64,000 nucleotides of DNA from Hydrolagus colliei (Eukaryota). The stretch lies in the NCBI GenBank assembly GCA_035084275.1, contig CM068755.1, forward strand, positions 13,578,001-13,642,000, read 5' to 3'. The notes under the pieces are model-generated. The model saw only the letters and a program-made list of their open reading frames with translations. It ran no database searches and was not told the origin of the DNA. Shown piece by piece: positions 1 through 64,000 of this stretch. Numbering within the stretch: position 1 is the stretch's first letter; the number at the start of each line of letters is the position of its first letter. The translations under genes and the position numbers were made by a program.

Positions 1-150
1 AATAATCCTTACATTTGACCTAGTGCTTTTCGTGTCAGAAGGAATATCTCAAAATGCTTCACAGGATATACTGTAAAGTGGAGCGTCTGTGTGTTTTGTG
101 GGCAAATGTGGCAGTTAATTTGCAACCAGGAATGTCCAGCTATGAGGTGA
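1..150 (-). mobile_element. SINE 3' fragment (further fragments at about 11156-11240, 16284-16450, 23760-23873, 27398-27640, 32490-32580, 54620-54750)
   Basis: AATAATCCTTACATTTG...GCTTCACAGGATATACTGTAAAGTG. Confidence 0.7.
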
Positions 151-3100
151 AGACCAATTTCATTGAAGGATTGCTTTCCAGAAAGTGGGAAAACATTATA
201 CAGTATTATGTATAATCCATTCACAGCAAAATCACTTCTAATTGTTTTAGAGATTAGTTTTACCATCATTGTTTTTAATAGATAAGAGGTGTGAGTAGTC
301 AACTAGTGATGATTTAATGGATGGTAAGAAGTAACGGACTGACAATTAATTGACTTTGAGGCATCAGGTTTTCCTCCAATGACAAATGTGCAACATTAAT
401 TGTTCAATCAATATAAATCAGACACGCTAAGTGTCTAAATTCTACATGAAAATAACCCATTTTTAACCTATGTAAACATGATACTTTAGTTTGCTAACTA
501 AAGGGTGTTCTTTCTGCATACTGTATGTTGCAAAATTAAATACGATAATTATTGTGAAAATTACACAAGACACCAGTACATTTTGCGAATCTGGTGGGGA
601 TCATATAATAGCGTTACAAGAGCACATGAAGCCAGCTGCTGTTTCTTCACATCCTGTCCTGAAACTAACTAGAAGTATACATTTGTCAGGAATTTATTTT
701 ACACTTGCTTTAAGGTACAGTATTTGATATTGATTAGATGAAACTCCATATCAAATTGCAACTGTGCTTTTGTGTCCCAAACTATCACGAGCTGCAGTTT
801 TACACTGTAAAACTGTAATTTTTTACTGTAAGCCGCTTTCATTTGAAGGCTAGATTTGATTTTTAAAAATGTAAAACTTTATATTGGCACGACCAGTGCC
901 GAAGAACATTGTTTCAAAATAAAGTCAATTAAAATATCCTTCAGATTGGTTAATTAAGTGACCATATCTGTCACACACAGTGTGCAGCTGGAGGGAACGG
1001 GCGTGTAGTTATCGCATTGGGTCACATTGAGTTGATAAATGAAAGGTCAGTTACACCATAACCCTAGCAAACAGGCTTCTTCACGTAGCTGTGGGGGAAG
1101 AGAGCCTTCACACTGTTGTCAGTATTGCAGCTAGTAATGCTGTAGGCTGTGAGAACGTTGCATGTGTAATCTCTGTGCACGGAATCTTTTTTGTGTGGTG
1201 AGCTCATTTCACACTCACGAAGCAGGAAGACACCTTACTATTGGAGGGTGGACAGATTGGCGTTGATTACCGTTCAGAATGTGGGCTGAGGAGTATGAAG
1301 CATTGGCACACAAGAGTCTGCCGTGTGAAGTTGAAGCCGAACCTGATGCACGAGATGATAGGATTGTCAGTCCACCGTGCTGGTTGAAAGCTGTACCGTT
1401 TCAATAGTTGTCAGGGATACTGACTCGCAAAGCTGTGTGGAAGAAAAGGGAGAAAAGGCATTGTGCTTCAGGTGATCCTTGGTAATAGTGACAGCAATTT
1501 ACTACACGTAGCAAGTTGTAAAGATATAGTTAATGCTGCCAAGGGAAACCACTGGAATTCTGAAAAACAGAAAGCATTGCAGGCTTGCAGTCTGCTTGAC
1601 TGCACTTGAGTTGACGCTCTGAGGATCGGCTGAACTGTCTGTTGTAGCATTTGCTTCTTGGCTGAAACATGGAAGAACAAATGTGTGTGTTTTGCTTTAT
1701 ATTTTTGCACTGAAGGAAGAATTCTCAAGTGTTCCTTGTATTTGGTGGGTAATCTCTCTCTATCTCTCTCACAATATCAAATATTGGAAAAATACAGGTA
1801 TGTTTCTTTGGGTTTGTTTTTGTGTGTGTCTGAAATGTATCAATGATCTGATTTCAACATCCCTTCCTTCGCAAGTAGTATGGTTGCAAAGAAACGCTTG
1901 AAATCATTTGCTCGGCACTTAATAAGTTAATACTATTATATACTCTGTTTTGCCTTTTGTTCTGCTTAAATCAAAAAGACTTCAAGTGTTATACAGAAAG
2001 CAAAGATTGCTCGTGTAAGTAAATCCTATTTGATCTTTCAGAGATGTAAATTTCATGTGTATTACTGTCTCAATGATCAGGCTTTAACAATGGTCATTGA
2101 AACAATTCTTAGCTGGGGGGGATGGGGGGGAATTGTTGTAAGATTTTTTTTGCAGTGGTGTACACTGTTTCCCCCTCCCCCAGTCAGTTGATAAATAGAA
2201 GCGAAAATATTGTGCAGCAACTGCTCTGTGAAGCCACACATTCCTGATTAATCTCCCTGGACCAACAGGCAGTCAATAGCATCCACAACAGCAGCGCAGG
2301 CACAACTAAGCAGGCTTTTTTTTTAAAAATGTAACATTGGATTTTGTTCAGAACTGCTGTCAGGGAAAGCTGGGCAGTTGTTCTCTCAGGTTCTGTTCTC
2401 CTCTGTTCCTTCCTATCAGCTTTTTTTGAGCCTTTTTTTTGACATGGGAATATATCGTTTGATGATCACTGATTCTGTCACACCCAAATCACCCTCTTTT
2501 TTTTAAAAAAGGTTTATCCCCATCCTTTAGGATATACTAAATCCGAAATGACACAGCGCCCGATGGTGCTGATGAAAAATCCCATGCCTACTACCATGGT
2601 TGTGCATTCCACCATTAAGTTGAAAGCTCCCAAATGGTATGTAATGGGTTCTGCATTTAAAGGCGCCTTGCAGCCTCACCAAGGAGAGGTTTCACACAGC
2701 ATTTAGTTAATGTCCAAAAGCACTGTGGTGTTGACTGGTAGGGAAAGTTTGCCCAACAGTAGATGTTATGTGTCTGGGAGAAGTGAAAAGTTCTGTAGTG
2801 TGACACTTGGCTTATTCTTTTGCTTCAAATATTTTTTGAAAATCAATGCTTGGCAGGTTAGGCTGGTCAGACCCAACCAATGATGAACTGCCAACACCGT
2901 GCCATCGGTCTTGCCACTGAATGCTCCTCCACTAGCTTCTCTGGTAAATTATCTTGCAAAGCCATTGATCAGGCTGGATGTCCTTTAAGAGACAGTAGAC
3001 CTTTTGTTGATTGAACATTCCGAATATAGTCTGTTATGCGGTGAACTCCCATCAATTAGCAATTCCATCAAAAAAAATTCAAAAAGCCTCAATATTCGAG

Positions 3101-3625
3101 AAACATAGAACACTTAAAACACAATTCTCATTTTAGGTTGAATGAAAAATTCTTAGCCAAAGTGTGAAATATTTCCTATGTGAGTTTTTTTTTAACAGTT
3201 AACTATATCTGGTACAGCAATATAAAGCCCTGTTCAATCGAGAAGGAGTGCCAGATTTATAATTTTTTGTTCTTGTGTTCAATGAAATTATATAATTTAG
3301 TCCTAGCCTCCAGCTAGCTTATGATTTTTTTAAATATTGCTGGAATTCTCTGAATTGCTAACTGATGTACTTCACAGCATGTACAGGATTGCAACTGCCT
3401 AGATTTTGCAAACTGCTACTTAATATGACAGCATTAGTTTTTAAGAGACCTGTTTTAAAGGTGGGATAACTGCTGTCTTATGGAGCAAGGAGCCCAAAGA
3501 TATTGTTGTCAGTAATCAGGCAGTTCTACATAGGCTGAGCTCTTTCTTGAAAGTCTTTCAAACACCCGAAGAATTTAAATGAACCATTAAAGGGAAACTA
3601 GAATATATCTCAGAGAATTATTTTC

Positions 3626-3770
3626 ATAGAATCATAGAATTATTCAGCACAGAAGGAGGCTATTCAGCCCATCATGTCTGCCCTGGTTCTTCGAAAAGAG
3701 CTGTCCAAATCAGTCCCCAATTCTCTCTCCATAGCTCTGCAAAAAACTTGTCTTCCATAAATAGTTATCT
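3626..3770 (-). mobile_element. CR1-type 3' tail fragment (similar at about 20450-20505)
   Basis: CATAGAATCATAGAAT 8-mer tail followed by CAGCACAGAAGGAGGCTATTCAGCCCATC. Confidence 0.7.
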
Positions 3771-6700
3771 AGTGGCAATTATTTTGACAATATGTATTGC
3801 CCTCCCATTCACCATCACAATGTTCTTTCTTTTTCTTAGATCAAATGTGTGCCTGACTCATGCGGAAACCTGTCACCATGCTTAAGAGTATTGTGATTTC
3901 CACATGCATCAGATACCCAGTTGATGTGCTTTCTGAAAGCAGAACGAGAGGACTGGGATGTGTTCGACTTTGCCAAGAGTTTGGGGGAATTAATAGGATA
4001 GGCCTTTGTTAACGTAGGAGATTAACCAAAAATGACGGAACAAGACAGACTTTATTGAATGTGTTGTGGATTGGCATCTCAATCAATATGGGACTTTTAA
4101 CATGTAAACACAAGACTATAAAGCACGTCATTTGATACCAATTTCATTTGGTTACTCAATTTGTGGCGAACCAAAACAAAGTCCTGTTTCTGTGAAAGGG
4201 TAAATAATTCTGAAATTTGCGCAGAAACTAGGATTGAGTTTTCCAGGAGGTATCATGGTCATATCTGGTATTGCTCTACAACAAAATAGTACAAGATGGG
4301 ATTTTTGTTTCTGTATTACATTGATTTATTAAGAAAAATTGGTCTGCAAAATTCTAATTTATAGACCGCATACTATAGTGGCCAGTAAAGCCAATGGAAA
4401 CTGGTGAATGCAGGTAATGCATTGCAGTTCTGATAAAATAGAGCTTTGACTAGCTATTCATGTATTGAGATGGTTATGCCTCAATTCCTTACATCTCAGC
4501 AGTGAAATATTTCTCTTAATTCTATCTGAGTGTAAGGCCAGCATTTATATTAACATTCCCCTTGAATTTAATTTGCCGGGGAACAAGTGCTTGATTAGGG
4601 CGAGTGGTCTATTTCTGTATTGTACATCCTTTGTAAGTGCTACTTTACTGTAACTTCATACAGACAAATATCCTTTTTATAGTTAAATTAGTATTTCAGC
4701 CATCAGTTGAAACATTATTATCCATTGACATTTTTATCAGCAGTTCACAGCATCGTAATACATTGGTCGAATGGTAATCAGACAGAAAAAAAAATGCTTT
4801 GCTGTGCATTAAATACTTATTTATAATTCTACAGAAGTGTCTAGTGCCTATTGAGTTACAGTTTCCTTATTGTTACGAAAATTTAATTTATGTTTTGAAT
4901 CTGATTTTTAACACTGGCTGTATTTTCTCATATTGAGGAGACAAATATTGTCATTTTACTCTAGAATTTACTTACTATTTTTACGACCGATTTACCTCTA
5001 AAAGGCAGACTCAAGTAGTGACTCATGTTTTACAACTTCAAATGTACATTAAAGGACCTTACGGTTTGCCACAGTTATAATGTGTTATTACCTTAAAAGA
5101 CTCTTCCTGTGTCTATTTACACACAATCCGTATAGATTCCTAGTGCCCAATGCTGCAATCAAAACACAAGACATGGATTTTGGTTGTCAAGTTACAGTAA
5201 AATATAGTACTTTATTTAAAGCATCAATGGTATTGATTGCATTGGCAACTTCCCATTGAAATGCCTTATAAGATGAATGGTTATTTTTGTCAGTTCCGCA
5301 TCCAAGAGAGATAGCACAGAAACAAGTCCTTTTCCAAAATACTCTAATTGGTATTAAAGTTAAACGGCTATGGCATCTCAGCTCCAGTATTAAAACATGG
5401 GATTTCAATGCAAAACTCAGCTGATGTTTAGCCCATCTCTGGTCTTGTTCATCGAATTTTGCCTGCTCTTGGCTGGTTGATAGGAAGTCACCTTTCACTG
5501 TGGAGGAAAGAATTGTCAAGAAGAATTTTGCAGGAGAAATTCTTCCTTTCCATTGTGGCTTGTTACACAGCAGCATTAAGAACCCTACAGAAACTACAGC
5601 AGCAGAACTCTTACTGTGCTAGTTGCTGAACGAGTTGCATGGAAGCATCAAAGAATTCAAGAGAGTAAAGCCAATTTCAAAAGACTCCATCCCTCCCCTG
5701 CCCACAGACACACATGCAAATCAAAATGAACGTGATGTATAAGATTATAATATTTTTGATGCAGTAATCATTACATGATTGCATACTTTAAGAGCATTGG
5801 TGATAACCAGGGTTAAAGGCCCGATATATCAAATCATTACCTCATCTAACCTGCACACACTTTGCCCATGAATTACTGGCTTTGCTTGGCCAGTTAAGCA
5901 AACAAGGGTAGCACTTATGATATCACCATTATTTAATGAAAATTGAATGGTATTAGATAAATGTGATTAAAATAATGCCAAATTTGGGAATTTGGCAATA
6001 AAACAACTTAAACGCCTTAGCACTATTTGATAAATGACACAGGATCCGTGACCACTTTTTTTTCAGTGAAAAGAGGATGTTATATCTGTAATAAGCTGGT
6101 GGAAAACAACAGCAGCAAAAGAAAATTACACTTATAGAGCGCCTTTCGCGTCAGGAAAATAGTTGAATTTGAATAATATGCTCCTAAATTGAGTTCTGTG
6201 ACAAAATATTTCACATTCTGTGTTAACGTGGAGAAATCAATTTTTCCACCAGTGTGGATGAGGGATTTTTTGCCTTCTCATGCAGGTTATTCTGCCTGGG
6301 GGCGTGGCAGAGAATATCTTCTTGCTGTATTCAAATTGTATTTTTAACGTTGTAAGTAATGACAATTCGTAACCCTAATGATGCTTTCGCTTAGGTTTAT
6401 CCCGGATGAAACTTTGCGGGACATGGTTTTAATAGGTAGTAATATGCTCCTAAGATACCTTTCCATTTCACAAAGAGTTCAATTGGGAACTTATCGGTGA
6501 AACATTACAGTTGATTAACTGAAATTCTGTAGAACCCACACCATACGAGAGCGTGATCATAAACGATTTAAATTTACCGCTTTAAATTAGTTGGCGTTCC
6601 AACAATTCCAAGCAACTCTTTCTGTTTCAATTGAACAAAACACCTCTTCTTCCATGAATCATTTTTAGCATCTTATATAACTGGAATTATATAACTGGAA

Positions 6701-7073
6701 GTCGATATATCTGCAGAGATATCTAATATAGGATCCCAGGGTGTATATTTTTAAACGACCACAATATCATGAACTTAAAAAAGTTTTGTTCAAAGTCACA
6801 ATAGCAATAGGTGGCCTTGTAGATGACTTTAATTTTGCACAAACCTTTTGAAAACGCAGGACTTGTGAAAATATGTACTACATGACTATATTTCCTTAGT
6901 TGTATATATCTAGTTGACTTGCGAGAGTCCTGTGGTGTATTTCTTGATGTATATATTTGCCATTGAATGCGTTTATCACTATAGCTGTCGACTTTTGACA
7001 CACAGACAAAAATGCTTAGAATTATAAGTGGTTTAGTACTAATGACTTTTTTTCTTCTTCTGTAACAACGCAG

Positions 7074-7358
7074 GCAGACATGGAATATCCAGCCAGTTCA
7101 GTGCTGTTGGTCTTCCCCCAGGACTTATAACTGCTGTCTGATGCAAATACAGGCTGACTGCTTTCTGGCAATTGGCTCCGTACAACATATATAGCTTTCA
7201 GATGCTACCTGCTTGCTAACTTGTAGGACGCACGCAGCTTGTTGCTTTTATTTTAATGCAGAGAAACAAAGATGTTCATGTTTAAATGCTTGCAGTTCTC
7301 ATGGTCTCGTTTAACGCTGGTATTTGCTAGGAATTGGTGATACCTGTTGCCTCCCCAC
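7074..7358 (+). other. UNC13C: UNC13C 5' UTR portion of the large first coding exon
   Basis: Branch-like TACTAAT (7037-7043), polypyrimidine tract and CAG acceptor at 7071-7073, upstream of the ATG at 7359. Other AGs (7295, 7330) could also be used. Confidence 0.6.
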
Positions 7359-10300
7359 ATGGTTTCTTCTCTTTTGAAAAATCTCCTCGAGTCCTACATC
7401 TTAAAGCTTTACAAAGGAATGTTTGCTCGGAAACAAGCAAACACAACGAGAAAGAAAGAGAGCAACCTAGACAAAAAGGAGCCAAAGCATACACAGCAGG
7501 TCAATCCAGTTCGGAATCAGAAATTTTCATCCAATCTAAAAAGCACAGTTAGGAGAATAGCGAAATGCCAATCTGCCCGCAATCTATCTGTTGAGGAAGA
7601 GGAAGGGAAGACCGAGTATTCGCTTTCTCCCACGTTGAGCTACCGGGTGGCAATAGCTAATGGACTGCAGAAGAGTGTGATTCCACCCAATAATGAGGGC
7701 GTGTGCCCAGAAGTATGGTCTGTTGATAGTGGCACCTCTGAATCATTGAATGAAGTAAGCATTTCGCATAAAGGGAAAGAGCGCCGGTCACGGACAATGC
7801 CGGTGAGGAGGAACAGGAAAAGTGTCAGTAGCCTCGCTCCGTCTGATGGAAGCTCAGATGGAGAACGTACTCTGCTGAGGCTGGGCGCGCTGCGCAAACT
7901 TCGCAAGTGGAAAAAAAGTCAAGAATGCATCTCCTCAGAGACGGAAATGAGCAGTTGGAAAAAAACGCTCGGTTTTAGGAGCAAGTCTTTGGACAGAACG
8001 GGTCGAATGCAACAAAAGAGCGCCATGGAGCCTTCGTTCAGTTCCACTGGCTGCATCAGTCAAACCCACGATGTCATGGAAATGATCTTTAAGGAACTCC
8101 AAGGAATAAGTCAAATAGAAACCGAGCTGTCTGAACTACGGGGGCATGTTAATTCCCTTAAACAGTCGATTGACGAAATCTCCAGCAGCGTGGAGGTGGT
8201 GCAAAGTGAGATTGAGCAACTCCGCTCCGGATTTGTCCAGTCCAGAAGGGAAACCCGAGATATACACGACTACATTAGACAAATTAGCTATCAAGGAAGC
8301 AAAGTGAGCCTGCGATTCATCAATGTTCCCGAGGAGCTCCATGAGAATACAGAAAACGTCATTTACGGAATCGTGGAAGAAAGGTTAGGGCTTACGGATG
8401 CTCGAACAACTGTTAAAATGGAACTTGTTCACAGGCTAGGGCAACGGAGAGACTGCGCTAATGCCAAGCCCCGTCCTATTCTTGTGTATTTTGACAGTCC
8501 ACAAAATAGAGATTTAATTCTCAAAAAGTGTTACAAACTGAAAGGTTCCGGCATCGGAATCTCTACAGAAATCTTTAACGACCTCCACAGCAGAAAAGAA
8601 TATTCGCTTCCCCCCAAATCTCAGACGTACGAAAGCATGAATATGAAATTGACAACGGCTGACGAGGAATTCAGAAGGGATCAGTGGGGATCACCTGATT
8701 CCAGCGATAAGGAGGTAGAGGAAGACTTTAATAGCCACAGCTTTGAAATTAGTTCTGAAACGTTTTTCGAAAAACTGTCCATCTCCACAAAGAAAGGGGC
8801 AGAATCTCACAATCTTGTGAACATTGACCGGACTGTGGTTTGCAGTTCGTACTTGAACTCAACGCAACTGTGCGCGGATGACAGCTTTCACTCTTCAGCT
8901 TTTGAAGACTCTCAGAAACAGAGAGAGCCTTATTACAGCGAAGCGACACCATCTTGGACGCTACAAGGAGATTACTCGACGCCCAAACTCAGCCGTTCAG
9001 AGTCTGATTTTTCCAAACTCTGTCAGTCAATATCGTACTCTGAAGAATTTTCAGATACTCAGTACTTCACCAGGGCTGATGGTACCTCAGTCATGTCAAC
9101 TTCGGAGAAAGATATTTGGTCAAGAGGAAAGGAAGAGGCGGCATCTGGGTGGGTTGGCAACGCCGATAATCAGCAGTACGATTATGAGGACCAACAATAC
9201 GTCGAACAGAACGAGGTAGAGAACACTGAAACTGGCGACAGTGGGGTGAGTAACGGGATACTCTGTGCGTCAGGGGACCAAAGTCACTACAGTGACTCCC
9301 AGTTGTCTTTGCAAGGGGATCTCTCACCGTGGAAAGAATGGCAGCCGTTACAACAAGGTTTGGACTCTGGTTTAGATACTTCGCAACATGCCTTTGTTTC
9401 TGAAGGCAATAGTCCATCCGACCAAAACGTCCTGAATTACACACCCGATTTTGATGAATGTTATCAGGCCGCTGGTCTGGACTATGAAGAGGAAAAGTAC
9501 GAGACGACACTCGACGGTGTCCCTTCAGCGTGCCAGGACTTGGATGGGACATCCCAAGCTCAGTGGGACAGCAACTACGACTCCTACCATGATTCGTATT
9601 CCAATGACCATTATCAAAACCGACCCACGCTGAGATGTCGGAGTCAGAGCGAGCTGCATGGTGAGAGCGAACCAATGGTGACTCCTCCCAAAACCTGGCA
9701 CAGCCGGCTGAGTATTGATCTGTCGGACACCGGTTTCAGCTTCGAGAAGTTCGGCTCGACCCTTCAACGCGCTAAATCCGCCTTGGAGGTTGTCTGGAAC
9801 AAAATGGACTCCAGAAGCACCCAAAGTCTGAGCGGGTACGAAGAAGGAGAATCATCCACCGGTCGCTTCAGGACGTTGTCTCAATCTACAGCGGACGCCT
9901 CCTGCGCCACTCTGGATTCCGATGCGTATTATGAGCCTTACTATTATAGAGCCGAAGACGACGAGAGCAGTGATCAGGCCGCGGAGAACGAAACCGATTA
10001 CGTCGAGGTGATGGAGCAAGTGCTTGCAAAACTGGAAAACAAAACGTTCCTTAAAGAAAGCGAAGAACTGTCACCGTCATATGAGCCCGCAGAAGAACTG
10101 AGTGTTCGAATGTTAGACAAGGGCTGCTACGAGATGCCTTATGATAACAGCATTACTGAAGACTTCGAGCCTGAAGAACTGTCAGAGGACATGTTGGGCT
10201 CAGAAGACACATTGGGGTCGGAAGACATGATAGAAGCCGAAGTTATAATACAGCCTGACTATATGATAGAGTCTGAATATGTGATAGAGTCTGAATATGT

Positions 10301-10521
10301 GATAGAGTCTGAATATGTGATAGAACCTGAAGATATCATTGAGCCTGAAGAAATCCTTGAGCCTGCATCTGAAGTCGTAGGTGAAGAGGAACCACCCGCT
10401 GAAAGTCAAGCTACAGAGGAACCTTCTGAAGCTCCAAAGAAAGTTAAAATGCGGCCTACATTCAAACAAGCTGCGTTCAGGGCATACAAACAACAAGTGG
10501 AAGAGGGGATACTAACTGGAG
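7359..10521 (+). CDS. UNC13C: Munc13-3 coding exon 1 (3163 nt): N-terminal region with coiled-coil/ORF1p-like block and acidic low-complexity tail
   Basis: MVSSLLKNL...SLSPTLSYRVAIANGLQK...LGALRKLRKWKKSQEC...THDVMEMIFKELQGISQIETELSELRGHVN...ETDYVEVMEQVLAKLEN match the UNC13C-specific N-terminus. Donor GAG|GTACTA at 10522, phase 1, fits the next exon. Confidence 0.95.
10183..10368 (+). repeat. Coding 18-bp (6-aa) tandem repeat; three perfect units at 10264-10317 encoding IESEYV
   Basis: TGATAGAGTCTGAATATG x3, flanked by degenerate hexads (LGSEDT, LGSEDM, IEPEDI, IEPEEI). Confidence 0.9.
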
Positions 10522-11829
10522 GTACTAGTAATACAGGAATAATGTTAGACCCAACATTGTTTTAAATTAATGGTCAAATGTAAATGTGGCATAGAATGAT
10601 GTGGCATTGAAGTTTGTACTGTGCATAGTTCTTGCTCTTAGTGACCGTTGTTTTTGGAAATAACATGGGAGGCAGTTACCATAGAATAATTTCTGGATTT
10701 ATTTTCTGCATCTCTTTCTGGCTAGTTCAGTGAAAGAATCCCAAAAGCAGGTTCACGCCATTGATGGGATTTTGTGTATGTCGCGAGACTATGAACAGAA
10801 TTGACATTTAACAGAAATCCGGCCAGAAAGGATCTTAAATGGCCAAAATGTGTGTTGAATGTTACAATTGTATCACTTTAATGTGCTCTTAAACTAAAAA
10901 ATCGCAGAGCAAATTTTTTTTTAACCTAGCATGCTTTTTTTTCTCAGAGTAGATCTAATGCTGAGGTTTACAAAATTGAACAGAATAGATTGTCTTTCTC
11001 CAAGACAAACATGATGATTGACACCTTGATCATTTCTACCTTTAGATTGTTCTTTTAAAGTAAATATTGCAAAAAAGGGCAAACATTTCTGCTAAAAGTA
11101 CTCTACGTAGGCTAGGTAACAAGTTGGACTAATTTATGTAGCAACCGATCTCTTATGAATAATACACAATATTCCTTGCATTTGACATAGCGCCCTATCA
11201 CATTATTGAAATGTCTCAAAGCGTTTCACAGAATAGTCTGTGGAGGAATTGACTTTGGGGTGAAATGATTAGAGAGCAACCTGGAGTAGGAGGCCTGATT
11301 TGTGCTTCTTGCTCAGGATTGCATGTACGCCCGGTTGAAAAGGAACACGCAGATTTGGAGTTCTTTGCATGTGCAGCTGAGCTCTAAAATCAGGCGTTAG
11401 TTTCTGAATGTTAACCAAGTTAGGTCAGGAGAGGAACTTCAGCCTTGTTCTTCCATCTGATTTATGGGGCCTATATTGTGGCAGATCACCATAGTAGCAT
11501 TGCAGTAGGACACCGCTGAACTACTTTGCTGAGGACATAATGCTTTGCACAGCTACAATTGGACTTTTGTTTTTATTTTCACGAACTGTATGCCGCAGCT
11601 TGCAGTGAACGGCTGATAACTCGTCACTTCAAGGGAAAGGGACTCAAAGGGACTCAAATCTTATTATCTCCAGACCAATCTATCCTGAGAGTTCTTGGTA
11701 TACAAACTCAAGTTAAATCGATTCACTTTCTAGTGAGACTGAGGATACCCATTGCTATGGAGTTTACCCTCTCTCCCCTGTTTCATTTATCGATCCACAA
11801 CCATTTGTTCAATTAAGGCTGGAGTGTAA

Positions 11830-12147
11830 AGTTCCTGTAGCTCAGTGGTAGAGCACTCGCCTTACAAGCGTAAGACTTGTGTTTGAATCCAGGCAGATCA
11901 GGGCGATACCTTTGGTAAATTTCCTTACTCCACACACTTAATAATAATCCCTCCAAAAAGAACACAATAATAAAATTGGTCATTTCAATCCACGACTGTT
12001 TGAGGGACTCTGCTGTGCACAATTGGCTGCCGCGTTTCGCCCACAAATATACAGTCAATTTACTTTACAGTATATTCTGTGAAGCACTTTGAGACATCGA
12101 TAAGATGTGAAAAGCGCTATATTAAATGCAAGGATTATTATTATTAT
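11830..12147 (+). mobile_element. tRNA-derived SINE with Deu-like core, full length
   Basis: A-box TAGCTCAGTGG, B-box-like motif, GCTGTGCACAATTGGCTGCCGCGTTTC core, ATGCAAGG(ATT)n tail; many copies in the window. Confidence 0.9.
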
Positions 12148-12235
12148 GTTAAATCCAATTTGATAGTTTCAGAAGTGATAGTTTCAGAATGAAATCGATC
12201 CAATCAGTTGAAACGTAACAAAAGTTGATCACTCT

Positions 12236-12366
12236 TAATATAATAATAATAATAATCCTTGCATTTGACAAATAGCACTTTATCACATCTTTGAGATGTC
12301 TCAAAGTGCTTCACCGAATATACTGTAAAGAAAATTGACTGTATATTTTGTGGGCAAAACCCGGCA
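12236..12366 (-). mobile_element. Same SINE family, 3' fragment
   Basis: (AAT)nCCTTGCATTTG...TACTGTAAAG...GTGGGCAAAAC. Confidence 0.85.
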
Positions 12367-15300
12367 TTAGCAGAAAGTATGTGTAGTTGCATATTCGCAA
12401 ATGCTCTGCAGAGGGAATTTCAAATTCTGCATAAAATTGCTCCAAGCTGTGTCAATGGGGCACTTCTTTAGTTTAAATGGACAAGCATGATTGCAATGAT
12501 TTCTTGTATTGTCGTGATGCTATTTTGAATTTGCATACACGACTGCCAAGAACAGCGCGTCCGTCGGTCTGGTTCAAGTTCCAAGTGCGGTCAAATACTA
12601 CTTGACAACAATCCAAGCACATCCACAGCAATGGAGATGATTAAGCATTGCCGGCACTATGTGAGCTAAGCAACTGTAACAAAGGATTTCAATAATCTCC
12701 AGGCTTTTGTCCATTTTCTAAGTAAAATATTCCATTGTGTTGTGTTTGTAACAGCACTACAACCTCGAGAGGTTCTTTAGTTCAGAACAAAGGGCTTTGC
12801 AAGGTTCTCCCTGCAGCTTATGTCATGACATGAGGAGCTTTCCCATGTGACAAAGCATGGAGAACTCCGCTGACTTTTTTCAACCCCCAGCGAGTAGGAT
12901 TTTTTTTTCACTTCATTATCATTATTTTTAATGCAGGCAGAAGAATTTCCACTGGAAAACACAAGTGTTGCATTTCCCCCTTTAGCAACATAAGTAATTG
13001 GCATTAATAATTGTGTGGGAAGTGAAGTGAAGCAACGGTACTTCCTACAATGTAGTGGGCTGGGGGGGGAGGGGTAGGTGGGGGGGTAATACGTCGAGAA
13101 GAAAAGAATGCCAAATGATTTGAGACAATGCATTTTGAAGTGTGTGTGTGTGTGTGTGTGTGTTCTTTTTAAAAAACGGCTATAGAATGAAGTCATCAGT
13201 GATCAGTTCCATCAGTGTCAGAATCTCTCACGTTTTCCAAAGTGTGTTGTTGCTGTTGAGTCTTATCATGGCATGAAAATACAAGGCACAAACGTGAACT
13301 TGAACTCCAGCAGCTTTGGGGAAATGCAAACGTTCAGCCATTGCCTGCCCACAGTGCTTGCTCCTTATTGGTGCTGTGAACTGGGCAAACAATACGTGGG
13401 CAACAAACATGCCTACAACAAACCTTGTTATCTATAGTCTGCAAAAGAGACTGGTTTCCAAATTCTTGCTTGTTGAAAAGAAAGTCTGGTCAGTTTCCTG
13501 GTAAACTAGTACATTTTCTACTCAACTGGATGTTTGCTGTGAGGAACTCAGGCCCCTGCTGCGATTGCTTGATAGGTAAGGCTATGATATTATGTCAGGG
13601 CTGATCATGAATTGGCAGCAATTGCACTGTATCTAGAACTATATCCTTTGTGTCTCACCTTCTCGCTAATTATCTTTAAATCCTACCTGAAGAACATATT
13701 TCTTCAACCCTGCCCAGGGAAACTTTCCCCCTCCCCCCATCTGCCTTGCCCAATGTCTGACACCATCGCTGTGAAGGGCTCTGAGATATTATCCTACACA
13801 AAGGGAACTATATGTGTAACAGGAGTACTGTGTGTACAGTACATTTTAATTAGCATTCATATTTGTTGGCCACATGGGGGCATCACAGCTGAGTATGTTG
13901 CAATTGTCATTCGGGCTTTGCACATGCACCCATCTCCAGCAGCATATCAATCATGAGTAAGCACCTTAGCTAATGTTCCCCCCCCCCATAGCCCATGCTG
14001 CTAAAGCTAATTGTAGAGCTCTGTGTGTCTCCTGGCTAATTCCCCACGTACCAAGGCTTGAACCTCAAACCGCTCCACTCTCTATGGCTCAGCTGGATAA
14101 GCTGGGTAAACCTGCTGAGCTACTGCGATTGCATACTTGTAGGCAAACGCGGCAGACAGTTTGCACACAGCAATGTTCCCACAAACAGACACGAATTGAA
14201 TGATCTGGCAAACGAGAGATATTCGCTTTCCTTTCTGTGGAGTGCAACGGGGACTGTTAATGTTTTCGGTTTCATCTGGAGGACATCACCTACCACTATG
14301 AAGCGCTCCCCCAGCTCCATGGTAGCGTGGCAGCCCAGAACAGGAATTCAAAGTCTCGATGAGTTTCTTCAACCCACAAGCGTCTGACTCAGAGGGAAGA
14401 ATGCTACCAGGCCAATACCTTCAATGCAGTTATTGTAATTCCGGTTCTTTTATTTCAGTATAAAGCTCTTCCAAAGAAACATAAAGTGCTCATAGAATCA
14501 TGTCTTTCTCCCTGAATGATTTCCTCCTTTACATTCTTCTGAACTCTGTGGGTATCTGCTGTTCTTTGTGTTACGCTATAAACGTCAGCCTCTTAACCAT
14601 AAGCATTATATAAAAGATGCGCAGTAGGGAACATTGCAGTTCCCAGATTGTCCCATGATTGAAACCTGACAAAACAAGGGGTAATTCTGAAAGTCATTCT
14701 CGATCACGGATTCATTGTTGAAGTGAAGCAATCTAATTACTTTGGATTTGTTTCAATGGGATTTGTTACCGAAGAAAAAAAAAGACTGATATGTCCTATT
14801 GTCAGCTTCAGTGACTGAAGGTTCAAACCCACATCTGTACTGGAGTCTGACTAAGAACACTGATTGTAGTCCACATTGTAGCTACTGGCGGGTTGGGGGT
14901 GGGGGGGAGCTCTGTAATGTCGAGTGCCGAGTTTGGATTAAATGTTAAATCGAGGTCAGTCTGCCTCTTCAGTTGGGCATTAGGATCCCATGATACTATT
15001 TGAAATGCGAGGGGAGTTTCTTCAATTCTTCTGGCCAGCATTTTTCCAGATGAATTGATCATTCATCTCACGGTTGGTTGTGATGAATGATTCAATCACC
15101 CTTCCACCCCATCTGCCTTGCAATCCTCTGAGCCCCAACTCCCAGCTCGGGTCCAAAAAACCCTCACTGTTCAACACTCTGGGACAGCTCTGTGATGTGA
15201 ATAGTGCTGTACGGGTGCAATTTGTTGTTGATTAGTGCAAATGGTACCAGAAAGCTGCTTGTCATGTATTTGACTTTGACTTCTTCAGGTGCTCTACAGA

Positions 15301-15920
15301 TGTCAGTTCTTATTTTACAGTGGTCAGCTCTCACCGAATATTGCTGGCAACTAACTTCAATTCCCTTAGATTGGATTAAAGTATCAAATCCATGGCTCTA
15401 TTAACTCCATGTTAACAGATAATATTACTTTAAAGAGAAAAGTCAACAACTGACACACTTTATTTGGCTCTGTAACCCAAAACAAACAAAGAGTATATCT
15501 TCAGCTGCTAAATGAAGGAGAGCTTCTTTTAAATTAACATATATATATATAACATTTATTATATAAAGGGAATCTATTGCCACATCTATGAGTCTTTTGG
15601 CAGATTCTCCATTCAGAGTCTGTTGATAGATCTTAGCTATCAAAACAAGATGCTTTTTAATTCCTCATTGTCGCGAATTTTATGTAAGCAATTGTTTTCA
15701 GTACCTTTTGTTGCCATAATTTTAAAGAAAAATCAATGCTCCTCTCTTAATGATATCAGAAGACCACAATAGAGAGTGAAATGTTAGTAAGAGAGATAAA
15801 TTGTGTGCCCTGGGGATGGGCACAAACCTCAATCAGGTTAGAGACCTTGGAATAAGGAAGCAATCTTAATGAATGAACACACTTTGGATACTTGGAAATG
15901 ACCGAGCTATGGGTTTATAT

Positions 15921-16228
15921 AATAATAATAATCCTTGCATTTAATATAGCCCTTTTCACATCTTATCGATGTCTCAAAGCGCTTCACAGAATATACTGTA
16001 AAGTGAATTGACTGCATATTTGTGAGCGAAACGCGGCAGCCAATTGCACACAGCAGTGTCCCACAAACAGTTGTGGATTGAAAATGACCAATTTTTTTTT
16101 TTTTGATGGATTATTATTAGGCATGTGGAGTAAGGAAACTTGCCCAAGATTTCGCCCAGATCTGCCTGGATTTGTACACAGGTTTCACACTTGTAAGGCG
16201 AGTGCTATAACCACTGAGCTGCAGGAGC
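15921..16228 (-). mobile_element. Same SINE family, full length
   Basis: Reverse complement of the 11830 copy over its whole length. Confidence 0.9.
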
Positions 16229-18040
16229 TATAAACAAGGTGGAGATGGGAGAGAATTCTTCTGATGCACGATACCACAGGACGATAATAATAAGAATCCT
16301 TGTATTTTATACAATGGCTTTCACATCAGGAGGATGTTTCAAAGTGCTTCACAGGATTTACTGTAAAGTGCAGCAACTGTGTATTTTGTAGGCCAGTTTG
16401 CACACAGCAGTATCCCACAAAGAGACATCATGAAGTGAGGAACCGATTTGATCTGCAAGAAATAAAATGTACATCATTTCTCAACTCGTGCTGTTTCTCG
16501 GTGGGATAGTAATGATTGATAATGGTGTAAAAGTTTACTAAGGAAACTGTCCATAGCTGGTGTATGTGGAATAATCCAGTTTGCGTCCACTGAGACGCAT
16601 CCAATTATCATCTCAGGCAGGACAGTGTTGTTACTCACTTCAGCTGGACCTACCCTTCAACCTTGAAAGGCCACATACAAGAATAAGATATCATTACAGA
16701 CATTAAACCAAGTATTTTGTTTCAGGTTTCCAATATTGTCCCCTGCCCCCTCCCCATATTCATTCGAGTTTATATCATGGCAGGAATGTGTCAATCAGGT
16801 CTATTTACCTTGCAAGCCACTATTAAGTGATGTGTTCGTTAAGTAACATTGAAGTCTGGGTAAGTGAAACAAAAGTATTTATAAGTTTGTTCAGTAATAC
16901 GGGATGTGTGGCTTGACAGGATCAAACCAGACAGAACTGAAAACCGAAGCTAATTTGGTAGGGGCCGCTTTGAGCAATACTCAGATCAAATAAATCTAGT
17001 GAAATCAAATAAATGTTACAATTCTTTCACAACAGCAATTCCAATTTCTAGCAGAAAATGGACCTGCTGGAGTGTTATACTCAACATTTATGTCTGGTCA
17101 CCGCGCACATTCATTTAGTTTCAGGAGGAACAGAGAAGGAGAGAGAGAGAGTACTTCCAAGTGAGTGATGAAAGAGTGGGAGTCCAAGACTGCATTTTCA
17201 CATATCGATCTACACTTGCACCCAAACTCAAGTATGCGGACAATACTTTCTCTCGAAAGCTGGGATCGTGGCTGAGATGGGGAGAGCAGGTTTGCAAGGC
17301 TATGGAAGGGACACCACTTAAGAAAGACGTAAAATTACCTTTTATCATGGTTTTTTAATGACTTACCAGGAAGGTTCCAATGGCGATATCCTTCCTCAAA
17401 AGCTTTCAGGATCATCAACATAAATAGCTCTTTAATTGGCCCCAGTGTGGAGCGCAGGCCGGCTGCTTTGTCTGAGCACCCTGCCTCATGCCTCCTTTGC
17501 ACCTTGCCCTCTGGCAATTCCTCCGAAGCAAATGGAGTAGTCAACATCTATTACCAAAACCGAATTTTGACATGCCTCTCAGCAATTTAGCAAAGCTTCC
17601 TTTTTGTTTTACAACCTTGCCACTCGACTTCCACAGGGATGAAAAGCACCGCAGCGCTACTGTTCGCAACGTTTCTTGAGTAGCTGAACCACCGCAGATT
17701 TGCAGTATAGTGTGTTCTGCCTGTGTCTTGGGGATACACGTGGAATAGGGTTTTTAAAAGTATATAACATTTTTGTCAACCTTTTAACATGTTTTTTTTG
17801 GGGGGAAGGAGAACTAATTTTGCCATACACTTAGCTGGAACTTTAACCTGGCTACATTCATATGGAGCAGGTTTAGCGCAAGTATAAGTGGTCTGGAACC
17901 ACTTGTATGGGGGTTTTCACCCTAATAATTAACATAAATATGGATTGATTGCCTGATCTGGATAATGTCTACTTCTGCCACTGCAAGATTCAAATGTTCC
18001 ACCTGATTTAAGTCACCGACCAATATTGAATTGATTCTAA

Positions 18041-18243
18041 CAAAAACACGAAATACTGCAGATGCTGGAAATCTGAAACAAAAACAGAAGTCGCCGGGAA
18101 CACTCAGCAGGTCAGGCAGCATCTATGGAGAAAGGAAAAGTGAGAACTCAGGGTCGTGGACCCGAAACGTTGACTCACTTTTCCTTTCTCCATAGATGCT
18201 GCCTGACCTGCTGAGTGTTCCCAGTGACTCCTGTTTTTGTTTT
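18041..18243. mobile_element. Palindromic non-autonomous element (Penelope-type terminal repeat derivative)
   Basis: 49-bp perfect inverted repeat (18096-18144 / 18174-18222) around a loop containing GGGTCGTGGACCCGAAACGTTG. Confidence 0.85.
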
Positions 18244-19343
18244 TGTTTAATTGATTCTGTTTTGCTTGCTTTCTCCCCTCTTTGTATTCTCGAGCACTAT
18301 TTTCAGACAGCCAGAGTTGGCAGATATAAGGTGACTTCTTGAGCTGACCCTGGTAAATAAACAAAAGCAGAATACATTCACACGGCTCTACATACAGTCT
18401 CCCTGTGGAGTGTTGTTGCTCCCCTTGTAACCTACTGACTGACTGTTTGGTTGAGATCAGGCTCGCTGTGTGAGCTGCCTGTTTCTAGTCATTCCTTGTG
18501 TTACCGCATCTGCACTCTACTCTGGAATTCTATTAGCTTTGCTGGATATTTTATTTATTCGATCAAGTATCAAGGCCAGGAATAGTTGATGCACTCGGTT
18601 GATACCCTTGTGAATAACTTGGCTACACCAGTGATTGGCACAGAACATTTAAAGTAATTATGTGGTTCAAGTTGCCCTTATAAATTACATTATAAATAAA
18701 TGAAGTGATCATATCATTCTGTCACCTAACACCAGGGACGCAGCTGACAGTTTGATTTGCTTAACACAGTACGTTATTGATGGGGAAGCATCTAATCTGG
18801 CCAAGAATTAGATATTCTTCTGGCATGCAGACATCAGAAATATTTTGACGTTTACCTTCATAGGAGACCAGTGAAACCATTATTGGGCTCTTAAATCCTG
18901 TCCAGTACAATTCACAAGATCCTGAGATTAGTTCCTTCTGGTTTGGTTTCTTCCCTCCACCATGAAGGATGTGTAGAGTGGAATGGTCAGATGTGGATAT
19001 GTGCCCACAATCTGCCAAACTCACATGATTGTTCCTCTGCCTGAACTATTAAGTGAAGGTCAGGCAATTTCTCCCAAAGCACAGCAAAGCAGGTAGTTCC
19101 ATCCCTGTTTGCTCTTGTCCACCTGCCAACAACTAAAGTCAACATGAGATTGGCAGAGACCTGGGAGCAGATGACTTATCACTTCTCAGGCCAGGGTTGG
19201 AGCACAAGGAGAATGAATAAGGCATTTCCCTTTATCTTAAACCTTATCTCCAAAACAAGTAGGCATTTTTGTATTTTAAAAATTCTGCCCGGAGGCCTCA
19301 TCGTAATTCTTATATTCTGAAATGTTTGGATAGCTGGGTTATT

Positions 19344-19667
19344 GGATTCCTGTAGCTCAGTGGTTAGAGCACTCACCTTACAAGCTAGAGCACCGGGTTC
19401 AGTTCCAGGCAGGGCGAAACCTTGGGCAAGTCTCTGTACTCCACACGCCTAATAATAATCCCTTGGAAAAACACAATAATAATTTGGTCATTTCAATCCA
19501 TGACAGTTTGTGGAACTATGCTGTGTGCAATCGGCTGCCGCATTCCGCCCACATATAAACAGTCAATTCACTTTACAGTACGTTACGTGAAGCGCTTTGA
19601 GACATCTAGAAGATGTGAAAGACGCTACAACAAATGCAAGGATTATTTTTTTGAAATTATTATTATT
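19344..19667 (+). mobile_element. Same SINE family, full length
   Basis: tRNA head, core and (ATT)n tail. Confidence 0.9.
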
Positions 19668-20509
19668 GCCTTGGTATTAGTTTTGCCATTTTCAAAGTGT
19701 TTGAAATGATGCAGTCTATTTGATGTTTAGCCTGTGTTGTTTTTTATTTGATATTAGCACCCGCGAGTATAAGCATTTAGTGTTCCTCAAGGTTTTGAAT
19801 ATGAGTCACAAAAATGCTGAAAGTAAGTGTGGAAATTGGCTCAGATTTACATTGTGCAGCTATTTAATTAGTACAAAAAAGCATCATCCATATTTTGCAA
19901 TAGATTAAATGCCCCAATCCTTATATCTCCTTCTAAAGTACTGCATTATTTGCCAATTTATTATCCTTTTAATATGATAATATTACATGAACTATTAAAC
20001 AAATGGGTATTTTGTAAATGAACCGTTTTTAAGTGAAAAGAACTTACGCAATGACATGTTATGCTCATGGAATTGATTTGCCATTCACTTTACATTTAAA
20101 TTGATTCAATTCTAATGTTCGCTCTTTTAGAAATAGACAACAAAGCACGTAACTTCAAAGTTGGTTTGTCCCATAAACTAAGTGGCTTAAATAGAACAAA
20201 CAATATCTTCCGATGTTCAGTCAAGTAAGTTGTCATCTGAAACAAGAGAACACCATCTTGAATCAGAATCATATCTTAGCTACATCCTGATCCCAAATAA
20301 GAGCGCACTCTCTGAGAATACACAATTACCACAACATTTGTGAAGTAAAACCTCTTGGAGTTTCAAAGTGAAAAATCTGTGTGTACATTACAACGACATG
20401 CTTTATAGAGCATCCTTTACATGGGGTAGCACCTCAAGCGTTTTGAATTGCATAGAATCTACAGCACCGGAACAGATCATCAGGCCAGCCAGCTTGTGCT
20501 GGTATCCCT

Positions 20510-20945
20510 CATAATAAATTAGTCATTTTAATCCACAACTGCTTGTGGGACACACAGCTGTACGCAATTGGCTGCCATGCTTTGCCTGCAAAATATACAG
20601 TCAATTCACTTCAGTTTACAGTATATGGTAGAGTCCTGTAGCTCAGTGGTTAGAGAATTCGCCTTGCAAGCGAGAAACCTGGGTTCAATTCCAGACAGGG
20701 CGAAACCTTGGACAAGTCTCTGTACTCCTCACACCTAATAATAATAAACCCTCGGAAAAAAACAATAAATTGGTCATTTCAATCCACGACTGTTTGTGGG
20801 ACACTGCTGTGCGCAATTGGCTGCCGCGTTTTGCCCACAAATATACAGTCAATTTACTTTACAGTATATTCTGTGAAGCGCTTTGAGATGTCTAGAAGAC
20901 GTGAAAAGAGCTACATAAAATGCAAAGATTATTATTAGTATTATT
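20510..20945 (+). mobile_element. Partial SINE (20510-20626) followed by a full-length copy (20631-20945)
   Basis: Core sequence occurs twice in tandem; the second copy has an intact head. Confidence 0.88.
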
Positions 20946-22094
20946 AACACACCACATGCCTCCGCCCATTCTAATATTCTTTCCCAAGTCCCTCCCCACC
21001 CCTTTATCCCCCATATCCCTTCTATTTCCTTCTCTTACACCTGATTTTATTTTTACCGATTGGATTCTGTTATGCAGTGTTCACACAGCTGCACTTCCAT
21101 ACTACATGACATGGCATTGGAGGTGGTCAAGTTTGAAACCCTGGTTCATCACTGAAGAAAAGCATTTGCGATTGTCTCTTGACTGTAAAACGTGTCTGGC
21201 CTGTGGGTTATTCGTGGGCCTTCGGAGTAGTAAACATCCGAAGGTCAAGTTGTCCAAATCGAATGCTCTGATCTCACCTTGTGGGAATCACACCAGTTTG
21301 AATCATTGAGGTTGAACAGGAGTGGAGCCAGCTCCTGATTTGCACTAACTGAATAAACCTTGTGATTTAAACTGATGCTTTGCTGCCAGGCATGTGATAT
21401 AAATGTAGCATAAAGTAGCACAGGGCTGGATTTTTTTTTTAAAAAAGGAGATTTCCATCTCAGCAGAGCAATTGTCAGGAATAAAATGTGCCTCGTGAAG
21501 ATTTTCAGCCTCTTGAGTAATTATAAAACCTCAAGAGTGATTGTGCATTTTTCATATGCAGCAGTAGAATTAAAGAAAATCCTAATTTCAGCCTTGCAGT
21601 TGTCAAATATGTGACAAATGATATAATATACCATTTTCTAAGGAAGCTAGCCATTACAAATATGTAAAACTTTGATTTGTAATGAAGTAATAATGAGAGA
21701 TAACTGTGAGTAACGCCATAAATTCATGTATTTGTCAAACTTTGTGCATGTATTAAAATAATTTAATGGCTAAGGGAATAAGGTAGCTCTTTTTTAACTG
21801 ATGGGAGGCGTATTACTGTTTGAAGCGACTGAAGGCATTAGCTAAAGTAGCTCCTATATAGGACTTGAACTATAAAAAAAAGAGAGCTTTTGACTGGATT
21901 GTCTAGAGGCAGGAAGGGGCTTTGTGGATTGCATACCTTCCCAGCCTTAGTTGGGGGGAGAAGGGTAGGTGGGTGCTCCCCTATTCGCAATGTCTTCCCT
22001 TACCGAGTATTCAATTTGTAATATATATTCTCAGCATGAAACTCATGAATTGTTGTGGTTGCAATTGTGTTTTTAATAATTGGTGCATTTGAGC

Positions 22095-22474
22095 AGTCCT
22101 GTAGCTCAGTGGTTGGAGCACTTGCCTCGCAAGCCAGACACCTGGGTTTGATTCCCGGCAGGGTGAAACGTTGGGAAAGTTTCCTTATGCCGTACACCTC
22201 TGTTTAGCTAGCAGTTAGTAGGAACCCGGATGTTAGTCTATTCATGGATCGCTTTTCCGGGGATAATAATTCCTTCAATTTTAAACATAATAATATTTGT
22301 AATTTAGTCACTCAATCCACGACTGTTTCTGGGACACTGCTGTGTGCAATTAGCCCCTGCGTTTCACCCAAACAATATACAATCCATTCACTTTACAGTG
22401 TATTCTGTGAAGTGCTTTGAGACATCTCTAAGACGTGATAAGGTGCGATATCAAACACAAGGATTATTATTATT
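22095..22474 (+). mobile_element. Same SINE family, with an internal insertion
   Basis: Head, core and tail present; extra sequence at about 22200-22260. Confidence 0.85.
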
Positions 22475-23158
22475 GATTCATTTCAGATGTAAAGACATCA
22501 GATCGAGTAGATATCCATACAAACTGTAAGACAAATCTAAGTCACATACTACGTGAGTGAGGAAATAATTTGTGGAGTAAAAAGAAAGCAGGTGGAGTTC
22601 AACAACTGATTTAGTTTCAAACTAAGATGATGCATCAAGGTGCCAATTGTCATGAGAATAGATTATATTGAGTGGTTGGAATCCATTCACCAAAGCAGTT
22701 GAAATCCTAAATTCTTAGATTGAGCATTACTTCACAGTGTGCATTTTCCAAAAGGAAAGAAATTGCAATGATTTAGTAGTGGCATTAATGAGACTGAGTA
22801 TCTAAATCATTGTCTGAGGTCTTCAACCTTAAACAGTTTCAACATGTTGGTAACTGACTAACCATGAAATTGTTTAAGTTTCCTTTAAGGATTTCTTGGC
22901 GTCTAGGTTTTTTTTTGTACCCAGACTAAAATGAACAATTTGGGGAGATTTATGTTATTTTTAATATATATATTAGTTTCTAAGTTTTCTTTCATTTTGT
23001 TTCTGTTCCATAGACCTTGAGCATCATAACCACTGTAAATGAAGTATTTCTTCAACCTGTTACTGATATTTATTGTATGAATGGACAGGCAAAGTACCTT
23101 ACTTTAGAAAATTGGTTATCTAACGTATTATGTCCTCCTCTCCCTGGTTCTTTTACAG

Positions 23159-23181
23159 ATAACAGTTCTTTGGATAAACAG
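23159..23181 (+). CDS. UNC13C: Munc13-3 coding exon 2 (23 nt; (D)NSSLDKQ)
   Basis: TTTTACAG|ATAAC...AAACAG|GTTCTA; phase 1 to 0; similar to human DSSSVDEK. Confidence 0.85.
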
Positions 23182-23530
23182 GTTCTAAATTGCTGTTTCA
23201 CCTTTCATAAAGAATCATGTGAATTTTGTCGCATTTTTGAATGTGGTATTTTGTATTGAATGTACCCATTTCATGTCCCACTTGTCTCGCATGGATCTCA
23301 CCCTCAGAACTACATGAAATTACCATTACTTGTTCTGTATTCAGTACACAATGCATTATATGTGAACAGGATATTTGTTGTTGAAAATTAACCTTTGCAA
23401 GCGCAATCACACATAAAATATTTCACATGTAGTAATAAGTGCGATAAAGTGTACAATGTGAGAAAGTAGGTTTTTCATTATTTAAGCACTTCATAACGTG
23501 ACCTTTTTTTTTATTTATCTTTTATTAAAG

Positions 23531-23595
23531 GCTCATCAAGGAAGTGCAAATGTGTTGGATGTTGCCCTACTTTCCGGCTTCAAGCCTACAGGAGG
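23531..23595 (+). CDS. UNC13C: Munc13-3 coding exon 3 (65 nt; AHQGSANVLDVALLSGFKPTGG)
   Basis: Long T tract, AAG acceptor, GG|GTGAGT donor; phase 0 to 2 fits both neighbours. Confidence 0.85.
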
Positions 23596-26500
23596 GTGAG
23601 TCAACGTTTAGACAAGATATTTCACAAATTTTACTCAGAGCGGTAATGTTTCTCCCTAAAGCAAACTAATTTTCACTTCTGCCATAAGTAATGTCACTGT
23701 GCTTCGTGGTAGATAAGCTTCTTCCAAGCAACCAGGTCTCCCCTAGGTGCTTTCTAACTGCTGTACTTGTTTCGCTCATAAAATATACAGTCAGTTCACT
23801 TTACAGTATATTCTGTGAAGTGGTTTGTGACATGATAAGGTGCAAGGGTCATTAGTATTATTATTATTATTACTACAGATGATTAGGGATACTTGGTTTT
23901 GATTTTTATTAACATTTCAATTTCTGACAGATAATATTGGCGTTTATTTTACCTTTTTTTTGTTTAGACCTTTAGACTATTTTTTTGGTCTGCGAAACCC
24001 GTCCACTGACTGAATTCCCTTTGTTAAACAGAGTGCCCATTACATATTTGTGTTCATCATTTTAAACACAAATGGCTATACAATGGATTTTAAGCTGTGG
24101 CACTAACTCACGGAAATAGAAAAGGCTGTTTTATTGGTGCTCATTCTTGGTTTACACTCACTCCCCACTCTCCACCAAAAGCTTTCTGATGTTCCAAAGG
24201 GCTCTTTGAAATGAAAATGCATACCCTGGTTCAGGTCTCGGAACGCGAAAAGACTTCCAAATAAGGATGTTTGAGTATTTTCATGATCCCAAGGCCATGA
24301 ACGAGCTGAAAGTGTGTTGTTGCTGCATTTTACGAGTCAGCTTGGATTTAGAGTTCCTCAATCACAAGTGGGTCAGTTCATACTTCTTCGTGTGGTGTTG
24401 AATTTGTACGCGATGAAATTCGAATTGGAAAGTTCGGCTAAACTTTATCTGATGGTTAAGAGACTAGGTTTTTTTTTGCAATAGGGAAAGCATAGGTATG
24501 AACTGCATTATTATAAGATTAACAATGAATATTGTTAAGTGTAACAATTACTATTAAAGAAATCAGATCTCTTTATCACATGTGTCAGATATAACTATTG
24601 TAAATTTGAAGGAGTTGGTAACGTGACTTCAGTTTGATGACCTAAATCATGCAGCAATAATCGTCCGTTTTGAAAAGGTTAATTGTAAAAAAAAACTTTT
24701 AATCAGTGAATTTTGCATTTTCAGTGTATTCCAATAAACCTCTTCACAACTTTGCATCACGTTTGAGGACAACTGTATGAAATTTAATGGTTACTTCATT
24801 TTATTTTCATTGCTCATATGACTAGAGGGGATGAAGCAGTACAGCAGTATTTATTATTTTACTGCTGAGCTGGAGATAAAGCCATAAAAAATTGTAAGAA
24901 AATATGAAAACATTCACTTGTGACTTTATTCAAAATTGGACCCTTCACAGCTTTCCACCCCCCCACCCCACCTCACTCCCCGCTGAAAAAAAAATCACGT
25001 TTCTTTGTCCACATGTCTTTGACTCTTTTTATTTCCTTTCAACATCTCTCAATTACCGTCACTTGCTCGAGTGGCAATTGCTCATTGCATGAGCTTTGAC
25101 AGTAAAGGGCTACAGGCTATTCAGTCAGGAGATCATCACAGTTAAGTCTGATCTGATCCTGTCCTCACCCATCATCCACACACACACACACACACACACA
25201 AACTCACCCTCCACCTTCCAAAAACCTGGCAGCCTTTTCCCTCCCTCACCACCACCATCTCCCAGCCTTCACCACATACACTTTATTGGAGTCGGCAAAT
25301 AGTATAGGGCACACCAAGCAGGTTAAATCGAGGTTTGTATTGAGTTAACATGATTCACCCAGGGAGCTACAGTTGATGTCTTTGCCCTTTGGCTCAGATG
25401 AGGGCAAGACAACCACTTCCTGATCTCTATCTGGAGAATCCTACTTGCGTGTGTGTGTGTGTGTATGTGTGTGCGTGTAGATGTTTGATGAGAAGAGTAT
25501 AAGATATGGCTGCGTTTTCTCCACTCCACCCTCGTGAGTGAATAACCTGCCAGCACTCTCTGCACTCACGATTAAGGCATTTGCATTTCCAGACATGAAT
25601 AATATCCATTTGAACAAGCTGCTGGGAGAGTGAGCAGTTCGGGTGAAACCATTCCTCGGTGGAAGGGGAAAGGAGTTAATTACTTGCGAGAGAGGAGGAG
25701 GAGGAGGGTTGGGTGGGAAGATTTTTGTGTAAACCCCCTTGCTCCCCCCAAAAAAAACAGTGCCCCCAAAATATCTTCACAATGTACGCAGGACTCCCCC
25801 ACACACACACACATGCAGTCATGTTATTTATGTGTGATGAGTATAAACCAATTAACCTCAATCTGAACCAGTTAACAGAGTGCTATTTGGGCAATTGGGA
25901 AAGGCTGCAGGAATTCATGATGTGAGTGATGCTCATGGTGATTTCAATTTCTCCCAGGATAAATAGTCTGTGGTTAGAGCGGATCACTGTGTGATATGCT
26001 TGAAACTCTTGATTGCTTTTGACTGCAACTACAACAACTTGCATTTATATCATGCCCTTAACAGGGGGGGGGGGGGGATAGCTTCCCAGAGCACTTCCAG
26101 TGTTGTCTACTTGTGGTACAGAAACATTTCGAACGTACATGAGTTATACTGTGAAGCAGGTCTGCATAGTAAATGTTGCTACTATCACAGTAAAAACACT
26201 TTCATATCACCTGTAGGTTTCGTCGGTGCTTAACTGTAAATTAACATAATACAGTATTGTATTGAGTGAAAGCCTATTACCATAAGGAGTACTTTTTTTT
26301 AGAGATAATGAGATTGAACCAAAGCAGAAATACTTTTACCTTTAGGTACGCAATATTGCATAATAAATTATATATTAAAAAATTGTTTAACTGCAGTTAT
26401 ATTTTGTGTTATTGCTTTTAAGCCCTAGTTATTGCTACACTCTTGGCATGATTCAAAGAGGTTTCCAAAATCCCAAATTCTGCAAGTGTCGTGCGACTCC

Positions 26501-26982
26501 CATTTATACTGAGTGATTCTGTGTGTCGTTGTTAAAACCACCTCTGGTAGAGTGATAGTGGTTTCGGAATCGAATTGACTCGAATACAACAACTGATCCA
26601 AAACTTAACGATTCCAAAGACAGTAATTATGTTCGATAACGTTAGCAGGTGTTCAGTGCTTTATATTGGAGCTGTGGACATATCCTTAGGTGTACAAGTG
26701 AGGCTTCCTGTTCTACCTCACACTGTTACTGGAAATAATCATGTTTTGGTTTAAAACGTATATTAGCAGTATTAGAGATTTTGCAATGTAACAAACTTAA
26801 TCTCATTGGCGTGAACTATTTGCTTTATATTTCACAACAACTTGCATTTATATAGCTCCCTCCACGCCGGGCACTTCACAATGGCAGAGAGCCCGAGGCC
26901 GAGCCACAAATTATACCCACAACCTCCGCAGTAATGTAATGTTTTAAATCTAAAATATCCTAAACCAACATCACACATTTTG

Positions 26983-27133
26983 TGCAACGTTTCAGGTCCA
27001 TGACCCTTTACTGGGTTGTGGACCCAAAACATTGACTGACTTTCCTTCCTCCATAGATGCTGCCCGACCTGCTGTTCCCAGCAACTTCTGCTGTTGTTTT
27101 AGACTTCCAGCATCTGCAGTATTTTGTGTTTTG
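26983..27133. mobile_element. Partial copy of the palindromic Penelope-type element
   Basis: Shares CCATAGATGCTGCC...CCAGCATCTGCAGTATTT arm; two decayed hammerhead halves in opposite orientations. Confidence 0.75.
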
Positions 27134-27290
27134 GCCACACGTGTTGTAGCCTGATATTTGAATCAAACACACCATAGTCTGTTTAACTACTTCTTCCTAT
27201 TTACCTTTGCCTAATATGCAGTTAATTGTGATGATTGATATAATTGGAACATGATTATAACTCACTCACTCACAATTTATCACATCAGCC

Positions 27291-27293
<3 letters not shown>

Positions 27294-27330
<37 letters not shown>
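27294..27330. repeat. (TA)n microsatellite (others: (TG)n 13141-13163, (CA)n 25177-25200, (TA)n 53306-53334)
   Basis: Directly visible in the sequence. Confidence 0.95.
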
Positions 27331-27332
<2 letters not shown>

Positions 27333-28299
27333 TAAAATCTAAAACGCATCCTAAGGACTTTGAAATGCACCTAATCTATGTTGAAAACAGTCTTTAGATA
27401 ATAATAATCCCTGCATTATCAAAGACGTGCTTATCACGTCTTTGATAAGCACTCAACAGAATATACTGTAAAGTGCAGTGACTGTGTATTTTGTGGGCCA
27501 AATATTATCGAGATAGACTTTAAAACAGAATATATAATGTTATCATTTTTATAGTGAAGGTATTTTTATAGTGAAAGTTACAGTGAAAGGAGTGGTCAAT
27601 TTGCACGCAGCAATGTCCCACAAAGTGAGTAACCGATTAACCAATTTTATCTGAGAGATTGTTGGTCAGGATACCAGGGGAAACTCCCTCCATTTTTTGA
27701 ACAGAGTAAATCTTGTCTGGGTTGGACTATCTTCCTGTGTTGGCATAAATAACCATAACCCTGTATTTACAGCATTTACAAGAAAGGAAAATCTAGAAAT
27801 CAACTGCCCTGAGGTACAAGGTAGTGAGTAATTTGTACCATGCAAAATTAACAAGTATCCTCTACTTTCATCGTCCCCTACAACAGTGCGCACATAATAC
27901 TTTTCTAACACATGATTTCTGCTGAAGGATTAGTTAATCAAAAGCAGGTCTGTATTATCCCCCTTTTGACAGTTTATTATGTCGAAGTAATTTGTTTTAT
28001 TATGAACATCCTGTAACTATGTCCTCGTTTGCATTTATTATAGGTTATTACCAACCATTTTATCTTCTGATATCTTGTTTCCATGTGCTGATGTTACTAG
28101 GGAGTAATTTTCATCCCTTGTAGCTGTTCCATCTTACTTAAAACTCATATAAATGTTCTTTGCCTGTTAATCAAAAAACATATCAGAGCTTTTGCAACTC
28201 TCGTGCAATAGAAGTGCGACTCAACTGTATTCTCTTCTTTAAAAGCAACGGGATTCAAATAGGAATAATAAAGATCTTCCGGTGAACACCTCTACTAGA

Positions 28300-28580
28300 T
28301 TAGTGATTGAAGTTGCCGCCTCTAAGTTGATGAGCCATATAGACCATGGCTTTAATCCCTGGTATGGTGAGTTGGCTGATATAAATTGGGGTAGGAGTTG
28401 GGATGCAGCAGTTGCCTTGAGGTCTAAAGAAAGAAGAAAGCCATCGAGGTGTTCAGCTCCCATTCCTGATGACTATCCAGTGATCCTTTTGGAAAGTCCA
28501 CATGTGGACATCAGGTGAGAACAGGATCAGGCTTACCTGCGATGCAATTCTTTGGGTCAAATAATCTTCGACGCATTCTA
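28300..28580 (+). mobile_element. Unclassified old SINE-like repeat (other copies 25075-25310 - and 25320-25570 +)
   Basis: Shared TCCTGAT..CTATC, GTGTGGA..GGTGAG.ACAGGATCAG and AATA.CCTG blocks among the three loci. Confidence 0.55.
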
Positions 28581-29730
28581 TCTAGATAAACAAAGTTAAA
28601 AATCGTGCTTCAAATGGACGTGTGATTCTTGGCATCTAACATTTTCTGCAACGCTAGACACATTTTTACTTTTACTATTTTTACAAATATTTGCTATGTG
28701 GCATGTTTCCTGCTGCTGGATTTTCATTCCATAAAGCTGTTTGGTTCAATGTGCAGTAAGTAATTAATTAATGTAATCCACCTGCCATTTAGGGTAAGTA
28801 TTTGATACTGTAGTGTCTGCTGTATAATTAAGAGGAAACGTAATGTCTAGAGTTACTTTGGTTCAGATTGTAGCACAGTTGAACTATGCTACACATCAAG
28901 ACTTGGAACTCATATAGTCTAGGCTGACCTTCCAATGCAGATCAATGCTGGGAGAGTGCTGTATTGTTGGAGATGCCATCATTTGCAGGATTTGTTAAAC
29001 CAAGGCTCTTTCTGCATGTTTAGGTTCAATGTTAACCATCCCATTTGGATTATTCGAAAAGAGATGGGAATTTCTCCTGGTGGTCTAGCCAATGAACCAA
29101 ATAAGATTGGTCATTCATGCCTCGGCTGTTTGTGGGACAATATGTGTGCATTCGCCTACAAATACACAGTCACTCCACTCGATAATATTTTCTATAAAGT
29201 GCTTAGTCAACACTCCCAACGCGCACTCAGGGATCCGCAAGCCTTGGTTTAACATTTTAGCACACCGCTAAATGTAAGCAACAATGATTTGGGACGTCGA
29301 TGTGAAAGTTAAAAAAGGTAAAGAAAAATGACTGCATTCAAGGAACTGTTGAGTTAATTATTATCGTGGCTATTTCATCAAACTTACTTAGCTTGTTTGC
29401 ATTTTCAAAGCAAATATTTAGTTATACATCTGATGACTTATGAGGTGTGTTTTATTTTAAATTGAGTGATGAAATTAATTTGTCACATGATAAACATCAC
29501 GGGCTCTAAGTTCATGTAAAACATTTAGTTGCAATGACCTGTACTTCGTTTTGTTTGGTGAGTTACAGAAAGGGTGAGGCTAGGTTTGAACACCGGAATT
29601 GTTGTGTTTAGTTTTCGCTCGCAGGCCTCCCATAAAAAGGTTCATTTTGTTGAGTTGAGGCACTAAGAGCAACCGCACCCCTTCTTCCACCTTGAAGCTG
29701 AAAACTCTCGCTCCCCTCCACCCCTCAAAA

Positions 29731-29984
29731 ATGAGCCATACTCTCGAAACTCCAACTACCATAGAAAAGAAAAAGGTGAAAAGAAAATATAAAGCTTTTT
29801 GGATGAACAGCGACCCAGATGAGAGGCAGAGAGGTCTGGCAAAGTGTAAAATGAAGCAACAGCCCATAGTGTCCGATGTACGACTTGACAATACTGGAGA
29901 CTTAGACCCTGATGAAGAAAGTGAAATTCATAATGAGTCAAAAGACGTAATGTCCATCACAGGGAATTTAAAGAAATCAAACAG
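29731..29984 (+). CDS. Candidate alternative N-terminal coding exon of UNC13C (84 aa plus phase-2 donor)
   Basis: AAAATGA start, open charged hydrophilic frame, AACAG|GTATTT donor in phase 2 matching exon 34402. No homology recognised. Confidence 0.45.
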
Positions 29985-32900
29985 GTATTTTGATTTGTAA
30001 TGTTATTTCGATGATCTGGAGAATATGCATTAGATACGTAATATGTGGAAGGATGATTTGAGATGTCAATCCCACTGATCATTAGAATATAATACTATAA
30101 TAAATAATAATCCTTTACATTTTCAGCTAAAGCATTATCTGGCTAGAGTGTAGCTGATTTGAAAGCTACATTTAATGTTTAGTGAATGACTGAGAACGTA
30201 ACCTTGCTTACCATACATTTATCAGTTTGCAACTTCTATTGTGGATAATTCTTGCACTGAATCAAGCAGAAATTGAACCAAGTAGAGAAAATGAATATAG
30301 GGATGGAGAATCTGGAACCACATCTTGTTGTGCTTTGAGGGAGGAGTAAAAATACTTTGGAGTATTTATGAATAGTAATGTATCACCAGTGCAGGGAGAA
30401 CTTAAAAGGCGACGGTGGAGAACTGGAATAAATTAGCACTACTTAATGAGTAAAATAACTTACCTGTAAAATGAGTTGGTTGAGTAGAGGAATAATTCAT
30501 TAGAGGGCCACAAGCAAAATATACTGTAGGGTGATGCAGAGGCTGAGGTAAGGGAATATAACATACGATAGTATTTTAGTGAGTTTTAATAGCATTGTTA
30601 TATCGTTAGAGATGACATTATGCAAACGAGTATCATATCTCAGTCGTTTTATACACATGTTTATGTGATTGCTTTTCCAATACAGAAAAAAAAGGTGACT
30701 TCTTACGAGTGGTTTCTCTTGTGCACTGCAAATAAAACACTCTAACGACTGGGCTACTTATATATGATGGTACATCGAACAGACTATCTTTTGTGAAGCT
30801 GGAGAGCAAAGTTCTATTTGTGATCTGTTATCGCACCGATATTCGCTTATTCCATTAAGATAGACTTAAGGGGCTTACAAGTATTGAAGTCGTACTCAAA
30901 TTGTAAAATATCCTGGTAAACTGGTTTAGATAAATAAATGCATTGCTGAGTTTGTGCCGCGTTGTTTCTGTTGCTGTATTTGAATGCGCGGAGTAAACAA
31001 GGTAACAAGGTAAGCAACAAATGACTGCAGCATATTTGTAGATAACAGTTGAATCTCAACGGATTGGTGTAATGTAGTTGCAACCTTAACTGGAGGCAAA
31101 ACAATTGAGCATAAACTGCTTCTCCAAATGAACATGTCGTGGATAAACTGAGTTGTTCTCCACTATATCTAGATCATAAACCAATTTGAAACAGGACATG
31201 ATTTGAAACAATAGAGGAAAGACAATATTTACAATGCTTTCAGCAACTCTGGGACTCGACTTGACTTGTCTTCTGAATTTGTTGACCCTCAGTCACATAC
31301 CTGAAGGCTGGTTATAAACATTTATTGCTGGTTTGCACTATCTGTAATGATATTTTCCAAGCTATGGTATCTTGATCTCCCTCGGTAGCACTCTTGCATC
31401 TAAGTAGGAAGGTTGCGGATGACTTTGAGCTCCTTGTCAAGGTTGGCACTCCAAAGCAATGTGAGGGGGGAGGGGTGTGTGTGCGAGCGTGCGTGCGTGT
31501 GGGTGTGGGTATGGGTGGGGGGGTGGGGGGGGTGGGTGTTCAAATGAGCAGTCCTATGGATGGGACATTAAATCGAGGACCTGGTTGCCTATTCAGACAT
31601 GAAAAATCCTGTGACACTGTTTGAAAAGAGAAGTCAGTTTCTTCTGGTATCTAGGCCAGAAATCCCCAAATAAAATTGGACATTTACTTCATACTATTTG
31701 CCTAACAATACGCAATTGGCTGCCGCATTTCGCCCACAAATATACAGTCAATTCACTTTATGATAAGTATATATGTACACATGCTGTGAAACACTTTGAG
31801 ACGTCGATAGGATATGAAAAGCGCTGTATCTAATGCAAGGATTATTCGTATTATTCATATAGCTCAGTGACTGATGGTACAGTGTGCAATAGTTTGATAC
31901 TTCAGCACAAACAGTAAGCTTGGAGCTTGAGAATTTGTGCTAGGGAATCTATTAGTTACTTGAGAAACCTTACAGAATAATGGGTTACTCACTGACATCA
32001 TCCTTACTGTTATGCACGCATGAGAACATCCTATGTTATTGTATAGCTATAAAACACTCCATGGATAAGGGCAGGCCTCACATGTCCTGTACACAAACCT
32101 GCTGGATAGCAGCTATTAAATATATTGTTCAATCATTAGTGAAACCAGTGGCATTAATATAATTCCCCAATTTAAACCCACTTCAATCTTGTACAGTAGC
32201 ATTTCATGGCTTTCATTTACCTTGTGCTCTAGACAGCAGACGTTAGGCTCTCTAGCCTCCCAGCAGGTTTTGGCAATTAAGGAATGTGAACTTTAATTTG
32301 AAAACCGTTAATCACAGCTGTGGGCTACATAAAAAGCCTCCACTTTAATTCTATGTTTTAGTTGCAAAGATAAACGGTAAAAACAAACTGGTATTCAGCT
32401 CTTTCCATTAAATAAATAATAACAATAATAAGTCACCATCCTTCGCAGGAAGTTCTGTGAAGGTGTGAATATATATCAAATATATTATTATATCCTTGTA
32501 TTCAATAACAGCAATTTCTTAGCTTGGGAAGATGTCTTGAAGAGTTTCACAGGATATACTGTAAAGTGTAGTCTGTGTATTTTCACATTGTTTAGAATCA
32601 AGGATTAAATGTACCTTGTTTAAAGCCAAGCACTTTCTGAATATTGTGAACAGTCCACAGATTTGCGTAGTTTAAGCAGTTGCACAAGCAAGCTCAGTCT
32701 ATTTTTAGTCTCCACTCCGAGGAGGCTTTATAAACTAACCAACTTTACACTAACTTTATTTTAGATCACTCGGAAGTGAAGAATGCTTTGCGATAGTAAC
32801 ATTTCGCAAGTAACGCATCTGGAAAATTACTGTTGAAGAGTTGACGTTGTCTGCAATATTCACCGGGAACCAATATAGCAACATCATTTCCAGTGGTAAA

Positions 32901-33239
32901 GAGTCGAGAAGCTGATTTATACCTCCTCAATCTTCATGTTTCTAATTACATTGGCAGATGCAGGAGAAGCTCTCTGTCTGGGTGCAGAGATCCACCAATT
33001 AGTATTATTTTTATAACATTCTGAAGCAGTTGATAGGAAAGAGCTATCTAGGCAAACATTAAAATATTTTCCCTGGAATGTCCCTGGATGTGGCAGAAGC
33101 CCAGAGATTAATTGCCACAGTATGTGCTGCTGTATATCTCAACATATGCAGAAAATTCCCAAATAAACTAAATATCCCCATTGTGCTTTTAAACACTCCA
33201 AATGATGCATCTCTTTATTAATGTTAGTTATTATTAGTA

Positions 33240-33645
33240 GTATATTAATCACTGCATTTGTCATTGGGACATCTCAAATTGCTTCATAGGAAATACTGTG
33301 AAGTGGATTTGACTGTATTTTGTGGGTGAAATGCAGTAGCCGGTTACCCACAGCATTGTCTCACAACCAGCCACGGAGTGAGTGACTAATTGTATTTGGG
33401 GGATTGTTGGCTCGAACACTGGGAGAAACTCTCTTTGTTCCAATAGTGCCATGGGATGTTTAACATCCAGCTGAACAGGCAGATATTTAAAGTCTCGGTT
33501 TAATGTCTCATCCGAAGGATGGCCTCTCCCCAGCATTGCATTGGTGTGTCATTCTAGATTATGTGATTCCAAGTCCTGATGTAGAGCTTGAACCCACAAC
33601 CTTCTGACTCCGAGGCGAGTGTGCCTTCATTACGCCAAGCTCACA
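33240..33645 (-). mobile_element. Older SacSINE1/DeuSINE-like element (related decayed copies at about 14150-14415 -, 14810-15080 +, 28880-29200 +, 31370-31856 +)
   Basis: TTTAATGTCTCATCCGAAGGATGGC and CTTGAACCCACAACCTTCTGACTCCGAGGCGAG resemble the Deu-SINE body and tRNA head (recalled consensus). Confidence 0.65.
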
Positions 33646-34401
33646 CATATTTTCCAACATACAGGACCGTATCTACCGCAAACAATTAAGGTGCAGGTTT
33701 AGGCTATGGAAGATCATATGAATTGCGGTAAAAGATTTTGTAGAATAAAGCAGACAATATTTCCCACTGTGAATATTGAAGCCACAGTGCACTGTTTGAA
33801 ATACAGAGAAAGAGGTAGAGTAATGTTGCAATAATCCTGTGAGTAGATGAAATGATTTCATTAATGTATAACTTGTGAATAAGGTTTCAGTATTGAACAC
33901 TCCAGATGGACAGATGTGATTTTTACATTTGACGTTGGACTGAAAAGATTTCCGAGGCAATAGATGAGAAATGAAATGCATGAAAAGAGTCCAGATTCGA
34001 ATCATTCTGTTATGTGCTTGAAGAAGAGTTGTTTAAAATGTGAATCTATGCCTGAGATCTTTAACAGGAAGTTCAAGTAGTTTTCTTATCAATGCATGTC
34101 CATTTCAATGCCAATTTTTGTGGTTAATGAACCAATAAGTATACGCAGAAGACTGGAGCTCACTTTACCTTCCAATTTTTGCTAACAGATGTCTGGGTAA
34201 TACTTTGTGCATTGTAGCAGTTCAAACTTCTCTGTAGAGATAAATACTTATCTGTTTGTGGAGCAAATACATTTTCACATGTCTGCAACGGAAGACGGGC
34301 GAGATTAAAAACATTCCTCCCTTAAACACCAATTCAAAGTTGTTTGCTTAGTCCGTTACATAGAGTGTGTGTTTCGGTACTAAAATAGCTTTATCCTTTA
34401 G

Positions 34402-34480
34402 GCCTGGAAGCATACTCTATGGCATTGACAGCATGCCTGATCTCCGGCGACAAAAGACAATGCCAATTGTTCGGGATGTG
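34402..34480 (+). CDS. UNC13C: Munc13-3 coding exon 4 (79 nt; [26 protein letters not shown])
   Basis: Conserved Munc13 motif [11 protein letters not shown]; TTTAG| acceptor, |GTGAGT donor. Confidence 0.95.
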
Positions 34481-35116
34481 GTGAGTTATCTAGTTTGAAT
34501 TGTTTGAAGTCTGCTGTACTAAATTGAAAGAACACCGGGGCCATTAAAAAACAAAGTACTTTTACTTTTAAGGTGTTTGGTGTTATCCCTGAAACACACC
34601 CCATTCCCTTACAATTGATTTACTGTAAGCAACTACTCTGGATGCCAGGGGTAATTGGTTCGTCCCAACCCCCCTCCCTCCCTCTTAACCAACCTGACTG
34701 ATATTGGGAGTTTATCATGAGAAGTAAACTGATACATCACTGATACATACATCAGTGTCAACACATCCAAGTCAATACTCAATGACAGTTATGTGTTCTC
34801 CTTTCGTTCGATGTGTTAAGAGCCTTTATTACTAACTTCAAGTTCAATGCAAACACGCTCTGTGCTCTGAAAGCCAAATGCAATTTCAAAACACTTCAAA
34901 GAAAATTTCTCACTTTCAGTTTAAGGAACTTGGAAAAGTATGAAACAGATACGTACCAACATTGTTTTAAAGCTTAATCAATGCAAAAATGAGTTTCTCA
35001 ACTGTGCAGAGGTAATATTCACCACACTGTGCTTCAGTCATTTCAATTGCTAATGAGACAGCGGATGTAATAACTAACCTTTGTAATTTCTTTCTTATGC
35101 TTCTTGGATTAAACAG

Positions 35117-35122
35117 GCAATG
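35117..35122 (+). CDS. UNC13C: Munc13-3 6-nt microexon (Ala-Met)
   Basis: TAACTAAC branch site, pyrimidine tract, AAACAG|GCAATG|GTAAGT; restores the RDV-AM-TLAARK sequence of UNC13C. Confidence 0.85.
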
Positions 35123-36438
35123 GTAAGTTTGTATGGAGTGCAGTGTGATACATTAAGCTGGAAAATACCAGTCACAGGATTTACTGTACTTTCTGTATCC
35201 CCGCTCATTCAGCAGACTTTTGGTTAAAGTTTCTGTAAAATAATGTCTTTGATTTATATATGTTAGTGAAATAATGATGCTGTAAATTTTAAGTTACTGG
35301 TGAATAGGATTTGTGACATTTATTGGTGACTCGTATTAATTAATAAATCCTCATGATAGTAATTACTTGTGAAAAGTTTTGATATGTTGCAACATAAAAG
35401 GTGCTCTAAAAATCCTAAAACCTGCAAATAAAAAGGAAGCCAGATGTTGACTAAGGGGCAAATTAAACGTTTAAACTAATTTCCTTCAAGCAAAGCACAT
35501 GATAACTTAAATATGCAAGTCCCTAGGTCAGTGGTCTCATCTATAATGAATCATTTATCATCGGGCTGAATTGCCCTATTTGCAAACCCAATCTGTCTGG
35601 TGTTAACATTTATTGCCCTCTGCGCCATTTGTCATCTTCTGTTTGACAAAGTTTGACAAACGCAGCCTGAAAATGATTGCATATTCATTTAGTAGATTCA
35701 ATCACCAATAGCTGACTAATTTTCGACACGCCAATTTAAAATCTAATCTTGTTCATTTGGTCCTTGCTTTTTAAAGAGTTAGAAAGGATGCAGAGTAGAC
35801 ACCCCAGGAAGGGACACTGATGACTTTTTTCAGGAAACAGTGTCAATAACTCTTCATTATCCTTATTATGCAAATCAGAGGTGAGCCTTGTTGCTATCTA
35901 CATCAAACTCCACATACTGTATATGTTTTTAATTTTGTTTCCAACATTTGAAAACATTGCTGGGTGCATTTGAGCAAGACATTCCCACTTATTTGGGGTT
36001 TTTTTCAATGAGACTCTCCAAGCTCAAGCAAATTTCTGATTAAAAACAAAAGAAATCTTAGCAACTGTGTGCGTTCAATGTCCTCAATCTCAATGCGCAA
36101 TGGAAGTACTGAAAAAAAATTGATGATTCTTTTCATTGTTAAAAAAAATCTGAACAGAATACTTCAAGAACAACGGAAGAGAACACAGTGAAAGCAGACA
36201 CCTAAGATTTGATTTTGTTCATTGAGTATTAATTATAAACCACTTTAGCACATGCAACCCTACTCAATAACTCCATTAATTTCTTTTGGAGAGGAGGGGG
36301 ATCCAATTGGAAAAGGGTTAGTTTGCACACCCTTCATCGCATCAGTTTTGAGTGCACAGCTATTATTTACATGGATTCTTTTCCATCTCTCGTTTCATCT
36401 CTTACTAGTTGCACTTTTTTTTTCTCCCGCCTCAACAG

Positions 36439-36510
36439 ACTCTTGCTGCCCGAAAGGCAGGCATATCTTTTGCTATGGCCACCAGAACCTCACTAAACAA
36501 TGAAGAATTG
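36439..36510 (+). CDS. UNC13C: Munc13-3 coding exon 6 (72 nt; TLAARKAGISFAMATRTSLNNEEL)
   Basis: CAG| acceptor, |GTAAGT donor, Munc13 homology. Confidence 0.95.
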
Positions 36511-38398
36511 GTAAGTGGGTTTGTTTATGTGTTTATCAGCACAACTTTTATCAGTCACCCAGTGAATTAGAGGAGAGCTATGGGACATCATGGTCTTCGA
36601 GCTACTAAGAGGGCAGCACCTGTTTGTGCTTACACAGCACAACGCTTAAAATCTCTAAAGAACTGGGGGTGCCGGTAAAACTAGTACATATAAACATATT
36701 CTCAATCATTCTTTTATCCTATGCAAACTTCAACCTCACTACATTACCCATGATCTATGAATCCCGGTAAATCTGCAGTTTTCCTAAGGGTTGATCCTGG
36801 CTGGGAGTAGAGGAAAATGCTCACTATGAAAATGATACAAGCATCGGCGAGGGGAGGCGAGCGGGGTGGAGGGAGGGAGCGAAGCAATTATATTGGTGGT
36901 CAGTTTTGTGCAGTTCACATCAAGGGAAAGCTTTGTGTGAAGTGATGGCAATTACTTGGTGTTTCTCATTCTCTGTGTTTAGTGACACTGCAGCACATTG
37001 CGCACAAATTATGCAGTAAGTCTTTGAGAAAGTTTTCTAGACAGGCAGAGAGAAAGCCACTGTGTTGTTAAGCACTGAGTGAGGTGACAAGCAGGCGAAG
37101 CAAATCAAGTGTAAGTAAGAGTCAGTTGAATTGACTACCAACATATCAGATGGTCATTGAATGAATTTGGTCCATGGTTGAACTAGCAGAGTTCAAAACA
37201 TTCAGAAGGGCAACAAATAACTACAGCCTCCTTTCATACAGATTCCTTATGAATGAGACTTGTGATAAGGCTGTCTGACATTTGTTGAAAGAAAGTGTTT
37301 GGTACATTACTGCAAGCACCTCACCTGCCAAACTACCTATTTCCACATTGGTCACGCATCACTAATTTATTTTCGAAACATTCTTCCCTGAGCTTCTTCA
37401 CTCACGCTTCACATTTGTTGAGGAAAGTGGACCCCATTTTGAAAAATTAAATCAAATGTAAATTTGCTTTTCTATGGTTTTAAATAAGTGCTTTGATTGA
37501 CCAATGACCTGTTCTGAAGCGTAGTTTCAATTAAATGGCTTCATACATTGAAATCCCATAAAATGGAAAGAGAGTTAGAAGCAGTGAGGCATAGCTAATT
37601 ACATCATGCATTGTCCAACGCAACAGTGCATTTACCTGTGGCAACCATGTATTTTAGTGCAGAAGGATTGATATATTAAAATATCACTTGTAAAATAGTT
37701 AACAAGTCAGATTTTATCACTGGTAAAATGATACGATGGATGTAACATTCACTGCCAGATCACTTTGGGTAGAATTACTTAAAGGAATTCTGAAGATAAA
37801 TTGGAAACTGTAGGCGTAAAGATGTGTCATTTGAAATGATCTTCCAAAAGACTCCCTCGTATCTATCATTCCAAACTGTCCAGTCCATTTACAATTTGTA
37901 CAGGTTTCAGTACATAATATATGGATGTATTTCTTTGAAATATAACCATTGTGTACATGCACTGACTGTATCCAAGCTAATGTTTGGGAATAAAAAAATC
38001 TGATTTTTTTTCTAATGTTCGTTAATCTCAAATTATATTCTTTACTGCCTTAGTCATTTAAACCCGAATGCTGAGGAATTTGGATAGAAAAAAATTACCC
38101 AAATTCTGTTTGATATATTTACTTTATAAAGTATATTAAATTGCCTGCAAATTCAATCTGTTTAAGAATGGCATGTACAGTTATGATCCCAAATATATAA
38201 ACTTTTGGTGATACTATTGCTAAAAGTGCTTTGCTGAAGTTACCTATAACCAGAATCAAGCGAGATTTTTGAGTTTGGGTGATGTCACTTGGATTGTATC
38301 TCTGATTCTATTAATCTTATTATAGGACATGATATATTGTAAAGCGCCTCAAACCAATTTCATATGCTATATCTTGTTGTATCATCGAGAATCCAAAA

Positions 38399-38489
38399 CC
38401 ATCAGATTTAAAATTTCACATGTAAATATGCAAATAGCAGTCAAGTATTCTTAGCCTTCAATGATGTGAGACAAAGCGGTGCGATTTAA
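38399..38489 (+). repeat. 91-bp direct repeat, copy 1
   Basis: Ungapped match to 40292-40382 with 10 mismatches by manual alignment. Confidence 0.9.
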
Positions 38490-38522
38490 TTGAAATGAAC
38501 AGATTCCAGTTCTTCATTTTAA

Positions 38523-38765
<243 letters not shown>

Positions 38766-39467
38766 TGATTGACTTTCACTGAGAGAAGGAGAGATGGCCA
38801 GAATCCTGCTCACAATCACAGTACAGAGCAGTTGCGGTGTAAGGCCCTGAATGCAGAACTTTAGAAAACAACCTACAAAGCAGTCTATATTTGGAAATTT
38901 TTGCTGCTGCTGCCCTGTTTGATTTTGTGCCAAAATTGGAGCCTCTACCTGCAAGCCATTTAATGTCCATTGGAAATCAGCGCTGATCGCTGCTACCTGG
39001 AATTGCCGGATGGGGCCTTCAAATGGTTTTCAATTCTGTTTTCTTACGGTTTTGTCAATTTAGCTGTATTTCCGTTTAATTTTAACAAAAATAACTCCAG
39101 CAATGGCAATCTTCGACCCTCAAATGATTTTTAATTACTGTAAATATGGAATATATACTTTGTAGCAGGCAAAGGCCTTTTGCACTGGAGGAATTACTGG
39201 AGCCAAGATACATTAGTGATCACCAGCAGCAAGACATTTCACTGACTTTTATGAGTCAGAACTTCTAAATAATAATATAGATTACTACAACATTACATAG
39301 ATAACATTCAAGATCTTGAAATTAAATTGATCTGCTCCATTAAGTTCTGGTAAACTAAAAAATGATTTAATAGGGAGTATTTGTTCCATCATCAAGATAG
39401 AGAATTGTTCAAAGTTTCTAGTTTGGAAACTCTTTCAATGTTTCCCTACCCCCACTCCCAACTCCAG

Positions 39468-39695
39468 GTGCAGCTGAGAAAAGTTCCAAACACGGAGCAG
39501 AGGACAAGACGCAAAATATCATCACAGCCATGAAAGAGAGAATGAAGATCCGGGAGCAAAACAACCCGGAGATTTTTGAGCTGATTCAAGAGCAATTCCA
39601 AGTGTCAAAAGAAAACTATGCACAAAATTTAAAAGCAGCGAAGCAGAACGTCCTGGATGGGACTTCCAAGTGGTCAGCAAAGTTAACCATAACAG
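39468..39695 (+). CDS. UNC13C: Munc13-3 coding exon 8 (228 nt; C1-C2B linker)
   Basis: [29 protein letters not shown]...[15 protein letters not shown]; AG/GT boundaries. Confidence 0.97.
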
Positions 39696-39772
39696 GTTAG
39701 ATTCTCTTATGATTAATTAGTTGTTTCAACCTGTTGATGTGTCCAAAATGAGGGGGTGTAAATATAATCTCA

Positions 39773-39860
39773 ACACAGAAGTCATTGGGAACATGCAGTA
39801 GGCCGGGCAGCATCTACGGAGAGAGGAAAATTAGTTACTATTTTAGGTCAATGGCCATTG
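39773..39860 (-). mobile_element. Decayed copy of the Penelope-type element
   Basis: GGGAACA...GGCAGCATCTACGGAGAGAGGAAAA arm followed by a degenerate minus-strand hammerhead ending in GTCAGAACT. Confidence 0.6.
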
Positions 39861-40291
39861 GTCAGAACTCGCCGAAACACAGCGGTGAAAATGCGGAAGC
39901 CACTGCTTGAAACTGGTGGTTGAAGCAAAAAATGACGGTGGATTTTAGAGGAAACTTGATCTGTACATGAAAGAGATGGAATAGAGTGTAGGAGTTTAAG
40001 ATGGATGGAGGCTGGTGTAATAGCAGCAAAATCCCATGTGAAGGGCACTGTATAAATACAAGTTGTTGTTCTATTAAATGATTATGCTCAGTGTCCCATG
40101 ATTTCCCTACAATTGAGCAATAGGTGACTTCACTCCTAGCAGTATAAATACTGGATTAAAAGCAAATAATGTATGTATTATAAATCAGACTGCTTAAAAC
40201 TGTAGATTTGATTAATCACCAAAGGATCAAGTTTAAATGCCTTTCCAGGAAAAATAAGAAAGCAATTTGGCTTTAACTAAACACCGCAGAG

Positions 40292-40382
40292 CCATCAGAT
40301 TTTAAATTTCATGTGTAAATATGCAAATAGCAGTCGAGTATTCTTAGCCTCCAATGAGGTGAGACGAAGCAGTAGGATTTAA
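40292..40382 (+). repeat. 91-bp direct repeat, copy 2
   Basis: Ungapped match to 38399-38489. Confidence 0.9.
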
Positions 40383-40753
40383 GATGTCACAATAACGCAA
40401 ACACTAACCGATCTGAATTACCATGCAAAATATTCCTATTCCTGCTTCAAATTCAAAACTTTAGTTTGTGATTTAGTTAGTATTTGCTGTGAATATTAAA
40501 ACTGGCCAGACAAACGTTTAGCTGTTTCCTGAAAATAACAGTTAAAAACCCACAAAACTTCATAGCAAACTGTTTGAAATTAGTACCGCTGATGACTTTT
40601 GTACTACGCCCCCTCCACCTACAAGCTGCTAATTGCGAGTAGGTTTGTGTGTCCAGTGATTTTCCACGTATGTTTTGCTGCAGATTATCTTTGAAAGTTT
40701 GAGAGTTTTGAAGTACTTTGTTAAATATTCGAGGCTTTCCTTTGTGCTTACAG

Positions 40754-40895
40754 TGCTTTGTGCTCAGGGTTTACAAGCCAAAGACAAGACAGGCTCAAGT
40801 GACCCATATGTCACAGTTCAAGTGGGTAAAACCAAAAGGAGAACCAAAACCATTTTCGGAAATCTCAACCCCAACTGGGATGAAAAATTTCATTT
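40754..40895 (+). CDS. UNC13C: Munc13-3 coding exon 9 (142 nt; C2B part 1)
   Basis: [46 protein letters not shown]; |GTAAGT donor. Confidence 0.98.
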
Positions 40896-42744
40896 GTAAG
40901 TATTGGTTTCTAAACGTAATGGTAATCACCACGTGAACAGACACTGACGTTGGGCATGTCTGAATTCCATAGGTTGCACGTATTGCACATATTGTCTTAC
41001 TTCCTGGTGGTCAAATCACAAAGAGTTGTAGTTTTTAATTTAAGGCTTTTTACAGCTCAAGCATTGTGTGCAGGCCAAAGAAGGAAAGGTTAGCACGGGC
41101 GATGGGGAGACTGGTAACTGGGCTCAAAGCCTTTGAATCCTTTTAACACTTGAGACATCAATGCAGATTAAAATATGTCACTTTCATTTCTACGCCTCAA
41201 CTCTGGACTGGTGTTTTTTTTTAATCTCCAAACTATTGAATCTCTGCTTGCCAGCTGCTCTAGCTGTAATCAAAAAGCAGTTTAAGATGGCCAGAAGCCA
41301 GTTTGTATCCGTACATGCAGAGGGCAGAAAGCCGAATCTTGTTCTATGTCATTAAGTTGGGCTTTCTGCAAGGATCCCTTTCTGGTTGGAACTAAGGCAG
41401 ATTCGATCACATCACCTCTGAAGTGGTTACTCTGGTTTCCTGGTGGTTCAGTATTTTGAACCTTTAAAGCCCAGATTTAGCGAAGCTGTGATATCTGCTT
41501 GCTCTCTGCAGAAGAGCACCACAACACAACCGGTAGAGGAATAGAAGATGAGGGGAGACTTTTATAGGGCAAAATCACTGGCTAAAAGGCTTCTTTCTTT
41601 ATGTGTCTCTATGTAGCTGATAGGGGTTTGACCAAAAATAAGAGATCATCGCTTGCGCAGCAGAAAATTGTTTGTTTGCTTTGGATATCTGATTACATTA
41701 ATTAACAATGTTTTATGTTACTGTCCATGTAAAACCTGTATGGAAGCACTGATATCTATCCAAGTGTAATCTTGATGTTGATATCATTGTTGCACGTAAT
41801 AAGTAACTTCTGAAACCCTCTGAGCTGTTCACTGGAGGGATGGAATCTTTCCCAGTCCATTATTACTTTGCTAATAATGAAGAGCACAATAGCATGAGTT
41901 TCTGATTTGCAGAAACGTTGGGACATTGTGTGTGCTTTTTTAAATGCTTCAAGAGTGCAGAGTATCTTGCAGTAAAGCTTTTTATTCCAGCATTATCGAT
42001 GATAATAATAATAATAATTTGATTGCAATTGATTGCGTCTGAAACACTTGCACTTGGGGGCATTCTCCGAATGTGAAAGGCGCTTCTTTGCAAATGTAAT
42101 TTTGTATTGTATTCTTGCTTGGAATTCTTGCCATTCTTCCTTAAAAACATTAATGTTCGAAATAATGTATTCTCACCACACTGGATGGAACGCAAACCCC
42201 AAATAAACACCATCACTTATCCTGAGTACAGTGCCTGTAATTCTATTTGGGTTTAATGATTTCAATCATGTGTCTGCAATGTATTCCATTCTGTGCAGAA
42301 TTACAGAGTATAACTAATTCTGAAGCTGCAGCCATATTCCCAGCAACAATTTATTTGACATCCCATTTGTCTTGCTGCAGGATAATTGTTGTAGGAAAAT
42401 GACAACGAAACAAGAAAATGTTTTTCAGGTTGCAATGCACGGCTAAACGTTATGTGCAACCATCCCGCAGTGGATGGATAACTAACCACGACCTTGCTTT
42501 TAATTAATCGTGCAATTCATCATTTGCTTGATTAATGCGTAGAATGAAAATTATGTTCCGGCGTAAAATTGTTTACGACTATATTCTGTAATATTGAAGT
42601 GCTCCAAGACGCTAACCCTCATGAAAGGCACTGCATAATTGCAAGTTGTTGTTGTAATGGCAGTTACTTTTGCCTACACAACCTACCTGTGAAGCCCTTC
42701 GAGATAATTCAACATGAGGTTACCAAAGAGCAAGTTATTTCTGA

Positions 42745-43232
<488 letters not shown>

Positions 43233-44329
43233 CCTTTCCCACTATCGCTTGGTTGAAAGTTAAGACTCTTGTCTATAATTTTTTCACCTGGTCATCGTTT
43301 CACTGTTCTTCAACACAAAGAGAAACAACTGATGTGTAAAATACTGCCTGATAACATCAACAACAAAATTGCACTTGTCTTTCACGTCAGGAGGACGTCC
43401 CAAGAGGCTGGACAATCAATGATTGTTTGATTATGCAGAAAGTTGCAATTCAGCAAACCTACAGTAAAATATTATGAAGCTAAATGAAAGACAAGATGAA
43501 CGAACAATCGCTATGCAGCAAATTATGTCCAACAGTTCTCAAACAATTAGCTCTCTAAAAACATCCCAAATTGCTGTCTGCAAAGAGCTTTATAGCAGCT
43601 TTGTGACCTATAGATTCAAGATTCAAACATTCTTCGGGGTATAAGATCTATATAACGGATTTTCATGTCCCCGGTTTATACTGCTAGGAGAAGAGATTTA
43701 TTGTCGCCTTAAACTGTGAAGTGATTAGGAGTGGAAAGCCAGAGGCTGTGGAGAGGTTGCTTATAGACATACTAGCAGGAGAGCTAATGCTAAATTGTGT
43801 CAAGCCCACTGATTCTTTTTTTATGATTGTATTTTTTTTAAATCGCTGGTCACTTGAGTGGTTCGTTAATGTTAAAGGTCTCGTGACAGTTCTTGGACAG
43901 TGGAACTTTTAAGGCACCAATTTTTTGGGAGGCTAAATTTATTTGCACTGCAATAATTAAGCTAGAGGGCTGGATCGATATTTATTTATATTTGCATCAA
44001 TGCACGTCAGTTTGCGGCACGCCAAAATAATCTCCTCAAAATGGTCTGGCTGTGTTGCTCTTGAGAGCAAATTATCGTGGCTAAAATCAGAAATTACCCT
44101 GATTACCCTGAAATTACCCTTGCGGTGATTCACCGTGAAAAGCACAGTTTCATCTCGGTATCATTTTCCGTCTTTGCTTAAACCATTCTCTTTAACAATG
44201 GTTAGGTAGCTATATACTCTACTGTTGTTTTAACACAAAGTTTGTACCACACATCAAGGCTTTCGAGTCCAGAGCAAATTTGTGACTGTTGTAAATAAAA
44301 GGCGTTCTTTCCTATTATATTTTGGAGCT

Positions 44330-44535
44330 TAATAATAATCCTTGCATTTGATATAGCACTTTTCACATATTCTAGACGTCTCAAAGCGCTCCACAGAATA
44401 TATTGTAAAGTGAATAAACTCCATATTTGTGGGCGAAATGTAACAGCAAGTTGCGCACAGCAGTGTCCCCAAACAGTCATGGAAACTTGCCTAAGGTTTC
44501 ACCCTGCTGGAAATAATACTCAGGTCTCTCGCTTA
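44330..44535 (-). mobile_element. Same SINE family, internally deleted
   Basis: Tail and core joined directly to a partial head. Confidence 0.85.
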
Positions 44536-44777
44536 CCATCACAGGACACCTAATAAACCAAGTGTTAGCCTAGCAGAGAAATGCAATCAAACATTAACTT
44601 TTAAAAGTTGTAATCCTGCCTAACTTTGCCTCCACAGAGTTATGATGTAAGATATTCATCTCTTTTACTTTTATATTTTGACCAAATCAATATTTTTCTT
44701 TTAATTAGCCAGGACCTCGGTGACCTCAGTTGATCTTCTAGACAGTAATTTGGGAATGAAAATCCAGTCATAAAAAG

Positions 44778-45305
44778 TTAGTCTGCAGGTACAGCAAGCA
44801 ATTAGGAAGGCTAACAGTATGTTGGCATTCATTATAAAAGGGTTAGAATATATGAGTAGGGAAGTCTTGCTGCAGCTGTATAGGGCCCTGGTGAGACCGA
44901 ACCTGGAATATTGTGTGCAGTTTTGGTCTCCTTATTTAAGAAAGGATGTACTCGCCTTGGAGGGGAACACTAGGTTGGTACCTGGGATGAGGGGAATGAA
45001 TTATGAGGATGGGTTGAGCAATCTAGGCCTATATTCTCTAGAATACAGTATAGAAGAATTAGAGGTGATCTTATAGGATCTATAAGATTATTAAGGGGCA
45101 AGACAGAGTAGATAGTGGGAACTATTTCCCCTGGTTGGAGAAACTATAACCAGGGGTCACATTCTTATAATTAGGGGTCAGCCCTTTCGCACTGAGTTGA
45201 GAAAAAACTTCTTCACTAGTGAATTTATGGAATTCTGTATCCCAAAGGGCTGTAGATGCTAAGTCGTTGAACATATTCAAGACTGAGATTGATAGATTGC
45301 TGTAG
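44778..45305 (+). mobile_element. CR1-type LINE ORF2 C-terminal fragment
   Basis: MLAFIIKGLEYMSREVLLQLYRALVRPNLEYCVQFWSPYLRKD is the typical CR1 post-RT motif; frameshifted afterwards. Confidence 0.9.
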
Positions 45306-45543
45306 TATCATCCCGGATTAAAGGAATAACAAAATTGTGTGAATTAAAGTGAATTAATGTGCAGGCTGAATTCATTATAACCTGGTAATCAGCTAGGGCT
45401 GTTTTTGATTCATGTTCAATTTCAAGTATTACCAGATATGCAAAATGTGGGTGATTTTCCCCTCCATGTCAGCAAAGTGTTTACTGGTTTTGTTGTAATC
45501 AAGAGACCCAGCAATTTTAGTTGACAAGCAGCTTCTCTGTTAG

Positions 45544-45807
45544 AATAATAATAATAATAACTCTTGCATTCGATTTAGCACTTTTCATGTCTTCTAGACA
45601 TCTCAAAGCGCTTCACAGAATATACTGTAAAGTAAATTGACAAACAGTCATGGATTGAAGTGACCAATTTATTATTTTCTTTTCTTGAGGGATTATTATC
45701 AGGCGTGTAGAGTAAGGAAACTTGCACAAGGTTTCACCCTGCCAGGAATTGTACCCAGGTCTCTCGCTTGCGAGGCGAGTGCTCTAACCACTGAGCTACA
45801 GGACTCC
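45544..45807 (-). mobile_element. Same SINE family, near-intact tRNA-Ala(CGC)-like head
   Basis: Head 45736-45807 folds as a cloverleaf; core partly deleted. Confidence 0.88.
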
Positions 45808-46294
45808 ATTGTTTTGCAATAATAGATTGACTAATTGAACCATCAGCCCAAGAGAAACTGAAATATGATGGTCAGGCAGACTGTGTAATGTTTTCAGTAA
45901 GGCGGTGGGTGGGCGAGATAAGCACAAGCACACAGCCTGTAGTATTGGCTGGAAGGCAACAACTCAATCCCAGATTCAGAACAAAGAAAGGAAACTTCCC
46001 AATGGGAGTCTTGGGGCTCGTTAAGATGGCACTTGTCAAACTTTGGCAGTGTTACAAATCACTTGCCCAGAGGAGAGAGGTCCCGGGATCAAGGCGAAGG
46101 CTTATCATGGCACATTGATAACTGAGGATGTGGTGCAAAACCATCAAGATCTCAGACATATATTGAACTTACTGAAGAGGAACACAGAAGAACACAATCA
46201 GAGCCTAGCCTAGTGTGCATTTGAGTAAACAAACAAGACCTTGTAAAGCTACTTAAGAATTCTAAGACACCAGTGAGCACAAAGTTGTGCTATA

Positions 46295-46600
46295 TAATAA
46301 TCCTTGCATTTGATATAGTGCTTTTCACGTCTTCTAGACATCTCAAAGCGCTTCACAGAATATACTGTAAATTAAATTGACTGTATATTTGTGGGTGAAA
46401 CGCGGCAGCCGATTATGCACAGCAGTGTCCCACAGACAGTCGTGGATTGAAACGACCAATTTATTGCATTTTTTTAGAGGGATTATTATTATTAGGCGTG
46501 TGGAGTAAGGAAACTTCCCCAAGGTTTTACCCTGACGTGCCTGGATTCGAACAAGGTCTCATACCTGTAAGGCGAATGCTCCAACCACTCCACGTCCTGT
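46295..46600 (-). mobile_element. Same SINE family, full length
   Basis: Tail, core and head; upstream of exon 46760. Confidence 0.88.
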
Positions 46601-46731
46601 ACTTATATGAATGCAAGTTGTCGGAGAATATGTTGAAGGCTAGAAATTATCGACGAGTAGTCAATTATAAATCATTATCATTCAAATTAGTAGCAAACTC
46701 TGAAGCACGCACTGCAAAACACGTCAAATAA

Positions 46732-46881
<150 letters not shown>

Positions 46882-46887
46882 TAACAA

Positions 46888-47213
46888 CAAATAATAATAA
46901 TAATAATCCTTGAATTTGATATAGCGCTTTTCACATCTTCTAAGCGTCACAAAGCACTTCACAGAATATACTGTAAAGTGAATTGACTGTACATTTGTGG
47001 GTGAAACGCAGCAGCAAATTGTGTACAGCAGCGTCCCTCAAACAGTCGTGGATTGGAATGACCAATTTTATTATTCAGGTTTTTTTGGAGGGATTACTAT
47101 TAGGCATGTGGCGTAAGGAAACTTGCGCAAGTTTTCGCACTGACCAGCCTGGATTCGAACACAGGTCTCACTCTTGTAAGGCGAGTGTTCTAACTACTGA
47201 GCTACAGGACTCC
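46888..47213 (-). mobile_element. Same SINE family, full length, 12 nt after an exon donor
   Basis: Tail, core and head ending GCTACAGGACTCC. Confidence 0.9.
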
Positions 47214-47889
47214 AAAAATCGAACAGAGATTCATGCACCTCAATTGACGGTTTCAAATGTACATCAATGACGTTTTCATGAGTAGTAACATAATCCATCA
47301 ATAACTTTAGATACGCCAAGCCTTGTCCAAACTAATTACAAAAAACAGGATTCATCTACGTATTTGGCTAAAGCTCTGAATGGAGATTCTCTTCTTTCGT
47401 TCCCACAAGTTGACTGTTCGAACGAACCTTCTTTCCTGCAAATATAGGCATTCCCTGTTCCGTGCCCCAGCAGTTTACAAATCGTTGTGCCTCTCGGGAA
47501 ATTTGTTTGTCTATGCCTCCTCCTGTTTCACAATTCTCCTGAACTCTACTCAAGTGCATACTGTGCCAGAGGAACTCATTGATGCAGCACCAGTTATTTT
47601 TATTGCTGGTCTTTTCCACATACGCTGAGAGGAAATAAATATTTTAATTTATTTAGAATTCAGATTTTGAATTGAACTTTTGAATTTTAAACCTGCACCT
47701 GTTGTGTGTGTATACATCATTTCTCCTAAAATTCATTGAATTTTCTGAATTTTTTTTTTACAATTTTTTTAGCGATCGAAATATAGCAGTAAACATTAAA
47801 GTGAAAAGGGGGAATATCTCTCAATATTTAGACACGGCGAAATTATTTTCAAAAGCTTAATTCAAAGATTTTCATCCCCTTCACTCCAG

Positions 47890-48053
47890 AACCTGTTCAA
47901 TTATTTGACTGAGGTCAAGTATAACGGTGAGGTGAAAATCCCGGAATTGAAAGGAGATGAGGCATGGAAAGTATACTTTGGAGATTCCCCTCAAGAAATT
48001 GTGGATGAATTTGCGATACGCTATGGAATTGAATCAATTTACCAAGCGATGAC
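47890..48053 (+). CDS. UNC13C: Munc13-3 coding exon 12 (164 nt; MUN region start)
   Basis: [54 protein letters not shown]; |GTAAGT donor. Confidence 0.97.
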
Positions 48054-48129
48054 GTAAGTGTCTTATTTTGTGTACTTTCGGCACAGCAAATCCCCACAAA
48101 CCAGCTTAAAAACCTCTCCCTCCAAACAA

Positions 48130-48272
48130 GCCCCAGTTCTGATGAAGGGTTGTAGACCCGAAATGTTGACTCCTTTTCCTTTCTCCATGGATGCTGCTTG
48201 ACCTGCTGAGTTTCCCCAGCCACTTTTGTTTTTGATTCAGATTCCCAGCATCTGTGGCGTTTTGTGTTTTGT
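48130..48272 (+). mobile_element. Penelope-type element, single arm preceded by hammerhead
   Basis: Arm TTTTCCTTTCTCCATGGATGCTGC...CAGATTCCCAGCATCTG is homologous to the 18-kb and 43-kb copies. Confidence 0.8.
48135..48171 (+). ncRNA. Minimal type-I hammerhead ribozyme motif (Penelope-like element type)
   Basis: AGTT-CTGATGA-A-GGGT(TGTAG)ACCC-GAAA-TGTT-GACT: both core strands, stem II and a 4-bp stem I are present. Confidence 0.65.
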
Positions 48273-50390
48273 TTATCAAACTGAAGGCTGCTTTGGTTTA
48301 ATTTCCACCGACACATAAACGTTTTGTAACATACTATTCGATCTATTTTTGTTCCAGGCAAATTAAGTGCTTTTACTGAAACTGTGTCTTTACCAGTCAG
48401 TCACTCCAGACTATTTGTGTTTTTTTGTTGATGTCCGGCCACTCTGCTCAGAGGCATTTTAACACAGACATGCACTGCGATCTCACCATGGGTATTTGAA
48501 CACACAGGAAAACACTGGTTTATTGTTGTTTCGTTCATATAAACCAGCTGAGAGATCACAGTGTTTCATCTCTTAGTACTGTAGCAAGAACCATCCAATT
48601 TATTTCTGTGCAAATATGGGAACTAGTGATGTGAAGTCAGATTCCGCCACAGTTAAGCATTCTTATCCTGCATGGAGGGCGCTATATAAGTGCAAGTTGT
48701 TGTTGTCATTGCATTGATGATAGATATCCCTTAAAATATAAGCATCGTGTTCATACCACAACCACAACATACCACCATAATACCACACTGCAGTATTTTG
48801 TTTTAAATAAAAATAATCTTATTTTTAATCATGTGTTACAGTTGTTCACAAGTTAGTGGTTCTGTCCAACCCATTCCACCAAACATAATGTACTCTAGCC
48901 TGGGGAAGGATGTAAAAATAGCCATCCCCACCAGAATAAACAGATTGATTAAAACAGGTTGATTTGTAACACACAAGATAATTAGAAATGGATGTGGGGA
49001 CTGATTTTCTCACTATATCATCAGCACACTGGAGGTGAAAAAATAAACCTTCTACTCAGTCAATAATATGCAGTCTGAGGTGAACTTTCTGAATAATGCC
49101 TGGCAATAACTATCAGGCATTTTTTCCATACAGACTTCCACTCCTCTCACAAGGAATATCATTTTCTCCCAGTAGTGAATATTTTACTGTAACATGGCAA
49201 CAATCTTGAAATGAAAATAGCTTATCAATGAATATGGTTAAAGTCACGGGAGGGGGATGCAATCTTTGCTAAGGGATTGATTGATTTTACTGCAGTAATT
49301 AAACATATCCAGAATTTGAGTCTTATCTATCTTCTCAAAACTGGGAATGCCTTCGGTCATTAGTGATTGCCACATGAATTGAAGATTGCAGTACATTTTG
49401 TTCTAGTTACGTTGGTTGGCTTTAACATCTTCTGGTGTTATAACTTAGTTAGGTCAGAAATAACCAAAACCTATTTTATTTGGCCAGTCGGGTATCTGGC
49501 ACATGTTTAGGAGTGTCCGAACCAAGAGAGTTCCATGCGTCTTGCCCACACGTGGCAATTCCTATGTATTCTATGCTACTCCCTCATTGTAACTCTGGGA
49601 GTAATGATAAATCATTTGCTGGGACCACGTTTAATGTTTAAAATCTGCTTCCAACGCCTTGGGACGTCCTCCTGACGTGAAAGGCGCCTACACAAGTGTA
49701 ATTTTGTTGTTGTTGTTGGCTACCAATCCGGTTGTATTCACTCATTTTAAACATTGACCATGTTTCAACTGCAGTCAGCATAGCAATGTGGCGAAGTCAG
49801 AGCACGCTGTATAAATTGGACTTTGTACAACCCCCTCACTTTAATGCTGGAAGTCATGATGAATCATCTCCTGCAGTATAATCTGAGTGGTAATGCACAA
49901 GACTTCGAATTGGTTACCAGCCTATAGTTGAACAACTTTCCGAAATGCAATAGCTTACCAGCGACTGGCGATGAGGTCAGGTTATGGGTTATGATTTATT
50001 ATTTTGTGTTACTGCAGTGAAGTAAATAGATCGCCATTTTGCGAAGATTGGTATCCTCCCCCCACACATCACCCAACTTCACCGACCCCCACCACATGAT
50101 TAAAAATGTATTCATCAAACAGCAATTTTCATTTAAGCATCACTCCGAAACTTTACCTAAGAGTGCACCTTGTTGCTTTATTATGATGCGACAGATATTG
50201 ATGGACATTGATGTTGCATCTGTTCCATCAATCTTAGCAATATAAATGTGTATTTTATAACTGCGTTATCACCGTAGAATATCCAAGTAGCTGTGGCAGT
50301 TATAATGCTCATTAGCATCTGCATAACTTCACATTGGCAGGCAAATTTAAATAGTTCTGTGAAATGCATAATCTATAACAAATGATCTAG

Positions 50391-50588
<198 letters not shown>

Positions 50589-52219
50589 TAATGCGCACTT
50601 TCTCTTCAAGTATAACCTAGATTTTAAATCATTTTGATTTAATCACTGCACTGTGGGAGATTATTATTTTGCTTCTCTGTGTTCTGAAAGGCAGAGTAGT
50701 TTTGTTTTGCGTTTCTTGTGTGTGATAACAAGGCTTTATTCTTCAACCATTTTGGATAAGTTTCATGACGGTGCTACTGTTTGTTAAGAGAATGTTGATC
50801 ACTTACGTAGTTCAGGTACCGTTCCCTTCTGTTTAGTTTGGCTTTTTCCACCATGTTTTCAAGAGAAGCTTATTATATTACCAAAAATATTCTCTACCAA
50901 TGATTTTCTGAGCTGAAAACACACATTTTGAGATGTCAAATACATTTTTCGAATAGTCTTATAACGAACCACATCATGGCACTTTTAAACCAGAATTTTG
51001 AATCAGCGTTCATTAATTTGAAAGTAAGATGTGCTTTCAGAAATATTTAAAGTGAGACTTTGACTATATAATCAATGCATAATCAGAACAGCCAAAGAAA
51101 CGTATTCAGTGAGTCACTGCGAAATGTTTTTCTGTGGATAATATGCTATAGTTGCCAGTGTTGCAGTGATAGGTCATGAGCAAGAAAACACAACTAGTCT
51201 GTGCCGTTTACACCCCAAAAAGCAATGAGATTAATGCCCCACACCAAGGAGATGACTGGTCAATTAATACTACCTATTAATGGCCAGGTTGCCAGAGGAA
51301 TTCTTTGGTTTTCTAAATTCCTTGTCTTTGACATCTTCGACAAAAGCCAAGCTATGATTTATTTTATTACAGATATTTGCTGCAAAATAAAATGAAGATA
51401 ATGCTTGAACTGGTTTTGCCCAGTAAAGCATTTTTATGAAGTTGGATGTACCAGCAAGTATAATGGTAATCATATCCCCCTAGACATAAAATCTATCTCT
51501 TGAGGCAATTTCATGAAATCAACGCCTATCTATTTAGAAAAAAGGTATGTGCTATTGGAGAAACTAGGACAGGCCTGTGTTTTTTTTATATATAATATAT
51601 ATTTACCACTTTTCTCCTGGCGAAAAACATTTGGATTTCTTCAATGTGTTGCTTTTCTGCATTTTAAAATGGAACTGAATTGTGAAAGCTTTAAACAAAT
51701 GTGTGTGTTCAAAAGATGTAATTGGGTCTAAAAAAAAACCCCCTAGATTATTTTGTTGGAATTGCCTGAAACATTGCACAGAGAGTTCTGGAGGTGTGAC
51801 ATTGTCATCCCTATTCTTCTTGCAACAACACAATTGTCTTTCTCAACAAAACAAGGCAAAATAAACAGCCTGGTAATCCTTTCAGTATATATCCATTTAC
51901 GTTAATATTTCCAAAATGCAATTTATTGCTTTGGGATTATAGAATGGAATACATATCAGTGAATCAAATTATTTCTGCTGCTGATATAATAATAAAAACT
52001 GCAGCAGTTGCGATGGAATTTGAAGAAAAAGCACTTTGCAAATTTCAAATAGAAATGTAATTACTTGCTAACATTTTTACAAGTATGTAAAGAACAAGGA
52101 TGGCACAGTTGCAGTTATTGAACCACATGTCACTGTTATTTACCGAATTATTTGTGTTCAGACCATTAATACCTTTTTAGAGTCATTATAATTTGTTTCT
52201 ATAAGACACATATGTTTGA

Positions 52220-52369
<150 letters not shown>

Positions 52370-53298
52370 TAAAAAAATTGTCACAACATACTGTGGCAAG
52401 GTTACCATTTTAGTTTTGTTTTCTAAGGTCATATATATTAAAATTAATGTGGGGAGAAATTGCATCGATGGAACGGTTGCGTCAGTCGAATTATTGAGTG
52501 GCATTTTAATATCTAGTCGTGCACTACAGCATCATGTCCCTGCAGAAATGGTTTTGATCCTGTTCCCAAATGCCTTGTCGCCGAATAGTATAATACAGAT
52601 TAAATTATTAGGCATATATTTTGAGAAATGACACGGAAATAACAATAATAATAATAATCTGACCAAATATTTTGAATGCGCGCACAGTACAAATATTCAA
52701 ACATTTAGTTTGGTGCAATGATTATTCTTATTATTTCTGGTGTCGATGGCGCACTAAATGAGCTGGTAACTGTTCAGGGATCTCTCAGCTGAGTTGCAAG
52801 ACGCTACGTCACGTGGATCTACTGTGCAGCATCAAGGCACCAGTTTTCCCGCACTGTGAAATCCTGGTGCACCAAATGAGGAGAATCGACAATAATTGTT
52901 GATTGATATTCTGAACATTCTACTGTTTTCTCAGTCTGTGGGACTCTGCCAGAAAGCTTTGCCATTTGATGTGCACTTGAGGAGGGAATGCAAATCCTAA
53001 CAGTCATAAGATGATCCTGGCTTTATTCGAACTTAAATTGGGTCAGAGTCCCTCAGAGCCCCAGCACTCTTTCTCAGGCAACATCAATTTAATCAGATAT
53101 CCATCTTCATTATGACTGCTTTCAACTGCGCCTGCTTATAGAATATCCTCTCTTGTTCCTAAAATGGCAGAAGTCATTTTGAACAATTTGATATTGCAGA
53201 CAAACGTAACTCGGAAAACAAAGTACGTAGCTAAAGAAGACGGGTAAATAAATAATTCACCCTAATAAAAAAAAGTCCCAAACCACCTTTCCACACAT

Positions 53299-53334
<36 letters not shown>

Positions 53335-53869
53335 GATATGATTGACAGATCAAGAGTGGAAAAACCAAAGAACGCTTAATTTCAAGATGTTATGAAATGT
53401 AGCTGATGATTTATGTTTTATTGTTGTAAGTTACACAAAGTGCAAAAAACCCCAGTGAAATCCTCCTGCCATCCGTTCTACCATCTTGCTGTAAGAAATT
53501 GCATAGATTTGGGGTGACTTGTTTTACAATCTTACCCATGGAACATCTGTTGGTTAATCTCATCTATTTTAGATTTTGGGTGGGTGGCATGTTGGTTTTC
53601 ATTAGTGGTGTGTCGGTTGTCAAATTTTCTAAAGATCTGAATTATTTTTTAATAAACGGTATCAGTGATATTGTATCATATGGGCTGCGGAGAGATGATA
53701 CCTTGTTCATCTTATCATTTCCTATTGCATGATGAAAGATCCTGAAACTCTCGGTATCTTTCTTGTTCATGATATCCTTATTGTGCCTATTATTCAAGAC
53801 AGTGTGTTGACAGGTAACCTTTGCAACCAAACTGGGCCTTGTATTCATATCATGTCAAGTGGCTGTTGA

Positions 53870-54268
<399 letters not shown>

Positions 54269-54291
54269 TGACTGAGCCTTGTCCATTTCAG

Positions 54292-54420
54292 GTTCAGGAG
54301 CTGCAAAGTCCTCCACGGGCAAGTTCGGTAGTGAAAGACTGTGTAAAAGCTTGCTTGGACTCAACTTACAAGTATATTTTTGACAACTGTCATGACCTGT
54401 ATAACCAGATGCTAGATCAG
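54292..54420 (+). CDS. UNC13C: Munc13-3 coding exon 16 (129 nt)
   Basis: [43 protein letters not shown]. Confidence 0.96.
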
Positions 54421-55889
54421 GTAATAAATCTTCTTCCATTTCCTATAGAACTACTAGATTCAAAGATTATGTGCGTTTAAGGCTATTCATCTTGCAAGTT
54501 ACTATTTAACAAATGTTGTATCAACTTCTGTAATAAAAGACCAGGGTACACAATAAGTGTATTTCAAAAGTACACTGCAAAGTACTTCAAATATGTTTTA
54601 CCCAAGATTACCTTTTTAAACAGTTTGTGGGAATTGCTTTGCGTAAATTGACTGCCGCTTTCGCCTACAAGGTACACAATCATTCCATTTTACTGTAAAT
54701 CCAATAAATCACTTTGAGATGTTCTCCTGACAGAGTGAAAGGCGTGATCCCACATGTATGGGGCATTTATAATTTATTTAGATCAATTGAACAGCAAGCA
54801 ACTCTGCAACCAAGGGAAACAAATTGCCTGTTCTTGTATTTACATGATTCCAAATATCACTGCGTGATTTGCCTGTGACATTATGCCTGCAGTAATCCTA
54901 AATCCCAAATAGAAAATACTGTTGCTACAGGAATGCATTTGATTCAAATGAAATAACAAAGATTGTCAGATGGAGAAGTGGCAAACAACACTTGAATGAG
55001 ATCAATGGTCTGTTCCACTCCTGGGTACTTAAAAGAATAATTTCATTCCAAATAATGAGCATGCCAAATGAATTGTGAGTTTGAAGTTCTCCTTTGAGAA
55101 TGGCAAATATTTGGATTGCTCTTTTAAACATGTGAAGCTAATTGATGCAAATTTACCTTGCATTCAGAGCTAATATATATATATACATGTATAGTGTCTT
55201 ATTTTTGACACTGGTGCAGTTTAACAAACAAAATCAGTAAAGTTGATGCATCTAAAAATGATTTGAAAAATGACCTTGTCAAGCGTGTAACAACAACAAA
55301 ACAACAACAAAATTACATTTGTAGAGCGCCCTTCAGGTCGGGAGGACATCCCAAGGCACTGAAAGATAAGCGATGTAATGTTGGTACTGTATTTGTATTG
55401 TAGGCATTTATTTGTAGGCATTTATCTGTGTCAAGCCTCTGGAAAAACAAGAAGTTTGCCCATTGAACCCATACATTTTCCCATCTCAATGACAGTGATA
55501 TTTATCAGTGGACTTGCTTTCCATATAACTTGAGGTAGGGGGAAAATTAGCCAAATATAAAGGAAGCCTTTTGTGAAGGCAATTACTATAAATTGGACTG
55601 GGCTGGTTACATCCATCAAATATATTGATATCTTTGATCTAACAAGTGTTTTTGGATGAGTCTGTGTTGATGGATATTAACAGAACTTGTAAGTATTTGA
55701 CAACGTCTCTCCCAGGACATATAATCAGAGTAAAAGCTTGTGGCATTTGATAGTAAAACTGTAAATTGGATTATTCGTCAGCCAGATAACAGTGAGTGGC
55801 TCTCAATGATAATTGTTCTAACTGGACATTGGTTGAGTATTGGAGTCCTGTGTGAATCATTCTAGTGCTCAGTTCTGATCGTATTTCCT

Positions 55890-56125
55890 AGAGCGAAACC
55901 TTGGCCAAGTTTCCTTACTCCACATGCCTGATAATAATCCATCCAAAAACAATTGGCCATTTCAATCCACAACTGTTTGTGGGTCACTGCCGTGCGCAAT
56001 CGGCTACCACGTTTCACCCACAAATATCCACTCAATTCATTTTACAGCACATTCTGTGCAACGTTTTAAGATGTCTAGAAGATGTGAAAAGAGCTATATC
56101 AAATCAAAAGATTATTATTATTATT
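55890..56125 (+). mobile_element. Same SINE family, head decayed
   Basis: GCGAAACCTTGGCCAAGTTTCCTTACTCCAC...core...(ATT)n. Confidence 0.85.
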
Positions 56126-56437
56126 TAATTATCACAATGTTTATTAATTACCTTGGCATTGTAGGCATTGTAGGTGAAACATTGTTTTGTTTCTTGAGGA
56201 AAGGGCTAAAGACTTCTATAACTCTTAACAACTGGTGATTATGAATGGAAAATATATAACACTACTACAAAAAGGAAGGTTGTTAAAACTCCTTGAATAC
56301 TTGAATCACTTGAATCACGATTGAACATTCAGACACTTGTACAGGAACGCAGCTGCTGGCTGTCAGTTTCTTGGGTATTTCAGTTTGCTTGAAAGTATTT
56401 TAAACTAACGATGGGATTTATTTTTCTGCACTGACAG

Positions 56438-56571
56438 AGTAAAAAACAGGAGGTTCCTCGGGAGGAGCAAGGCCCAAACATCAAAAATCTGGACTTCTGG
56501 CCTAAGATCATTACTCTGATGGTCTCCTGTGTCGACGAAGATAAAACAGCATATACACCCGTTCTGAATCA
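56438..56571 (+). CDS. UNC13C: Munc13-3 coding exon 17 (134 nt)
   Basis: [44 protein letters not shown]. Confidence 0.96.
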
Positions 56572-57989
56572 GTAAGTTGCGGCTTCTACATTGGGTGTTT
56601 CAAAGATGGTTATTCCGTACATGATAATTTGTATTGTAAAATATCATTTGAGGCAAGGTGATGGGTTTCTGGGTATATCACACACCCGCCGGACCAAGAT
56701 AAATGTGACATGCAACCCCTGGTTTGAAACAGAACTAAATTTAAGTTTTCAGTTACCAATAAACTGTTTGCTTTAAATATTAAAAGCCTTTTTGTAAGAA
56801 AAATATTCTTCTATTTATCACACGCCTGTGTATTGTGATCAAACACAGGATTAGATCAAATTAATAATGATGCCATTGTGTATTGGTACTAATAATACAG
56901 CTCAAGACTGCTTCCCCTCACTTCCTCCTTAGAAGACCTGCTGTTCCATGTGTCTCTTGGCTTCTGTTCATAGCTTGCCCAGCTGTCAGATGTCACAAGA
57001 GCTTGCATTCAGCACTGTTTCTTTCTCGTGTTGTCTAATGCTGGAAAATTCTTCGCCAATGAGGTTCTTCCCATGTGAAGAGCAAACAAAATAACTCAAT
57101 AACGATAATTTAGCCAGTAACCGATCTAAAAGAGGGTTAAGGAGGATGCTTTTCACATGGAGGGTGAACAGCATAAAGCATCAACGTATTTAAGAGAGAA
57201 CTTGATGCATACATGAGGACGAGGGAATACAGGGGAATGGAACAGAGGATTAGACCAGTGGAGGCTCATGTGATGTATGAACAATGGCAGACAATAGTTG
57301 CGACAAAAGGCTTGTTTCCATGTGTAATGTCCATTGTAATTATATAAAAATATTACTACCTGCAGTTTTAATGTAACCATTGATACTGTCATAAATTTAG
57401 TTTCTTGTGAGGAGCTGCCCTCAAGAATATTAATGAAAGAAGCTCCTATTATATATTCCTAATTAGCCTCATTAGAATAGGTTGCCCTGGTCCCAATTTA
57501 CTTTGTTTATGTATCATTTTATTGCGTGCAGAATTTGCGAAATTTTTCGAATTCAGGCTAAACTTTTGGTTGTCTCGAGATTCCTTTAAGAACTGTCACA
57601 AAATTAAGGCTGCGTTTGAAGCTTGCCAAATCCTAGATGTACTAAAATGCCACATCAACAGAGTAAAACTAGACCCGGGTGGAATTTCTCCCCAGTGGTG
57701 CTTTGAAGCCTGTGAATGGTACTCATCATATCCGTGCCAAGGCCACAAATCACTGCTTCTCATTTGTTTGAATGTTCAGACTGCATTCGTTTTGGGACCA
57801 CAAATCAATTGTGTTGTACTTTTACTGTTGCCTAAATTTATAAGAGCGAAAGGTTCTATTAGCGTCATTATATACTGATAGCTAGGAATTGCTTGTTCTA
57901 CTGTAAGCAACAGGCCGCTGGTAGCCTGAGATGACAACAACAATAACAACAACTTGCGTTTATATATATTCCTTCACTTGGAATAACGT

Positions 57990-58275
57990 AGAAACAACAG
58001 CAAAATTACACGTTTATAACGCCTTTCACGTCAGGAGAATGTGCCAAGGCGCTGGACAGTTATTGCTTCAGACCCGAGTTTAGGACAGAGGGTGGGGAGA
58101 GGATTTGGAGGTGCCGATGGAAAGTCTTGAAGCAGGACTTGAAGGAGGGCAGGGAGGGGACGAGGTGGTGGGGCATGCAGGATGGAGTTCCAAAGGTTGG
58201 GAGTAGAGTGGTTGAAGGCTCACCCGCCAATGGCGTGTCGGGTGGGTCGGGGGACGCCGACTGAGTGCGGCGAAC
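57990..58275 (-). mobile_element. L2-type LINE 3' end
   Basis: Minus strand encodes a decayed GG*AFNHSTPNLWNS...LPSFKSCFKT L2 C-terminal motif, followed by the GCGCCTTGG...TGACGTGAAAGGCGTTATA tail. Confidence 0.7.
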
Positions 58276-59813
58276 TGCAAACAAACAATCTTATGGTGCA
58301 GTGTCTGTCTCATTACAGTATTGGGTCCTTTTCATTCTCAACACAGCCACAAATATCCGTGAAGTGTAAGCCACCAAGGAAAATTGGCAGGATTTTCAGA
58401 TTACTTAATGTGTGACTGGAAATTGATTGTGAAAATTTCATTTGTTTTGGAGTTGCCCTGTTGCCACCTTAACATGCTAGAAGCTCTGTGGGCTATTCAG
58501 CTATTCCAAACCATTATAAGTTAATACACAGTTGATTTAGATCTAACTGCAAATTATATGGTCTGTTTGCCGCCATGCTTTTTTTCCCGTAGATTGTTGA
58601 TGATGTATTTAGGCTCCAAACAACTACAGTAAAATGTTCCAGGAACAACCTTTACTGTAAGTGAACTATTCTTAGAATTATTTAACGGTAGCTATTCAGG
58701 GAACGGGATATAAATATATAGGAGATTTTGTATTACAAAACGGCGTTCCACCTGAGATTAAAAACTTGTTTTCGAGTGTTTGCATAGCTGTCCATTCTGT
58801 TCCGCATTACCATTATGATTTTTCACCACAACAGCTGTTTGGGACACAAAATCCATTCAATGTTCCAGCAGAGTGCCCCAGATTGAACTCAGCATAAGAT
58901 CAAGCTTTGTGCACGATCCATCATTACAGTGCAGAGCACTATTAGAAACATTTCAACCCAATTGCTTTCAAATACCGTTTATGAAAGACTCTTTCTGGTG
59001 TTTAATACCAGCATACTATTTCAGTCTGTGAATTCAGACTAATGCTTTATAGTCTGATTTTGTTCAAGGTATGCTGTGAGGTATGTCGAGGGTTTGTAGT
59101 ACAGAAGCTCTAGTTGTGCTAGACAGTTCACGCATGAACTTGACAAAACCTCCTATCATTTTGAATAATTTAATTTGACCATTCAATGAGCCATCAAGTC
59201 AAGGTGCGTTCTCCAAGATAAGGCAGATCAATAATTTAACTTATGCTTCTCTTCTCGATTATACCCATTATTGTACATTCCTGCATTGTTCCAGTGCACC
59301 CTTTTGGTGTCAGATTAATATCAAAATACCTAGGTAAAGGTATTTTGCTAAAGGTAAAATTAATCAGGATTATTGTTTGACAATAATTAGAATTCTTGCA
59401 GTGTAGATTTTTGCACAAAGGACCTTATTTTAGGTCCTAACTGGATCAATCTGTGCTGGATCATTAGTCAACACTGGCCCTTATCATTGAATGTGATGAG
59501 GGGAAAGTATTGGGCAGCAGAAGCACTACCAATTTATCCTGAATAGCTACTGATTTGATGGTTCAGCAATCCTAATGTTTTGGCTCTGATCCTCTGTCTG
59601 AGATTATTCCAAACGTTTATCACTAATCCTAATATCTGTGTTTATGTTTCACTATACAGTGTAATGCTCACTATCTTTTCCTTTATTTAATTAAAAATAG
59701 CGTTTTAGCCTTATTGTCTAAACTAATATTGACTCAATTACTCCTCTTGTCTACTTTTTTTCTGGATTGTAGAAGAGTCTCACTCTAGAATGATGTCCTG
59801 TAATTTTAAATAT

Positions 59814-60155
59814 ATAAGAACATAAGAATTAGGAGCAGGAGTAGGGCATTTGGCTTCTCAAGCCTGCCCCGCCATTCAATACGATCATGGCTGATCTTCT
59901 AATCTAACTTCACCTGCCCACATTATCCCCATATACCTTAATCCCTTTATCCACAAGAAATCTATCAATCTCAGTCCATTGATATCAAGGACTGAGTATC
60001 TACAGCCTTTTGGGGCTGAGAATTCCATAAATTCACTACCCTCTGAGTGAAGAAGTCTTTCCTCGACTGTGTGTGAAAAGGCCCCTAATCTTAAGACTGT
60101 GATCCCCTAGTTATGGTTTCTCCAACCAGAGGAAACAGTCTCCCACTGTCTATTC
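59814..60155 (-). mobile_element. CR1-type LINE 3' end
   Basis: ATAAGAACATAAGAA tail repeat, GCCATTCAATACGATCATGGCTGATC, and similarity to the 3' part of the 44.8-kb copy on the opposite strand. Confidence 0.8.
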
Positions 60156-60769
60156 TATATATACATTTTATTTGCTTTTCTGTTGCTTTAATGCACTATT
60201 CTGACACTTAAGGTGATGCATGTACCCAAATAAATTCCAAATTAATTTCTATGTCTCTCTACCAATTCAATCCTCCTCATTGTATAAAAATGTGTCATGT
60301 TTTACAATTGTTTATTATCATTGACACTTTTCTGTGCTAAAATACTATGATATAATAATAATACTTGCTTTGGATAAAGCCCAATTATTTATGTGCCCAA
60401 TTTTGCAGTACATTTAAATCCTTCTAAATCTTTTTTGTTGCATCGTGTATCTCTAACCTCCAACCTAGAGACTGCGCTGATTCCAACCAGGAGTTGTATT
60501 TTTAGAAACGCCTGTGGATCATCAATCACCACATCTGCTCCGGTTGATGCATATCAGCTAAACCTGTTATTGATGGGTGTTGGCATGTTTTCAAATCATT
60601 ATCTCACAGGGCATCTAAGTAGCTCTGGAAAATCCTCTGCTTCAGACAGCGCTCTTAACTAAGTTCTGTCATGTAGAAGAACTTGCTTCAAGGGGAACGG
60701 TTAAAGATGCAACAGTCCAAATATACGTGCGTTAACAGATCCATTACAAATTTCCATTCCATTGCCATT

Positions 60770-60872
60770 CAGTTATGACGAAGGGTCATGGACCCGAAAC
60801 GTTGACTCACTTTTCCTTTCTCCGTAGATTCTATCTGACCTGCCGAGTGTTCCCAGCGACTTCTGTTTTAAA
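60770..60872 (+). mobile_element. Penelope-type element, single arm preceded by hammerhead
   Basis: Arm CTCACTTTTCCTTTCTCCGTAGAT...GTTCCCAGCGACTTCTG. Confidence 0.8.
60771..60807 (+). ncRNA. Minimal hammerhead motif with a C3-to-A core substitution
   Basis: AGTT-ATGACGA-A-GGGTC(ATG)GACCC-GAAA-CGTT-GACT. Confidence 0.55.
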
Positions 60873-61153
60873 TTTACGTTTGCCACAAATGTAATTACAT
60901 ACATTGTCGCTTGCTCAGTTTTCTTCTCTTTGTGGCAAAGAAATCTAATCAATAGCTGAGTGAAAAACAATCTCGAGAGATCCTAATACAGAAATATCCC
61001 AAATAAAAACTGTATGTGTGAAATACATCCTTGTTCTTTGCAGAATGCAATGGATTCTGATTTGCTCCTCATTCACTGCTTTAAAAGTGTATGTTATGAT
61101 TGCACCATGTTTCAAAAGTTAAATTGACCTAATGGAATATGATTGCATTTCAG

Positions 61154-61239
61154 GTTCCCTCAAGAGCTTAATATGGGAAAAATAAGTGCTGAGGTTATGT
61201 GGCAACTGTTTGCCCAGGACATGAAGTACGCTCTAGAAG
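61154..61239 (+). CDS. UNC13C: Munc13-3 coding exon 18 (86 nt); gene continues beyond the window
   Basis: [28 protein letters not shown]; TTTCAG| acceptor, |GTAATT donor. Confidence 0.96.
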
Positions 61240-64000
61240 GTAATTTATTATCTATCCTGAAATGTGAAATCTCACTATCTTTTTTCTCTTAAAATCTGAG
61301 ATGGTGCAGAATTGTGAGAAATTCTTACATTCGACTTAAATTTTGAAGTCAAAACGATTTACGTTTATGTATGTAGGGCCTTTCATGTCAGAAGGACATC
61401 TCAAAGTGGTTATCATCACTGAACTGGGAGTCTGACCTTGGCAAATGATGGTTAGAACTATGGAAACCTGGTTAGAAATGTAAGACTGCTAAGAAGAATT
61501 TTCAACAGTCCTGCACATTCTCAGATTTTTAAAACACATACGGTTTACCTCCAGATGGAATTTGTGGTTCTTCAGTGTCAAATTTCAAAAAGCAATCTGT
61601 TCTGCAGCACCAAAATGTGTCTCTTTCACGAGCATCAAAATTCCCACAAGACACACAAACTGAGTTGAAATCGGGCTCCAATGCAAATCAGTTCATTTGT
61701 TCCATCAGAGATTGCGTCATTTTTTAAAATGTCAATAACGGAACAAGTGCTTTGTTAGGATGTAATGTTCTTAACTACATTTTTAGCCAAATTATTGTAT
61801 TGTAGGAAGATTGTATTGATGTATTTAGCACTGGGATGTGTTTGAAATTTGTGTCCAGTCACAAAATCAGGCACCAAAGGATTAGCTTTTCCAGCAAAGT
61901 AGCTGAGAGGATTAAGTCTAGTTAATGTGTCTGATCTGGTGTTTAACAAACATGGTAAAGATTTCAAATAAAGATAGTGGGATTACCTGACACCGACTAT
62001 GAGGTGCAATGGTATAAAACTACAAACTCCTGGGTTTTTCCTACTGGTCAGTGGGTAAAGGCTGCAAAGCGCAAATTAAAACTCTGAAAGTCTAAGATAT
62101 CAGCAGAAAACTATTCCTTTATCCAGAGATTAATCACCAGCTAGAGTGGGTGAGGGAGACTCCTGTATATCTGGTGGTACAAGATGTTTGCTATCATCTC
62201 AGGCCTAGTATGCCGAAAGCAGCCATTGGCACCTCTGGGCTAACATGCAGTATCATGTGGCTGGATGGAAATTTCACACAGCCGAGTGTCGTGAGTACTG
62301 TTGCCCCTCTCCCCTCCCCCCACCATTGTTCCCACTTTGTGAAACTCTCCTCCAAAATCCACACAAAATCATTTGACTTAGAAGCGAGAGTGCCCTTAAC
62401 TGTGAAATAGTTGGTGATCATAGTTACCACACAATTAAACACAGTTGTGAGAAAATGTTGATCGGAATATGAAAACAAATGTTAGCACATGAGGAAAAAT
62501 GAAACCGATATGCAACTTCATTGCAATATTCTGACACAACATGGAATCTTGTTTCCAAGTTAAAAAGGCAGATAAAATATAAACATCTTTAACAGCTCCT
62601 AGAAGTGACCAGTAAAATCCTAGAGTAATATTTCCAAAACAACTCCCTTTGAAAGGGACTGCTTCCTGTATGTATTCCACTTAGGCTTATTTGAGTTCAA
62701 TTATAAGGCAAGAATTAAACTTCAAGCACTTAAACCTTCATGAGCAAGCTGTTACAGCATTAAAGAAACTGCAGTGACTTCATGATCTGTTTGTCAAAGA
62801 GATTAAGTTCCGTCAGAAGTTCCACCTTCATGACAGTGCTCAGAGCCATTTATCATTGCATTGAGAACCTCTGCGTTTTCCCCTGCTGTGCTCTGGATTG
62901 CATGGTGTTAGGTAAACCCCTTTTCTAAATCCTCGGAGTTCGATACAGGGTTGCCATGGGAATGTAACACTCTTTAGAGCCCACATTCCGGACATTTATC
63001 CACGGATGTTGTTTTTTGGATGGGTTAGCCTGATGCGTGACACGTGCGGAAACCCATCACCGAGCTTAAAAGAGTATTATCTGCTGACTTGAATGTTTGA
63101 GGTCGGTCGCAGCCCTTCAGATTCAGCCACGAAAGCTGCACGATCTATAAATAGGTGTTGTTCATTGCGCTACGATTACAGTTAGCAAATACACATTTCA
63201 CAGTTTGTGATGGATTATACGGCCATCGAACATGCAAGATACCCGTCCTTTTCTTCCCCAGCGGGAAGGGGATTTGAACCACAGCTGGGCGCAGCGTATG
63301 CGAGGCCAGACCACGATGATATTTGTGGTGTTGTGACCCTTTAAGCCGCACGGTGTTCAAGCTGTTGCCTTCGGATTTGAGGCTTAATGACCATATTGAA
63401 GTGTAAGTACGGCTCTGGTGCCAAGGATTTTGAATATTATCTACAGACACCCCCGGCAAGATGCTGAACTGATGTCGCAAAGGCAAGACCGATAGCTATC
63501 ACCGATTGTTAGAGAAAAAAATGTCATCATTAATCCTGTATTACAGCTTTCAATCCCATTCGCCTTGTGATCCCCGGTATAAGAGGCAAACCAAATCACT
63601 GAGAAGAATCAGTCAGGCCTGAACTGCCTCTTCAATGCTCTTCAACGTTCAATCAAGCGTGCCGCTGAAAATATCTAGCAATTCTGCTCTCAGTGTGTGG
63701 ATTAAAATCTTCATACCGGGGAAAGATGCTAGTGGCAAGAAAATTACTTGTAACACTAACTAAATCACTAACCCTTCCGTTTCCATTGACCAGCGCACTG
63801 GGTGACCAGTGTATCATTTACCACAAATAGAATCATGTCAACCCTCAACTCGACATTCCCCACAGCTTTCCTCCATTAGCCAAGCAGGGTCAGAGATTTC
63901 TTCAATGAACTCCCGTGAGCTTCGGTAAATTGCTAATCATTTAGACTGCTATCCAGTAATCTTAACTGTAGCCAGATGTCACACTGCAATGGAAAAACCA

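Follow-up and report, generated by a model that had tools for sequence, protein, structure and literature searches.

The window analysed here is a 64,000-nucleotide stretch of contig CM068755.1 of the chimaera Hydrolagus colliei (assembly GCA_035084275.1, positions 13,578,001 to 13,642,000 of the forward strand). A long open frame in it, 7341-10565, holds the large N-terminal exon of a Munc13 gene, and the core exons of the gene follow downstream. The features of this locus, in window positions, are listed below.

near 7073, plus strand: predicted splice acceptor of the large exon (from sequence only)
7338-7340, plus strand: in-frame stop just 5' of the ATG of the exon, read from the sequence
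7359..10521, plus strand: coding part of the large N-terminal exon of UNC13C (Munc13-3), from ATG to phase-1 GT donor
7776..8033, plus strand: basic segment N-terminal to the coil, aa 140-225, with a net charge of +14; conservation is about 80% over aa 151-250
8073..8288, plus strand: ORF1p-derived coiled coil, aa 239-310, predicted parallel trimer (profile, AF2, complex model)
8082..8210, plus strand: segment aligning with horse UNC13B aa 145-187, the numbering of the bMunc13-2 ELKS1 motif (21/43 identical; equivalence of rodent and horse numbering presumed)
8301..8570, plus strand: ORF1p-type RRM, aa 315-404, beta-alpha-beta-beta-alpha-beta (Pfam, phmmer, Foldseek, structure comparison)
8571..8612, plus strand: segment weakly matching the beginning of the ORF1p CTD, the remainder of which is absent (hhalign, ORF1 HMM)
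34402..61238, plus strand: downstream UNC13C core exons within the window; the gene extends past the window end
34402-34492, plus strand: IDSMPDL exon
38532-38753, plus strand: C1 exon, followed by the C2B/MUN exons

Thirteen tblastn matches downstream of the large exon (34406-61238) are collinear with UNC13C of sloth and tinamou. The core exons of all five C-labelled proteins compared are 82-85% identical to the window versus 72-78% to a paralogue locus in the same genome, and those of all three B-labelled proteins are closer to the paralogue locus than to the window. Because the downstream matches are collinear and every C protein is nearer to the window than to the paralogue, we assign the gene as the UNC13C orthologue. 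A search for the small exon or exons needed to link the phase-1 donor at 10521 to the phase-2 acceptor at 34402 found none; proteins in the databases fuse the coil-RRM domain to C1, C2 and MUN domains. A reading made from the sequence alone had placed a captured LINE ORF1 protein within a single intron-free exon, and the frame 7359-10521 indeed runs uninterrupted into its phase-1 GT donor. The motif positions given in that sequence-only reading are exact (SLRFINVPE with S317 at 8307, HRLG with H358 at 8430 and PRP with P371 at 8469). Public contigs of run X1 span the whole exon with five single-base differences, three of them within the domain and all three silent; this run may be the source of the assembly itself, so the agreement is not independent support. 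An assembly artefact is ruled out by orthologues throughout jawed vertebrates.

Coil and RRM together are encoded by window positions 8073-8570, and several comparisons relate them to the ORF1 protein (ORF1p) of LINE retrotransposons. The RRM alone matches Pfam Transposase_22 (PF02994) with an E-value of 3.4e-4 (21.3 bits, the cut-off being 22.4) and no other family, which rules out a chance coiled-coil match. When the domain was compared with the PDB by phmmer, human L1 ORF1p (2ykp) was matched at E 2.7e-6 in an alignment that spans coil and RRM. With profile A1, built from twelve sequences (ten UNC13C and two UNC13B), human L1 ORF1p was the sole molecule below E 0.001 among 177,635 sequences (E 4.4e-7). 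The AF2 model of the domain (pLDDT 78.9) consists of a 78-residue helix (residues 2-79) followed by an RRM. The ten Foldseek matches to this domain with an E-value of 0.001 or lower are without exception L1 ORF1p (the best at E 8.5e-6; the next family comes in at 8.3e-3), and L1 ORF1p is also at the top of a structure comparison by VIA (Z 9.0, rmsd 3.6, 90 residues aligned, 28% identity), where its lead over the runner-up, an ordinary RRM at Z 7.4, is only 1.6. We also aligned ten ORF1-like proteins (alignment A2), the HMM of which has 294 positions. The comparison of A1 with A2 by hhalign gave a probability of 99.7, and the A2 HMM scores 116 bits on the window protein versus 10.8 on the reversed domain and at most 5.8 in 200 shuffles. 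The proposed ORF1p origin is thus borne out by sequence profile, Foldseek, VIA, hhalign and an HMM with controls; the fold and profile comparisons gave a significant ORF1p match, and the predicted fold is an RRM.

The search with profile A1 returned 1,623 representatives at E<=0.001. Ten UNC13 rows lead, and the first relatives outside UNC13 are unnamed coil-RRM-CTD proteins, from E 1.5e-17. Alignment A2 retrieved 42 metagenome loci, 20 of which have at least 800 nt of downstream sequence, and in 15 of these 20 the downstream sequence carries a same-strand ORF2-like match from another locus. Locus L051, which is not among the 15, has an ORF2 of its own; L051-L054 are near-copies of one another. 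Five ORF2s beside ORF1-like relatives contain an endonuclease and a reverse transcriptase (RT) by Pfam, and the ORF2s fall into at least two types. Judged by these neighbors, the nearest non-UNC13 relatives are LINE ORF1-like.

The UNC13C module can be assigned as a derivative of type II ORF1p, a class that occurs in L1, CR1, L2 and R1, without being a full member of it, as it has neither the CTD nor an ORF2. Because the A2 HMM match ends at positions 246-262 of 294 in six of six UNC13C proteins, the CTD is judged to be mostly lost; in all seven RRM-bearing UNC13B proteins the match stops at 244-246. Like human L1 ORF1p (2ykp/2yko/2w7a/2ldy; PF02994), the module has a coil that leads directly into the RRM, the same fold and a predicted trimer, at 22-28% identity. 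It differs from type II ORF1p in that the CTD is mostly gone, the RhxxhE motif and ORF2 are missing, the domain is fused to C1-C2B-MUN, there is a single copy per paralogue and the coil is nearly frozen. Its nearest relatives are the unnamed ORF1s of the metagenome loci rather than human L1. An intact LINE is ruled out, there being no ORF2; five ORF2 queries gave no match within the window. At least two loci in the genome carry the module, both in UNC13 genes, and an ORF1-like query of the same genome found only the UNC13C exon among five candidates scored, with no living donor family.

The coil is the best conserved part of the module. The domain search gave 166 matches out of 952 candidates, at least 120 of them at 70-89% identity, and the named proteins among the matches listed are UNC13C or unc-13-like. 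The best database match is that of Chiloscyllium (89%); bony vertebrates reach 70-79% among the matches listed, and for mammalian orthologues the identity over the domain is 70-74%. In a set of 119 orthologue clusters, the coil (aa 231-310) is 93.7% identical over aligned positions, the RRM 62.5%, the part preceding the coil 61.6% and the remainder of the exon downstream 44.4%. The coil thus exceeds even the UNC13C core exons (82-85%). As far as protein-level identity can tell, the module is under purifying selection. The ORF1p-derived frame is fixed at the orthologous UNC13C locus, and the tree described below follows the species order; the suggestion that the capture preceded the split of cartilaginous and bony fishes is upheld by the orthologue matches and this tree. 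No cyclostome or invertebrate Unc13 carrying the module is named among the 120 of 166 domain matches listed, or among the 30 of 150 rows checked for profile A1 out of its 1,623 representatives; clustering at 50% may hide some in either set.

A complex model predicts that the coil assembles as a parallel three-stranded coil, continuous over ten heptads, with a score of 0.70 versus 0.14 for the best control. The mark set for this score is attained by 21 of 30 solved pairs and by none of 23 single chains, and at least 75% of contacts recur between model runs, with a pLDDT of at least 74. Heptads derived from the interface carry I L V I V I F T I at position a and I L L I V L S I I at position d, which confirms that Ile and Val are frequent at both positions. 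Ile or Val at a and d favors trimers, a rule derived from GCN4 variants. Three copies, the only number modelled, were imposed, the model may be reproducing the ORF1p trimer already solved, and just one of seven eukaryotic proteins without an older solved relative reached the mark. The RhxxhE trimerisation motif is not present in the UNC13C coil. On the strength of the model, it is probable that the coil forms a homotrimer. The trimerisation half of the earlier suggestion of a trimerising and possibly RNA-binding module is therefore probable as a model prediction; the RNA-binding half is weak, most of the CTD being missing.

The module is not confined to UNC13C. A second match in the same genome (G000:C1:142542100-142542627, E 6e-25) lies within an exon frame of 839 residues, with C2A exons upstream and Munc13 core exons downstream, and its domain is 85% identical to UNC13B of Callorhinchus. 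The B and C domains align over 197 residues at 34% identity (E 4e-29), running through the RRM. Coil and RRM are also found in basking shark, emu, anole 'UNC13B', horse 'UNC13B X18' (aa 141-302) and two unnamed proteins. The claim that UNC13B lacks the module is not upheld, since it is present in the bMunc13-2 exon of UNC13B in several vertebrates. UNC13A was not found in the assembly with a C1 or a C2A query, and the assembly may lack it. A further 28 B-type rows have the coil only, and 27 of these lack both RRM motifs; eight of the coil-only rows were looked up, and the seven that could be named are all ray-finned fishes. The chimaera UNC13B RRM has a net charge of -8 versus +3 for that of UNC13C. 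The chimaera UNC13B domain alone gives no Pfam ORF1 match; used as a query, it found one relative among 463 candidates, a B protein.

We placed the two groups in a quick, unrooted IQ-TREE phylogeny of 115 of 164 rows (49 were dropped for partial coverage, and human L1 ORF1p was not included). Eleven C and eight B rows lie on one side of a branch, with 96 ORF1-like rows on the other (SH-aLRT 99.9), and the B half and the C half each follow vertebrate species order. With the module in UNC13B as well as UNC13C and their copies grouped in a single clade, the simplest reading of these sequences is one capture that would predate both the B/C duplication and the cartilaginous/bony split. A separate LINE insertion into each of the two genes, or a later gene conversion, could account for domains that are just 34% identical and for exon remainders that give no significant alignment. 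However, the position of the exon is the same in both genes, both large exons end in a phase-1 GT, the two groups form a single clade in species order, and the B domain finds only B and has a far higher profile score to C than to any ORF1, so that we regard such an origin as very unlikely. Least probable of all is a cellular coil-RRM module that LINEs and Unc13 each took from a host gene, or convergence. This explanation would suit the fact that none of the ten top ORF1-like matches has an informative name, that four of them carry a NADAR domain and hence are not all plain ORF1s, and that an Atlas feature match, in a set that otherwise mostly leads to unnamed clusters, points to baculovirus FP proteins (PF25298, 64% of members), which puts the module outside LINEs as well. 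It does not sit well with relatives encoded directly upstream of endonuclease-RT ORF2s, with ordinary RRMs scoring far lower in Foldseek, with a module lying within one intron-free exon, or with the lack of any invertebrate Unc13 among the matches listed.

UNC13B is known for its layout with two N-termini, and mammalian Munc13-3 is described as lacking C2A. The UNC13C locus of this genome departs from that description, as its C2A-side exons are intact. A C2A query matches the UNC13B locus and also G000:C22:13537556-13539509, on the same strand as the ORF1p exon and about 46 kb before it. The exons there are as follows (contig positions).

starts at 13530769, 13535203, ~13537556, ~13539392 and ~13539965, same strand as the ORF1p exon: five C2A-side exons of the UNC13C locus, 45-55 kb upstream

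All five end at a GT donor, the four internal exons follow an AG acceptor, the frames are open and the phases agree (1, 1, 2, 0, 1); the three that can be aligned are 52-65% identical to the C2A of teleost UNC13B. With five in-frame C2A exons 5' of it and a stop in frame ahead of its ATG, the ORF1p exon is best read as an N-terminus alternative to C2A and not as a replacement, which gives this UNC13C locus the same two-N-terminus layout as UNC13B; the earlier notion that the module stands in place of the C2A domain is not supported in this genome. ORFs of at least 150 residues between the C2A exons and the window are repeat- or noise-like, one pair resembling a LINE RT fragment by eye.

Functional data on the UNC13B counterpart come from rodents. 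Kawabe et al. 2017 (PMC5379939) mapped ELKS1 binding to residues 145-187 of bMunc13-2, a coil 52% identical to Munc13-3, and reported that bMunc13-2 binds the C-terminal coiled coil of ELKS1 stoichiometrically. In that paper, recruitment to the active zone and full priming depend on the coil; when it is deleted, EPSCs fall to 0.37 nA (0.83 nA with the coil) and the releasable pool to 0.10 nC (0.23 nC with the coil). Residues 145-187 of horse UNC13B align with aa 242-284 of the window protein, the first part of the ORF1p-like coil (21 of 43 identical). If rodent and horse numbering are equivalent, the ELKS1-binding coil of bMunc13-2 is likely part of the ORF1p module. Kawabe et al. describe a short coil alone in otherwise 'unrelated' N-termini, whereas the homology found here spans the RRM over 197 aa, and Liu et al. 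2021 (PMC8066380) state these Munc13 N-termini to be without homology to known proteins. Munc13-3(1-304) showed no ELKS1 binding in two-hybrid or biochemical assays (PMC5379939), which counts against anchoring by a shared partner for UNC13C.

In L1 the ORF1p coil trimerises while RRM and CTD bind RNA jointly (PMC5940361). As the CTD is gone and the RRM is dispensable in ray-finned UNC13B, the coil appears to be the selected part, and from this follows the reading of the module as an oligomerising anchor that probably binds ELKS1 in bMunc13-2 and another partner in Munc13-3. The conservation of the RRM at 62.5% with a net charge of +3 is not explained by a pure anchor. An ORF1p-derived module that still binds RNA or drives condensates, its RRM and basic segment tying Munc13-3 to local RNA or an active-zone phase, would fit the retention of RRM motifs across jawed vertebrates, the charge of the basic segment and the report that L1 ORF1p requires a positively charged N-terminus (PMC5940361). 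We consider it improbable, given that the CTD with which the RRM cooperates in RNA binding (PMC5940361) is mostly absent, that Lyosin, likewise without a CTD, is argued to have probably lost RNA binding (Kitao, PMC12129022), and that in UNC13B the RRM is acidic in the chimaera and its motifs are missing from 27 of 28 coil-only rows. The coil might instead act only as a hetero-oligomeric docking helix for an ELKS-like partner, with no homotrimer in vivo. The stoichiometric complex with ELKS1 (PMC5379939), near-invariant surface positions that suggest a partner and the missing RhxxhE motif speak for docking, but beta-branched residues at a and d and the continuous ten-heptad interface of the trimer model make it unlikely as the whole explanation.

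The homology between UNC13C and ORF1p is itself already published. Kitao, Ichiyanagi and Nakagawa 2025 (PMC12129022) report that the canonical UNC13C exon of human and mouse is homologous to L1 ORF1, with mouse residues 223-404 comprising coil and RRM (Fig. S8) and with crow, cuckoo and Xenopus proteins matching the L1-11_DR and HAL1ME ORF1s (Table S4). This is the same feature as the one described here, and the homology is noted there without further analysis; UNC13B is mentioned neither in the body of that paper nor in Table S4, and the cartilaginous fish, the dating, the ELKS link and the C2A exons are, as far as was found, additions of the present analysis. In the literature searched, outside subscription journals, we found no link between UNC13B and ORF1p or between bMunc13-2 and a retrotransposon, and nothing relevant on the timing of the duplication. 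Within that scope, four points were not found in print, namely the RRM-bearing UNC13B copy, the proposed capture by a common ancestor of both genes, the alignment with the ELKS1 coil and the C2A exons at a cartilaginous-fish UNC13C. Other host genes with ORF1p sequence include Lyosin (the MYL4-ORF1p isoform), the ORF1 exons of RFX5, NUP42 and USP4, and L1TD1. Lyosin resembles the UNC13 module in having kept the RRM without the CTD (PMC12129022). Compared with Lyosin-type exons, the UNC13 module is older, belongs to a canonical exon in mammals, occurs in two paralogues and, in bMunc13-2, is linked to a tested function.

Our main reading, to which we give a probability of about 0.7, is that the coil and RRM of an ORF1 entered what are now exons of both UNC13C and UNC13B through one capture before the duplication, and that they would serve as a three-stranded active-zone anchor and not as an RNA chaperone. 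A LINE would have landed in an intron of Unc13, after the C2A exons and before those for C1-C2B-MUN. Exonisation of its ORF1 would have given an alternative N-terminus, the CTD and ORF2 being lost, and the gene would then have duplicated into UNC13B and UNC13C. UNC13C would have retained coil and RRM nearly frozen; in UNC13B the RRM would have drifted in sharks, chimaeras and amniotes and disappeared from the sampled ray-finned fishes, while the initial stretch of the coil was kept throughout. The Munc13-3 coil would likely self-assemble and bind a partner other than ELKS1. Speculatively, a trimeric coil may bring three priming cores together, each on an acidic linker of about 650 residues, and such clustering could underlie Munc13-3 'superpriming'. 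Munc13-1 cores are reported to form vesicle-capturing trimers (PMC12912961), and Munc13-3 to superprime and to tighten channel coupling (PMC6650762); a built-in trimeriser would be an attractive link between the two.

Reading the N-termini of the Munc13s that lack C2A as ORF1p supplies domain boundaries, a structural template and a trimer prediction, and bears on how these proteins are anchored and on the cause of Munc13-3 superpriming. It also ties an ORF1p domestication, dated before the split of cartilaginous and bony fishes, to an existing deletion phenotype. In a bolder version, which we hold only tentatively and think somewhat less likely to be true than false, one pre-duplication ORF1p capture would have made the whole C2A-independent class of vertebrate Munc13s. 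The module would act as the ELKS1 anchor in bMunc13-2 and as a constitutive trimeriser of three cores in Munc13-3, which would explain superpriming, and early jawed vertebrates would have had a C2A form and an ORF1p form of each gene. If true, this would be the oldest ORF1p domestication in vertebrates and the first with a tested synaptic role.

The bMunc13-2-type exon of UNC13B carries the same coil as UNC13C, followed by an RRM that is acidic and has drifted. No UNC13A locus was found in the whole Hydrolagus colliei genome assembly (G000) with C1 and C2A as queries, which reflects either loss of the gene or its absence from the assembly. The features considered here are as follows.

G000:C1:142540620-142543140 (L002, L003): UNC13B exon, bMunc13-2-type, coil and RRM
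window 7776-8033 (aa 140-225): UNC13C basic segment N-terminal to the coil, net +14
window 10256-10360: short tandem repeat of EYVIES-like units, UNC13C coding exon
L003:8252-9262 (G000:C1:142544252-142545262): intronic LINE RT fragment, UNC13B locus
L039:2161-3594: intronic LINE RT fragment, UNC13C locus
G000:C22:13530769-13540087 (L037, L038): five C2A-side exons, in frame, UNC13C locus, upstream of the window

The basic segment, about 80% conserved in part, is reminiscent of the basic N-terminus of L1 ORF1p, a likeness that need not mean homology. Both LINE RT fragments lie upstream of the ORF1p exons and, judged by position, are unrelated to them. Contigs of the public sequencing run X1 are interrupted at the tandem repeat.

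Only the first part of the RRM is present in the gene models P0127 (Arctogadus, UNC13C-like) and P0142 (Sphaerodactylus, UNC13B-like), through either annotation artefact or lineage-specific loss. Four ORF1-like coil-RRM proteins (P0147, P0173, P0175 and P0185) bear a NADAR domain on the C-terminal side (Pfam E about 1e-35 to 1e-42).

A possible sixth C2A-side exon at the UNC13C locus (L038:5841-5894) is a weak match (E 0.44). While mammalian Munc13-3 is said to lack a C2A-bearing isoform, the C2A-side exons encoded at the UNC13C locus suggest that Hydrolagus colliei may produce such an isoform of Munc13-3.
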